NCBI RefSeq assembly: GCF_006345805.1
Contig: NC_043004.1
Span: 93,558,001 to 93,622,000 of the forward strand
Direction of reading: 5' to 3'
Length of the DNA: 64,000 nt
Source: Octopus sinensis
Lineage: Eukaryota
This document shows, piece by piece, positions 1 to 64,000 of the stretch (positions are counted from its first letter, which is position 1; the number at the start of each line of letters is the position of its first letter). The notes beneath the pieces were generated by a model. The model saw nothing but the letters and a program-made list of their open reading frames with translations. It did not search any database and was not told the DNA's origin. A program made the translations under genes and the position numbers.

Positions 1-649
1 ATTATGTCATATGTAGGAAAAAGAGAAATTAAAAAAATTAGAAAAAGCAAAACAAAACAAAACAAAAAATACAGTGAGACTTATGTAGAAATTGCATACG
101 TGTTCATTGACTTTTTGTGCACATAAACTTACCATTTATGTTATCTCAGAGATGCTCTGAAATCTTATGATCTAAGAGAATCAGTATGAAATTCAAGCTC
201 CCACCCCATGAAGAATTATAGGGTTATTAATTGATAGAGAAAAGGGCACAGATTTGGTAGACCTATTACTCATTTATACCACAAATCTGTAGTTTTAATA
301 TTTTCTGACAAGTATAAATTCTGGTGTTCAGACTTCTGCTTACATAACAAAGTAATATTTGCCATCATCGTTGTTGTTTCATGTCTGATTTTGATGGTAC
401 TGCGTACTGCTGCAGCTGAGTGTTACTTTGCCCTTATTATGCAGACAGAAGTTTATAGGCTTTACAATTTGAGAATGGAGATATAATTGATTAAACTGGA
501 ACCAATAGTTGACAGAATACATTTTCTTTTATCAATGTCAAAAAAATTAAAGTCAAACTGCCAGCTCGCCGCCTTAAATGTAAATACCTCAGAATGTAAA
601 TACCACAAGGTGTTTTGTCTGATACTACAAAATCTGCTAATCACTGCAA

Positions 650-663
650 TAATAATAATAATA

Positions 664-694
<31 letters not shown>

Positions 695-870
695 CCTTCT
701 ACTATAGGCACAAGGCCTGAAATTTTTGGGGAGGTGGTTAGTCGATTACATTGACCCCATTACTCAACTGGTGCATATTTTATTGACCCCGAAAGGATGA
801 AAGGCAAAGTCAACCTCGGTGGAATTGACACACAAAATGCCACTAAGCATTTAGCCTGGCATAAAGGTAA
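650..870 (-). mobile_element. tRNA-derived SINE family C (~230 bp, (TTA)n tail); about 20 copies in the window
   Basis: Family consensus has A box TGGCAGAATCG, B box GAGTTCAAATTCC and core GCCTTTCATCCTTTCGGGGTCGATAAAATAAGTACCA, which resembles the Meta/MESC SINE core from memory. Confidence 0.8.
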
Positions 871-1168
871 AAACGAAGCTGCTTACTAGTTGATTCATCT
901 TGTCTATTTGATTCCAGGATCATAAAGAAAAAAAAGGTTGTGCCTATAATAATCGGTGCATTGGGAACTGTAAGCAAAGGTATACAGACAAATGGTTGAA
1001 GGAGATTGGAATAGAATGTTTGCCTCTTAGGGACGGGAAAAATTATAAGGAGAGTTCTAAGCACTTGAAAGACTACCGAAAGCGAGTGGATACCTAAAGG
1101 TTACAGGTAGTAACCTGCTACCCACATAAATCCTACCAGGAATAAGACCAAACATGAGCCAAATCAAT

Positions 1169-1386
1169 ACTCTCTCTCTTTTTACTTGTTTCAGTCATTT
1201 GACTGCGGCCATGCTGGAACACCACCTTTAATCGAGCAACTCGACCCCGAGACTTATTCTTTGTAAGCCCAGTACTTATTCTATCGGTCCCTTTTGCCGA
1301 ATCGCTAAGTGACGGGGACATAAACACACCAGCATCGATTGTCAAGCAATGCTAGGGGGACTAACACAGACACACATACATACACG

Positions 1387-1420
<34 letters not shown>

Positions 1421-1590
1421 CATATATATGACGGGCTTCTTTCATTTTCCATCTACCAAATCCACTCAAAAGGCTTTGGTCAGCCCAAGGCTATAGTAGA
1501 AGACACTTGCCCAAGGTGCCATGCAGTGGGACTGAACCCGGAATCATGTGGTTGGTAAACAAGCTACTTACCACAGTCACTCTTGCGCCT
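1169..1590 (-). mobile_element. tRNA-derived SINE family A (~400 bp, internal (CA)n, AGTAAAAG tail)
   Basis: Matches the copies at 5.7, 33.5, 45.0, 49.5 and 53.2 kb; A box TGGCTGTGTGG and B box GGTTCAGTCCC in the family consensus. Confidence 0.85.
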
Positions 1591-1593
1591 ATA

Positions 1594-1875
1594 CTAATAA
1601 TAATAATAATAATACTAATAACAATAATAATCCTTTCTAGTATGGGCACAAGGCCTGAAATTTTGGGTGGAGGGGACTAGATGATTACACTGACCCTAGT
1701 ACTTGACTGGTACTTATTTTATCAACCCCAAAAGGACGAAAGGCAAAGTTGATCTCAGCGGAATTTAAACTCAGAATGTAAAGATGGACGAAATACCACT
1801 AAGCTTTTTGTCCAGCATGCTTATGATTCTGCCAGCTCACCCACTGAAATAATAATAATAATAATAATAATAATG
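1594..1875 (-). mobile_element. SINE family C copy
   Basis: Full head and tail. Confidence 0.8.
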
Positions 1876-1994
1876 GTTTCAAATTTTGACACAAGGCTAG
1901 CATTTTTCAGGAGGGATAAGTTGATTATATAGACTCAAGTGCTTGTTTGTTGTTCCTGTCTTCTGTTTCTTGTACAATTTTGAACCATATATAT

Positions 1995-2427
1995 GTATAT
2001 ATACAACATCAACATCAATGGAAATTGCAGCTGTGATACCAGTGCCGGTGGCACATAAGAGAACCATCCGAATGTGGCCGTTGCCAGCGCCGCCCAACTG
2101 GCTTCCGTGCCGGTGGCATGTAAAAAGCACCATCCGATCATGGCCGTTGCCAGCCGCACCTTGGCCTCCGTGCTGGTGGCACGTAAAAAACACCATCTGA
2201 TCGTGGCCATTTGCCAGCCTCGTCTGGCACCTGTGCCGGTGGCACGTAAAAAGCACCCATTACACTCATGGAGTGGTTGGCGTTAGGAAGGGCATCCAGC
2301 CGTAGAAACATTGCCAGATCAGACTGGGCCTGGTGCAGCCTTCTGGCTTCCCAGACCCCAGTTGCACCATCCAACCCATGCCAGCATGGAAAGCGGACGC
2401 TAAACGATGATGATGATGATGATGATG
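1995..2427 (+). mobile_element. Family B RTE 3' UTR copy (4 tandem-unit starts)
   Basis: Shared core and (GAT)n tail. Confidence 0.85.
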
Positions 2428-2726
2428 ATATATATATATATTAGTTGATTTCCTTATCATTTCATTCCATTGTGCCTCCATTGTCCTAATTTTTTAGCGT
2501 TAGAGCTTGAGTTTTTTAAACTTAATTCTCTAGTCTTACTATTTTGTACTATATAATGCATATGCCATGAAATATCATGAGAAGAAAAACAATGTCTATA
2601 GTTACATACACCTAAAAGTGGAGGCCTGCTATATGCATATCTGCACATGTGCAAAAAACAAGGCAGAAGAAGGTAGCAAGGGATAATAATAAATAGTAGA
2701 GACCTGAGGCGTAACTATGATTTCAC

Positions 2727-2886
2727 TTACCTCTTATGTTTGGCTCGTTTCAGTGTGACTGTTGAGGAACATATCAATGGATACAACTTGTCACGAATAT
2801 TGTGGAATGTTCTCTCCATTTCTTTTTGGTATTCCTTTTGCTCAACTGTTATCAGTGTCTTGTTTCTTTGTAGAGCGTCCAAGCAT
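2727..2886 (-). CDS. DOCK7: DOCK7-like exon 17 (CLDALQRNKTLITVEQKEYQKEMERTFHNIRDKLYPLICSSTVTLKRAKHKR*); may instead splice onward at 2731
   Basis: Acceptor tctacag|A, phase 2; in-frame TAA at 2729-2727 overlaps a consensus donor AG|gtaagt. Confidence 0.92.
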
Positions 2887-2963
2887 CTGTAGAATAAACA
2901 GAAAAAGAAAAGATAATATATATATATACATATATATATTAATTTATAAACAACATACACATA

Positions 2964-3897
2964 CAGAGGTTGAACAAAATAAATGGAAACACTTAGTATC
3001 ATAATTTTGAAATATCTATAAAACTGTCAAAAGCTTGTTTATTTTTATGTTTTTTGATTTATTATTAGTGTTGCTTAACATGTTCTGCTAAAATTGCTGT
3101 TTCTTTTCAGATATCATCAGAAAAAGGTAATTAAAATTCATGAAAATGACAGATCTATTGGATTTTCAAAGAGGTCAAATTATTGGTGCTTGTATGGCAG
3201 GCGCTAGTGTAATGAAAACAGCTGAAATGTTTGGTGTATCCTTTGAGAAAGAAGGAAAAACCTCCTCATCAAAACAAAACTTCAGAAGAAAACCAAAACT
3301 TTCAGATAGGGACTGTTGGACTCTTACATGAATTGTTAGAAAGGATCACAAAAGTACAGCTCCCAAAATTACTGCAGAGCTTAATGTCCACCCCAAGAAC
3401 CCAGTTTCCACAAAAACTGTTCACCGGAAGCTGCACAAAGCTGGATTTCATCGGAGGGCTGCAATCAGAAAACCACTACTTTCAAAAACAAACGTTGCAA
3501 AGCGTTTAGAGTGGAGTAAAAACTTACAGAATTGGTCCCTAGAGCAGCGGAAGAATGTTACTTTCTCGGATGAGTCAACCTTTACCATATTTGCAACTAC
3601 CGACCGAGTATACATGTGGAGACAGCCAAAAAGGAGCATTTGACCCAGATTGTCTTCTTCCAACTGTTAAACATGGAGGAAGATATGATCTAGGGGGCTA
3701 TATCTTGGAAATCCAGCAGCCCAATGGTTTCCTTTCATGGCAGAATTAATAGTCAAGACTATTTAAGCATTTTATCTGATCAAAGTCATCCTATGATTGC
3801 AGAACTGTTTCCAGAGGAAAACACAATCTTTCAGGATGATAATGCACCAATTCACACAGCTAAAGTTGTTATTGAATGGCATGAGGAACATTCTAGC
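2964..3897 (+). mobile_element. Tc1-family DNA transposon relic (left TIR plus frameshifted transposase pseudogene, 3' truncated)
   Basis: TA|CAGAGGTTGAACAAAATAAATGGAAACAC terminus. Pieces translate to MTDLLDFQRGQIIGA (HTH), RKPLLSKTN, VTFSDES (first D), PTVKHGG and IFQDDNAPIH (second D). Confidence 0.9.
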
Positions 3898-4661
3898 TAG
3901 TATGAAATCAGGGATAAGAACAGGTTTCTTGATGCAGAGAAGATACATAGCTACCTTGTATTATATGAGCAAGTAGAGTAACTAAGGTGGAGCTGGACAA
4001 ATTCTGTCTGACCCATGCAAGCATGGAAAAGTGGACATTAAAACAATCATGATTTTTGATGATATATACTTTAAAAATATGAATAGAATTTACAATCAAA
4101 TTGAAAATATATTCAAGGAATAACTGACACAGCATGATCTCCATAGAGCAAAACAATTCTGAAAGAATGTAGATACTGAAGTCCAGTACTAACACCTTAA
4201 TCATTAAAACTTGTTTTCATTTCATACTGAAAGCTTCAAAATAGTAGACTGATTCAGAAAGAGACATTTAAAACAGGATTATGATGAAAGTTATAAAATT
4301 CATAACATTTTTGTTGTTGTTTAGCTCTAGATCAGCTGCCGTTGAACAAACATATGATCAAAGGCATTCCAGTAATGGCCATCCCACCATTTTCCTTCAC
4401 ACATGTCCCTCTGTTTATGTTATCCAATGTATCATTTCTTTTTTTTAAGTTGGTAACATAACATGTGATAAGAGGGAAAGTTGCCTGCTGTTTCTAGCAG
4501 ATTTAGCAAATACCTACAGATTCACTTGTTGGCTAATAATGTTTTTAGAAGATATTGATGAATCAAAAAGACAAAATAAAACTATTTTCTTATTTTCTTT
4601 TGATTAAAGTAAAAAAAGTGAAGAAAAAAAAAAAAAAAAAAAAATTGTGTGAGGATATTAC

Positions 4662-4765
4662 CGTTTCAAAAATTCTTTAAAGCACAATCTAAGTTTGTTA
4701 TGATGTTTTCCATGGGTTTGGTTTGGTTCAGCTTTAAGGAATACAAGAGCAATCTCTACTGGACC
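4662..4765 (-). CDS. DOCK7: DOCK7-like exon 16 ([35 protein letters not shown])
   Basis: Acceptor atcttcag|GGT, donor CG|gtaata, 104 nt, phase 0 to 2; [10 protein letters not shown] motif. Confidence 0.96.
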
Positions 4766-4870
4766 CTGAAGATGAAAGAAGAGAGGAAAACAATGTGAAA
4801 CCATAGTGCCACTACAGCAGCAGCAGCTTCTGCTCTTTCTTTACAGCCCCCACCCCACGGGTATATTTAA

Positions 4871-5091
4871 CCCTTTAGCATTTAAACTGGCCATATCCGG
4901 CCAAAAGTATTCTGCCTGTTTTATGTTCAAACTGGCCAGATCTGGTCTCTCACACCAGCCTTACAATATCATTTTTAAAATTAACAGCTACCTCATCAAA
5001 ATTTCATAGCTACAAGATAATGCATGATTAGTTCAAGGCAATGAGGATAAAAAGGGATTAATTTTGGTAGAATAATGCGAACACTAAAGGG
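4871..5091. mobile_element. piggyBac-type MITE, 221 bp
   Basis: TTAA|CCCTTTAG ... CTAAAGGG|TTAA. Confidence 0.88.
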
Positions 5092-5097
5092 TTAAAG

Positions 5098-5414
5098 CTG
5101 TGGTTCTCGACTGGGGTTCATATATGATTTTGGGAGGTTCACACAAAGAAAATAGTAAATTGGGGCTCTACAATAGTATTAAAGGGCCCCTGAGAAAATT
5201 TTGATTTACATGTATGTATTGGTATATATATTACAAGGAATAGGTTTCTTTTACATAGTTTAACCTACACAAGCGATTGTGTGAAAAACAAAATAAGAAT
5301 TTTGAAAGAAGTTTCCATAAAATTAGTTTTTAAACACCAAATGGCTATGGAGGTCCACCAAGATAAAATAGTAATCAAAGGGGTTCATAGATTAAAAATG
5401 GTTGAGAACCCCTG
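5098..5414. mobile_element. hAT (Charlie-type) MITE
   Basis: Termini CTGTGGTTCTCGAC / GTTGAGAACCCCTG; 8-bp TSD reconstructable as ATTTAAAG/ATTTAAAA. Confidence 0.7.
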
Positions 5415-5723
5415 ATTTAAAACCTTACTCAATGCTCTGATTTCTATTTCACATATTACTGCTTCTCACATTCTGTCTCTTACCCAACCAGACTTCATAG
5501 TAAACATGTGAGAGAGTCTCTCTTACTTCGACTTGCAGCCTGCCTGCTGCTCATATATCCTTCTTCTATTTTACCAAATGTAATCAACTATTACTTACTC
5601 TATTCTTGCTAAGTTATCGCATTCCTTGTCTTGCAGAGTTGGAAAAAGCTATGGATTGAATTTTTTTTTCCAACCAAATAAAATATTAGCTTCCATTGAC
5701 AATGTTTTAAAAACAGATTTGAT

Positions 5724-6120
5724 GCTCTTTACTCTTTTACTTGTCTCAGTCATTTGACTGCAACCACGCTGGAGCACCGCCTTTAGTCGAGCAACTCGAC
5801 CCTGGGACTTATTCTTTGTAAGCCCAGTACTTATTCTATCGGTCTCTTTTGCCGAACTGCTAAGTGACGGGGACGTCAACACACCAGCATCGGTTGTCAT
5901 GCAATGCTAGGGGGACAAACACAGACACACAAACATACACGCACACACACATATATAAGACGGGCTTCATTCAGTTTCTGTCTACCAAATCCACTCACAA
6001 GGCTTTGGTCGACCCGAGACTATAGTAGAAGACACTTGCCCAAGGTGCCACGCAGTGGGACTGAACCCGGAACCATGTGGTTGGTAAGCAAGCTACTTAC
6101 CACACAGCCACTCCTGCACC
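5724..6120 (-). mobile_element. SINE family A copy
   Basis: Full-length match to the family. Confidence 0.87.
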
Positions 6121-6676
6121 TGATGTGTTTTTTTTAAAGTTATCTTATTGATACTTGATATAAGATAGTTATTTACACACACACACTTGACATTAAATTT
6201 TCATAATAGCAATTTTATAAACAATCTTCAGTTTTAATTACAATTAATGTAAAGTCAATCAAAGTATTATTACTATATAATTGTTAGACTTGGATAATTT
6301 GTATGTTTGATAAAAGGAAAATAATTGCCATGGAGATGTACTTTGTCATAGAATGAAGGCAGATATTTTGGCAAGAATTGGAAGCACTGAACTTCTGCAA
6401 GACATAGTCAAGCAGTAAGAAACACAGTTCTTCAAACATAACCATACCATACTGAAAGATATTGAGAAAGAAACAATGATTTATAATGATAAAGCAGCAC
6501 CAATAAACAGAAGCCTTAAGTATGAAGAATATACAAATAGAAATTGGTGGTCATAAGTACTCTAGATCTACTATCCTGGCAGTTGACAGAAATTATTTTG
6601 AATGAAAGATGATGAATGACACAAGAGCAGTAGTAATATCATACCTGGTGTATAAACTGAGCAAACAAATTTACAG

Positions 6677-6997
6677 TGGCACGTAAAAAGCACCACCCGA
6701 CCATGTCCGTTGCCAGCGCCGCCCCGACTGGCCTCCGTGCCGGTGGCACGTAAAAAGCACCATCCGTCCGTGGCCATTTGCCAGCCCCGTCTGGCACCTG
6801 TGCGGGTGGCACGTAAAAAGCACCCACTACACTCACGGAGTGGTTGGCGTTAGGAAGGGCATCCAGCTGTAGAAACACTGCCAAATCAGACTGGGCCTGG
6901 TGCAGCATTCTGGCTTCCCAGACCCCAGTTGAACCGTCCAACCCATGCTAGCATGGAAAGCGGACGCTAAATGATGATGATGATGATGATGATGATG
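6677..6997 (+). mobile_element. Family B RTE 3' UTR copy
   Basis: Unit starts at 6677, 6744 and 6807; shared core; (GAT)n tail. Confidence 0.85.
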
Positions 6998-7047
6998 AAA
7001 TATATCCAAAGTTCAATACTTCAGTTTAAACCTAAATCCAGTCATAC

Positions 7048-7191
7048 CTGATTTACTGTTGTCCCAATGCAACCTTGTAGCACCATCTGTAACATCTTGG
7101 GGTCAGGTGGTTCCTGACTCAATGCAAGTGCCAATTCTTTGGTCTTCTTCTGAACGTCTTCTATTGCTACTTCAATAGGCGAAAGTATAAT
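7048..7191 (-). CDS. DOCK7: DOCK7-like exon 15 ([48 protein letters not shown]), DHR-2 nucleotide-sensor Val
   Basis: Acceptor ttttccag|ATT, donor CAG|gtatga, 144 nt; TVNQG catalytic motif. Confidence 0.97.
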
Positions 7192-7539
7192 CTGGAAAAT
7201 ATAAAGGCAATATTATAAATCAACAGCAGAGATTTTATTGTAATGTGACATTAGACATTACAAGTACCAATTTGGGACAGAAGAAGGGAAATAGACCTGT
7301 TGGCAGAATTAGGACCACAAATCTATCAACTGCCAGAGCCCGTCCTTAAATTAAGTATTATTTGAGATCTAATTTGAGAAAGAAGGAATAACGGGTACTC
7401 TCTATAGTCTAAACAGTAATGTAGTCACTCTATAAGTGATGTATCCATGACTATATGATTTATGTCCTGTTACAATACCCCTGATAATTTTCCTGTTTCA
7501 AACTGGTGTACAATGTCATACAGGCAATATGCATTTTAA

Positions 7540-7761
7540 CCCTTTTGTTACCGTATTTATTTTGAGGTGCTCTGTGTTTCGTTCAATTAATTTTAAATAT
7601 AACAAAGAAATCAGTAAAATAACTTAGTTATCATTAAGCTAGTGTTAGGAACATAGATTTCATCTAAGGTTTGGTGGAAGATTTTAATTCAAAACTTATG
7701 GAAACAAGACATTTGTACTACAGAGCTAGAGCTGGTTTCAGCCAGGTTGGTATTGAAAGGG
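7540..7761. mobile_element. piggyBac-type MITE, second family, 222 bp
   Basis: TTAA|CCCTTTTGTTACC ... GGTATTGAAAGGG|TTAA. Confidence 0.82.
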
Positions 7762-8773
7762 TTAATGACCACTATATGGAACCAGATCTAGTAATAGTTC
7801 TTCAAGACAGTCATCATTGCCTCTGGTGTGAATAACTTAGAATATTGATGAATGAGTCAGTTTCTAGACATCGAAGTAGAATGGTACCACATTTCTGGTA
7901 AACTATCTGGTTGACATCCAATTGATAAGGTCATCTTTAACTCTGATAGCTACATAAAATGGTTAAACAGTTTCTATTACAAAATACAAATTTGTCTTAA
8001 ACTAACAAGAAAATAATGAAAGAAATCTTTTTTAGTTGATTATTTGAAATAACAATTGTTTTTGGATGTTTCATCTTTTAAGGAGAAATATCTAAAGAAC
8101 TGAAAAAGTATAAATGTTTTTCTGAACTTCAAGTAGCCCCTAAAAGCCAATTTCATGGGCAAAGCAGATAAGAGATAAATTTTCCTTTATTCTACTTCAG
8201 AAGTCAATATGTCACAGGTAATATTTCAGATGATCAAGAACCATTTTCCATCAGCCAGATTTAGTGAGGTAATAATTACAAAATGCTAACAGTGGATTTG
8301 AACTCACAAAATACTTTATTGACTCTTAACCTTTATACTTATACTCAGAGCAGTGTTTCTTGAACTATGACCTATGGAGTGCTAGGAGAATGCTTTTGGA
8401 TAGATTTCAAGGTAACCATGAACTTTGATGGAATTAATTTACAGTTTCATTTTCACAAACCTTGAAATATATTTTCTTCATTAACAACTGTAAAGAACAA
8501 AATATATTATTACTTTTTAATTCTATCAATGTTTGCCATCTAAAAATGATTATTTCTCAAGAGAGTATAATCAAAGAAGTGATCTTGTAGGTTCCACCAG
8601 TCTAACAAAGAGGTCTATGGAACACAAACATACACATACAAAAAAAAAAACACACCTGATTTGAAGAAAATGATTCATAGAAGAAGAATTAGACACCATG
8701 AAGACACAAGACAGAAGAAAAGAAGGAAAAGAAAGACAGAAGCCAAAAGAAGATAAAAAGTGCTGACACAAAC

Positions 8774-8919
8774 CTGTTCCCTGTGTATAACAGCCAGTCG
8801 GGTTTTAACATAAGGAAATGCATGAGATGTTGTTAGAATAGTTTTTCTCTTGAACTGTTCATGGAGTTCTCCATGTGCACGGCCATTTTGTGTGAAAGGA
8901 GTGGCATACATAAAATGTT
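8774..8919 (-). CDS. DOCK7: DOCK7-like exon 14 ([48 protein letters not shown])
   Basis: Acceptor tttttcag|AA, donor CAG|gtttgt, 146 nt, phase 1 to 0. Confidence 0.97.
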
Positions 8920-9160
8920 CTGAAAAAATATAGCAAGTACAGAAAAGTTCAATGAAGATCAATACAATGGACAAATTAGGGATATCATAGGGTTGTGAAG
9001 AGTACTCTAACAGTAGACAACTATTCACCATGTGGACAACTTTACTTTGACCATGTTTGGCATGATGGGTTGTGGCAGGTGATGAATCACAACTTCAACA
9101 ATAACCTCATTGAAGTAGTCGATGCACCGTATGAAAATTCAAATAGTGCTGTTCTCCCAG

Positions 9161-9212
<52 letters not shown>

Positions 9213-9244
9213 GTTATCATCATTATTATCATAATTAAGTAAAT

Positions 9245-9352
9245 AAGGTGGTGAGCTGGCAGAATCATTAGCACATTGGGTAAAATGTTTAGTGGTATTT
9301 CATCCATCTTTAGGTTCTGAGTTCAAATTCCACCAAGGTCAACTTTGAAACC
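9245..9352 (+). mobile_element. SINE family C, internally deleted copy; head repeated at ~9414-9445
   Basis: AAGGTGGTGAGCTGGCAGAATCATTA occurs twice within (TTA)n. Confidence 0.7.
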
Positions 9353-9464
9353 GTTATTATTATTAGTATTATTATTATTGTTATCATCATTATTATTATA
9401 ATTAAGTAAATAAGGTGGTGAGCTGGCAGAATCATTAACACATAGGAAAATTCTTTAGGACAAT

Positions 9465-9725
9465 ACTGGATGTTTGACAAGGATATCTCCTCTCTCCAGT
9501 GCTTTTCAGCATCTTCCTGGAGAACATCATGAAGGAGACACTCCAAGACTTCCAACCGTCCACTGGAGGACGGTCCATTTCAAACCTGCACTTTGCTGAT
9601 GATATTGATCTGTTAGGAAGCAGAACTCCAGGAGCTCACCACCAAACTGGAAAAAGTATCAGGAACATATGAGATGGAAACCAGCCCAGAAAAGAGCAAG
9701 ATCCTGGGTAATAGTAACAACCAGA
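9465..9725 (+). mobile_element. LINE reverse transcriptase fragment (RTE-like)
   Basis: LSPVLFSIFLENIMKE...ISNLHFADDIDLLG contains the FADD catalytic motif. Confidence 0.8.
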
Positions 9726-10179
9726 ACACAGCAACCAAAACCTTTTCTTAGAGGTTTTGTTCATCAACTCCTTTTTTTGTCTATTTCTTCTCTTGTCTTT
9801 TGCTCTCCCCTCTGTATTTGTGCTTATGTTAGTGTGCATGCATCTATATATGTATGTATGTGTGTGTGTGTGTGCGTGTGTCTGCGCATGTCCTGATTTC
9901 TGATTTGTATAGGCCATGTGCTCAGAGCCCAAGGACTGCTTGGAGATATTAGGCATGTTATAAAAATCTGCCTAGACCATGTCTTCAATGTATGAAACTG
10001 TTAATAGCTCATAACTACATACTGTGTACATTAAACAATATTTATCTCTTACCAGATGGAATATTTTTCTGTTGACCATACCATAACAGAAAAGTAAACC
10101 ATACACACGCACACATTTACACACATGCATACACTGTTTCACCAATATCTTAAAAGAGAAAGAAAATCTTTACACATAC

Positions 10180-10270
10180 TTATGTTATAGTTCTTCTCAA
10201 AATAGGTCACCCGGTCCTTCATTTCGTAGGCATCAAAATAGGGCTCAACGTAAGTGATTTGTATATAAGC
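10180..10270 (-). CDS. DOCK7: DOCK7-like exon 13 ([31 protein letters not shown])
   Basis: Acceptor cttaccag|GCT, donor A|gtatgt, 91 nt, phase 0 to 1. Confidence 0.97.
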
Positions 10271-10479
10271 CTGGTAAGAAAGTAAAATAACATGAGGACG
10301 ACAATCTTTATAACGACAGAACTTGATAAAAGCACATTTTAATACTGACTGAGCTTGACAACAGAACTTTATAATGGTTATAGTGTAGAGAGGTTGATAC
10401 AGATAGATCTTCACGGTGGTTGTAGTGGAAGAAAGATAGATAGTAATAGAACTTCATAATGATTTTTAGAAGTAGAATG

Positions 10480-10765
10480 ACTGGCACCCGGCAGATGCCA
10501 GGACCCCTGGACTGGTGGTACGTAAAAAGCACTATCCGACTCGTGGCCGATGCCAGCGCCGCCTCGACTGGCTTCCATGCCGGTGGCACGTAAAAAGCAC
10601 CCACTACACTCACGGAGTGGTTGGCGTTAGGAAGGGCATCCAGCTGTAGAAACATTGCCAGATCAGACTGGAGCCTGGTGCAGCCTTCTGGCTTCCCAGA
10701 TCCCCGGTCGAACTGTCCAACCCATGCCAGCATGGAGAACGGATGTTAAACGATGATGATGATGA
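10480..10765 (+). mobile_element. Family B RTE 3' UTR copy
   Basis: Shared core and tail. Confidence 0.85.
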
Positions 10766-11044
10766 ACTTTTCAGTGTTATTGAGATTAATAGAAATAGAG
10801 AGAGATACAGTAACAGAGCTACAATGGCATACCTTGATGACATTAGAGCTTTACAGTGGCAGAATTTTATAGTAGTAGTTTTATGATAAATTTCTATAAT
10901 GACAGAAGTTTTAGTAATAGAATTTTAAAGCGACATAGCTTGATAGAAATGGAGCCTTACAGATATAGAGATTTGCAATAATAGAGGAAAACATGTAGTG
11001 TGTAGAATAAAGAGATAATGATAAAGATCCTTTCTGAGTTATAT

Positions 11045-11200
11045 ATACACGTAGGGCTGGTTTGCCAGTTTCTGTGGTGTATATATTCCCTACTTGGATG
11101 GGATACCAGTCTGTTGCAGGGTTACTCACTTTTGCCAGTTGGGTGAACTGGAACAATGTGAAATGAAGTGTTTTGCTCAAAAACACAATGTGTCACCTGA
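11045..11200 (-). mobile_element. SINE fragment of a further family (CCCTGC..AGACTGG.ATCCCATCCA core); tail fragment also at ~19418-19500
   Basis: TTTTTGAGCAAAACACTTCATTTCAC post-tRNA linker plus CCCATCCA core. Confidence 0.5.
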
Positions 11201-11257
11201 TTACAAAAAATTTTGGTCAGTCTGAGGCTGTAGCAGAAGACAGCCCAAGGAATACAT

Positions 11258-11770
11258 GTTAGTTAGTTAATTTTTTGGCTCAAAAAGCAAAAAGCAAGGC
11301 CATGTAGGGGGACATGGAGTTATGTACAGGGTGGTGTTCATGTAAAGAGTTCAGGCCACTTGTGGTCAAGGGAGACTTTGAACTGAGCGGTCGTCGGCAT
11401 CTTCACTATCTCGTCCGGCAGCTTATTCCACGGATCCGCAACCCGGACGAAGAAAGCCCCTCTCCTTCGATTGAGATGAAATCGTAGCAGATAGAGCTTT
11501 TCGGAGTGACCCCGCAGCCGACGCTCTGGAGCAAGAGTGAAGAACAGCTCTTTCGAGAGGTTACACTTTCCGCTTATGATGTTGTGAGCAAGAATGAGAT
11601 CACCACGGTGGCGTCGTTTTTCTAGAGAATAAAGGTCGAGTGTCTTCAGCCTTTCTTCATAAGACAAATTCTTGAGACCAAGAACCATGCGGGTAGCCAG
11701 CTTCTGGACTCTTTCGAGATGTTGTATGTCTTTGAGGAGATAAGGAGAAGAGGCTTGAATCCCGTACTAC
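11258..11770 (-). mobile_element. CR1-clade LINE 3' fragment (ORF2 C-terminus, 3' UTR, CTAA tail)
   Basis: QHLERVQKLATRMVLGLKNLSYEERLKTLDLYSLEKRR.RGDLI...WNKLP, typical of CR1 ORF2 ends. Confidence 0.88.
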
Positions 11771-11999
11771 ATAGCAGGGGTGAACCTAAAACTATTCAAA
11801 TAGGAAGCAAACTTCTTAACAACACAGCCATGTATATAGAATGATAAAAATGTCTTCCGTTTGGAGGTCAGTATTTTGTTCAATTTTCATAGCATTACAC
11901 TGTTGAGAGATAAATCTATTTCAGGATCAGGTCTACCTCAGGTAACATTTCTATATGAATTGATAGCTATTCTTATTGACACCTAGATAAAGAGAGGAG

Positions 12000-12547
12000 T
12001 GAGGTGGTCAAGTATGACCTTCGAACGTTGGGCCTCACAGAAGCAATGACGAAAGACAGAGACCTCTGGAGATATGCTGTGACTGCGAAGACCTGATAAA
12101 TAAAGTGAGTCCACAGTGTATCCTACACCAGCTTCACATAACCAGCCCCAGCCCATTCAAAGTACCTTGGATTGTAGAACGACCAGCTGTGCTTACCTTG
12201 GATCACAGGGTGACCTGCTGTGCTTGAGACCTATTGAGTCAAGTACATCAACATCAAAATAAAAATCAAACGGAAATTGTAGTTGTGATGCCTGTGCCAG
12301 TGGCACGTAAAAAGCACCATCCAAACGTGGCCGTTGCCAGCCTCCTCTGGCCCCTGTGCCAGTGGCACGTAAAAGGCACCCACTACACTCACGGAGTGGT
12401 TGGCGTTAGGAAAGGCATCCAGCTGTAGAAACACTGCCAAATCAGACTGGAGTTGGTGCAGCCTCCTGGCTTCCCAGAACTCCGGTCGAACCGTCCAACT
12501 CATGCTAGCATGGAAAACGGATGTTAAACGATGATGATAATGATGAA
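12000..12547 (+). mobile_element. RTE LINE 3' end (family B): ORF2 end, 3' UTR with tandem units, (GAT)n tail
   Basis: EVVKYDLRTLGLTEAMTKDRDLWRYAV runs into TGGCACGTAAAAAGCACC units and the GGTTGGCGTTAGGAAAGGCATCCAGC core. Confidence 0.8.
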
Positions 12548-12785
12548 TGTATAATAAGTCAGTTTGACACCTTATCCATACAACAATTTCTGAAATCCCA
12601 ACTAGTTTCGATTACTAGTAGTTGAAACCATTACACTTGAACCCAGTACCTCTACGTTCAGGTATGTTCTCAACTAGGTTGATTAGACTTTGCTTAGCAC
12701 ACTCTAATGATGACAAACAAATGAGTTGCTGCAATGAGTGTGGTATTTTCATTCATCTTTTTTATTGCTAAACTGAAAGACTTAC

Positions 12786-12875
12786 CTTTTCGGGATCTTG
12801 CTTTTGTCGTTCTACAGTGTTTGAATCTTTCACCATAACAACATTTCCAACATCAAAGCGATCTTCATAAAATGA
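12786..12875 (-). CDS. DOCK7: DOCK7-like exon 12 (SFYEDRFDVGNVVMVKDSNTVERQKQDPEK)
   Basis: Acceptor attgtcag|TCA, donor AAG|gtaagt, 90 nt, phase 0-0. Confidence 0.93.
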
Positions 12876-13119
12876 CTGACAATACAGAGAAGAATTGGAG
12901 AATTAGTTAAATAAAGAAAATACATCATAAACATAATAATAATGATTTATTGCAACAGACAGATATCTATTTTATGATGCTTGTCTTTGTTCAATTGTGA
13001 AATATAAGAGATATAATAGATGGAATCTTCTCTTATTTATCAGTAGAACTATATTTCATTTTTGGATTTGCTTTGCAAGATTCTTTATATGAGTTTGTGT
13101 GTTGAAGCATATTCTGTTG

Positions 13120-13332
13120 TGTCTGGGGAGAGTCATTTTCTTTTTGTGCTTTATAATTGAACACACTCACCAGTAAAATTTCCACCAGTAAATTTATTTT
13201 CCATAGGAAAATTTCCATCAGTAAATTTATTTTCCATAAGAAAATAAAAATAAAAATAAGAAATAAGTGGAAATTTTACCAGTGAGCGTGTTAAATTATA
13301 AAGCACAATAAGAAAATGACTCTCCCCAGACA
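13120..13332. mobile_element. Foldback MITE with ~66 bp TIRs, superfamily unknown
   Basis: TGTCTGGGGAGAGTCATTTTC...GTAAAATTTCCAC and its reverse complement with ~5 mismatches; internal ~31 bp tandem duplication. Confidence 0.85.
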
Positions 13333-13943
13333 TAATCAGTAGTACTAATTTTACAGATTCTAAAGGAATGGAAGGTAAACTTCAGTCAAGCCAAATTTGA
13401 TTTTGGAATAATAAGAAATTAAAAATTTAAACAACATACATCAAAACAACTAATGTGGATAGCTATCTTTTGTGTCAATATATGCACATACACACACACA
13501 CACTTACTTTTGCTTACACTACATTACTTTGTATACAAGTGAAAATAGTCATTTTAAAAATGCAGAATTTTGATGATAAAGACAAACACTAGTTTTCTTC
13601 AAGTTTAAAGGAAGTGCAGGTCTGTATCACCATAAAGCCAATTAAAAGTGTTCATAACATTGAATAAATTAATCTACCCTGAAAAGAGGTGGATACAAAT
13701 GATGAAGGATCTATTCTCTGATTTGACAACAATCATGATTACCATAGCTAGAAGGAAGGAGAATTTGTTGGCAGTGCATGAAGGAGTTCTTTGCTTCAGA
13801 TATATTTTCTTATATTACTACAATAGCCTGTGCTCCTCTCAACTAGCTACTTTTATACTACTTCCATCCAATTCCAGCTGACCCAGCTGATGTTTATAGT
13901 GGTTAGTGAGAGATTCAGATCCTGCACTGCTCACTATATTTAA

Positions 13944-14162
13944 CCCTTTAGTATTTAAACCGGCCATATCTGGCCAAAATAGTTAATCTGTTTTATGTTC
14001 AAACAGACCAGGTCCAGGCTCTCACACCTACCCTACAATGTTATTCTACATTAAGTAATTACACCATCAAGATCTTGAAGATATGAGATAATGCATGATT
14101 AATTCAAATCAATGGGAATCAATAAGCATTATGTTTGATAGAATAATCTGAACACTAAAGGG
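13944..14162. mobile_element. piggyBac-type MITE
   Basis: TTAA TSD, CCCTTTAG TIR. Confidence 0.87.
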
Positions 14163-14523
14163 TTAAACCTTCCTGTCTAGAACATCAGGAATTTATTTGC
14201 CATTGTAGAAGAATGACTCAACATATTCAACAAAGAAACAACAAACCTTCAACAAAAATCACTGGCCAACAAAGGAAAAACCATGAAAAAAATTTCACAG
14301 TTTGGAGGTTAAGGATATGGTGGAAAGCCTCTAGCCTCAAATATTATTAGGTGACTATCCACTGCTACACTAACTCATAATCAATTAGAACAAAGAATGC
14401 CTATGAAAAAAAAATCAATGTTCACTCTTGATCAATTACACTCCAGATTTTGGTCCAGAGTCAACTAAATCAACAAACTCCCAACATATGTCCTGATTGC
14501 CATGTTCAAGCTTTGCAGCCATT

Positions 14524-14938
14524 CAAGCTGAAAAGGCTGAAGACGCTCGACCTTTATTCTCTAGAAAAACGACGACGCCGTGGTGATCTCATTCTTGCTC
14601 ACAACATCATAAGCGGAAAGTGTAACCTCTCAAAAGAGCTGTTCTTCACTCCTGCTCCAGAACGTCGGCTGCGGGGTCACTCCGAAAAACTCTATCTGCA
14701 ATGATTTCATCTCAATCAAAGGAGAGGGGCTTTCTCCGTCCGGGTTGTGAATCTGTGGAATAAGCTGCCGGACGAGATAGTGAAGATGCCGACGACCACT
14801 CGGTTCAAAGTCACCCTTGACCACAAATGGCCTGAACTCTTTGCATGAACACCACCCTGTACATAACTCCATGTCCCCCTACATGGCCTTGCTTTTTGCT
14901 TTTTGAGCCAAAAAATTAACTTAACTTAACTTAACTAA
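14524..14938 (+). mobile_element. CR1-clade LINE 3' fragment, same family as 11258-11770, opposite orientation
   Basis: RLKTLDLYSLEKRRRRGDLILAHNIISGK; about 20 mismatches over ~385 bp against the other copy by eye; (CTTAA)n tail. Confidence 0.88.
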
Positions 14939-15132
14939 GATCAGTCAGGTCATGTTCATTGCCCCTTTCTCCTGATAAACCTCATAAGAAAAAAAAACCC
15001 CCAGAGATTTGCTTTTTGTTTGGAGTATTTTATTTTGTCATCCTGCCTCCTTTAACAAAACAACCTAACTGAATCTGTTACAAAAGGAATATAACAACAA
15101 CAATATCTTAATGCAATAAAGGAAAAACATAC

Positions 15133-15267
15133 TTCAAGTCGATGAGAAATTTCTGGTAATTTTGTAATGGCTGGTTCCTTGTATATAAATTCTTCTCCAT
15201 CAAGGTCTCCAAATTTATGACCATAGAAACCAACTCGGAAATAAGTTCCAAAAACTCGTTTTCCTTC
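15133..15267 (-). CDS. DOCK7: DOCK7-like exon 11 ([45 protein letters not shown])
   Basis: Acceptor ttttcag|GAA, donor GAA|gtatgt, 135 nt, phase 0-0. Confidence 0.97.
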
Positions 15268-15484
15268 CTGAAAATAGCAATATATTCATAAAAAGAGAGG
15301 ATCAGAACACACAGAGTAGTTATAAAATAAAGTCTCAGTTTTATATAACTTAATAAATCCTACTACATCTGTTGATTATATTTTGTTCATACATAAAATC
15401 ATACACAATTACATCATGGTAGAGCCATTGTAAGCATTAGAAAATGTACACACAACTACATTCACTTTAACTTAATTACTATAA

Positions 15485-15895
15485 ATGTGGGCTACAGCAA
15501 AGAGAGAAGAACAGAGATTGGTAACGGGTCAAAGAGCCATGGAGAGGTCAACGATTGGAATCTCGTCGGGAGAACACATCAGTAGCGAGGTCATCAGAGA
15601 GAAGTCTGGCGTGAGGGATGTCATCGTAAAATATACACGCAGCAAGTTTAGATGGGCTGGACACGTTGCCTGGCTCACCAATAATCGGTGGACCCGTGCA
15701 GTTGTCAAGTGGTACTTGCGCGAGCGGAAATGACCACCCGGAAGGCCTCCAAGATGGTGGAGTTACGATTTCAGGAGGGCGATTGGGATCACGTGGATGA
15801 GAAAGGCGCGATCCAGAGAAGAGTGGACAGCGTGCTGTGACCAGCAGTGTCAAATGGACGCCCGACGGACTGGTCAGTCAAGGTAATCAAGGTGA
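15485..15895 (+). mobile_element. RTE-clade LINE 3' fragment
   Basis: QRAMERS...IREKSGVRDVI...KFRWAGHVA...RW...W..R..K*PPGRPP.W. Confidence 0.85.
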
Positions 15896-15961
15896 CTATT
15901 TTATAATAATAATATATTATTATTAGGTTATCAGTCTTTCATCATATAGTAACTACACTGA

Positions 15962-16278
15962 TGAAGGTGCATGACATAATGGTTAGGGTATTCAGTTCAT
16001 AATCGTAAGGTCATGAGTTCAACTCCCAGTGGCACATTATGTTTTTGCATAAGACACTATATTTCATTTTGCTCCAGTCCACCCAGCTGGCACAAATGAA
16101 TTTGTACCTGTATTCCCAAAGGGTCAGCCTTGTCACATTCTGTCATGCTGAATTTCCCTGAGAACTATGTTAGGGGTACGTGCGTCTGTGGAGTACTCAG
16201 CCACTTGCATGTTAATTCCATAGGCACGCAGTTCCATTGATCATATCAACTGGAACCCTCATGACCATAACTAACAGA
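15962..16278 (+). mobile_element. SINE family E copy (alternative tail)
   Basis: Core CAGCCTTGTCACA..CTGTCATGCTGAAT..CCCTGAGAACTATGTTA.GGGTAC shared with the 28.3 kb copy. Confidence 0.75.
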
Positions 16279-16635
16279 ATCATCATCATCATCATCATCA
16301 TCATCATTTAACGTCCGCTTTCCATGCTAGCATGGGTTGGACGGTTCAACTGGGGTCTGGGGAGCCCGAAAGCTGCACCAGTCCAGTCAGATCTGGCAGT
16401 GTTTCTACAGCTGGATGCCCTTCCTAACGCCAACCACTCCGAGAGTGTAGTGGGTGATTTTATGTGCCACCGACACAGGTGCCAGACGAGGCTGGCAAAC
16501 GGCCACGCTCGGATGTGCCACCGACACAGGTGCCAGACGAGGCTGGCAGACGGCCACGCTCGGATGGTGTTTTTATGTGCCACCGACATAGGTGCCAGAT
16601 GAGGCTGGCAAACGGCCACGATCGGAGGCAGTTAT
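16279..16635 (-). mobile_element. Family B RTE 3' UTR copy with internal ~51 bp tandem duplication
   Basis: (CAT)n then TTTAACGTCCGCTTTCCATGCTAGC; repeated ATGTGCCACCGACACAGGTGCCAGACGAGGCTGGCA. Confidence 0.85.
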
Positions 16636-16956
16636 GAAATAAAACATGTAAAAAAAGATGAAAAAAGACTAGGCTGATATTATATTGTATCATGGTGAAG
16701 TATTAGCGAACAGTTGTAGATGAATGGCAAAGGTCTCTGATATATTATAATACATATGATTACTAAATAATAAAAAGTGAATACAACAGCTATGTGTGTG
16801 TTAGCCACAACTCAATTTCTGATCAAGTACTGTTTATATATATGCCAGCATGGACAAGAGAACATTAAATGATGATGACAATAATACATACATACACACA
16901 CACACATATATATATATGTATGTATGTATGTATATATATATATTAATGTATATATG

Positions 16957-17003
<47 letters not shown>

Positions 17004-17007
<4 letters not shown>

Positions 17008-17313
17008 GAAATGAAGAAAATGCTGACAAAATAATTTAAGTAAAGGAGAGTGTATTTAATTAGGTGAAAGTTCTTTTTACCGGTTGCGCATTTGTTATGC
17101 TTATCAAAAGATATATTTTTAAGAGAGATAGAGTTCCTTTCTGATAGATTTTTTCCTCTTATCCGATAAGAGGAAAAAATCTATCAGAAAGGAACTCTAT
17201 CTCTCTTAAAAAAATATCTTTTGATAAGCATAACAAATGCGCAACCGGTAAAAAGAACTTTCACCTAATTAAATTACTTAAATTATTTTGTCAGCATTTT
17301 CTTCATTTCCTTT
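17004..17313. repeat. ~310 bp near-perfect palindrome with a 1-nt centre at 17164
   Basis: Arms are reverse complements except one substitution and an 11-nt insertion (AGGAGAGTGTA) in the left arm. Confidence 0.95.
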
Positions 17314-17390
17314 TTTATATATCACAACTCGTGTTCCACATCTCCTTTTTTAAATATATATATATATATATATGTGTGTGTGTATATATA

Positions 17391-17790
17391 TCATCATCAT
17401 CTTCATCATCGTTTAACGTCCACTTTCCATGCTAGCATGGGTTGGACGATTTGACTGAAGTCTGGCGAACCAGATGCCTGCACCAAACTCCATTCTGATC
17501 TGGCAGAGTTTCTACAACTTGATGCCCTTCCTAACGCCAACCACTCCGAGAGTGTAGTGGGTGCTTTTACGTGCCACTGGCACGAGGGCCAGTCAGGCGG
17601 TACTAGCAACGGCCATGCTCAAATGGTGCATTTTATGTGCTACCTGCACAGGAGCCAGTCCAGCAGCACTGGCAACGACCTTGCTCGAATGCTTTTTCAC
17701 GTGCCACCAGCACAAGTGCTAGTAAGGCAACACAGGTAACCATCACGCTCGAATGGTGTTTTTAATGTGCCATCGGCACGGAGGCCTGCT
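17391..17790 (-). mobile_element. Family B RTE 3' UTR copy (diverged subfamily)
   Basis: Reverse complement of the shared core and units. Confidence 0.8.
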
Positions 17791-18248
17791 TGATCAGGGC
17801 CTAAATAACAATATGGCAACTTTACACCTAACCACCAAAATAAAATAGACATTATAATGATGCCAGTTAGCATATAGTGCTGAATTTCAGTAGCTTGGTT
17901 GGCCCTAAGGGTAGGCAACAGAAAAGCTACTCTAATGAATGTCTATCTCAACATCTGCTGAAATCTGCTTTATCAATGTGAGGTGATATCTTCAATGACA
18001 ACAATAGCAGCAGCCAAAATATTTAGTTTACATACAGAATACAATGAACCATATAGATTGTACAAACTTTATATCATTACTACTGAAATATCAGTGCCAT
18101 CACAAAACTTCAACAATGGTGTCTGAGTGAAATCCATTTGTTAATCAAATAGACTGAAGCATCAAAATTATGAACCACAAACTAGGGAGGGAAATCTGAA
18201 TTTATTTGCTACAAGTGTAGGCTAAAAACAATGTTGAAAATATCTTAC

Positions 18249-18380
18249 CATTTTGATGGTGTTTGTGAAAGCTTCGTGTAATTTATTATGGATGTGCGCC
18301 AACCTTTTATAATCCCTGTTTGCTTCATGTATTGGAATCAAAATTTTATATACTTCGTTCACAGCTTCATACATGCCACA
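18249..18380 (-). CDS. DOCK7: DOCK7-like exon 10 ([44 protein letters not shown])
   Basis: Acceptor tttttcag|TGT, donor ATG|gtaaga, 132 nt. Confidence 0.96.
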
Positions 18381-19508
18381 CTGAAAAATAAAAAGGAAAA
18401 CTGATTTCTTTAACTAAGAAAAAATGGAGGAAAAAAATCTTTCTTTTACTAGTTTCAACCATTGCAATGAAACCCTAGACATCCCTCAGACAAAATAAGT
18501 ACTAATAAAATACTTAGACAAAATACCCCAAACAGCCGTGCCCCAATACTGTACTCTAGAACAATCAAACTTTCTTCAAAAGTTTTTGCAGTAAGCTCTT
18601 AAATAATTAATATGAATCGTGTCTCATTAAGGCCAGATGAGATACAAACATTTCTCAATTGTCGAGGCTGACTAGATTGTTACTATTGTAAAGACAGAAG
18701 GGATAGTAGGGTGCTGGAAACAGTAGAGGACCTTGGTCCCTATATTCTGATATACAATGCTGGAAAAGTCTGAATTTATTTCTTATCTTTCTGAAGTCAT
18801 TAAATAAAATACCAGTCCTATACTGGTTCTATTCAATCAACTATAAAACCACTATTAAAATGGGTGGGTGTCAATGAAAGAAAATAGTTTTATGAGTCTA
18901 AAGCTATAAATCCTGCCAAACACAATGTCAAGTAAATAAAAGTTGAAGACAAATTAAGTGCTACGGGTTTTAGATAAGTGAACAGAATTAGTCACATGGT
19001 ACATGTTTGGCTTTGTTAAGTTAAACACTTGACATAAGATAGGAGGGGAAAATGAGGGAGACCAAGTGAAAGACTGTGTATGTGAATAAGACAGTGAAGG
19101 AGGAAACATATATAGAGAAGATAAGAGATAAGACACACACATTAATACATGAGAGAGAGAGAGAGAAATGAGAAATGAGAGAAGAAGGAAAGAAAAATGA
19201 GAAGGTAGAGTGAGAGAAGAGAGAAAGGAAAATGAGAGAGGGGAGAGTGAGAAGAAAGAGAGAGAGACAAAGGATGAAAAATTATGAGAAATGCAGGGTG
19301 GTTAAAATGGCAAAAATATAATGAAAGCAACAAAATTTGACACATTTCAAACTTATGATGCCTAGTAGGACTGGACCACCACTGATAAAGAATGGACATA
19401 TATATATATATATATATGGCATCCCATCCAGGTGGGGAACCTATATGCCAATGAAACCAGGAAACTGGCCCTTACGAGCCAGGCATGGTTCGAGAAGGAA
19501 CAAACAAA

Positions 19509-19558
<50 letters not shown>

Positions 19559-19661
19559 GGTTACTTCAAATGAATAAACAATAACAGACAACAAGAGGAT
19601 ATGCACAAGGAGAGTATTATATATATATATATATAATGATAACAAAAGCTGATATACTCAC

Positions 19662-19805
19662 CATTGAAAAGGAACCACAGGCCTGTTCCAAAAGACCAAT
19701 AAGGCCACTCTCTGAAAAATATTTGCCAGTACAAATACCTTCTTCTTCAGGTGAAACAACATCATCAGATACTGCACTTTCTTCAAGAACATTGGAAGAA
19801 ATTTT
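19662..19805 (-). CDS. DOCK7: DOCK7-like exon 9 ([48 protein letters not shown])
   Basis: Acceptor ctcacag|AAA, donor ATG|gtgagt, 144 nt. Confidence 0.96.
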
Positions 19806-20039
19806 CTGTGAGAATTTAGAAGAAAAAAGTGTAAAAAGATGTCAGTTTAAACTTATGAGTAGGATGAGTTTAACGAAGCATCTTCCCACACATTTCATTT
19901 CTGTTGTGATCTTATCTACAATGTCCAGTGTTCTCAAATCCAATTTCTCCTAATGCCTCTGATACAAGCGTCCACTCTAGGTACCGTTAGTGCTACTACT
20001 AACGAAATATTTCTTTCCCTAGCAACTTACATCCATTCT

Positions 20040-20199
20040 CATGGATTAGCAAAATTATTTGAATAGCAGACAAAATGTCAGTGGTATTTAATCATGTCCC
20101 TTTACATTTTGAGTTCAAATTCTGCTGAGGGTATTAATTTGCTTTCTGATCATCAAGAGCGGTTGACAATAAAATAAAGTGTCAGTCAAGTACTGGAGT
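20040..20199 (+). mobile_element. SINE family C copy interrupted by a piggyBac MITE
   Basis: Runs to AGTACTGGAGT, then TTAA CCC. Confidence 0.6.
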
Positions 20200-20203
20200 T
20201 TAA

Positions 20204-20424
20204 CCCTTTAGCATTTAAACTGGCCATATCTGGCCAAAAGTATTCTGCCTGTTTTATGTTCAAACTGGCCAGATCTGGTCTCTCACACCAACCCTACAAT
20301 ATCATCCTAAAAATTAACAGCTACCTCATCAAAATCTCATCGCTACAAGATAATGCATGATTAGTTCAAAACAATGTAGATGAAGAAGCATTAATTTTGG
20401 CAGAATAATGCGAACACTAAAGGG
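20204..20424. mobile_element. piggyBac-type MITE, close to the 4871 copy
   Basis: TTAA TSD, CCCTTTAG TIR. Confidence 0.88.
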
Positions 20425-20730
20425 TTAATTTAATATTCGTATGAAATATTCTGGATATGAATGAAATTATCACAGGCAACTAAGACAAGTTATATTTCTT
20501 GCATAAATTTTCCAATACTTTTGGTACTCAGCCATTTTCTCAATGGGTCTACATTCCACTTTTCCCATAAGTTAGCAATTCAAATTCACTTAACCTCACT
20601 CAACATTTCTCTCCAATCCCTCTAAACCATCCGTATTCTCTATTCATATTTCATTGCAAGACAGCAAGCACATTACTCACACACAGGTCACATAATTTGC
20701 CTCTTGCAACAAGAGATGGAACATACTTAA

Positions 20731-20950
20731 CCCTTTAGCATTCAGATTATTCTGTCAAATGTAAAGCTTATGTATTCACACCATGTAAAATTAATCTTGC
20801 ATCATTTCATGGCTTTGAGATTTCAATGATGTGATTGTTTATTTTTAAAATGACACAATAAGATAGCTATGAATGACCATATCTGACTAGTTTGAGCATA
20901 AAATAGGTAGAATATTTTGGCCGGATATGTCCGGTTTATACACTAAAGGG
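20731..20950. mobile_element. piggyBac-type MITE, inverted relative to the 20204 copy
   Basis: TTAA TSD, CCCTTTAG TIR. Confidence 0.85.
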
Positions 20951-21296
20951 TTAAAGTTAGGAACTAAATCAGACATGGGAAATCTTTTTTGAGAAGTGGG
21001 TCATGTGAGACATAACTCTTCATCGGGCAGGCCACACTTCTAAAGAATATTAATAAACGTTATTACCATGTGAAATAAAGCATGCCATTCAGTAAGGCCT
21101 GTGGGCTGCATTTTGTCTGTGACTCATCTAAATGAAGATTTCCTTTTAATTACACACGAGAAATATCATAAATAAATGATGGAACTTCAGTATATTACTG
21201 GTGCACTGATCCTTCAGTGGTGTTTCAACAAACTATTAGTTTACAACCATACATATCTGTGATAACTATATTGTACCCAAAAAGGTCACCAAGCAT

Positions 21297-21540
21297 AGAT
21301 TGGCATATTTCGGTCATATTATGCGGAGAAAATCCCTGGAGAAGGACATCATGCTCAGAATGGTCAGTGGCAAGAGAGGAAGAGGCCAATCAAGAACCCG
21401 CTGGTTTGACACCATCAAGAATGATACCGGAATGGACATAGCTAGTCTGAAAGAAGCGGCCCAGGATAGAACTGACTGGAGGACACTGATCCAATGAGTA
21501 ACCGAGAGTCGACTTCGACTGAGCGGATAGATAGATAGAC
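21297..21540 (+). mobile_element. RTE-like LINE 3' fragment
   Basis: YFGHIMRRKSLEKDIML.MVSGKRGRG..RTRWFD.IK...DRTDWR, then a (GATA)n tail. Confidence 0.85.
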
Positions 21541-21654
21541 CCAAAAAGGAGCTGAGGACATTTCTTTTAAAACACTCTCCTAACCATTTATAAGTGAGTG
21601 AGAATAACACAGGGTCTCTATAAGTCCAGTTAAATTGTGTACATACTTCTGCAG

Positions 21655-21885
21655 CAGTGTAGCTAATATGGTTCTCAAATTCTGGTACAAGGCCAGCAAT
21701 TTCGGGGGTGGAGGTAAGTCGATTACCTTGACTCCAGTGCTCAACTGGTACATATTTCGTTGACCCCGAAACGATGAACGGCAAAGTTAACCTTGGCAGA
21801 ATTTGAACTCAGAAAATAAAGATGGATGAAATGTCACTAAGTATTTTGCCTGGCATGCAAATGATTCTGCCAGCTCACTGCCCTC
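21655..21885 (-). mobile_element. SINE family C copy
   Basis: Family match. Confidence 0.8.
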
Positions 21886-22322
21886 AGTGTAGTTAATATT
21901 GGGCAGAAAGGGTCATATCACTGGATACTAGCAATATCCTCTTATTTTACCAGTGTGATCTGAAAGTGGCAATAACTGAACTCTTAGCTATAATTTGGTC
22001 GTAAGGAAGAACTAGTTGTTGCCTATGAATATTACGTACCTGGCAATGAACCAATGAATGAGTCTCTACATACTGGTTACTAGTTATGTTAGAAACAGTA
22101 GCCAAATCTCCCTCAAATCAGGCCTTACTGTCTTCAAAAAATGAAAGGACACATTAGATTATGTAGTCCAAGATAATTTCAATATGGCATGAAGGTCATG
22201 ACTGGAATGTTTTTGATAATAAGTTTGCTAATTCAGCGCTGATCTGATAGTAGACAACAACCTACTCATTAAATGTAGAAATGTGGCTATATTTCACAGA
22301 TCCAATAATGAAGAACTGATAA

Positions 22323-22369
22323 CATGGATGATGATGACGATGATGATGATGGTGTTCGTGTTGGTGGTG

Positions 22370-22402
<33 letters not shown>

Positions 22403-22410
22403 ATAGTAGT
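22323..22410. repeat. Compound trinucleotide microsatellite (GAT)n(GGT)n(AGT)n next to the exon 8 donor
   Basis: Read directly. Confidence 0.9.
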
Positions 22411-22427
22411 AAACTGAAACTACTGAC

Positions 22428-22544
22428 CTGAAAGTCGACACAGCCCACCGGCAGGTGAGGCCTGTCTTCCAACATATTGAGGTACTCTGCCACCAAACCC
22501 GCAGCATGAATGAGACAATGGGCAGCTTCTGCATTGTTCTTTCG
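22428..22544 (-). CDS. DOCK7: DOCK7-like exon 8 ([39 protein letters not shown])
   Basis: Acceptor tctacag|CGA, donor CAG|gtcagt, 117 nt. Confidence 0.96.
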
Positions 22545-23349
22545 CTGTAGAAGAAAATAGGAAAATAGGCAAGAGAATTTAATGAAAAGATCTGGTAAAT
22601 GATGGCAATTAAAGAATGAATGGCTAAATGCAGTTTTCCAAGATTCCTGATGAACATTACAACTTAGCTTCAAGAACCAGATAGATACAAAAAAAAAAAA
22701 AAAAAAATCAACAAAGGGTGCTCCTATGTAATAAATCGGTCTGCTAGAAATAACAGCCAAACTTCCACCAAATCACAACTTATATATGCTTAAAACAGAA
22801 AGGGCCCATTAGATGTACTGAGTCTCAGTAAAAGACACAATGATCATGAGTATAACATCTATGGTTATAAAGAAATCTATATATATGGATTCATTTATAT
22901 TATAGTACAAGGCTGACAGCTGAAAACCTTTTCTACAGTGCAAGTAATTAATAAATATATATACAGGCACATATCTATATATAAGTATCTATCTATCTAT
23001 CTATATGTATGTATATATGTATTTGTAATACTAAATTTAAGTTAATTAGGTATTATATTATTTGATATTTAGTCAATTTTGTTATAGATTGTTATATTAA
23101 ATCTATAGATACTACACATGTATATTTATTATATGGTTAGCTTACTTAAGGAGTTTGTCGATATTTGAAACATTTCTTATTTTGATTACAATTTAATGAC
23201 TTGTAATAACTTTGTGTATTTTTTTTAATTCTTTAATTATTGAAGTATTATTTTATTTTTCACTTATGTATACTTAGGATTTTCATATACATATATATAT
23301 ATTAAAGTATATTTATTAATTAATTATTTTATTGTTCTATTTTATTTTT

Positions 23350-23436
23350 AACCTGATGAGCGACTATATTTATATGGAAGTGATTTCTCTACTACTATAA
23401 TCATTTCTTAAATATAGCAGCGAAACACGTGTCGTT
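23350..23436 (+). ncRNA. Type I hammerhead ribozyme motif of Penelope-like-element type, in an AT-rich putative pLTR remnant (~23020-23600)
   Basis: AAC-CTGATGA-GC..CTATATT...AATATAG..GC-GAAA-C-ACGT-GTC-GTT: intact core, palindromic stem III ACACGTGT, 3-bp stem I. Confidence 0.65.
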
Positions 23437-23948
23437 TTTCTACCTATTATATACATTTTTATTATTATTGTTGCAATTTACTTAATCTTCATTTTATTGT
23501 TATTTTAATTTTAACTTTTCTATTATATGTAATTTTCTAGATGGTGCAATTTAATTGTTCATTTTGAATTGATAAAAGGTGGTTTTTTCTCATATTTTAT
23601 AGACACACACTATTTTTGCTGTGAAATTAAGCCCACAATGACCTTTACACCCATTTGGGTTGAATATCAAAGTGAGGCATTTCATTGTTATTAAACATTT
23701 CATCACTCACCATTCCTTTCCAAACAGCAGCAGATGATAGCGGCCAAAGGTTATTTGTCAAAAGTGTACGCGAAAAATGTGAAGGACACAACTCACATAA
23801 TGATAAGAAGTTGATGGTCAAACAATAAAGATATGTTATCATAACAGGTCTGCTGGAAGAGGGCTAAACAACAACTCACAGCTATTGCACTTTTGATCGA
23901 AAGTGAGAAGACATAGAGTAATACAAGTAAAAATATGAGTGTACCTAC

Positions 23949-24125
23949 CTCACTGTGTTTGCATCCCATAGTTTGTAACCAGGTGAGCCGTAGGTCGGGC
24001 GATGTCTGATAGCCCTTTGCTATACGGTACATTAGATCTATTAACATTTCTGGGTCCTCATTGAATTCCTTCATTTTCACGGTGTCAGACAGGATCATGT
24101 GTAAATTGAATACCAAGTCACGTAC
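23949..24125 (-). CDS. DOCK7: DOCK7-like exon 7 ([59 protein letters not shown]), start of DHR-2
   Basis: Acceptor cttgtag|GTA, donor GAG|gtaggt, 177 nt. Confidence 0.97.
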
Positions 24126-24436
24126 CTACAAGATATTTCAGCAGCATCTATAGATATATATAATTATACACACATACGCATTTGGTAAGTACAGGCTATT
24201 AAAGTTAATGCAGTGTACCACAAATAATTTATATCCAAATGTAATTATAGCCAAAACCAAACCGTCCCAGCAAAAAAAAAAAACAGAAAAAAACTATTAG
24301 TGTTAAGGCACAATGCACATTACTTTTAAAAGGAGCAAAGGAGATTATCTTTAAAACATTTTGTGGATGTTTCCTTGGTTCTGCTGTTTTAATAAAGATG
24401 TATAATCTCATCATGCATAAGTTTGAAACTGTATAT

Positions 24437-24658
24437 CCATGTATGTGTGTGTGTGTTTGTGCCCCTAGCATTGCTTGACAACCGATGCTGGTGTGTTTAC
24501 GTCCCCGTCACTTAGCGGTTCGGCAAAAGAGACCGATAGAATAAGTACTGGGCTTACAAAGAATAAGTCCCGGGGGTTGATTTGCTCGACTAAAGGCGGT
24601 GCTTCAGCATGGCCGCAGTCAAATGACTGAAACAAGTAAAAGAGTAAAAAAAAGAGAG
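24437..24658 (+). mobile_element. SINE family A, 3' half
   Basis: CCCTAGCATTGCTTGACAACCGATGCTGG...GAAACAAGTAAAAGAG. Confidence 0.85.
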
Positions 24659-25039
24659 TACAAATAGGAAGGACACTGCTTCTAATGTAACAGTGTGTCC
24701 ACTTTATAAAATAATTAGTAGCTGCTAGTTCAGATAATGACAGACATAAAACTACTTTGAAGTCAGATATTTTATAGTAGTAGTATGAATCTCTGTGCTG
24801 CTGGTATCCATGCTTCATCTTGTCCTCTTGTTCACAGAAGCTGAATGATGACAAAGGTTGGAGAGAGTGTCACCATCTCGCCACCAATGCTGCTAGAAAC
24901 TGAATTTCTGTAGCTCTGGTATCTGTTGATGAACACACATAGAAAAGCCAGCCAAACTCTCAAACAGTGTAGCGAGAAATTCCTCACATATGCATTAACA
25001 CACTTAGAAAAGCAGAGTCAACTGGTGCTCTGGATGACA

Positions 25040-25215
25040 ATCTTGATGATGGTGATGAAACAGCAATGACACTGATGATGGTAATGAAAATTATGATGAT
25101 GATGATGATGAGGATAATGATGATGATGATAACAATGTCAACAATAATGACAATTACATAATGATGATGATTATGATGATAAGGAGGAGGTGGAGGACAA
25201 GGATTACAATGATGA
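25040..25215. repeat. (GAT)n/(AAT)n-rich low-complexity tract
   Basis: Read directly. Confidence 0.85.
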
Positions 25216-25347
25216 AATTTTTATCATCAAAATGCACAACTTGGTACATACTAACAACAACAACATGAAAAGGAACATCAGTTCTTGCCACCAGTTTACC
25301 AAACTGTGTAACATGAAATGAGATCAAATGAGAACAACAAAATATAC

Positions 25348-25506
25348 CTGTGCAGGAAATGTGGTGTTTACTAACTCAACATCAGCTTCTGCATATGTCA
25401 AAATTGTCTTTAGAGATTTTCGTAAATATTCTTCATTAAATTTTTGGTTTTGTCCAACTAACGAACTCAGCGACATTGTCACCTGCATTTTTACACGTGC
25501 GAAATT
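25348..25506 (-). CDS. DOCK7: DOCK7-like exon 6 ([53 protein letters not shown])
   Basis: Acceptor cttctag|AAT, donor CAG|gtatat, 159 nt. Confidence 0.96.
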
Positions 25507-25624
25507 CTAGAAGCAAAAACAGGATAAAGTATGAAAAAAATAATATGAAGAACACGTAAATGACATAAAATAAATATACATATAAATAAACTGGCATCAC
25601 CATTCATTCATTGCTTTATGCCAG

Positions 25625-26075
25625 TTTTACTGTGATTGGATGGGTTTCCATGGGTACAGCATCTCACCATTTGTTGCAGAAATTAACTCTCACAATTTCT
25701 TCCAAGTTGTTCCTCTTCTATACACCATACTGGCACAGTCTCCTCTCATGTGCATAACATCTAATTCTTTCTGTGCCCAGTTTTTCTTTCAGCTCATTTG
25801 CACTCTGTCATTACACATCCAGTGAGCATGCTTCTTTCATTTCTTTAACTAACTTTTCCCATCCTCAACATCCAATCACCATATTTCACTTCCCTGCAAC
25901 ATCTCACTACTTACAATCATCATACAATATGCTCTTCATTCAGAAATGAAATTCTTTCACTACCAGCAAAGGTAATAACTCCCTAAACTTTTCCCATCCT
26001 GTTCTTACTCTATCAACCATACTTTCAGAACAGCCACTCCAACAGCTAATTAGGTCACCTGGCTAATGCTATACC
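25625..26075 (-). mobile_element. Degraded RTE-clade ORF2 remnant
   Basis: Minus strand reads DLISCWSGCSESMVDRVRTGWEKFRELLPLL, followed by frameshifted RTE-like sequence. Confidence 0.65.
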
Positions 26076-26177
26076 ACCTGGGTAATATTATAATATAAAA
26101 CATTAAAAAAATAAAGGTGATTATAATAGTGTAGTGATGATATTGATTCATGTTAGTAATAACATGTATAATGTCTC

Positions 26178-26495
26178 AAGCATGGCTTAATGATTAGGAT
26201 ATTTGGCCCACAATTGTAAAATGGGAGTTCAATTCCTGATTGTGTGTTGTGTCCTTGAGCAAGACACTTTATTTCACGTTGCTCTAGTCCACTCAGCTGG
26301 CAAAAATGAGTAATAGCTGTATTTCAAAGCACCAGCCTTGTCACACTCTGTGTCATGCTGAATCTCCCTGAGAACTATATTAAGGGTGTGCATGTCTGTG
26401 GAGTGTTCAGCCACTTGCATGTTAATCTCATGAAGAGGCTGTTCTGCTGAATCAGATCAACTGAAACCCTCACTGTTGTAACCAATGGAGTGCCA
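26178..26495 (+). mobile_element. SINE family E copy (alternative tail)
   Basis: Same core; tail GATCAACTGAAACCCTC. Confidence 0.75.
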
Positions 26496-26809
26496 GTTCA
26501 ATGTCTTGAGGAGCATTAAACAGTGAGCTAAACATAATCATGCTATCAACTTGGTAAACTGCAACTCTGAAATTAGCTCAAGGGAGCAATAATCCTTAAT
26601 TAGTCTGTATATAATTCAGTAGTTTTATTATTCATGAAATATAGATTCCAAGCTGACCACTGAAAAGCTTAACAGAGGAAGGATGTTGACATGCCATATA
26701 TGTTTGAGAGAGGACTACAAAATATCCTTTAATTAGGATATGACAACTTAGTCTCTTTGAACAATAGAAAGACACACCCTGGTGAAGAGGATTGGCCTGC
26801 AAGAGTCCT

Positions 26810-27345
26810 GTACTGGTGCCACTTAAAAAGCACTTGTGCCAATGCTACATTAAAAGCACTCAGCAAACATTGTAAAGTGGTTGGCATTAGGAAGGGCATC
26901 TAGCCATAGAAACCAAGCCAAATCAGACTGGAACCTGGTGCAGCTCGCCCGATCACCAACTCTAGTCAAAACGTCCAACCCATGCCAGTGTGGAAAACTG
27001 ATGATGATGATGATGAGATGTAAAAAGCACCTTTTGAACATTAGGCTCCATGAGGCAATGATAAGTGATCGAGACCTTTGGCGATATGCCGTGCCTGAGA
27101 GGACCCATCAAGCCAAGTGAAATTGTAGTCATGGCTGATGCTGATGTCATGTAACTGGCACTCATGCTGGTAGCATGTAAAGAGCACCCATTACACTCTT
27201 AGAGTGGTTGGCATTAGGAAGGGCATCCAGCTACAGAAACCATGCCAAATATCAGATTGGAACCTGGTGTAGCCCTACAGCTTACCCGCTTCAGTCAAAC
27301 CAGCTAATCCATGCCAACATGGAAAACAAACACTAAATGATGACG
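26810..27345 (+). mobile_element. Two tandem family B copies; the second retains the ORF2 end (EAMISDRDLWRYAV)
   Basis: Two cores and two (GAT)n tails. Confidence 0.75.
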
Positions 27346-27352
27346 ATATATA

Positions 27353-27392
<40 letters not shown>

Positions 27393-27527
27393 TATATATA
27401 TATATGTATGTGTATATATATATATAGTTAATCCAAACATGAAAACACAAAGAGAAAACACAACAATGCGAGGACGTGGAACAAATATAGTATTATTGGA
27501 TGTTCAGGAAGGAAGGGAAGAAGGAGG

Positions 27528-27562
27528 GTTTAACGTTTCGAGCGGAGCTTTTCGTCGGAAAC
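27528..27562 (-). ncRNA. Minimal hammerhead motif (Penelope type), probably inactivated, in a ~220 bp element (27427-27646) embedded in (TA)n
   Basis: GTTT-CCGACGA-A-AAGC-TCC-GCTC-GAAACGTT-AAAC: 4-bp stem I, but U4 changed to C and an A-C mismatch closing stem II. Confidence 0.55.
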
Positions 27563-28148
27563 ATAGGAGAAGGAAAGATCCAGAGAAGGGAAGACAGAGG
27601 AAAAAAAATCGCAACAGTACACACGCAGTCACATTTTGAATGCACGTATATATATATATATATATATGGAAACAGTATTGTATCAAGTCTCTAGCCTTGA
27701 ACAATACATATGTAAAAGTCATAGGGCTCACAATTATAGATGGTGTCTCATTGCAACTCACATGTATAACATTTGCAAATGTGCATTACAAAAGTTAACC
27801 TGCCTTGCTAGAGCCACAAAATACAGATGAGTTGCTGACTATCTACAAAGATCAAATAAGACTCACACTAATGTACTGCTCTTACACCTGGGAAGTGCTG
27901 CAGTTACAAATGCACACACACACACATAACACATATTTTTCTATACACTCTACTCAATAATACCTCTTCAGAAGTGCAGACCACTGGAAGTTCCATTTCA
28001 CCTATATTTCCTCACAGGTACCAACATATAGAAGTTGAAACTGAACATCAAATTACATTTATCTCTCCTTCTTCATTAGAATAAATAATACAAAATATTT
28101 CTACAAAAACACACATGCACACAAATACAAATACAGAAATATATATTG

Positions 28149-28659
28149 TAACCTCCTTCGGTCATGAGTCACCATGGATTTGCACCTAGAAAGCTACGCT
28201 CCGAGGTACAAATCTGGGCAAGGTTGTTTATGGAAGACCAGCAGTCGCCCACGCATACCAGCCCCCCCCCTCCCCATGCCACTGATGTTATCCAAGGGAA
28301 AGGCAAAGGGTGATACAGCTTGGCACCATTGACATCGCAGCTCATTTATTAACATGCAAGTGGCTGAGCACTCCACAGACACGTGTACCCTTAACATAGT
28401 TCTCGAGGAGATTCAGCATGACACAGAGTGTGACAAGGCTGGCCCTTTCAAATACAGGTACAACAGAAACAGGAAGAAAGAGTGAGAGAAAGTTGTGGTG
28501 AAAGAGTACAGCAGGGTTCACCACCACGACCCTGCCAGAGCCTCGTGGAGCTTTAGGTGTTTTCGCTCAATAAACACTCACAATGCCCGGTCTGGGAATC
28601 GAAACCGCGATCCTACGACCGCGAGTCCGCTGCCCTAACCACTGTGCCATTGCGCTCCA
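28149..28659 (-). mobile_element. tRNA-Arg(TCG)-like-headed SINE family E with tail module F
   Basis: Head GGAGCGCAATGGCACAGTGGTTAGGGCAGCGGACTCGCGGTCGTAGGATCGCGGTTTCGATTCCC has A and B boxes and TCG in the anticodon-like loop. Confidence 0.8.
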
Positions 28660-28756
28660 CAGAAATATATATATGTATAGATACAAATACTCATAGATAT
28701 TTTAACAAGCAGAAAAACACACACAAATGACTGTTAAGTCACGATGTCTCACTTAC

Positions 28757-28909
28757 ATTGCCCATCTCAAAGTTCTGTTTCATAAGTAGATAGAGGGATG
28801 CTGCCGCATGTGACCGTGTGTTGCTAATACAGGAACTACAATGACGTAGTAGACGTAGGCAGAGATCGGCACATTGTTCTGTTTCTTCTTGGAACAGAAG
28901 TTCAGGGAA
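28757..28909 (-). CDS. DOCK7: DOCK7-like exon 5 ([51 protein letters not shown])
   Basis: Acceptor ttttacag|TTC, donor AAT|gtaagt, 153 nt; DOCK-C-specific segment. Confidence 0.96.
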
Positions 28910-29244
28910 CTGTAAAACAACAACAGGGTGATAGGGGTCAGTTTCGGAGAGATGGTATAAAGCCAATCGCACATCAACATATTTAAAACATTAAGTAATA
29001 AAAAGCACATCTGGTACATTTTACTTATTTTACAAGTTTCAGTCACTGAACTATGGCCATACTGGGGTGCCACTTTTAGGGACTATAGTGGACCCCTGGC
29101 CCAGTACCTTGCCTGGTACTTATCTTATAAATCTCAGAAGTAGGAAAGGAAACCAATATGTGGTTCTCATCATCATCATCATCATCATCATCAGCGTGGA
29201 AAACGGACGTTAAACGATGATGATGATGATGATGATGATGAGAA

Positions 29245-29472
29245 CCACATATTGGTTTCAAATTTTGGCACAAGGCCAGTATTTCTGGGAAGGGGTAAGT
29301 CAATTACACTGACCTCAGTCATCAACTGGTACTTATTTTATTGCCCCTTGAAAGGACAAAAGGCAAAGTCAACCTTGGCGGAATTTGAACATTTGAACGT
29401 AAAGACGAATAAAATGCCACTAGGTATTTTCCCCCTGGCGTGCTAATGGTTCTGTCAGCTTGCTGCCCTCGG
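29245..29472 (-). mobile_element. SINE family C copy
   Basis: Family match. Confidence 0.8.
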
Positions 29473-30034
29473 CAGAACCAAATATTACAAAGTATTTTTT
29501 TTTTTGTCTGATATGCTATCAATTTTACTGAAGAGGCAATCTCACAGATGGTCAGACAATTAAATCAATCTATTACTGGTACTGAACACTAGGTCTTTGG
29601 ATTTACTTTTGTAATGTCTGTTCATTGATACGAGTACACAAGTATTCCTTAAATCTTTTAAGCTCATGGTTAGTAAGAGATATTTTTGCAATTTCTATGG
29701 ATATATACATATGTTTGTTTAAATGTTCGAGCGTGATCGTTACCTGCGTCACCTTATTGGCACACATACACATACACACAGATATACAGATGAATGTGTA
29801 TTCATACCCATACTTGTGCCAGCATAAACCATTGTCAAACTGAAAGCACTTTGGGAAGAAAATCATAATGATTAACAGAATGAATAACTAACTCAAACAT
29901 ATACTGAAATAATACAATTGACTAAAAGTCTTGAACGCAGTGCCATGGCATGGCTGCAGTCGAATGATTGATACCAGAAGAAGAATTAAAGAATAAGGAA
30001 AATGTGGAAAATATGGAAAATATGTAAAACTAAC

Positions 30035-30166
30035 CTTGCTGACTAGTGATCTCTGTGTTGCTAACATGTGTTGCAATACCGCAGTGCTTTGATTTAAGCC
30101 AAGACTGTGTAACAAAACCCGCAACGCGTAACCCAGGGTAGGCATCTCCATTGATGACTGTGCAAT
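30035..30166 (-). CDS. DOCK7: DOCK7-like exon 4 (IAQSSMEMPTLGYALRVLLHSLGLNQSTAVLQHMLATQRSLVSK)
   Basis: Acceptor ttaccag|ATT, donor AAG|gttagt, 132 nt, phase 0-0. Confidence 0.93.
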
Positions 30167-30212
30167 CTGGTAATGTAAATATATAAAACAAGAGCTCACA
30201 TATACATATGTG

Positions 30213-30281
<69 letters not shown>

Positions 30282-30399
30282 GAAAAACAATAAAGAAACT
30301 GTTAAGTGTAATATATGTATGAAAATAGAAAATATTTAATTATATATTCTGCATTAAATGAAGAAATGATGACTAGTGAAAATTGTGTTAAAAATAAAC

Positions 30400-30590
30400 A
30401 ACAACAACCGTTTCTACAATAGGCACAAAGTCTGAAATTTGGGGGAAGGGGGCCAGTTGATTACATCAATCCCAGTGTTTCATTGGTACTTAATTTATTG
30501 ACCCCCAAAAGGATGAAAGGCAAAGTCAACCTCAGCGGAATTTGAACTCGGAACATAGCAGCAGGTGAAATACAGCTAAGCATTTTGCCA
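30400..30590 (-). mobile_element. SINE family C copy
   Basis: Family match. Confidence 0.8.
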
Positions 30591-31806
30591 CCTACTACTA
30601 CTATTGCTGCTGCTACTGCTACTACTACTACTAATAATAATAACAATAATAATAATGATAATAATTATAATGATGATGATAATAATGATAAGTTTTAAGC
30701 TTATAAGCATTCACTGAGTATTGACTAAGGAAACTAGTTTAATATTGGGGCATATAAGCCTACAATGGAAAAAGTGAGTATTAGTATGTGTGAGAATTGA
30801 ATCCACACCTCTTATATTTGCAGTAAGTGTGCTAACCGATTACACCAACCTATCCCCTGACTATTTCCCATGTGATATACACATATATAAGTGCAATATG
30901 TAGTAAGGAATGAGTTTGACAACTCAGAACATATACTGGTCTTAAAAGACTTCCTCAGCACTATCTGTTACTCATCAGAAAAACATAGCTCAACACAAAA
31001 CTACCAGGCCTTAACATGAAATTAGAGTGTACAACTTTTGTTTTACTAAGGTGGTTTAAATTATCCAAAACATATCTGGAGATGTCATCATAACTGCCGA
31101 AAGTTCTACTCATTTTCCACTGCATATCTTCATTTAATTTTTAATAAATCAAAGTTTTAGTCTCTTACTAACTTATGACCTTAACTTATGACCAAGTTCT
31201 AGTCCAACTGACAGGTTGTAAGTCGATCTGGTCATTATGTTGGATTTATATTTTCAACATGATTTTCATTTGAATGCAACTGATGCTTGAAAGTGACTGA
31301 GTAAGAGACAGTGGCAGACAGTGGATGCCTGGGTCTGAGAGAGGCTTATGTTGCCAGATGCTGCCATAGTTATCAGATACAGCTGCCTAACATCTGAAAA
31401 TTGATTTTTTATTTACTAATTTTTTCATTTCCTTATTTTTTGTGGTTGCAGACGGTTGAGTGTCACATAGGTCGTAAGTCAAAAAGAAGGGGTGTATATG
31501 TATATACATAGATATACACACACACACAAAATGTTTTTGAATAGGTCCAACGCCAATATTATATAGCAGGCTAAATAACTGACTATGACTACTTCAGTCT
31601 CTCACTAGTTTAAAAAGGTCCTGGTATTTAAACGTTTCTTACAAATAGAAAAAAAGAAATGAAGTTAACTCGACTTCAACTAGGAACTGAAACTGTGATT
31701 ATAGACTTGGATCACAGAGAACTTATCTCTTGCTCCAAGGTACTTCATACTGTACATTACACATCATGTATGAGGAACACACACAGGGATGGCCAAAAAC
31801 AAAATT

Positions 31807-32121
31807 TGGCACGTAAAAAGCACCATCCGACCGTGGCCGTTGCCAGCGCCGCCTGGCCCCCGTGCCGGTGGATTGTAAAAACCACCATCCGACCGTGGCC
31901 GTTTGCCAGCCCTGTCTGGCACCTGTGCTGGTGGCACGTAAAAAGCACCCACTACACTCACGGAGTGGTTGGCGTTAGGAAGGGCATCAAGCCGTAGAAA
32001 CATTGCCAGATCAGACTGGGCCTGGTGCAGCCTTCTGGCTTCCCAGACCCCAGTTGAACCGTCCAACCCATGCTAGCATGGAAAGCGGACGCTAAATGAT
32101 GATGATGATGATGATGATGAT
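31807..32121 (+). mobile_element. Family B RTE 3' UTR copy, ending ~30 bp from the exon 3 donor
   Basis: Shared core and tail. Confidence 0.85.
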
Positions 32122-32153
32122 AATAGACAAGAACTTAGAAAAAGGTAACAAAC

Positions 32154-32256
32154 CTGTACGATGAGTTCCAAAGTATCAAGCGCTACCATGCTGACTTCTG
32201 AAGCAAGGTTGCCTTCTACATGGGCATCGACTTCCACATCACGGCTGAACTTTTGA
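32154..32256 (-). CDS. DOCK7: DOCK7-like exon 3 (QKFSRDVEVDAHVEGNLASEVSMVALDTLELIVQ)
   Basis: Acceptor ctaaccag|T, donor CAG|gtttgt, 103 nt, phase 2 to 0. Confidence 0.92.
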
Positions 32257-32472
32257 CTGGTTAGAGAGATGAAATGGAAGAAAAAGAGATGAAATGTTTA
32301 ATAATGATGAACATCACTTAAGAGCAACATCATGTTTCATAATGTTATACAACAAAAATATTAATCAGCTGTTTCCTCCTTTCTTAAAGACAATCAGTAT
32401 TGTCTGAAAGCCTTTTATTTTGGTTTTCAAAGTGAATATGGGTGGAATGGATGTACCTGCTCTGAAGAAAAA

Positions 32473-32870
32473 TGGTACAGGTATAGCAATGTGGTTGAGA
32501 AGCTTGCTTTGCAACAGTGTGGTTTTAAGTTCTGTCCATTGTGCAGTACCATCTACTGCACCCCTAGTCTGATCAATTCCTTGTGAGCAAAATTGGTAGA
32601 CAGAAACTGTGTGGAAGCCTGTCGTATATATATGTATGTGTGTGTGTGTGCGTGCTTGTATGTGTGTTTTTGTGATTGCGTTTGTCCCCCACCCTACTAC
32701 CTGGCAACTGGTGTTGGTTTGTTTATGTCCTGACAACTTAGCAGTTCAGCAAAAGAAATCAATACATTTCAGACTTAAGAAAATAAGTACTGAGGTTGAT
32801 TTGTTCGACTAAACCCTTCATGTCTGTGCTCCAGCAAAGACAAAATCCAATGACTGAAATAAGCAAAAGA
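32473..32870 (+). mobile_element. Old diverged SINE family A copy
   Basis: Colinear but heavily mutated. Confidence 0.65.
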
Positions 32871-33500
32871 AACAGATAATAACAGCTGGAGTTCAAGTCT
32901 CACTAGGATTAACATTAACTTTCAATTAACCCATACAAGACTTATCATGCTAGTTGTGAATCATTTGGAAAGAGTTACAGAGCAGTACAACTAATGAACT
33001 AAATCACAACTGGTTGTGAATCAGTTAAAAAAAACAATCAAGTCACATGGGAAGAATAAAAACAAAAATTCAAGCCTGGTAGGATTTGAACTTAAAATGT
33101 AAAATGACACAGGTTAATATCACAAGGTATTGATTTTATGGCTCTACTAGAAGAGGTGGACCTGAACTTGTACAGCAAACTAATGAAACACATTAAATAT
33201 AGAGTGTTTCCATTCATTACATTAGTGATAAATATCTAGTTATAATATACCCATGTACAAGAGTGCGGACAAGGCTGTGGAGTGACAAGTACCTTGGTCA
33301 CAAACACATAGCTGTACTGCTAACAGGATGAGAACTGTCAACTTTTCAATTCAAAACTCCGACACTGAAAATGTTTGAATTGTTTTGTTGTCAGGTAAAC
33401 AAGTAACTGCAATAAAACTAATTGATTGAGTTTGCAATCACGCATAAAGTCATGTGTGGTTTTAGGGGACAAAAATATACAGACAAATCAGAAATAAATA

Positions 33501-33887
33501 TTACTCTTTTACTCGTTTCAGTCATTTGACTGCAGCCATGCTGGAGCACCACCTTTAGTTGAGCAAATCGACCCCGGGACTTATTCTTTGTAAGCCCAGT
33601 ACTTATTCTATCGGTCTCTTTTGCCGAACCGCTAAGTGACGGGGACGTAAACACACCAGCATCGGTTGTCAAGCAATGCTAGGGGGACAAACACAGACAC
33701 ACAAACATACATATACATATATACGATGGGCTTCTTTCAGTTTCCGTCTACCAAATCCACTCACAAGGCTTTGGTCGGCCCGAGGCTATAGTAGAAGACA
33801 CTTGCCCAAAGTGCCACGCAGTGGGACTGAACCCGGAACCATGTGGTTGGTAAGCAAGCTACTTACCACACAGCCACTCCTGTGCCT
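33501..33887 (-). mobile_element. SINE family A copy
   Basis: Full-length match to the family. Confidence 0.87.
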
Positions 33888-34044
33888 ATTTATTAATGAT
33901 TTTTGTTGTAATCTAAAAAAAATTATTTAAATTCAAAACGATTATTATTATTATCCTTCTTATAATAACAATTTTCTGTATGTATGTACTTATGTCATGA
34001 CATTATGGCTCAACAACATTTTACGTATACACGACAAACATAGT

Positions 34045-34468
34045 CAGGGCTCGATTAAGACCCATCGAGGCCCTAAGCACTTAAAAGATTTTGGTTCCCC
34101 CATAAAAGATTATGTAATTCAAAATATAAACAATAACAAGCCATAAAATAAATTTTCATTTTTCAAAACGAAACAAAACAGTAAGAGGGAAAATTATGTT
34201 TATTTTTGTATAACTATAATTTATTTATATTTGAAAAGTTTCCTCCTCTATTTTTGAATTGCAAAGTCTTTGATCAGATCCTCAAAATTAATCTTAGGTA
34301 ACACATCTGCATCTATACTTAGTAGATAAACACATCTTGAATATTATTTTAGCAAGTTTAAAGTGATTTCTTTTGTGTTGTAAACTATTTACCATTTCTG
34401 TGGTGCCCTCTCCTTCCTTTGATGTCCTAAGCACGTGCTTATTTTGCTTAATGGTTAACCCAGCACTG
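34045..34468. mobile_element. Possible hAT-like MITE
   Basis: Imperfect TIR CAGGGCTCGATTAA / TTAACCCAGCACTG; no TSD match. Confidence 0.4.
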
Positions 34469-34755
34469 GAAAACAATTATTGCTTGGCACACCAAGTATA
34501 AATCATCAGTACAGATAAAACGTTGTGTATAACCATCTTTTGGTCAGTCATTTGTGTAAATGTTAAACAACAAAATTTCATAAAAATGTTATTATGTCTT
34601 AAATCAACATTTCTGATTGTTATGAAATATTGAGTAACCTACATTAGTTTCACATTCAATGTTTTGAAGAGAAGCCAGTGGCATGAAATATAAAAAAATA
34701 ACAAAACCCTACAAAACATAATATGGTTTAGATTTCACCGGGATGCAGTACATAC

Positions 34756-34852
34756 CTTTCATAGTGCTCATGGGGCTGTTTCCATTGGAATTGGTCCTTC
34801 CGCCAGCGAAGACGACTTCCTTCCGAAGCCCCTGGTGGAGGTGTACGGTCAC
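34756..34852 (-). CDS. DOCK7: DOCK7-like exon 2 (DRTPPPGASEGSRLRWRKDQFQWKQPHEHYE)
   Basis: Acceptor tttctcag|GT, donor AAG|gtatgt, 97 nt, phase 1 to 2; LRWRKD..W motif. Confidence 0.88.
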
Positions 34853-35999
34853 CTGAGAAACAATTTTGAACAGGTAAGTTATAGATAAACTCAAATGCTC
34901 ATCGCAGGAGAGAATTAACTATTCAATAAACCCTTAACAACCATCTACAGCAGAATATCACCAACCCTTAAGAGTGTCACACCATTATCAACAATATTTT
35001 TTCCTATGACGACGTTACCATATGTTTACATGAAGGAGTCTGTACAGAGCTGTTTCACTCACAGGAAATAACAACCAAATCTTCCTCAAATGACACCCTG
35101 CCATCTAAAAACAGTAAGGGATTATATAATTCTAGATACTATGTCTGAAAACAAAAGGATGAGAGTATCACTGCTTGAGTGCCTTTGACCAAAATTCTGT
35201 TGGATCATGGTTGACTCAGCGTTAAACAATAATACAAACAAATAACTTTTAGAAGTTTAATTCATTCCTTCACTAGCTCCATCACCATCTTTCTATACAG
35301 CTCATTTCCATCATTTCATTGATGAAGCTTTTTAGAGTTATCTTTTTAAGACACTGTGTAACAGATTCATTAAGATCAGAGTGTTCATTTTGATTTTTGC
35401 AAAACTAAGTTGGCGGGGAACAGATAATCTAGTTTATGATATTCTTTCTTTTCCAAAAGACACTTGGTCTTTATTCTCTAGGTAAGCAAATAGAGACTAT
35501 CCAAACATCTATATAACTCCTTCTGTAAATCTCCTTCCATAAACTTCCTATCACACAAATTCTGGAACAGTATACTCCACAGAAAAATAAAACATGATGG
35601 CCTAAGGATATTCACTTTGCTATCATTCAGTACAAGGAGAAGGATGATGCCCTGAACTCTTACAAGGCTGGTGAAGATTGCTGTGATTGTTGTTCAACCT
35701 GAAGGTATACAAATTGATGTTTGTAGGGTGAACATGATAGGTATGGGGTGGGGAGGGAGAGAGAGAGAGAGAGAGAAAGACAAAGAGAGGAAATTCCAAT
35801 CTAATACAAATTTGTGACTACTCATAAGTCTGTACTCCGATATACATTATCTTCTCAATTGTTTTACTTTACAGCAAAAATTAAACCAGACTTTTGAGGG
35901 TTCAGTGTGTTGATCATAACAGAAAATATAGGGCCAGAATACATCCGGCTTATTTTTCAGAGAATTGGTTAGTACCCAAACTAGAGCAGCTGTTCCTTC

Positions 36000-36253
36000 T
36001 GTGCCGATGGCACGTAAAAAGCACCATCCGACCGTGGCCGTTCGCCAGCCTCGTCTGGCTCCTGTGTTGGTGGCACGTAAAAAGCACCCACTACACTCAC
36101 GGAGTGGTTGGCGTTAGAAAGGGCATCCAACCGTAGAAACATTGCCAGATCAGACTGGGCCTGGTGCAGCCTTCTGGCCTCCCAGACCCCAGTTGAACCG
36201 TCCAACCCATGCTAGCATGGAAAGCGGATGCTAAATGATGATGATGATGATGA
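36000..36253 (+). mobile_element. Family B RTE 3' UTR copy
   Basis: Shared core and tail. Confidence 0.85.
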
Positions 36254-36712
36254 GGGGGTGCTGCAACAAGTGTGTGAATCTGAGATGGGAATAATATTGA
36301 ATAAAATCACAACTGATTCTCCTGTATTTTCTTTTAGCCAAAACCAGGAACTTTGTATTGTTATTGATAGTGCACCTGAGCATTGTATACAATAAGTTCA
36401 TTGTTATCCTCAAGCTTGGAAGGTATGGAGTATTCTGAATCTAGTCAAAAATAACTGACTCTCCATTACTTCCAAGGCAGTTGGTCACTTCAATTAATTA
36501 AGGCAAGAAACATCTGCATGGCCACATGACCTGTTAGAAACAACAGCCAAATCTCCCTTACATCTAAACCCTACCATCCAAAAATAGTAACAACACACCG
36601 GATGTCATTTAAAATGGGAGAAAACACTGTTTAACCTTAGGCTGGCTGAATCAGAACAGGTGTGTAGCTAAACAAAAATAACCAAGTAAACTGTATTAGT
36701 GCCATGAAATAC

Positions 36713-36860
36713 CTGAGTTACTGAAGCTTGTTTGGCGGCGCCTTAGCATCATTTCTGTCCTGGCATTTGAATGGCCGAGAATTGCTTCTTCAAGACGCGT
36801 CTTCATGTCAACACTTCGTCGGAATGTCTGCTGGGAATACTGACTCATTGCTTTCTTACC
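36713..36860 (-). CDS. DOCK7: DOCK7-like exon 1 of 17 visible (GKKAMSQYSQQTFRRSVDMKTRLEEAILGHSNARTEMMLRRRQTSFSNS-G)
   Basis: Acceptor gatgtcag|GGT, donor CAG|gtattt, 148 nt, phase 0 to 1; aligns with the DOCK7 segment GKK...KLEEAILG. Confidence 0.9.
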
Positions 36861-37889
36861 CTGACATCAAGAGAAGACAATAGACAAATATTATTACAAC
36901 CATTAACTGTCAAACATCCATGGTTGTTTTTTTTTGTATTGTATTTTTTTTTTTGTTTAATTATGACATTTAAGGTTTTCAAGTGGATTTCACTGAAATT
37001 TTATACATGGAAGAAAAACTGAAATATTGAATAACAAGAAAAACTGAAATAAGAAAGTTTTGACTAAACTATAACCCATACATATATTGTTTGAGAGAAA
37101 TATATAACCTACGAATGAATTATGACAAAATGGTTTTAATAACAATAATAATTATATTACTCATAGAAACACAGATATAAATTAAAGTAATCTTTATGTA
37201 TGTGTGTGACTGTTTATATCTATGTGTGTGTGTACATCAAGACACACACAGTTCTGTATATGAATATGTATGTAAGAGTATAGATATTATTTTTAGTTTG
37301 TGGATAACTAAAAAAATAGAAGTGAGTTCATCCCATTAGCAAATATTCATAAAAACAACAAAGAAATATTTAACTGTAAACTATGTGTATTTTATATGTG
37401 TATATATATATACATATATATCTATATGCATATATAGAAGCACACACGCACACACACACACCATATAGTATTAGTAAGTTTGATGTAAGTAAAACAAAAC
37501 AGCCACAAAAAAACATAAAAATAAAAATGCAGTGCCCCAGTATGGTCACAGCTCATTGTCTGGAACCAGTAAAAGAGTAAAGGAACTAAGAAACTGGAAT
37601 GCATCATGTTATGCTGATTACTTTGAAGAGCTCAGATAAAAGCATTAGGTAAAGAAAAATATAACGAAGCAGTATGGATTCTAAGTGATAATATGATATC
37701 AGTTATCGTACGCAAGTGCAGATTTGTAAAGGTAGGAATGGGTTTTATAAAGGAAACATGGTTTGCACTCAATATAATAACTACCAGAGAAAGGTAAAGT
37801 TGATATGTGGAGGGATCAAACATACAATAATAGAAGGTTGGATCAAAATACAGTCAGGCAAATTAGTTTAGAGCACTATTGTATTCCAT

Positions 37890-38925
37890 AATAATACTTT
37901 CTACTAATGGCACATCGATTACATCAACCCCAGTGTTTCACTGGTACTTACTTTATCAACCCCGAAAGGATGAAAGGCAAAGTTGACCTAGGTGGAATTT
38001 TAACTCAGAACATATGGACAGATAAAATGCTGCCAAGCATTTCGCCCAGCATGCTAATGATTCTGCTAGCTCACTGCCTTATTGTATATCACTGCCTTAT
38101 TGTATATCACTTATTTATATATCACTGCCTTATGATATCATAAACTGGTGCAGGGTCACATATTGTAGGAGGTAGGGGTAACACAGTCAATATAATCAAT
38201 CAAAATACATGCTTAGTACTTAAGGATGGAGGCAAAGTTGAGCAGGGTTGAAATATAACACTAGATAGAACTAAAAATAAGAAACCTTTTCATCAGGTAC
38301 CCTACCATCTACACCATTCTCTATCTTGCTTTCATAATGATAGTAATTTTTTTTAGATTAGATTAGCCAGCAATTTGTTGTATGTATATGTTGGGGTAAG
38401 TTGATTTAATCAACTGTAGTACTTGGCTGGTAATTTATTTAATTAGCCATAAAAAAGGATCAAAAGCAAAGTTGCCCTCACAGGAATTTGAACTCGGAAC
38501 ATAAGGAGCTGAGACAAATACTGCAAGGCATTTTGTTTGCTGCTCTAATAATTGTGACAATCTACAACTCTTGATAATTTCTGACATAAGGTCAAACCAA
38601 AAAATTTGGGCAGAGGAGAACAATTGATCTCAGTACTTGTGTGGTATTTATTTTCATCAGCTTTGGGAGGATGAAAGGTAAAGTTGACATCAGTAAGACT
38701 TGAACACAGGATGTTAACAGCTAGAATAGATACTGCAAAGCATTTTATCTGATACTGTAACAGTTCTGCTAATATTACAAATAAGGATTTAGGACCAAGG
38801 CCTTGGATTTTAGAGCCAAAAATAGAACTACATTGGCCTCAGAAGGCAGAATGGTATAGTTTAGCTTCAGTAGGGATTTGAATCAGGATGTAGCTAAATA
38901 CTAATGATGATTCTGCCTTACATGG
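37890..38925 (-). mobile_element. Cluster of four same-orientation SINE family C copies of differing age
   Basis: AAAG..GAC...GGA.TTGAA core seen at about 37975, 38465, 38680 and 38870. Confidence 0.65.
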
Positions 38926-39899
38926 GATTGTGTTTGCCAACCAATAATAAAAATAAAAAGTGGTTTCTTAAACAGGCAAGAAAACCTGGGACTTTTATGA
39001 AAGAGGAAAAATGTTGTAGCACTCATGTGTTATCCAAAGTCATTAATCAGGTAAATGATCCAGTTGGAATATTTGAAATCAGGCCAATAATATTAATTGG
39101 CTTTCAATTAAAACATAATTCCCTAAATTAATTGAGAGAAAGAGAAACAAAATGTGTGATAAAATAATGCCCCATAATTATAAAATGCAACAAAGTGTCT
39201 ATATGAAAAAGCAAAAAAATACTTGTCTGGAAAGATCTTAGAAAAATCATGTATCCAGTTTCGAGTTGGAAGATTAAGAATTCTGAAAGCATGTTTCAAA
39301 TGGTTGGCACTGGAATAATCCCAAACAAGAGGGAAAATGCATGCCAAAAACAGTGAATGTCGACGAATCCTTTTATATATTTATTTTATGTTGTAACTGG
39401 TGAACATTAATATTATTGCTTACAGGTTCTCAGCAGGTCAATCCTTGATTTGTGTTTGCTCTGCTAGCAAGAATAACAAGGAACTGTCTGTGTAAATTGA
39501 TGCAGACTTAGTTCAAAAGCACTAGTCTGTCAGTTTTTCTTGCTAATGACCACATTTTTTGTCAATATACACCAACAAAAGATATGCAGACACACACAAC
39601 TAGCTTCTACAAAGTTACTGTCTATCAAATTCAATGTGTGAAGAGGCATTGGTCAACCTGATGTTACATTAGAGAACAATTGCCCAAAATGCACAGGTAA
39701 CCTGTATATCAAGAACATCTGATACACACATATCTCTTCCTCTCTTTATCCCACTCCAAGCCTTTGCACAAATCATTTTCTTCTAATCCTCCAGCTACAA
39801 AATATCAATCTACAAGGATTTTCTCCCCACTCATGATTTTCTTGGCAACAATGTCTTGCAAACAACTTGCACATGCAAGTGCTACCAGTCAAAAGCTCC

Positions 39900-40400
39900 G
39901 TATACCGGAAGCCAGCAAGTGTATAGGGTCATCAGGAGAGAATGCGTGCCATTTCGGGGCCTACCTCTCGATGGCATCAATGCGCACCGGGCCCCCCCTC
40001 ACTGATATGAGGCCCCGCTTGCTAGATCAGTTGGTTATAAAGTTAAACTCAATATCCTTCTAGCTATTGCTCATCGTCTCTTTTAACCAAATCCAGTGGC
40101 TAGCCTTCTCCACTGTAGATTGGATATCAGTCATGGTGGTATTGACTTTACGATGTTTAAGCTGAGTATCATCTCTCTTGCTCTCACCAATTTTGAAGGG
40201 CATGAAGAAGCCAGATATTGCCCCTTCTGCAGAAGTTATATATAAAAACCTCCATGCAATTCCTTTGATTTTTACAATCTTTGTCACCATGTGTCGAATC
40301 TTTGCTACTGTAAGTAGCAAGTGAGTAAACCAGTTTGTAATGTCCTGCATCAAGCTGTTTGTGAAGTTATTCCAACTTTCAAGATGCTGTGGTTGGGAGA
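39900..40400 (-). mobile_element. HERO-like (R2-group, restriction-like endonuclease) non-LTR retrotransposon C-terminal remnant plus 3' UTR
   Basis: ...RKVNTTMTDIQSTVEKASHWIWLK resembles the AEKASRWLWL.R terminus of HERO/NeSL ORFs (recall); locally GC-rich with CpG. Confidence 0.55.
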
Positions 40401-41118
40401 TAATTACATTTGGTAGGTTAACAACATTAGTCTCTCACAGGTTTTTACCTGTGGTAAGATTAAGATTCATCAGTAAATACAGTTATTGCTCCATCCTTAT
40501 CCATGTAAATAAAACAATAGAATTTCTGTTAAGAGATTGTCAATCTAATTACAAATGTAGAGGTGATGGTAAAGGTGGTTAGTTACGTACCCATTAGCTT
40601 ATAAGGACATTGAATGAAGTCCAGGTATTCACACAGAGAATTCAGTGAGAAATAATACTGGAATGGTTTCCCATTATTCTCTCCAGGTCCACAAGAGTAC
40701 TTAGTACAATTTTACAACAATGAACTATATTACTCTGTAGTATTTACTTCAGGCTAGGTAATGTCAGCAAGTAATCTTAGCCATGGACACAAAGTAGTAC
40801 TGCTAACAGAAAATGTACTCCATAGAACTCTTGGATAGTTTAAAAAAAAAAACAACCTATAAATGACTTTGGGAAGTAGAGGTAGCACCACGTTCTTTGT
40901 AGGTTATCATAGATTGATAGAATTGATGTAGCTAATGCCTATAAGCATCTGCAGGTCTCTGTCCTCAGGAAACAACACTCAGGTAAGGAGAGAATTGAGT
41001 GAGGCTTTAGTTTGAATTCTTGCAGCTGAGTGAACTTTGCTAAAAGCACACAAAGATCATGTGGAAGTGCTAAAGTGGGCAAATAATTGAAACCGGTAAA
41101 AGAAAAAAAAAAACTTAC

Positions 41119-41157
41119 AAGCTTGATCGCCCAGCCGTTCAATATTTTATCCTTGCC
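41119..41157 (-). CDS. Candidate 13-codon microexon (GKDKILNGWAIKL)
   Basis: Strong donor CTT|gtaagt, pyrimidine tract with a rare GAG acceptor, 39 nt, phase 0-0. Confidence 0.28.
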
Positions 41158-42273
41158 CTCAAGCAATCAAAAGAAAACATCGTTATGCTAATTTCTCACC
41201 TGATATTTATGCACAAAAAAAGATTATTTATTTACAGTTGCTATGGAGATATAATTTAGATTTCTTTGATATAAAAAAAAAAGAAGAAAATCATGGAAAA
41301 ACATAATGCAAAATTTTCCGAGCCATGTGATGCAGAAATGAAGAAGTTGAAGTGTGCATTTTGTTAAAAGAAATCACACAGTTAAGAGTTAGGGTAGGAG
41401 TAATTAATTCTTGTTAATAAAGACCATATTGTTAAGAGTAAAGCACACACAACAAACCAGAATGTAATTTCTCACTGTTGTAGCAGATGTGAGAGTATGT
41501 ATGAAGAGAACAATACATTAGGGTATCATGTGCATTGCTACATATAAAAAAAGGTATGGATCTAGATAAGGGATAAGTAACAAAACTATTTTCTTAGATA
41601 TCAAATATGGAAAAGCAATTCTGTTCAAAGAGGCAATGTTGACAGTTGTTCACTTAGAGCACTTAGAGACAATACTTCTGTTATATGATCCTTGCAAGCA
41701 CTTAAACAGTTAAAATGCTCACGACACAATTTCATGAAGCAAATTATCATAGGGTCATTCTCAGCATTCAGTAAAAACGCTAAAATTTATCAAAAATGCA
41801 TTTTCTTTAAAATCTAAAGAATCATCTTCTAACCTGGCTCCGCTACCAAATTTATTAAAACTTAAAATAAACAGCAGGGAAAAAAATGTCAGGCAAAAAA
41901 TAGATCACTATGGGAAAGAACATATACAGACTCACAGAGATTATTCTAATTAAACAGGTGGTGGGCATCTAGAAAAGATATCTTGTAATACCACTGACCA
42001 TTATGACTGCAATCTGAACTAATAAGGGAATAACTATTGTTTCACTCAACCTGCTCGCTTTAACAGTTAAATTACCCTTAAATACTCTCTACAATCTTCA
42101 AAATAGGGCCCACATGTAACAACCTTAAAATCCAGTCCAGAATATGCCCCAAACATAAAAGAAAAGGGCTTCAGCAAGAATGCCAATCAAAGGATGTGAA
42201 CCTGTTTATTAATTAGCAATCAATGGTATTACAAGATTGCACCACACATCACAACAATATTTCAGTGTATATT

Positions 42274-42610
42274 ACACCATCCGATCGTGGCCGTTGCCAG
42301 CCTTGCCTGGCCCCTGTGCCGGTGGCACGTAAAAAGCACCATCCGACCGTGGCCGTTGCCAGCCTCACCTGGCCCCTGTGCCGGTGGTACGTAAAAAGCA
42401 CCATCCGACCGTGGCCGTTTGCCAGCCCCGTCTGGCACGTAAAAAGCACCCACTACACTCACTGAGTGGTTGACGTTAGGAAGGGCATCCAGCCGTAGAA
42501 ACATTGCCAGATCAAACTGGGCCTGGTGCAGCCTTCTGGCTTCCCAGACCCCAGTTGAACCGTCCAACCCGTGCTAGCATGGAAAGCGGACGCTAAATGA
42601 TGATGATGAT
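42274..42610 (+). mobile_element. Family B RTE 3' UTR copy
   Basis: Shared core and tail. Confidence 0.85.
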
Positions 42611-42789
42611 AACAGGAATAGTGATAATACCTAGAAATCATTGGGTAATAGCAGCATAACTGATAAGTAGTTACTCTTCATGGAGTGTATCTAGAACAAG
42701 GCAAGTAGACAAAGTTCATTGCAAGTTCTACCCATTGGAAGAATTAAACTCTGTATTTCAAGCTGTGACACACATGAACTTTTTCAAGA

Positions 42790-43060
42790 TGACTTCTGAG
42801 AGGTTGCTTGGCCTATTATACTTCTATTTAAAGTTTCTTCAACTCAGTATTATCTATCTGCATACTTCTTGGTTTCCCCCTTTCCTTTTGCTTTCTATTA
42901 AAAATTTCTATAAATTATTTTATCTAAGTGTCCAAAACATTTTAGTTTTTTTTTTCTCTTTGATGGTGTCCAATAAAACAGGCTTAGTTTTTGCCATTGT
43001 TAGTACTTCATCATTTGTTGTCTTCTGGATACTCTTCAAAAATTAAAATCTGAACTGTGA
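42790..43060 (-). mobile_element. Degraded RTE/L2-like ORF2 C-terminal remnant
   Basis: TNDEVLTMAKTKPVLLDTIKEKK..LKCFGH resembles the TNEEVL...LL.TI..RKL..FGH motif. Confidence 0.5.
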
Positions 43061-44149
43061 GAGAATAGAGTCAAAGTCTGGGGTAATTTCCAAAATTTAC
43101 ATCCTAATATCCTTTCCCCTGGGAATGCAATGCATAAATCAACATCTTATGAACTTTAAGGTACCAGCTCATAGCATAAACTTCATCACATAACAATGTT
43201 ATTCAACATACACTGTTGAATCCTATATGAATGAATGTTTATCTAATACTTCTGAATCTTATAATTATGTACAAGCAGATTTACTAAACTGAAATTGTGT
43301 TATTAACAGCATGATGTGACAATCATTACCCCAGCTTGCCAGTATGACCAGGTCAGGATAACTGAGGTCAGCTGGATATCCAGCCGTGAAATCTGCTGAT
43401 GAAGACCTTCAGAGGAAAGCCCAGAAGCAAGAGAAATGAAAGACATCAAAAACCACTGGATATTCATTTCCACTGGGCAGGTGTCATTATACAACTATTG
43501 CAACAATATAAAGAAATTAGCTGATAACAGACTGATATGCAGACATGTCACCGGTGCCTGTGTATCATCACAATACACATATTTTGATGTCCTTACCTAA
43601 TTAATTGATATCTAAAATAAGTACAATGACATATTTGGAGAATAGGAATAGTTAATTCTTATAGTTAATTAAAGCTTCATTACCAGATTGGTACTAGGGA
43701 TAAAAGATAGAGTGGATCTCAACAGGATTTTAATGCAGAGCATAGATGGAAGACATAACAATCACAAGGTATTTTGTATGATGCTCTACTGATTCTGCTA
43801 ATCTACTGTACAGACTATGGAATTAACAGTGACCAATGGAAGTAAGAAGGAAATAGAGGGATTATAGATAAATCAAACCTAATTCTCACAAATGCTTTAA
43901 AATATAGAAAACAGCATGTAGCATTTTTAAGAGCGGTTAGTAAAATTTTCTTGTAGCTGTTAAATTTTTTTTTTAAACAAAGCCAAAAATAAATAAAAAT
44001 CAAAATTTCAAAGTAAAAAAACCAGAGAAACCAATCCAAATACCAAGCGAACCAACCCAACACAGGCAATGCTCAAGGCACAAATTCTTTTTGGAAAAAG
44101 AAAAAAAAAAGAAAATCTGCGCGTGCTAAACAAAATTTGATGACTTTAC

Positions 44150-44221
44150 CAAGAGCACATTCAAAGATGCCGCAGATGTTGGTCTTGGCGGGCGGAATGG
44201 TAAGATGTTGTCAAGGGTTAT
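44150..44221 (-). CDS. Candidate 24-codon cassette exon (ITLDNILPFRPPRPTSAASLNVLL)
   Basis: T-rich tract then actatag|, donor TTG|gtaaag, 72 nt, phase 0-0, CpG-containing in an AT-rich intron. Confidence 0.4.
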
Positions 44222-44994
44222 CTATAGTTTAGACCCAACATGAGAGTAAAAAACAAAAAAAAAAAAAAAGATGAAATAATGGTAAAAATTGAAGAAAATA
44301 TAAGCCAAAATTTTTTAAATAATTTCAGAAAAAATGTCCAAATAACCCATAATATTCTGTGTACAAGGGACAAAGTATACGTGAATAAACATAATGCAAA
44401 TCTACTAGAGGAGGGTACAATGCTGCAAAACCAATTTAAACATTGTCACTTGTTTGGGACTAAGTAAAATGAAACTGGTGAATTGTCATGCAGACAAATT
44501 CTTTAAAATAAAATTCTACATACCTTGTTCTGACTATGGTAGAAATAAAGACAAATCAAATATTGAGGAAAGATTAGGTTTATGCCTACAGCTAATAAAC
44601 TAGAGTTGTTAGTAGATAATTAGCTAATATGTATGAATGGATGAAAATGTGTGTGTATGTGTGTGTGAGAGAGAGAGATTGGGATTTCATGATATGAAGG
44701 ATGTGCTATGTTGTTTCGTGAGGAATTGGAGGAAACAAGGAAATTTGATCTTATATATATATATTTTTTTTAGAAGAATTTAATTAAATGTCTATGAAAG
44801 AGAGAGGGATGGAGGGAATGAAAAGCCTGAATTAGAAGGAAATACATGAGTTTGATACAGAGGTAAGAAATTTCTATATGAAGAATGTGGTTCAGTTATG
44901 GTTTTATATCAAAATGGAATAACTACAAGGAAAAGACAAATGAAAATTGGCTTTGTTTGCAAAGGAAGACAATTTTAAATACTTCTAAACATAT

Positions 44995-45390
44995 AGGTGC
45001 AGGAGTGGCTGTGTGGTAAGTAGCTTGCTTACCGACCACATGGTTCCGGGTTCAGTTCCACTGTGTGGCACTTTGGGCAAGTGTCTTCTACTATAGCCTC
45101 GGGCTGACCAAAGCCTTGTGAGTGGATTTGGTAGACGGAAACTGAAAGAAGCCGGTTGTATATATGTATATGTATATATATATGTGTGTGTGTTTGTGTG
45201 TGTCTGTGTTTGTCCCCACCCAACATCGCTTGACAACGCTTGACAATGGGGGTGTGTTTACGTCCCCGTAACTTAGCGGTTCGGCAAAAGAGACCGATAG
45301 AATAAGTCCTGGGGGTCGATTTGTTCGACTAAAGGCGGTGCTCCAGCATGGCCACAGTCACATGACTGAAACAAGTAAAAGAGTAAAGAG
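44995..45390 (+). mobile_element. SINE family A copy
   Basis: Near full length; 10-bp internal duplication CGCTTGACAA. Confidence 0.87.
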
Positions 45391-45834
45391 TATATATCAA
45401 ATGCCCAAATTTTGATGTGAAAATAATGACAAGATTTTATACGATTTTTTTTTATTTGACTATGTGGAAGAAAAAGAAATTTTAGATGTGAGGCATAGTT
45501 GAGTCAACTCCAGTATATAACTAGTATTCATCGGTCATAAATGAATTAATGCAGAATCAGTTCCCGATGTGATTTAAAATCAGAATGCAAGTAAACAAAA
45601 TTAGCTATATCATGCATTTAGTTTGGTACTCTGCTTCATAGTCTATCGTTTATATTGGACATGTAAATATATTGTAAAAACTCAAACTAAGCAATTAATT
45701 TGAAATATCTTTTTAGATAAAGTATTTAATAAAAATACCTTTATTAACTGACAGGTTTCTGTCACTGAAATGTGATCATACCTTCAAATAGTTAGGTTGA
45801 CCTCAATATATATATTTCAGTTAGGTAATTATTT

Positions 45835-46005
45835 TTATCAATTTTATCTTTTATTTTATTATTTTATATTATTTTATTATTATATTATATTATTTTATTA
45901 TAATTATATTATATTATATTATTATATTATTTTATTATTATTTTATTATATTATATTATTTTATTATTATTATTATTTTATTATCTTTAATTTATATTTT
46001 ATTTT
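45835..46005. repeat. (TATTA/TATTT)n AT-only low-complexity tract
   Basis: Almost no G or C over ~170 bp. Confidence 0.9.
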
Positions 46006-47095
46006 TATCTGTTTATTGAAGGCTAAGCTATTTATTTGAACATAAAAGGATGCAACTCAACACACCAGCAAACATACCTAGATTTTACTCCCACACTAAT
46101 TTTGTACTATTGAGTGTATTCCAAATACACTAGTGTATTTGAAATAAGGTAATGTTAAACTGTCATCTGTCATACATCAGAAAGGAGACTTATTGGAAAT
46201 TCTAAATGAAAAGTTTGAGCATGTTTCAGCAAGGGAAAATTAACCAAACATTTCTATCTGAAATTGGGATAGGACAGTGGATAAAGTAAAGCATCACTGA
46301 AAGGCAGAGTTTGCTTTTGATCCACTTTTAAATGTCTGTGCCTTATCAAACACTGCACATGGAATACAAGTGGCCTCTTCTTTATCTTTGGTTTCTAAAT
46401 TTCTTTTGAAAGCCTATATGGTACAGTCCACCATACAACAAATATGTAAAAAAAAAAAAAAACACAAAAAAAAACAAAACCAAAAAAACCCACTAATTCA
46501 AAACAAATCCATTGTTATTTTAATGATCATCATTACTTATTCTACGGATGAGATGGCTTTTGAAATTTCAAGTATTAGTATGTTGTTAGATCTAGCATAT
46601 TACAGCACAATGTCTTTAGTGCTAACAACTTAACCATAGAATGGAAATGCAATCTGTTGCCAGTAATCAAAATGATGTACCCTTTCCAGGAACTCAATAC
46701 ATTTGCTAAAGTAATACTAAGATGTGAAATTATAACTGCATTAATTATTATAATTGATTATTATAATGTTATTATCTTAACTTCTACTTTACATCAACTT
46801 TATTGTTTGGGATAGTTTCCATTCCAAAATGTTTGTATATATATGTGTTGTTAATATTTTCATAGATATTATGTATTTTGTGGGAATTAGGGTGGGGGAA
46901 TAATATAAAGAAAATAGCCATTAATAAATTTTATCAATTGACTAATTTATATCAGTATCATTAAGATAATGTGATATTACTGACAATAACAATATCCTGG
47001 AGAAGTATTAGATTTTGCTAAAAGATTTCTTAGATATTTAAGATATTTAGATTTTAAAAAATGTCTTTGAATAATGCATTCCAGTGTTGCAAAAG

Positions 47096-47130
<35 letters not shown>

Positions 47131-47660
47131 ACAACTATAACTTTTGTTCTACACAAACTACTACTGTGTAGATGATGATAAACAGAAGCAGATAATGAAG
47201 GACTAAATGATTTTACATAAAAACAATAAATAAAGATGTTATTTGCATAAACGTAATGGAGAGAGAAATTATTTGCATAACCGAATGATCACATTAAATC
47301 ATTTTTTAAAACAAAAGAACAAAATTAAAACAATGCTATATACATAAATAATTAAGTTACACTTAAACACAAAATAAACAAAATTAATATTTTTTAGATT
47401 CTGAACAAAATTATACAAGATTATCATTAATTTTAAAATTTAATATTTTTCTAAGTATAACAATTAAATATTTTAAGATTAATATAAAAAAAAAAAACTA
47501 AAATTATAACAATAAAAAATAAAGCATTAAACAAATTATAACTGTGTAATATTTTAAAAAATACAATTAAAAACTCAATGCACCTATATATTTTAACAAA
47601 AATAGTAATTAAAATTTGAAAAATTTGTAATTTTTAGTAGGTAAGAAAAATGTAGACATA

Positions 47661-47692
<32 letters not shown>

Positions 47693-47754
47693 TGTGTGTA
47701 TTACATATGCACACACACTTCTTACATTGGAGGTTTCCAGTCACCAGTGGTTAA

Positions 47755-47965
47755 TTTAATATTCTAATTTTGGTACGAGGCCAGCAATTTTGATGGTAGG
47801 AAAGCAAATTAGTTATCTCAACCTCAATACTTGACTGGTATTCTAATTCATCAACCGGGACAGGATAAAAGACCCTGATGACTTTGGTGAGAGCTGAACA
47901 TAAAGAACTGGAAGAAATGCCACAAAACATTTCGACTGATACACTGACAATTCTGCCAGTCCGTC
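47755..47965 (-). mobile_element. SINE family C copy
   Basis: Diverged family match. Confidence 0.65.
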
Positions 47966-49513
47966 AATTTAATATTAATAAACAGCTCGGTCAATTTCAA
48001 TATTTCCATACTGGAGGAGCAGAGGATTTTATTTATATTTGACATGTTAACAATTTAACTGAGAGCTAGAGACTATACTCCAATCTATTCTCCTATACAT
48101 TAGTCTGATATCAAGATTTGATATTGACTTTATGGGTCTCCTACTAGTACTAGGCATGTCTAGTACCAGATGGTTTGGTACTTTATGAGCCACTATTTCA
48201 GTTATTAGTTTACTCTACAAGCAAATAAATGAGTTGCAAGATTTTTTTTACATTGAGCTTCAGGCCTAAACTTAGATATGGACACCCAAATGTTTTACTA
48301 GAAATAATGACACGTAGCCACTGGACTACTATTTACTTTGCTGTAGTACCTAGTAGTTATGGTAAATAAGTCAAGTAATGAGCTGTTTTTCTGCAAAATG
48401 CACACCAGCCAGAGCAGACAGCAGATTCATTTCAAATGCAGTTTACCTCATTAATCAATACATTCAATAAACCACAAAAGACCTTTGGTAAATAGAAACC
48501 TCCAAAGTAAACATTTATAACAGGATATTTTTCTTTGGTTCTTAAATCATAAATATACATTGTTGTTTTTTTTTTTCAAAGATATTAACAAATGAATAAA
48601 GAGGAAACAGAATAGCACATCAAATAAGATTAGTTGAAACCACTAATATAGGTTAGAATAAACCACTAATATGGTAAGCAAATGACAGCAGGAAAGGAAA
48701 ATTAAGGAAGATGGTATGTAGTCAAGGACAAAGGATTAGTACATCTGTAAATTATTTTAAAAATTCGTTATAATTGATAGAAGTTTCCCTTAAACTGTCA
48801 ATGTCATTGAGAGTATAAGAACTCTTGGTCTTGAAATTTGAACTTGAGAGTCCCAAATTGCAAGAACTGATTGAGTGAATTTCAGTTTTTGAGTTGTGTG
48901 GATCTCAAAAACTAAAGAAATTCAAATCAGAAGAAATTAAAGAAATTCAGATCTTAAGAAGTGAAGATAAAAATTCAAAGCATAATTTGAAGATTACAAA
49001 GAAAAAAGTTTAAAATAAAAAAAATAAAAGCTCATAATTAGAGTTACATTAGAATACAGTTGTTGATATTGTTGTTAGTCAGCAACTTAACTTCAATTCC
49101 CTTGTAAGATTATTGGACTTCACTGAAAATGTCATGACATTTATGCCAATCCTTAGTGACCAAGCAATTTTTCATTGATCAATATAATTTTATTACTAAT
49201 TAGTCAAATTACAATCCCATAAAAAAAAAAGAAATAATGAGCTTAGAATAATAATTACAACACATCAATTTGTAAAATAAACATAAATTATCAGTGCTGC
49301 AATAAATTAATTCTTAAAGTTAATAAAATATAAGACAAATACACATATATTAATATAATATATATTTGCAATAAGTTATAGTTTGGTTTTCTTCTTTAAA
49401 TATTCATATTTATAAGTAAAGAAAATCCTGTAATGAGAATTTATAACAAAATATCCTTGTAAATAGATATTCTTTTTAATGCTTGAGTAGATTTTTAAAC
49501 TTTATCAATAACC

Positions 49514-49920
49514 CGCAGGAGTGGCTGTGTGGTAAGTAGCTTGCTAACCAACTACATGGTTCCAGGTTCAGTCCCACTGCGTGGCATCTTGGGCAAGTGT
49601 CTTCTGCTATAGCCCCGGGCCGACCAATGCCTTGTGAGTGGATTTGGTAGACGGAAACTGAAAGAAGCCTGTCGTATATATGTATATGTATGTATGTGTA
49701 TGTGTTTGTGTGTCTGTGTTTGTACCCCTAGCATTGCTTGACAACCGATGCTGGTGGGTTTACGTCCCCGTCACTTAGCGGTTCGGCAAAAGAGACCAAT
49801 AGAATAAGTACTGGGCTTACAAAAGAATAAGTCCCGGGGTCGATTTGCTCGACTAAAGGTGGTGCTCCAGCATGGCCGCAGTCAAATGACTGAAAGAAGT
49901 AAAAGAGTAAAAGAGAGAGT
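49514..49920 (+). mobile_element. SINE family A copy
   Basis: Full-length match to the family. Confidence 0.87.
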
Positions 49921-51140
49921 AACCCTTTTATTTGAAATCTTAGAACTAATATTTTGCTGCATAATAAATGCAAAACAAAAGGCATTATTTGAGTAAAAAT
50001 ACTAGTAGTGAGAGACATCTGTTCCAAGACAAAATATCCCAAATTGATATCTCAAATCTACTTTATACACATGTGTGTGTGTGTGTGTGTGTGTAAATAT
50101 ATATGCTATGTATAGTTGTGTCACTTAGTTTAAAGTCATGAGTATACTGACCAAACTGTTAATCATCTCTGTTTATTAATTTCACTTACGGCTCAAAATA
50201 TATAATAAACATATTTTTTAAAATGCTTTTAGACAATGTATGTTTAAATACAAATGTTTAATTAGCATAATGCAATTATTGACAGCGTTATTAAACCACA
50301 AAGATAAACATCAATAATTTAGAGAACCTATTAGAAATAAATCACTTGAATTTTAGTATATTATATTATACTCTTAATAAATCAAATAATTAATAATAAC
50401 TATTTCTGTTTTCATAAAATCCTTTGTGATAGGCAAATGAAAAGGCTGATCATCAGAGACATGATCAACAATTGTTTAACTATAAGCTGAAATGTACTTT
50501 TTGAGCCACTGCTGCTTATATAATACTTATATAATATCTTCAATGAAAATACAATATACTGACATCAGGGCAACAAAAATAGAATACTGAATGGATGGAC
50601 TAATGAATTTACTGATTGTTGATGATGGACAGGAAAAATGACTGTCATCATTTTCAGATATCAAGTACAGGATGGTGTCAATTAAAGCAGTTTAGTCTTG
50701 TGAATGTGTTGCCTAGGAAACAATATTTATTTTTCTCGAAAAACTATTGTATGTAAATTGAATTAACTCAGAAGTATTAGAATTGGTTCCTGACAGACTT
50801 GTAAAATATTTTGCGTTGAAATTTAATTTGTTTGGGTTTGATAGCTATTCAACATCATACAAGAGAAGAAATTCATCCCAAGTACAAGAATTTGAAAGTT
50901 AAATACTGTGGTAGCAATGTCAGATGATACAATTCATGAGACCAACAGCATCAATAAAAGTATAGCCAATCTGGAAATCTGGGTGAGGACAACACTTCAA
51001 CATATCAAGAATCATTTGGATCAGTCATTGATTTTCATATGACAATGAGTTGATGTATATACAACTGGAATAATCAAGGAATTCTTCAAAAGTAAGAAAA
51101 TGCAAGAGCAGCAGTTGGTTACACAAGTCCTGTATGTTAA

Positions 51141-51363
51141 CCCTTTAACATTAAACCAACCATATCTGGTTCAAACATTCTACCTTTTTGATGTCCAAAC
51201 CAGGCAGATCTGGTCTTTCACATCTACCCTACAATGTCCTTCTAAAAATAAACAATCACATCACTGAAATCTTGAGTTATGCATGATTAATTCAAAACAA
51301 GGTGAATAAATAAGCATTGCACTTGATTTGACAGAATAATCTGGTAAACTGAATGCTAAAAGG
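51141..51363. mobile_element. piggyBac-type MITE, degenerate right end
   Basis: TTAA|CCCTTTAAC; internal match to the family. Confidence 0.7.
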
Positions 51364-51763
51364 TGAAATCTGATAGAAAAATTATGGTAATTGATTCGAC
51401 ATGCACACTGACATAAATGAATTGTATGATTATATCATGAAAAAAGGAAAGGAAATTTCAGGTATAATGTGATCATCAAGCCTGTAGATTCAATGCCTCA
51501 TAAATATGATTCTGCCACAAGATTTTATGTGACTTGATTTTCAGTTCACATCTACTTTAAATGTTTTTAAATTGAGTGACATTTATTTTTGTGGCCTTAT
51601 TAATACTGCCAATAATTGCATTAGGCAAATTTTTAAAATGTTTGAGATTAAAATATCATTTAAATGAATAAGAAAAATTAATAAAAACAAAACTAATTAA
51701 ATTTAATCATTTGAATACTCAGCTTTACCTTAAGTAACCTCACATGTGTGTATGTGTGTGAGC

Positions 51764-51833
<70 letters not shown>

Positions 51834-52230
51834 TGGTATGTTTGAAGGCCACATTAATGCAGTTTGAAGATTAAATATCAATATGAGAGAAAAGAAGAAT
51901 ATTAGAATGTTGCCTCGAAAATAATTAATGGCCCTGATATTTCTGATATAAACACCCTTTCAAATGTTTAAGAGGTTTAGAAAGAGAGAAAATGAAGGCC
52001 AACTGAGGGTAGCATGGCTTTGTGCAAATAGATTTCAAAATTCTGAGGATTTTATGGAAGAAAGTATGTTGACAGAAATGGACAGTCACTTTCTTTCTCC
52101 CTTACCATTTTAAATATATATAAACAAGTTGTTATACTTAAAATATCAAGGCCATTGAATATTCTTTAGCAATCCAGTACCCTTGTTCTTATTAATATCA
52201 TTAATATTTAACCTTCTAATTGCATTGCTG

Positions 52231-52232
<2 letters not shown>

Positions 52233-52272
<40 letters not shown>

Positions 52273-52293
52273 GGAGGGAGGGAGGGAGGGAGG

Positions 52294-52338
<45 letters not shown>
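52233..52338. repeat. (GA)n/(GGGA)n polypurine tract
   Basis: Read directly. Confidence 0.95.
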
Positions 52339-52360
<22 letters not shown>

Positions 52361-52439
52361 GTATTAGAATTGTAGTGAGGTGGAATTGATTAGAATTATA
52401 GAATGGGTAGGAAAGAAATTTATTGGGTGTTGTGCTACC

Positions 52440-52960
52440 ATTTTAGAGAAGTGGAAAACTTCTGGTAAGCTGAGGCCCAGGTTTGGGTTCAGACTTCCAT
52501 CACCAGATATCATTGAAACACATGTGATGTTAACCAGGAAAGAGTCTTGATCCTCATGTAACAAAGCTGTCTCATTATTTTGCTTCCTCAGAATATCTTT
52601 TCAAACAATATTTCTTCAATAAACAACAAGATGATTGTGACAAGGCAATTGAAGAATTTAGCAGTCTGAAAGAACTAAACATCCATCACAAGTAACCAAT
52701 GAAAGTAGAAGTCAGAGAAGCGATTTGATTGTTAACATTAGCATTGTTGCATCACTGAACACTAGGTTTCACAGATTTTTCTACAACACATTTCTGACAA
52801 TAATATCTGTTAACTACCCTGCCATATTTCTTTTGGCTGTAGCTAGGCCTCTCTCCGGGGTAAAAACAGAGGTTATTTTTAATGCTAGAATGAAATGTAA
52901 ATAAAACACAACGTAAGTGCCAAGTGTCTCGAATGACCAGAGAACAACTAATCAAGAAAT
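52440..52960 (+). mobile_element. Possible highly degraded LINE RT remnant
   Basis: Weak FGFR..S.DI-like motif near 52480 with many stops. Confidence 0.25.
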
Positions 52961-53228
52961 ATTACAATAGAGCCAAATGGCAAGCCCTGTACAATTCTGC
53001 TGGTATTATTCAACTTTTGGAAGTAAAGCAGAAATCCTCAGTCTCATCACTCGACCTGTAGGGAATAATAGCCAACCCCACCACAAATAACATGCTAAAG
53101 TTTTAAAAAATGGAAAGTTACATTGAATAATGCAGTTTTAGGTTTACAAAAGCCTTAGCATGGTTGTGGATAGAAATCTTGATCAGGTCTGCTTGATCAG
53201 GGTTGATTTTTGGACAAATGATAACAAT

Positions 53229-53638
53229 AGGCGCAGGTGTGGCTATAGGCGCAGGAGTGGCTGTGTGGTAAGTAGCTTGTTTACCAACCACATGGTTCTG
53301 GGTTCAGTCCCACTGCGTGGCACCTTGGGCAAGTGTCTTCTACTATAGCCTCGGGCCGACCAAAGCCTTGTGAGTGGATTTGGTAGACGGAAACTGAAAG
53401 AAGCCCGTCGTATATATGTATGCGTGTGTGTGTTTGTGTTTGTCCCCCTAGCATTGCTTGACAACCGATGCTGGTGTGTTTATATCCCCGTTACTTAGCG
53501 GTTCGGCAAAAGAGACCGATAGAATAAATACTGGGCTTACAAAAGAATAAGTCCCGGGGTCGATTTGCTCGATTAAAGGCGGTGCTCCAGCATGGCCGCA
53601 GTCAAATGACTGAAACAAGTAAAAGAGTAAAAGAGTAA
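53229..53638 (+). mobile_element. SINE family A copy with a duplicated 5' end
   Basis: AGGCGCAGGTGTGGCTAT precedes AGGCGCAGGAGTGGCT. Confidence 0.87.
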
Positions 53639-54109
53639 TAAAAGATGGAACATTCTCATTGAATCGTCCCATAAGTATGACTAATAGAGATATGTATATG
53701 GAAAACATAGAGGTGTTGTCGTTGTTAAGCCACAGGTAAATTTTAAAGCAGCAGACGTGTGATCAAAGGTGTCCAAGCCATAACGCTGAATATGTCCTTT
53801 CTTTTGTAAGACAATAGGGTGTGACTTGAGATAAAGGAAACAAGTCGAGGGACCATGGGATCACGAAATGATGGCCAACAGGTAATGCAATTCAATAACG
53901 TTTTGTGGGATCTGAAGCTCCAAAACTGACTTTTCCAGGAGCTTCCTACCTCTCCAATATATCATTTGTACAATAATGGATGCTATAGAGTAGTGTTACA
54001 ATTTGTCCCCTAATCACTGTAGGGAGGTAAGGAGGAAGAGGAAGAAGCAGAAATCACATGATTAATAAGCAGCAGTACTAATAAGACAGATGTCTGTAAA
54101 GAAAACAAT

Positions 54110-54325
54110 ATAATAATTTGCAACTTAGGCCCAAGGCTACAACTTTGGTGGGATGAAGGGTATGGTCACAGTCAATAATGTTAACCCCAGTACTAGACTG
54201 GTACTTATTTTATCGACCCAAGGAGGATGAAAGGCTAAGTTGACCATGGCAAAATGTAAAGGGTTGCAACTAAAATACTACAATGCATTTTGTTCAACGC
54301 TCTACTAATTTTGCTAATCCTTTAA
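54110..54325 (-). mobile_element. SINE family C copy
   Basis: Family match. Confidence 0.7.
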
Positions 54326-54583
54326 AATGATGAAAATAATAATTTAGCAAAGTTAGAATATATATCAGACAACCATCCAACCAACCAGCAAAATATTAAA
54401 AAAAAAAGTAAAAATTGTACACCAGCAGGGAACTACTATTTTAGAGGTTACTTAGGTTATGGCTGTAGTGGTGGTAATGGTGGTGGTGGTGGTGGTGGTA
54501 GTGGCTGATACTAAAGGTGGTCAGTACATCATAAGACACAAGTTTGGAACAAATACAAATACACACAAAGCAGTTCATAGTAC

Positions 54584-54826
54584 CTGCCCATATGACTCTT
54601 CTTTGCCGACACCACGCCCCAGGAATGTCCCCGTACCCCGAAACAGATCTTGAGACTTTCTCTGAATGCCTTCCCAGATTTGCTCATGAAATGATTGGGA
54701 TTTGATCATGCCATTGCCTTTGTAAGTGGAGCCCCGTGGTGTTGGGCTATCCTGCCAGTCTTCCAGAGTTTCCTCGGAACCAGAGAACTGGGACAACATA
54801 TCACAGTTCATCAGAACCCATTTTGC
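54584..54826 (-). CDS. Candidate alternative or lineage-specific exon of the DOCK7-like gene, 81 codons (AKWVLMNCDMLSQFSGSEETLEDWQDSPTPRGSTYKGNGMIKSQSFHEQIWEGIQRKSQDLFRGTGTFLGRGVGKEESYGQ)
   Basis: Long polypyrimidine tract then ttctag|, donor CAG|gtacta, 243 nt, open only in phase 0, GC-richer than its flanks; no homology recognised. Confidence 0.65.
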
Positions 54827-55232
54827 CTAGAATACAACAGGGAGGAGATGAAGAAGAAAAAAAAAAAAATAGAAGAGAGACTGGGGTAAACGATAAGGGC
54901 TGCATCTACCTGGCTGCAGCCACAGACTCAGTCGTCTTGTTTTACGGTAGAAAACAGACAGCCATGTGAACATTAGCAACATTGCAGTGCATCAACTGCA
55001 AGATTTTGGAAGCAACAACACTTTACACATCATATATATTACATAAAGTTGAATGATCACACATTTCAATGAAAGAACAAACCCATGACAACAGAGAGAA
55101 AACAGACCCACCCCATCTTACCCCAAAAAAGCAAAAAATTTGGTGAAAATGTCAAGTTGGAATTGACCATAAAGTCAATTTTAACTTGACTCTTTCACCA
55201 AGATAATTTTCAGATTAATTTCTAATCCTTAA

Positions 55233-55426
55233 ATCCTCAAGCATTTAAACAGGCTGTATCTGACCCGAATATTCTACCTGTTTTATGTTCAAACCAGCAA
55301 GATAGTCTAAAAATAAAACAGCCACATCATCAAAATCGTGAAGCTACAAGATAACACATAATAAATTCAAATCAATGGAAATAAATACGCATCACATTTG
55401 TCATACTAAATCAAAATGCTAAAGAG
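55233..55426. mobile_element. piggyBac-type MITE, degenerate
   Basis: TTAA at 55229 and 55427; internal match to the family. Confidence 0.7.
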
Positions 55427-55432
55427 TTAAAC

Positions 55433-55995
55433 CAGGGGTCTACAACTACCAGACCAAGGATCATTTGATACCAGGCCAGACAGAAGGAATAAATTCTAAA
55501 ATATTATTTCCTTTTTATTGATTAGTACAGTCTGCAGGGTGGTTTTTTTTCACATTATATATGTATTGCAAATGTAATATAGGTTGCTATATTTTATTCC
55601 ATAATGGCTATCTCTGAAGAGCGCAGGGTTACATAATCGGAATGCTACCTAACACTCCGCTGAACCCCTAGCACAAAACTGATTGGTAAGATCAGCTGTA
55701 ATGGATATATAATACAGTACACTGCAAGGTGGTTGGTTTAGGAAGGGCATCCAACCATAAAAACCATGCCAAAACAGTCACAGAAGTCTGGTGCATTCTC
55801 CTGCCTGCCTGACCAGCTCCTGTCAAACTATCCAACCCATGCCAGCATGGAAGGCAGACATTAAACAATGATGATGATGACGATATATATATATGTAGTA
55901 ATTATGCACATGATCCCCTGGTCTGTGGAAAAACTTTCTTGCATGAAACCAGTCCACGGGGCAAAAAAAAAAAAAAAAAAGGTTGGGAACTGCTG
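55433..55995. mobile_element. hAT (Charlie/MER1-like) non-autonomous element containing a family B fragment (55720-55881)
   Basis: Termini CAGGGGTCTACAAC / GGTTGGGAACTGCTG. Confidence 0.65.
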
Positions 55996-56237
55996 CTTTA
56001 AATCTAATTAGGAATTGTCTAAAAATCTTTGTATGTGGACATGTTTGTTATATAAACAAACTTCAGTAACTATTTTTTGTTTCATTTTCATTGATGATTT
56101 CCAGATATATGATCAAAAGTTTTGAGAGAGAATATAAGAGCATAATAAATTATGCATACCATAGTTTGGTTAGTGTATAAAGGAATATAGTTAAATTCTC
56201 TAAGGCATTTGTGATTCTGCTATCCCTCTATTCTTAA

Positions 56238-56735
56238 TAATAATGATGATCATCATCATCATTGTTTGACCGTGGTCGAGACAATGGAATTTACTATGCT
56301 ACGCTAGACTTCACGGTCCATCATGGCATTACGGAGGTCCTGTTGCTGGATGCCTGTATCCCTGGAGATTACATCAAGGTAGGAGAGTGTGCGCCCTCTG
56401 GCATTGCGAGTAGATGGCTTCCAGAGGAGGAAAGTAGAAATTACCTCTTTTTCAGCTCTATAACAATGTCCAGCAAACTGGACTCTCCTACCTTTCACAA
56501 GAGATGATACAGGTGGTAGTTTCCCATATATTTGCATTTTGGTTGGATGGCGCCTCCATGAGAGATTTTGAGCTCTCATAAGGAGGCGAGTGTAGGTTCC
56601 ATCCAACCGCCTCTCAAGCTTCTTTGATAACGTCCAGGTTTCTGAGCCATATAGTAGAATTGGTTCGACTGTGGCTTTGAAGATTTCAAGTTTGAAGTCT
56701 CTACTTAGATTTGATGACCAGATCTTATGCATGTC
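56238..56735 (-). mobile_element. RTE/RTE-X-like LINE 3' fragment with an intact 142-aa ORF2 end
   Basis: IFKATVEPILLYGSETWTL...LDGTYTRLL...FAGHCYR...LLWKP; (GAT)n tail. Confidence 0.85.
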
Positions 56736-57567
56736 ATGTCATAATGATGATGATAACTCATGGTAACGAGGCTGACAATTATAGAAATAGTAAAATAAAT
56801 AAATTCATAAACAAGCACGACATCAGAAAGTTGGAAGTGTTTTAGCTGATTGAATCAACCCCATTTCCTGATTGGAAGGATGAAAGTGAAGTAAATTTTG
56901 GAGCGGTTTGAACTCAGAACATGAAGAACCAGAACAAATGCTGCAACACATTTTGTCCAACACTATTACGATTCTGCCAACCCATTGCTCATAATAATAA
57001 TAATGATGATGATGATGATGATAATGATGATGATTATGACCCTTTCTACTATAGATAATAATTCTTTGTGTTATGATGACAATGATTATGATGATGATGA
57101 TGATGACTGCTTGGTGTTGTTGCTTCAGGAAACAGCTTGCAGGAAAGATGCAGAGCAAATGTCAGCTTGTTTAGACCTGAGTCAAGTTTTGTGTGTCTGT
57201 GTGTGTTATGTACATATATAAATATAAAGAAATATGCATATTTATGTCTTAAAAAAGAAATGTGGCTTCATTTTGTTACATGTTACAGCATGCCATAGAC
57301 ATTTAGCGAAAAGTAGGACAAAGATTTTTTAGAATATGTTATTGTTTTTTTTTTTTTTTGTTTTTTTGTTTTTTTGTTTTTTGAAGTCCAGTAGCCACAC
57401 TCTTAATATTACCAGGTTCCACAGCAAGGCAGCAACACTGGGTGAGAGGTGAAGGAAAGAAATTGGACTGCAGCGTTAATGTACTAAGCAGAAAATAAAA
57501 AAAAGAATGATAATAAAAGAAACTCAAGATCATGCAAAGGCAAGAAGTTACACACATACACATCAAT

Positions 57568-57629
57568 TATATATATATATGTGTATATATACATGTATAT
57601 ATATTATATATATATGTAATACATGTATG

Positions 57630-57681
<52 letters not shown>

Positions 57682-57701
57682 TGTATGTATATGTACAGAT
57701 A

Positions 57702-57736
<35 letters not shown>
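57568..57736. repeat. (TA)n/(TG)n compound microsatellite; similar tracts at ~16890-17003, 19515-19555, 27345-27426, 30200-30278, 51765-51830 and 63690-63723
   Basis: Read directly. Confidence 0.95.
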
Positions 57737-57737
<1 letters not shown>

Positions 57738-59299
57738 AAGAATGTAAGGAGTACAGGGAAAGACACAAAGGAAAGAATACAATCAGGAGAAAAGATTCCA
57801 TTCAGTCAACCTGCAACACATACACATGTATGCATATATAAATGAATAAACATTTAAAATGCTTCAACCAAATTATTTGACCACAAGCGCAGCCGAGAGA
57901 AGAAAAAAAATCCCAAAAAAGACAGAGGATGGATGGGTTGAAGATAGACACAGGACATGCTGAAATCATGCCAGTATGGGGAAAAAAGTGGATGTAAAAC
58001 TATACTGTTTTATAGTGCAGGAAAACATGAAATAGTCAAAAGACAACACAACCTGATACACCTCACTAAAAATATAACCAACAAATAAAATAAAAAAAAA
58101 GGGGGCAGGGGGAAAGTAAATCCCTATAAAATTATTTGATGTACTCTATTGAGCCTTATATTATTAAAAAGGATGTAGCTTTAAAAGGAAACAGAAACCT
58201 TCTAAAGAATAATTTTGTTGGTGAGTGGGAGCTATTGAGACCTTACACTGGCATGGAGGTCAACAGAGAGGTATAATTATATTAACCTCAGTGTATGGCT
58301 GGTATTTAATTCATCAACTCCAGGATTGGAAGGTAGAGTTCTATTCTGGGAGAGATGAAGGAACAAAATTACCGGTTTCAAATTTTGGCACAAGGCCAGC
58401 AATTTTTGGGGCAGGGAGAAGTTGATTACATCAACCCTAGTGCTCAAGTGATTTCTTATTTTATTGACCCCAAAACTAAAATGTGTCTAAGGCTACATGA
58501 TCCAATGTCTTCATTAAGACTATAAAATATGATTTTATGGAAATTTGGTGCCATGTCTAATGGGTTAAACAACTCATAAAAATTCTTGTCAGTGACACAA
58601 AACCTTAAAAAGATAGAGGCAAAGTCAAGTGAATCAAGCCCAGTACATAACTGGTGCTTGTATCATAGACAATGTCAAGAACATTACAGATATCAGCAAG
58701 ATCTGAATTAAGAAGGAAAAAAAAAATAGAGGGACCAAAAATTTAGACCTGCATTTTCTTGGTTTGTTTTTCCCCTGGATTTAACACTAAATATATATAC
58801 AATGCCCAACATGATATACAGCAGGGATGCATATGACTCCGATATATTACTAATGAAAAACAAATAGCTATATTGCCGAATAAATACGATATAGGATTTT
58901 TAACTGGATATATAAATGTAACATTGTGCTTTATGACATTTTAGCACTGAACAAAATATAAAGTTTGTCTACTGATGTTTTTCATTTCCAACTAAAAAAA
59001 AAGTATTATTATAGAATACTAATTGTATATCAAGGTGTATCTGGAGACATACATACCTGACCAGACACCAACAAATAAGTATGTGATAGTCTGTCCAACC
59101 TTTTGCACACTAGAGGACACACACATGACACTGCCAGAAACAATAGTCCACAAACAGGTAAGGAAAATTATACATACATGCATAATTGAAAACATGATTT
59201 TATTTCATCAAATACTGATATTACTATAAATCAATTTATCATTATTACTCCATAAGGTATGGAATATTTTTTTGCGGATTTGTTGGAAGTGAGTGGGTC

Positions 59300-59540
59300 A
59301 AATAATAATAATAATCCTTTCTACTACAGGCACAGGGCCTGAAATTTTGACAGGAAGTGGGGGGGGGGGCAGTCAATTAGATCGATCCCAGTATGCAACT
59401 AGTACTTAATTTATTGACCCTGAAAGGACGAAAAGCAATGTTGACTTTGGCAGAATTTGAACTCAGAATGTAAAGACAGACGAAATGCCACTAAGCATTT
59501 TGCCCACCGTGCTAACAATTCTACCAGCTTGCTGCTTTAA
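59300..59540 (-). mobile_element. SINE family C copy
   Basis: Family match. Confidence 0.8.
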
Positions 59541-60681
59541 TAATAATAATAATAATAATAATATAATAATAATAATACTAAGAAGAAGGAGAATATAATT
59601 TTTCCAACCATCCATGTTAGAAAATAATAATTATAATAACGACAGGTCAATAGCATCAAGTTTTCAATAAAATATGCTTCAGTATATATATACATAAGTG
59701 TGTATGTTGTATCATGCTTTTCACATGCAAACAAAGCTAAAAGGTTAATCCATGCCCAATAATTAATTTCAAAACAAATAATGACTTCAGTGTTGCAGCC
59801 ATTTTTTTTTTCTTGAAACCTTTATCAATAGATTGGTTGTATATGATATTGTTTCATATTTGTTATATTACAAACACAGGGGAAGGGAATAAAAAAAATA
59901 CAAAAAAGTGCTTTTTGTTATGTTGAAGACTTAGCTATATAATACAATATTAGAAATATTGGTTTTTATTTATCCCAATAGGTATTTTTATGCAATAATA
60001 TGCATGATGTCTGTGTGTTTGGAGTTGTTCAAGAATAAACTTTTGGCTTAATAGAGAAATAATTAGAAAGAGAATGAGTGAGTATGTGTGTGTGTGTGTG
60101 TGTGAAGTCATAAAAAGAAATAATCTTCCAAGTATGTTTTATAACAGTTACCTACAACATGATCCAAGTCAACCACCAACTGTCCATAGCAAAGTTTTAT
60201 ATCCTACTGTGTTGCATAATGCAATTAAAAATAGAATTTATTTCAAGAATTTGGTGGTCTATAAAGTTTTAATCATGAATTTTGGGAATCTCCTTCTGAA
60301 AAAAGTCATGTATCACTACTTTATATTAAAAGTTACATGATTTTTCTTTTGTTTCTAAATATTGACCCATGGCCACAGTTTTGAGGGAAGAGGATGTAAT
60401 TGATTTAATTGCCCTCCAACAATTTAACTGCAGTGAGATTTTAATTAAGCACATAAAGAGATGTAAATATAAACTGCAGAGCATTTTGTCTGGTATGCTA
60501 TCAATTCTACCAAGCCATATAAAGACACACACACACACAAAGACTTCCACATGGTTTCTGCCTCCAAAATTTCACTCAGTTCATTGATCAATCAGAAGCT
60601 ATGGTAGATGACAATCACCAAAATGCCATGTAATATCAAATGAATTCAAATTGACATAGCTGTAATGTGAATGTATTAATA

Positions 60682-60993
60682 GTCATACGTAAAAGGGCAC
60701 CATTTGAGCGTGATTGTTACCAACATCGCCTTACTGGCACCTGTGCTGGTGGCATGTGTAAAAAGATTCGAGCGAGGTCGTTGCCAGTACCGCCTGACTG
60801 GCCCCCGTGCCGGTGGCACGTAAAAAGCACCCACTACACTCTCGGAGTGGTTGGTGTTAGGAAGAGCATCCAGCTGTAGAAACTCTGCCAGATCAAGATT
60901 GGGGCCTGGTGCAGCCATCTGGTTCACCAGCCCTCGGTCAAAATCGTCCAACCCATGCTAGCATGGAAAGCGGATGTTAAACGATGAGGATGA
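60682..60993 (+). mobile_element. Family B RTE 3' UTR copy
   Basis: Shared core and tail. Confidence 0.82.
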
Positions 60994-61724
60994 CTGTATT
61001 CGAGGAAGTATCCTCGTTTTTGAGATCCTTACACTGACCTATGTTTATCTCGTGTTTCTAAAGCATCACCAGCATTGCATCATGTATACTGGTTTTAAAA
61101 TACTCTCCTTAGCTCTTAGCAAAGGAGTGCATTTTGAAACATGAGTTGACACTGATATAAACATTATATTTAACAGAGTCTGTGCAAATGTATACATAGT
61201 GTGGCAAATAGGTTAAAGAAAAATGACCACATAATTCTGAATATGTACATAACCAGAGAGAAATTTCCCATATGATTGTCTATATGAGGTGTGTGTGTGT
61301 GTGTGTGTGTGCATAAAATGAGAGAAGGAGATGAAGTGTACATGTTTTGTGCTATGCTTTAGGAGGAACTATCTTTAGTAATACCCCACCACTCTAACCT
61401 GGTTAGCCTTAATGTGTAAGTAGGAAACCTTTTGATAGAACCAGGAAGTATTTGAGAGGATTTCAAAATACCACAACAAGAATCACTTGGTGTGCAGATG
61501 TACAGCGAATGCCTCAAGTTGAAACAGGGTGTTAAGAGTCATGCTTGAAGACTGACAGAATAACCACCCGGCCCGATGTCACCCATGAAAATACAAATCT
61601 GATTAATCGGGAACATCATCACAAAGACAATACAAAAACAATCAATAATAAACTTCACAGAATCACCACAGTAGAGTTGCTGGCCTTGTTTGTATTGCAG
61701 TCATTAAGTTATTGTTTATAATCA

Positions 61725-61943
61725 TAATAATCCTCTCTACTCTGGGCACAAGGCCTGGAATTTGAAGGGAGTGGGATAGTCGATCACGTCAAACCCAGTA
61801 CCTAACTGGTACTTAATTTATCAACCCCAAAAGGATGAAAGGCAAACTCAAACTCAGTGGGATTTGAACTCTGAACGTGAAGACAGAAGAAATGCCACTA
61901 AGCATTTGGTTCATCATGCTAATGGTCCTGCCAGCTTGCCACC

Positions 61944-61945
<2 letters not shown>
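61725..61945 (-). mobile_element. SINE family C copy
   Basis: Family match. Confidence 0.8.
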
Positions 61946-61995
<50 letters not shown>

Positions 61996-62424
61996 TAACA
62001 TCATCTGTACTACTAATAATAATAATTTCTAACATAGGCACTAAGCCATGAATTTAGAGGAGAGATTTGTGAATAAAATCAATGTAGTTCTTGAGTGATG
62101 ATTTATTTTATTGACTACAAAACAAAAGGATGAAAAATAAAGTAAACTTTAACATGATTTGAATTTAAAATTGAGTCTTTTTGATTCTAACGCACTTGAA
62201 ACTGCTCCTGGTTCTATGATTCAAACTCCTAGTTTTAAAATGATCTTAAAAATGCTTCCATCAGAATTTCATGTCACTTTATGTTCAAACTCCAGCTTAA
62301 TAACGACAAAGTCATTTTCATTAACTCTGTTAGTTTCAAAATTAATTGAAACAAACAAAGGTTGTGGTATTTCAACAGAAATATTGTAACAAAAAAAAAA
62401 AAAAAGTAAAATGTATGTAACTAA

Positions 62425-62645
62425 ATAATGGCTTGAAATTTTGGCAAAAGGCCAGCAACTTCAGGCAGAAATCGATTACACTGATCCCAGTAGTCAACTG
62501 GTACTTATTTTATCGACTTTCCTCCCACAAAAGGATGAAAGGTAAAGTTGAACTTGGTGAAATTTGAACTCAGTATGTAAAGACAGACGAAATACTGTTA
62601 AGCATTTTGCCTGGCATGGTAATGATTCTGCCAGCTCACCACCTT
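62425..62645 (-). mobile_element. SINE family C copy
   Basis: Family match; further partial copies at ~56820, ~58370 and ~63420. Confidence 0.8.
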
Positions 62646-62662
62646 TATGTAACTAAATATTA

Positions 62663-63205
62663 TAAGGCACGTGGATCAGTTGTTGGAGCAACAGGCTCAC
62701 AATCATGAGGTAGTGAGTTCAATTTCCAGACCAGGCTTTAGTATTGCTCTTTACTTTACGTTGCTCCAGTTCATTCAGCTATAGAAATTAGTTCATAAAA
62801 AGCACCATCCGATCGTGGCTGTTTGCCAGCCTCGTCTGGCACCTGTGCCGGTGGAACGTAAAAAGCACCCACTACACTCACGGAGTGGTTGGCGTTAGGA
62901 AGGGCATCCAGCCGTAGAAACATTGCCAGATCAGACTGGGCCTGGTGCAGCCTTCTGGCTTCCCAGACCCCAGTTGAAGCGTCCAACCCATGCTAGCATG
63001 GAAAGCAGACGCTAAACGATGATGATGTCACTGGTGCCAAGCTGTATCGGCCTTTGCCTTTCCCTTTGGTGGTGCGGAGAGGGGAGGTTGGTATGCATGG
63101 ACGACTTCCGGTCTTCCATAAACAACCTTGCCCGGACTTATACCTTGGAGTGGGAACTTTCTAGGTGCAATCCTATGGTCATTCGTGACCGAAGGAGGTC
63201 TTTAT
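62663..63205 (+). mobile_element. SINE family E head plus module F tail, split by a family B insertion
   Basis: Head at 62663-62795; tail GGTGCCAAGCTGTATC...GACCGAAGGAGG at 63030-63200. Confidence 0.7.
62796..63027 (+). mobile_element. Family B RTE 3' UTR copy nested in a family E SINE
   Basis: SINE head lies to the left and SINE tail to the right. Confidence 0.82.
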
Positions 63206-63687
63206 TTAGGGATGGGGTGGTGACAAAACCATTACAGTAACTTAATGACATTAATACATGAACAGCAACAAACATTAACAAACAAGAAAGACACAAACTA
63301 TAAAGTCACAAAATATACATAACACTCATCCACCCCACCCACACGTCAAATTATTTAGTAAAAATAGTTTATAAAAACCGACACAACGATGATGATGATG
63401 GTGATGATGACGATGATAATTACAATGGTTTCTTACACAGCAAGGCCACAAATCCTGAGGGAGGGGTACCGTTGATTTAATCAACACTAATATTTTGATT
63501 AGTATTTCTTTTATTAACGAAGGGAAAGATGGAAATAAATCAACCTTGACAGGATTTGAACTTAAAATGTAAACTAAACACCGCAAGGTTTATTTTCTCC
63601 ATCCTTCCCTGGAAGTTCACCATTAATGAATAATAGTTAATTATAGTCACAATAATAATAATAATAAAAGAAAACAAACAAGAAATG

Positions 63688-63725
<38 letters not shown>

Positions 63726-64000
63726 CAAAGACTAAAATAGAAAAACGGTTTAATGTTATCAGTAAAAAACAAAAATAAATTTCTTTCATAAAAATAGATT
63801 TTGTTAATTACGAATTCAAATGAATCAAAGCAGACATGCAAAAGAAGAATTTAAAAGAAAAAGAAATGAGCAGATCTAATGTTAGTGGTGACTTGTCTCT
63901 ATATGTTTATCAAGAAGCCTGTTGAGTCAATTGAAAAATTAGGTTAGTAAAGAAGAGCAATATTGAAGATGCTTGACAAACAGAAGACATTGAAACAAAA

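What the first reader, a model, noticed from the sequence alone, without database searches (positions are those of the whole stretch)
54584..54826. 81-codon exon with no recognisable homology inside an oversized DOCK7 intron: short DHR-2-only isoform or lineage-specific insert
Seen: strong acceptor and donor, 243 nt, open only in phase 0, which splices in frame to the GKK exon at 36860. It has in-frame ATGs (MNCDML) and an S/T/P-rich stretch (DSPTPRGST, KSQS). Known: vertebrate DOCK7 runs directly from ...FEYK into GKK..., and no FEYK exon is visible in the window. Inference: either a cassette insert, or the first coding exon of an internally promoted isoform lacking the N-terminal DHR-1 membrane-targeting domain.
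Basis: partly seen in the sequence, partly recalled or inferred. Interest (0 to 1): 0.72.

Follow-up and report, generated by a model that had tools for sequence, protein, structure and literature searches.

The report
Conserved in-frame DOCK7 coding exon
The 243-base segment is a real protein-coding exon of the DOCK7 gene that other molluscs also carry in the same intron, so it is ordinary gene structure rather than an orphan insert or the start of a short isoform.

Summary
The claim of "no recognisable homology" is wrong.

- **Homologues exist.** An exhaustive HMMER search found 12 (E down to 5e-18). One is the annotated DOCK7-like protein of the sea slug Plakobranchus ocellatus (GFN96684.1), where the segment sits exactly between ...NFEYK and GRR...
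- **Same position elsewhere.** In ten fetched genomic loci the exon has the same boundaries (ag|GC.AA.TGG ... CAG|gt). In eight it lies upstream of the GKK exon of a DOCK7 orthologue, and in three the FEYK exon is also seen upstream.
- **It is coding.** Lengths are 225 to 357 nt, always a multiple of three. dN/dS is about 0.1 to 0.3, and similarity drops to background outside the exon.
- **Absent in other lineages.** Human DOCK6 (PDB 9vm2) and insect-like transcripts run FEYK|GKK directly.
- **Not a start exon.** The acceptor and the first codons (AKW) are conserved, but the ATGs are not.

Whether inclusion in octopus is constitutive or alternative could not be tested. The encoded loop is mostly disordered, with one predicted helix. 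Interest is low.

The parts
54584..54826 (-). Internal coding exon of the DOCK7 (DOCK-C) orthologue. It is 243 nt and 81 codons, phase 0-0, and encodes AKWVLMNCDMLSQFSGSEETLEDWQDSPTPRGSTYKGNGMIKSQSFHEQIWEGIQRKSQDLFRGTGTFLGRGVGKEESYGQ.
   Evidence: sequence and frame. (homologues, E down to 5e-18; profile search E down to 3.5e-33). (same intron, same boundaries, lengths divisible by 3). (dN/dS 0.1-0.3).
54827..54880 (-). 3' splice site: acceptor AG at 54828-54827, preceded by a pyrimidine tract of about 50 nt. The AG is part of an in-frame TAG.
   Evidence: Acceptor score 6.5 bits against -2.9 to 12.7 for the 17 real exons. The homologous ag|GC.AA.TGG acceptor is present in all ten loci.
54578..54583 (-). 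5' splice site, CAG|gtacta. It is weak to moderate and has no G at +5.
   Evidence: The homologous CAG|gt donors in the other species are also weak to moderate, 1.3-3.1 bits.
36861..54583 (-). Intron of 17,723 nt between this exon and the GKK exon. It is rich in SINE-like repeats.
   Evidence: The same intron is 1-5 kb in the other loci.
54827..64000 (-). Part (at least 9,174 nt) of the upstream intron. The FEYK exon lies beyond the window's end.
   Evidence: No FEYK-like exon was found by motif scan or tblastn. In L002, L007 and L008 the FEY[KR] exon lies 6-7.5 kb upstream of the homologous exon.
36713..36860 (-). Next DOCK7 exon (GKKAMSQYSQQTFRRSVDMKTRLEEAILGHSNARTEMMLRRRQTSFSNS). It starts on a complete codon.
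2731..36860 (-). C-terminal half of the DOCK7/DOCK-C gene. It has 17 exons that include DHR-2 lobes A, B and C.
   Evidence: tblastn and exon model. (Pfam DHR-2 lobes A, B and C, E 1e-54, 5e-31 and 1e-29).

Best explanation
Window 54584-54826 (minus strand) is a genuine internal protein-coding exon of the animal's single DOCK6/7/8-type (DOCK-C) gene. It lies in the intron between the exon ending ...FEYK and the exon starting GKK..., and it is flanked by phase-0 introns on both sides. Both inclusion and skipping therefore keep the reading frame, and skipping would give the FEYK|GKK junction seen in vertebrate DOCK6 and in insect-like transcripts.

The exon is orthologous to one present in gastropod DOCK7 and in at least eight other unnamed invertebrate genomes, so it is old and under purifying selection.

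It adds about 80 residues inside the C-terminal part of the ARM superhelix, about 300 residues before DHR-2 lobe A. The added segment has these features:
- An invariant acidic S-x-E-T-L-E-D-W motif.
- A Ser-rich basic stretch.
- A predicted amphipathic helix, HEQ[IL]WEGIQRKSxD[LF][LF].
- Low-confidence, probably disordered sequence elsewhere.

Inferred, not shown: the segment is a surface loop that serves as a regulatory or docking element, probably controlled by phosphorylation. The analogy is the disordered Akt-phosphorylated Ser1194 loop that lies about 60-120 residues upstream in human DOCK6.

Whether the exon is constitutive or alternatively spliced in this animal is undetermined.
For: Homology:
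- phmmer of the 81 aa against 1.84 billion representatives gave 12 true hits, E 5e-18 to 2.5e-4.
- One hit is the 1737-aa GFN96684.1 'dedicator of cytokinesis protein 7-like [Plakobranchus ocellatus]'. It reads ...SNFEYK|AKWATPS...SKEDSPAQQ|GRRAAAQCSQQTLKKSVDMK and has DOCK-C2 plus DHR-2 lobes A-C.
- A profile search gave 22 hits, E down to 3.5e-33.

Position:
- In L001-L008 the homologous ORF lies on the same strand, 1-5 kb upstream of the GKK exon of a DOCK7 orthologue.
- In L002, L007 and L008 the FEY[KR] exon is 6-7.5 kb upstream.

Boundaries: ag|GC.AA.TGG and CAG|gt in all ten loci. Exon lengths are 225, 231, 237, 243, 243, 258, 264 and 357 nt, all divisible by 3.

Selection:
- pN is 0.06-0.46 against pS 0.43-0.91.
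- dN/dS is 0.10 (L003/L008), 0.16 (L005/L008) and 0.11 (window/L001).
- Nucleotide identity is 0.62-0.78 inside the exon and about 0.35-0.5 in the flanks.

In the window: it is the only such AG..ORF..GT segment of at least 240 nt, and it is single-copy.

Structure: AlphaFold2 with the alignment gives a helix at residues 46-63 (pLDDT about 72) and low confidence elsewhere.

Context: human DOCK6 (9vm2_A) aligns up to FEYK1304 and resumes at GKK1305, with nothing matching the insert. PMC13503879 describes the disordered DOCK6 loop 1185-1242 that carries the Akt site Ser1194.
Against: - No transcript evidence for this animal could be obtained. The protein collections searched contain no cephalopod DOCK7 at all; the best match to the constitutive exons was 73% identical.
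- The only spliced evidence is a gene model from another mollusc, not an mRNA.
- The donor site is weak.
- The octopus copy has lost the [RK]Sx[ST]xP motif that 20 of 24 sequences carry, so part of any shared function may not apply here.
- The regulatory-loop mechanism rests on analogy and on a low-confidence model (mean pLDDT 60).
Confidence: 0.88

Rival explanations
1. The exon is the first coding exon of an internally promoted short isoform that starts at MNCDML and lacks DHR-1.
For: In-frame ATGs are present at codons 6, 10 and 40. An in-frame TAG sits at the acceptor, so an upstream non-coding exon could in principle feed into it.
Against: - The acceptor site and the codons upstream of the ATG (A-K/Q/N-W) are conserved in all ten loci.
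- The ATGs are not conserved. The L007 exon has no Met, and L002 has its only Met at codon 31.
- ATG contexts are poor: ctgATGA and gatATGT.
- In Plakobranchus the segment lies inside a protein that has the DOCK-C2/DHR-1 domain.
Confidence: 0.03
2. It is a chance open frame or non-functional pseudo-exon in a large repeat-rich intron, and is never spliced into mRNA.
For: - Open frames of at least 55 codons are common in the window: 203 on the minus strand, mostly low-complexity.
- The + strand also has 64-87-codon open frames here.
- The donor is weak.
Against: Protein-level conservation across at least nine other genomes, with conserved boundaries, lengths always divisible by three, dN/dS of 0.1-0.3 and a sharp fall in identity at the exon edges. 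A chance ORF would show none of these.
Confidence: 0.02
3. It is an exon of a separate gene nested in the DOCK7 intron, conserved in synteny, rather than part of DOCK7.
For: Nested genes in DOCK-C introns are known in vertebrates, for example ANGPTL3 in DOCK7 (from my own knowledge, not tested here). No octopus mRNA was available to link the exon to DOCK7.
Against: - It has both an acceptor and a donor, so it needs partner exons on the same strand, and none is seen.
- Its phase (0-0) fits the flanking DOCK7 exons in every species where they are visible.
- The Plakobranchus model joins it to DOCK7.
- No Pfam domain or other protein family matches it.
Confidence: 0.03
4. It is an insert specific to octopus or cephalopods, created recently by exonisation of a transposable element.
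For: The intron is full of SINE- and LINE-like sequence. The first, word-indexed protein search found nothing.
Against: The 54503-55139 island has no other copy in the window. The exon has orthologues in a named gastropod and in many other genomes at the same gene position.
Confidence: 0.01

Closest known systems
DOCK7-like protein of Plakobranchus ocellatus (GenBank GFN96684.1), residues about 858-966
   Same: It has a homologous segment in the same place, between ...NFEYK and GRR/GKK.... It shares the AKW start, the S-x-[ED]-T-L-E-[ED]-W motif, the KSQSLHEQLWEGIQRKS.DLLRG helix and the SK[ED][ED]S..Q end. tblastn against the window gave 52% identity over 54 residues.
   Different: The gastropod segment is 129 residues long, with a Gly/Ala/Ser-rich insertion. 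It carries the KSHTLP motif, which the octopus copy lacks. It is a gene model, not an experimentally characterised isoform.
Human DOCK6 (PDB 9vm2_A) and vertebrate or insect DOCK-C proteins at the FEYK|GKK junction
   Same: The flanking sequences are the same...LWVLKN...FEYK and GKK...DMK.RLEEAILG...RWRK.... The DHR-2 domain is also the same.
   Different: There is no insert. DOCK6 runs FEYK1304-GKK1305, and insect-like transcripts read FEYKGQK.
Mammalian DOCK7 alternative exon 23 (93 nt, ESRP1/2-regulated cassette)
   Same: It is an in-frame cassette that adds a short Ser-rich segment to a non-catalytic region of DOCK7 (PMC5764326 and PMC6788855).
   Different: It is at a different position in the gene, far upstream of FEYK, and no sequence similarity was detected. 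Alternative use is shown experimentally for exon 23 but not for the exon studied here.
Disordered Ser1194 loop of human DOCK6 (residues 1185-1242), phosphorylated by Akt and dephosphorylated by PP2A
   Same: It is a disordered Ser-containing loop in the C-terminal part of the ARM domain, 60-120 residues from the insertion point. Its phosphorylation shifts the dimer-tetramer equilibrium and activity (PMC13503879). This is the functional analogy proposed here.
   Different: It is not homologous: the only alignment between the two was insignificant (domain 1). Nothing is known about phosphorylation of the mollusc segment.

Membership tests
DOCK-C (DOCK6/7/8, Zir-type) guanine nucleotide exchange factor gene | DHR-2 catalytic domain with lobes A, B and C | tested here: met
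   The spliced translation of the 17 window exons hits Pfam DHR-2 lobes A, B and C at E 1e-54, 5e-31 and 1e-29.
DOCK-C (DOCK6/7/8, Zir-type) guanine nucleotide exchange factor gene | Closest relatives are DOCK6/7/8 rather than DOCK-A, -B or -D | tested here: met
   Window exons are 50-84% identical to the Plakobranchus DOCK7-like protein. That protein's best PDB matches are DOCK6, DOCK7 and DOCK8.
DOCK-C (DOCK6/7/8, Zir-type) guanine nucleotide exchange factor gene | DHR-1/C2 domain and N-terminal region | not testable with these tools
   The 5' half of the gene lies outside the window. It is present in the Plakobranchus orthologue.
Conserved internal coding exon between the FEYK and GKK exons | Orthologous position: same intron, same strand | tested here: met
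   In L001-L008 it lies upstream of the GKK exon. In L002, L007 and L008 the FEY[KR] exon is seen upstream.
Conserved internal coding exon between the FEYK and GKK exons | Conserved splice sites and reading phase | tested here: met
   ag|GC.AA.TGG ... CAG|gt in all ten loci. Lengths are 225-357 nt and all divisible by 3. The flanking exons end and start on complete codons.
Conserved internal coding exon between the FEYK and GKK exons | Purifying selection on the encoded protein | tested here: met
   dN/dS is 0.10-0.30 where dS can be estimated, and pN is well below pS in all 21 pairs. Conservation is confined to the exon.
Conserved internal coding exon between the FEYK and GKK exons | Inclusion in mature mRNA of this animal | not testable with these tools
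   No cephalopod transcripts or proteins are in the collections searched. The only inclusion seen is in the Plakobranchus gene model.
Alternatively spliced cassette exon | Both inclusion and skipping isoforms exist in the same species | not testable with these tools
   Symmetric phase 0-0 and uniformly weak donors are compatible with a cassette but are not evidence for one. No skipping or inclusion transcripts from molluscs were found.
Alternative first coding exon (internal promoter isoform) | Conserved start codon, and no need for an upstream acceptor | tested here: not met
   The ATGs are not conserved (L007 has none), while the acceptor and the pre-ATG codons AKW are conserved.
14-3-3 mode-1-like phospho-motif ([RK]-S-x-[ST]-x-P) | Motif present in the segment | tested here: not met
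   It is present in 20 of 24 sequences (KSHTLP, KSASLP, KSSSLP). It is absent from the window's copy, which reads YKGNGMIKS there. Binding was not tested anywhere.

The most novel reading that the evidence does not exclude
The exon is an old regulated cassette, mollusc-wide and perhaps lophotrochozoan-wide or older, that was lost in insects and vertebrates. It would install a phosphorylation-dependent docking loop in the ARM domain of the DOCK-C exchange factor: an acidic TLEDW motif, a 14-3-3-like KSx[ST]LP site and an amphipathic helix. This loop would sit next to the region where Akt controls DOCK6 oligomerisation. The octopus lineage has rewritten the 14-3-3-like site while keeping the other two elements. 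Tissue-specific inclusion, for example in neurons, would then tune Rac/Cdc42 activation.
Probability: 0.25. Interest if true: 0.4.

Novelty: new member of a known kind. Interest (0 to 1): 0.2.

Why it matters
Mainly for annotation. The exon should be included in, or checked against, the DOCK7 gene model of this genome, and it should not be reported as an orphan or lineage-specific novelty.

It also shows that invertebrate (at least molluscan) DOCK-C proteins carry a conserved loop of about 80 residues, absent from the vertebrate and insect proteins studied so far. The loop sits in the part of the ARM domain where phosphorylation is known to regulate DOCK6. That makes it a modest, testable lead for how DOCK-C activity is regulated outside vertebrates.

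There is a methodological point too. The word-indexed protein search returned nothing for this peptide, whereas the exhaustive HMMER search found the homologues. A first 'no homology' result was therefore a false negative.

Tried and rejected
- **Word-indexed protein search with the 81 aa.** It returned no candidates. This proved to be a false negative of the method, not absence of homologues.
- **Search with the downstream constitutive exons.** The collection holds no cephalopod DOCK7 (best 73% identity), so octopus annotation and transcripts could not be consulted.
- **Family and structure libraries.** Pfam on the peptide and on the antisense ORF found nothing. Rfam on 53000-56500 gave only sub-threshold hits. 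A PDB profile search with the exon alignment found nothing significant.
- **Looking for the FEYK exon in the window.** It lies outside the window.
- **Transposable-element origin.** The exon island is single-copy in the window, so this was rejected.
- **Naming the species behind L001-L010.** Neither near-identical matches to named proteins nor run accessions in papers gave names. Only Plakobranchus is named.
- **Spurious hits.** P0095 and P0100 from the HMMER search were rejected as chance matches of a repeat motif.
- **Literature.** No paper mentions DOCK7 together with octopus.
- **Splice-site strength as a test of alternative versus constitutive use.** It was inconclusive.

Full report
**The observation**

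On the minus strand, 54826->54584 is a 243-nt segment that translates without a stop to AKWVLMNCDMLSQFSGSEETLEDWQDSPTPRGSTYKGNGMIKSQSFHEQIWEGIQRKSQDLFRGTGTFLGRGVGKEESYGQ.
- It follows a pyrimidine tract of about 50 nt and ctAG, and is followed by CAG|gtacta.
- All five other frames contain stops.
- It is in phase with the exon that starts GGT AAG AAA (GKK...) at 36860.
- The exon is 50% G+C in a 36% G+C window, and about 1% of shuffles of the exon remain open in a given frame.

I built a model of the 17 downstream DOCK7 exons (36860 to 2731). It is anchored by tblastn and gives Pfam DHR-2 lobes A, B and C. On a crude splice matrix:
- The candidate's acceptor scores 6.5 bits. Real exons range from -2.9 to 12.7.
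- Its donor scores 0.5 bits. Real exons range from -0.7 to 7.8.

The acceptor is therefore good and the donor weak, not 'strong'. The candidate is the only phase-0 open AG..GT segment of at least 240 nt with acceptor >=4 and donor >=0 on either strand of the window. The island 54503-55139 has no other copy in the window, while SINE-like repeats flank it. No FEYK exon is in the window.

**Homology**

The word-indexed protein search with the peptide found nothing. A control search with the constitutive exons showed that the collection holds no cephalopod DOCK7 at all, the best hit being 73% identical. That negative result therefore carried no weight.

The exhaustive HMMER search of 1.84 billion representatives gave 14 hits. 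Two are chance matches to a repeat protein. Twelve are true homologues (E 5e-18 to 2.5e-4). One is a 1737-aa protein named 'dedicator of cytokinesis protein 7-like [Plakobranchus ocellatus]', GFN96684.1. It reads ...LEILFLSVSNFEYK AKWATPSVVKQWRRTWSEDTLEEW...RPKSHTLPKSQSLHEQLWEGIQRKSVDLLRGGSNLLTRTNSKEDSPAQQ GRRAAAQCSQQTLKKSVDMKSRLEEAILG.... The homologous segment thus sits exactly at the FEYK|GKK junction of a full-length DOCK-C protein that also has the DOCK-C2 domain. A profile of the aligned segment (A1) found 22 proteins, E down to 3.5e-33. All are short ORFs called on genomic contigs that read through the splice sites as 'Q|AKW' and 'Q|V'.

**Position, boundaries and selection**

I fetched ten loci, L001-L010. 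L003/L004 and L005/L006 are near-identical pairs, so at least eight different genomes are represented besides the window and Plakobranchus.
- **Position.** In L001-L008 the homologous ORF lies on the same strand, 1-5 kb upstream of the GKK exon of a DOCK7 orthologue, with further DOCK7 exons downstream. In L002, L007 and L008 the FEY[KR] exon is 6-7.5 kb upstream.
- **Boundaries.** They are the same everywhere: ag|GC.AA.TGG and CAG|gt.
- **Lengths.** They are 225, 231, 237, 243, 243, 258, 264 and 357 nt, always a multiple of three.
- **Flanking phase.** The FEYK exons end and the GKK exons begin on complete codons.
- **Substitutions.** Non-synonymous differences are far below synonymous ones in all 21 pairs. 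dN/dS is 0.10 for L003/L008, 0.16 for L005/L008 and about 0.11 for window/L001, where dS is near saturation.
- **Flanks.** Nucleotide identity is 0.62-0.78 inside the exon and falls to alignment background (about 0.35-0.5) within 50-100 nt on both sides.

This is the signature of a coding exon, not of a chance ORF, a conserved non-coding element or a transposon fragment.

**What it is not**
- **Not without homology, and not octopus-specific.** See the homologues above.
- **Not a conserved translation start.** The acceptor and the first three codons (A-K/Q/N-W) are conserved. The ATGs are not: L007 has no Met in the exon, and L002 has its only Met at codon 31. The octopus ATG contexts are poor.
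- **A separate nested gene is unlikely.** That would need partner exons on the same strand, none is seen, and the one available gene model joins the exon to DOCK7.

**Distribution**

Human DOCK6, solved at full length (9vm2_A), aligns to the gastropod protein up to FEYK1304 and resumes at GKK1305, with nothing matching the insert. Insect-like transcript ORFs read FEYKGQK or FEYKGKK. It is also present in several unnamed invertebrate genomes whose flanking DOCK7 exons look lophotrochozoan. It is absent from the vertebrate and insect-like sequences available here. Whether it was gained in the lophotrochozoan line or lost elsewhere is open.

**How it probably works**

Shown:
- Invariant or near-invariant positions cluster in S-x-E-T-L-E-D-W, in K36/K42, and in the stretch [HY]EQ[IL]WEGIQRKSxD[LF][LF]RG.
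- AlphaFold2 with the alignment predicts a helix at residues 46-63 (pLDDT about 72) and low confidence elsewhere (mean 60).
- The insertion point is about 300 residues before Pfam DHR-2 lobe A, so it lies in the C-terminal part of the ARM superhelix.
- 20 of 24 sequences carry [RK]-S-x-[ST]-x-P, which resembles a 14-3-3 mode-1 site. The window's copy does not.

From the literature: in human DOCK6 a disordered loop (1185-1242) in the ARM domain, 60-120 residues before FEYK, carries Ser1194. Its phosphorylation by Akt lowers activity and shifts the dimer-tetramer balance (PMC13503879).

Inferred: the mollusc exon encodes a second surface loop of that kind, a mostly disordered and probably phospho-regulated docking or auto-regulatory element anchored by one helix. 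I put this mechanism at roughly 40%. The exon's identity as a real DOCK7 coding exon I put at about 0.9.

**Constitutive or alternative?**

This could not be decided. Phase 0-0 symmetry, the fact that skipping recreates the universal FEYK|GKK junction, and the uniformly weak donors (0.4-3.1 bits, none with G at +5) all fit a cassette. The flanking constitutive exons also include weak sites, however, and I found no mollusc transcript across the junction. The known mammalian DOCK7 cassette is exon 23 (93 nt, ESRP-regulated). It lies elsewhere in the gene.

**Verdict**

This is a real, conserved, in-frame DOCK7 exon. It is already present in at least one public gene model and has not been described in the literature searched. 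It is ordinary gene structure with a modest functional lead, and interest is low.

Noticed in passing
window 55139-55202: A 62-nt near-perfect hairpin lies in the intron about 310 nt upstream of the exon. On the gene's strand it folds at -32.8 kcal/mol with z = -7.0 against shuffles. It gives only sub-threshold Rfam miRNA-family hits and has no other copy in the window. It could be an intronic miRNA precursor or a small inverted-repeat element.
   Followed up: partly
window 56307-56738 (minus strand): A 144-codon open frame (...KATVEPILLYGSETWTLSKKLERRLDGTYTRLL...) looks like the C-terminal end of a LINE ORF2. Only a weak, sub-threshold Pfam DUF6451 hit was obtained.
   Followed up: partly
window 53244-53637 and 55729-55890 (and many other places): There are two SINE-like repeat families. 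The first has at least 6 copies in the window at 81-94% identity, and the second at least 13 copies at 72-76%. They account for many of the long 'open frames' in the window.
   Followed up: no
window 54469-54502: A (CCA)n-type microsatellite, reading as a His run in one frame, sits about 80 nt downstream of the exon's donor site.
   Followed up: no
window 34831-34852 (minus strand): The exon after GKK has two in-frame acceptors 21 nt apart...ctcag|GTGACCGTACACCTCCACCAG|GGGCTT. My automatic model chose 34831. Homologues contain the GDRTPP residues, so 34852 is probably the acceptor used. Alternative use of the two cannot be excluded.
   Followed up: partly
P0095 and P0100: Two very long repeat proteins with GNGTLTPRGITYQGQGMIKNQ units match the octopus-specific stretch SPTPRGSTYKGNGMIKSQS (E 2e-7 and 7e-4). 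Multiple repeated stretches inflate the score, so I took these as chance.
   Followed up: partly
L003/L004 and L005/L006: Each pair comes from one sample and is 90-100% identical around the exon, but the distance to the GKK exon differs: 11192 against 13138, and 15091 against 15518. They are haplotypes with intron indels, or recent duplicates of the DOCK7 locus.
   Followed up: no
protein search tools: The word-indexed search missed every homologue of the 81-aa peptide. Even with the profile it did not return P0097, although that protein is in the collection. Negative results from that tool for short, divergent eukaryotic exons should not be trusted.
   Followed up: yes
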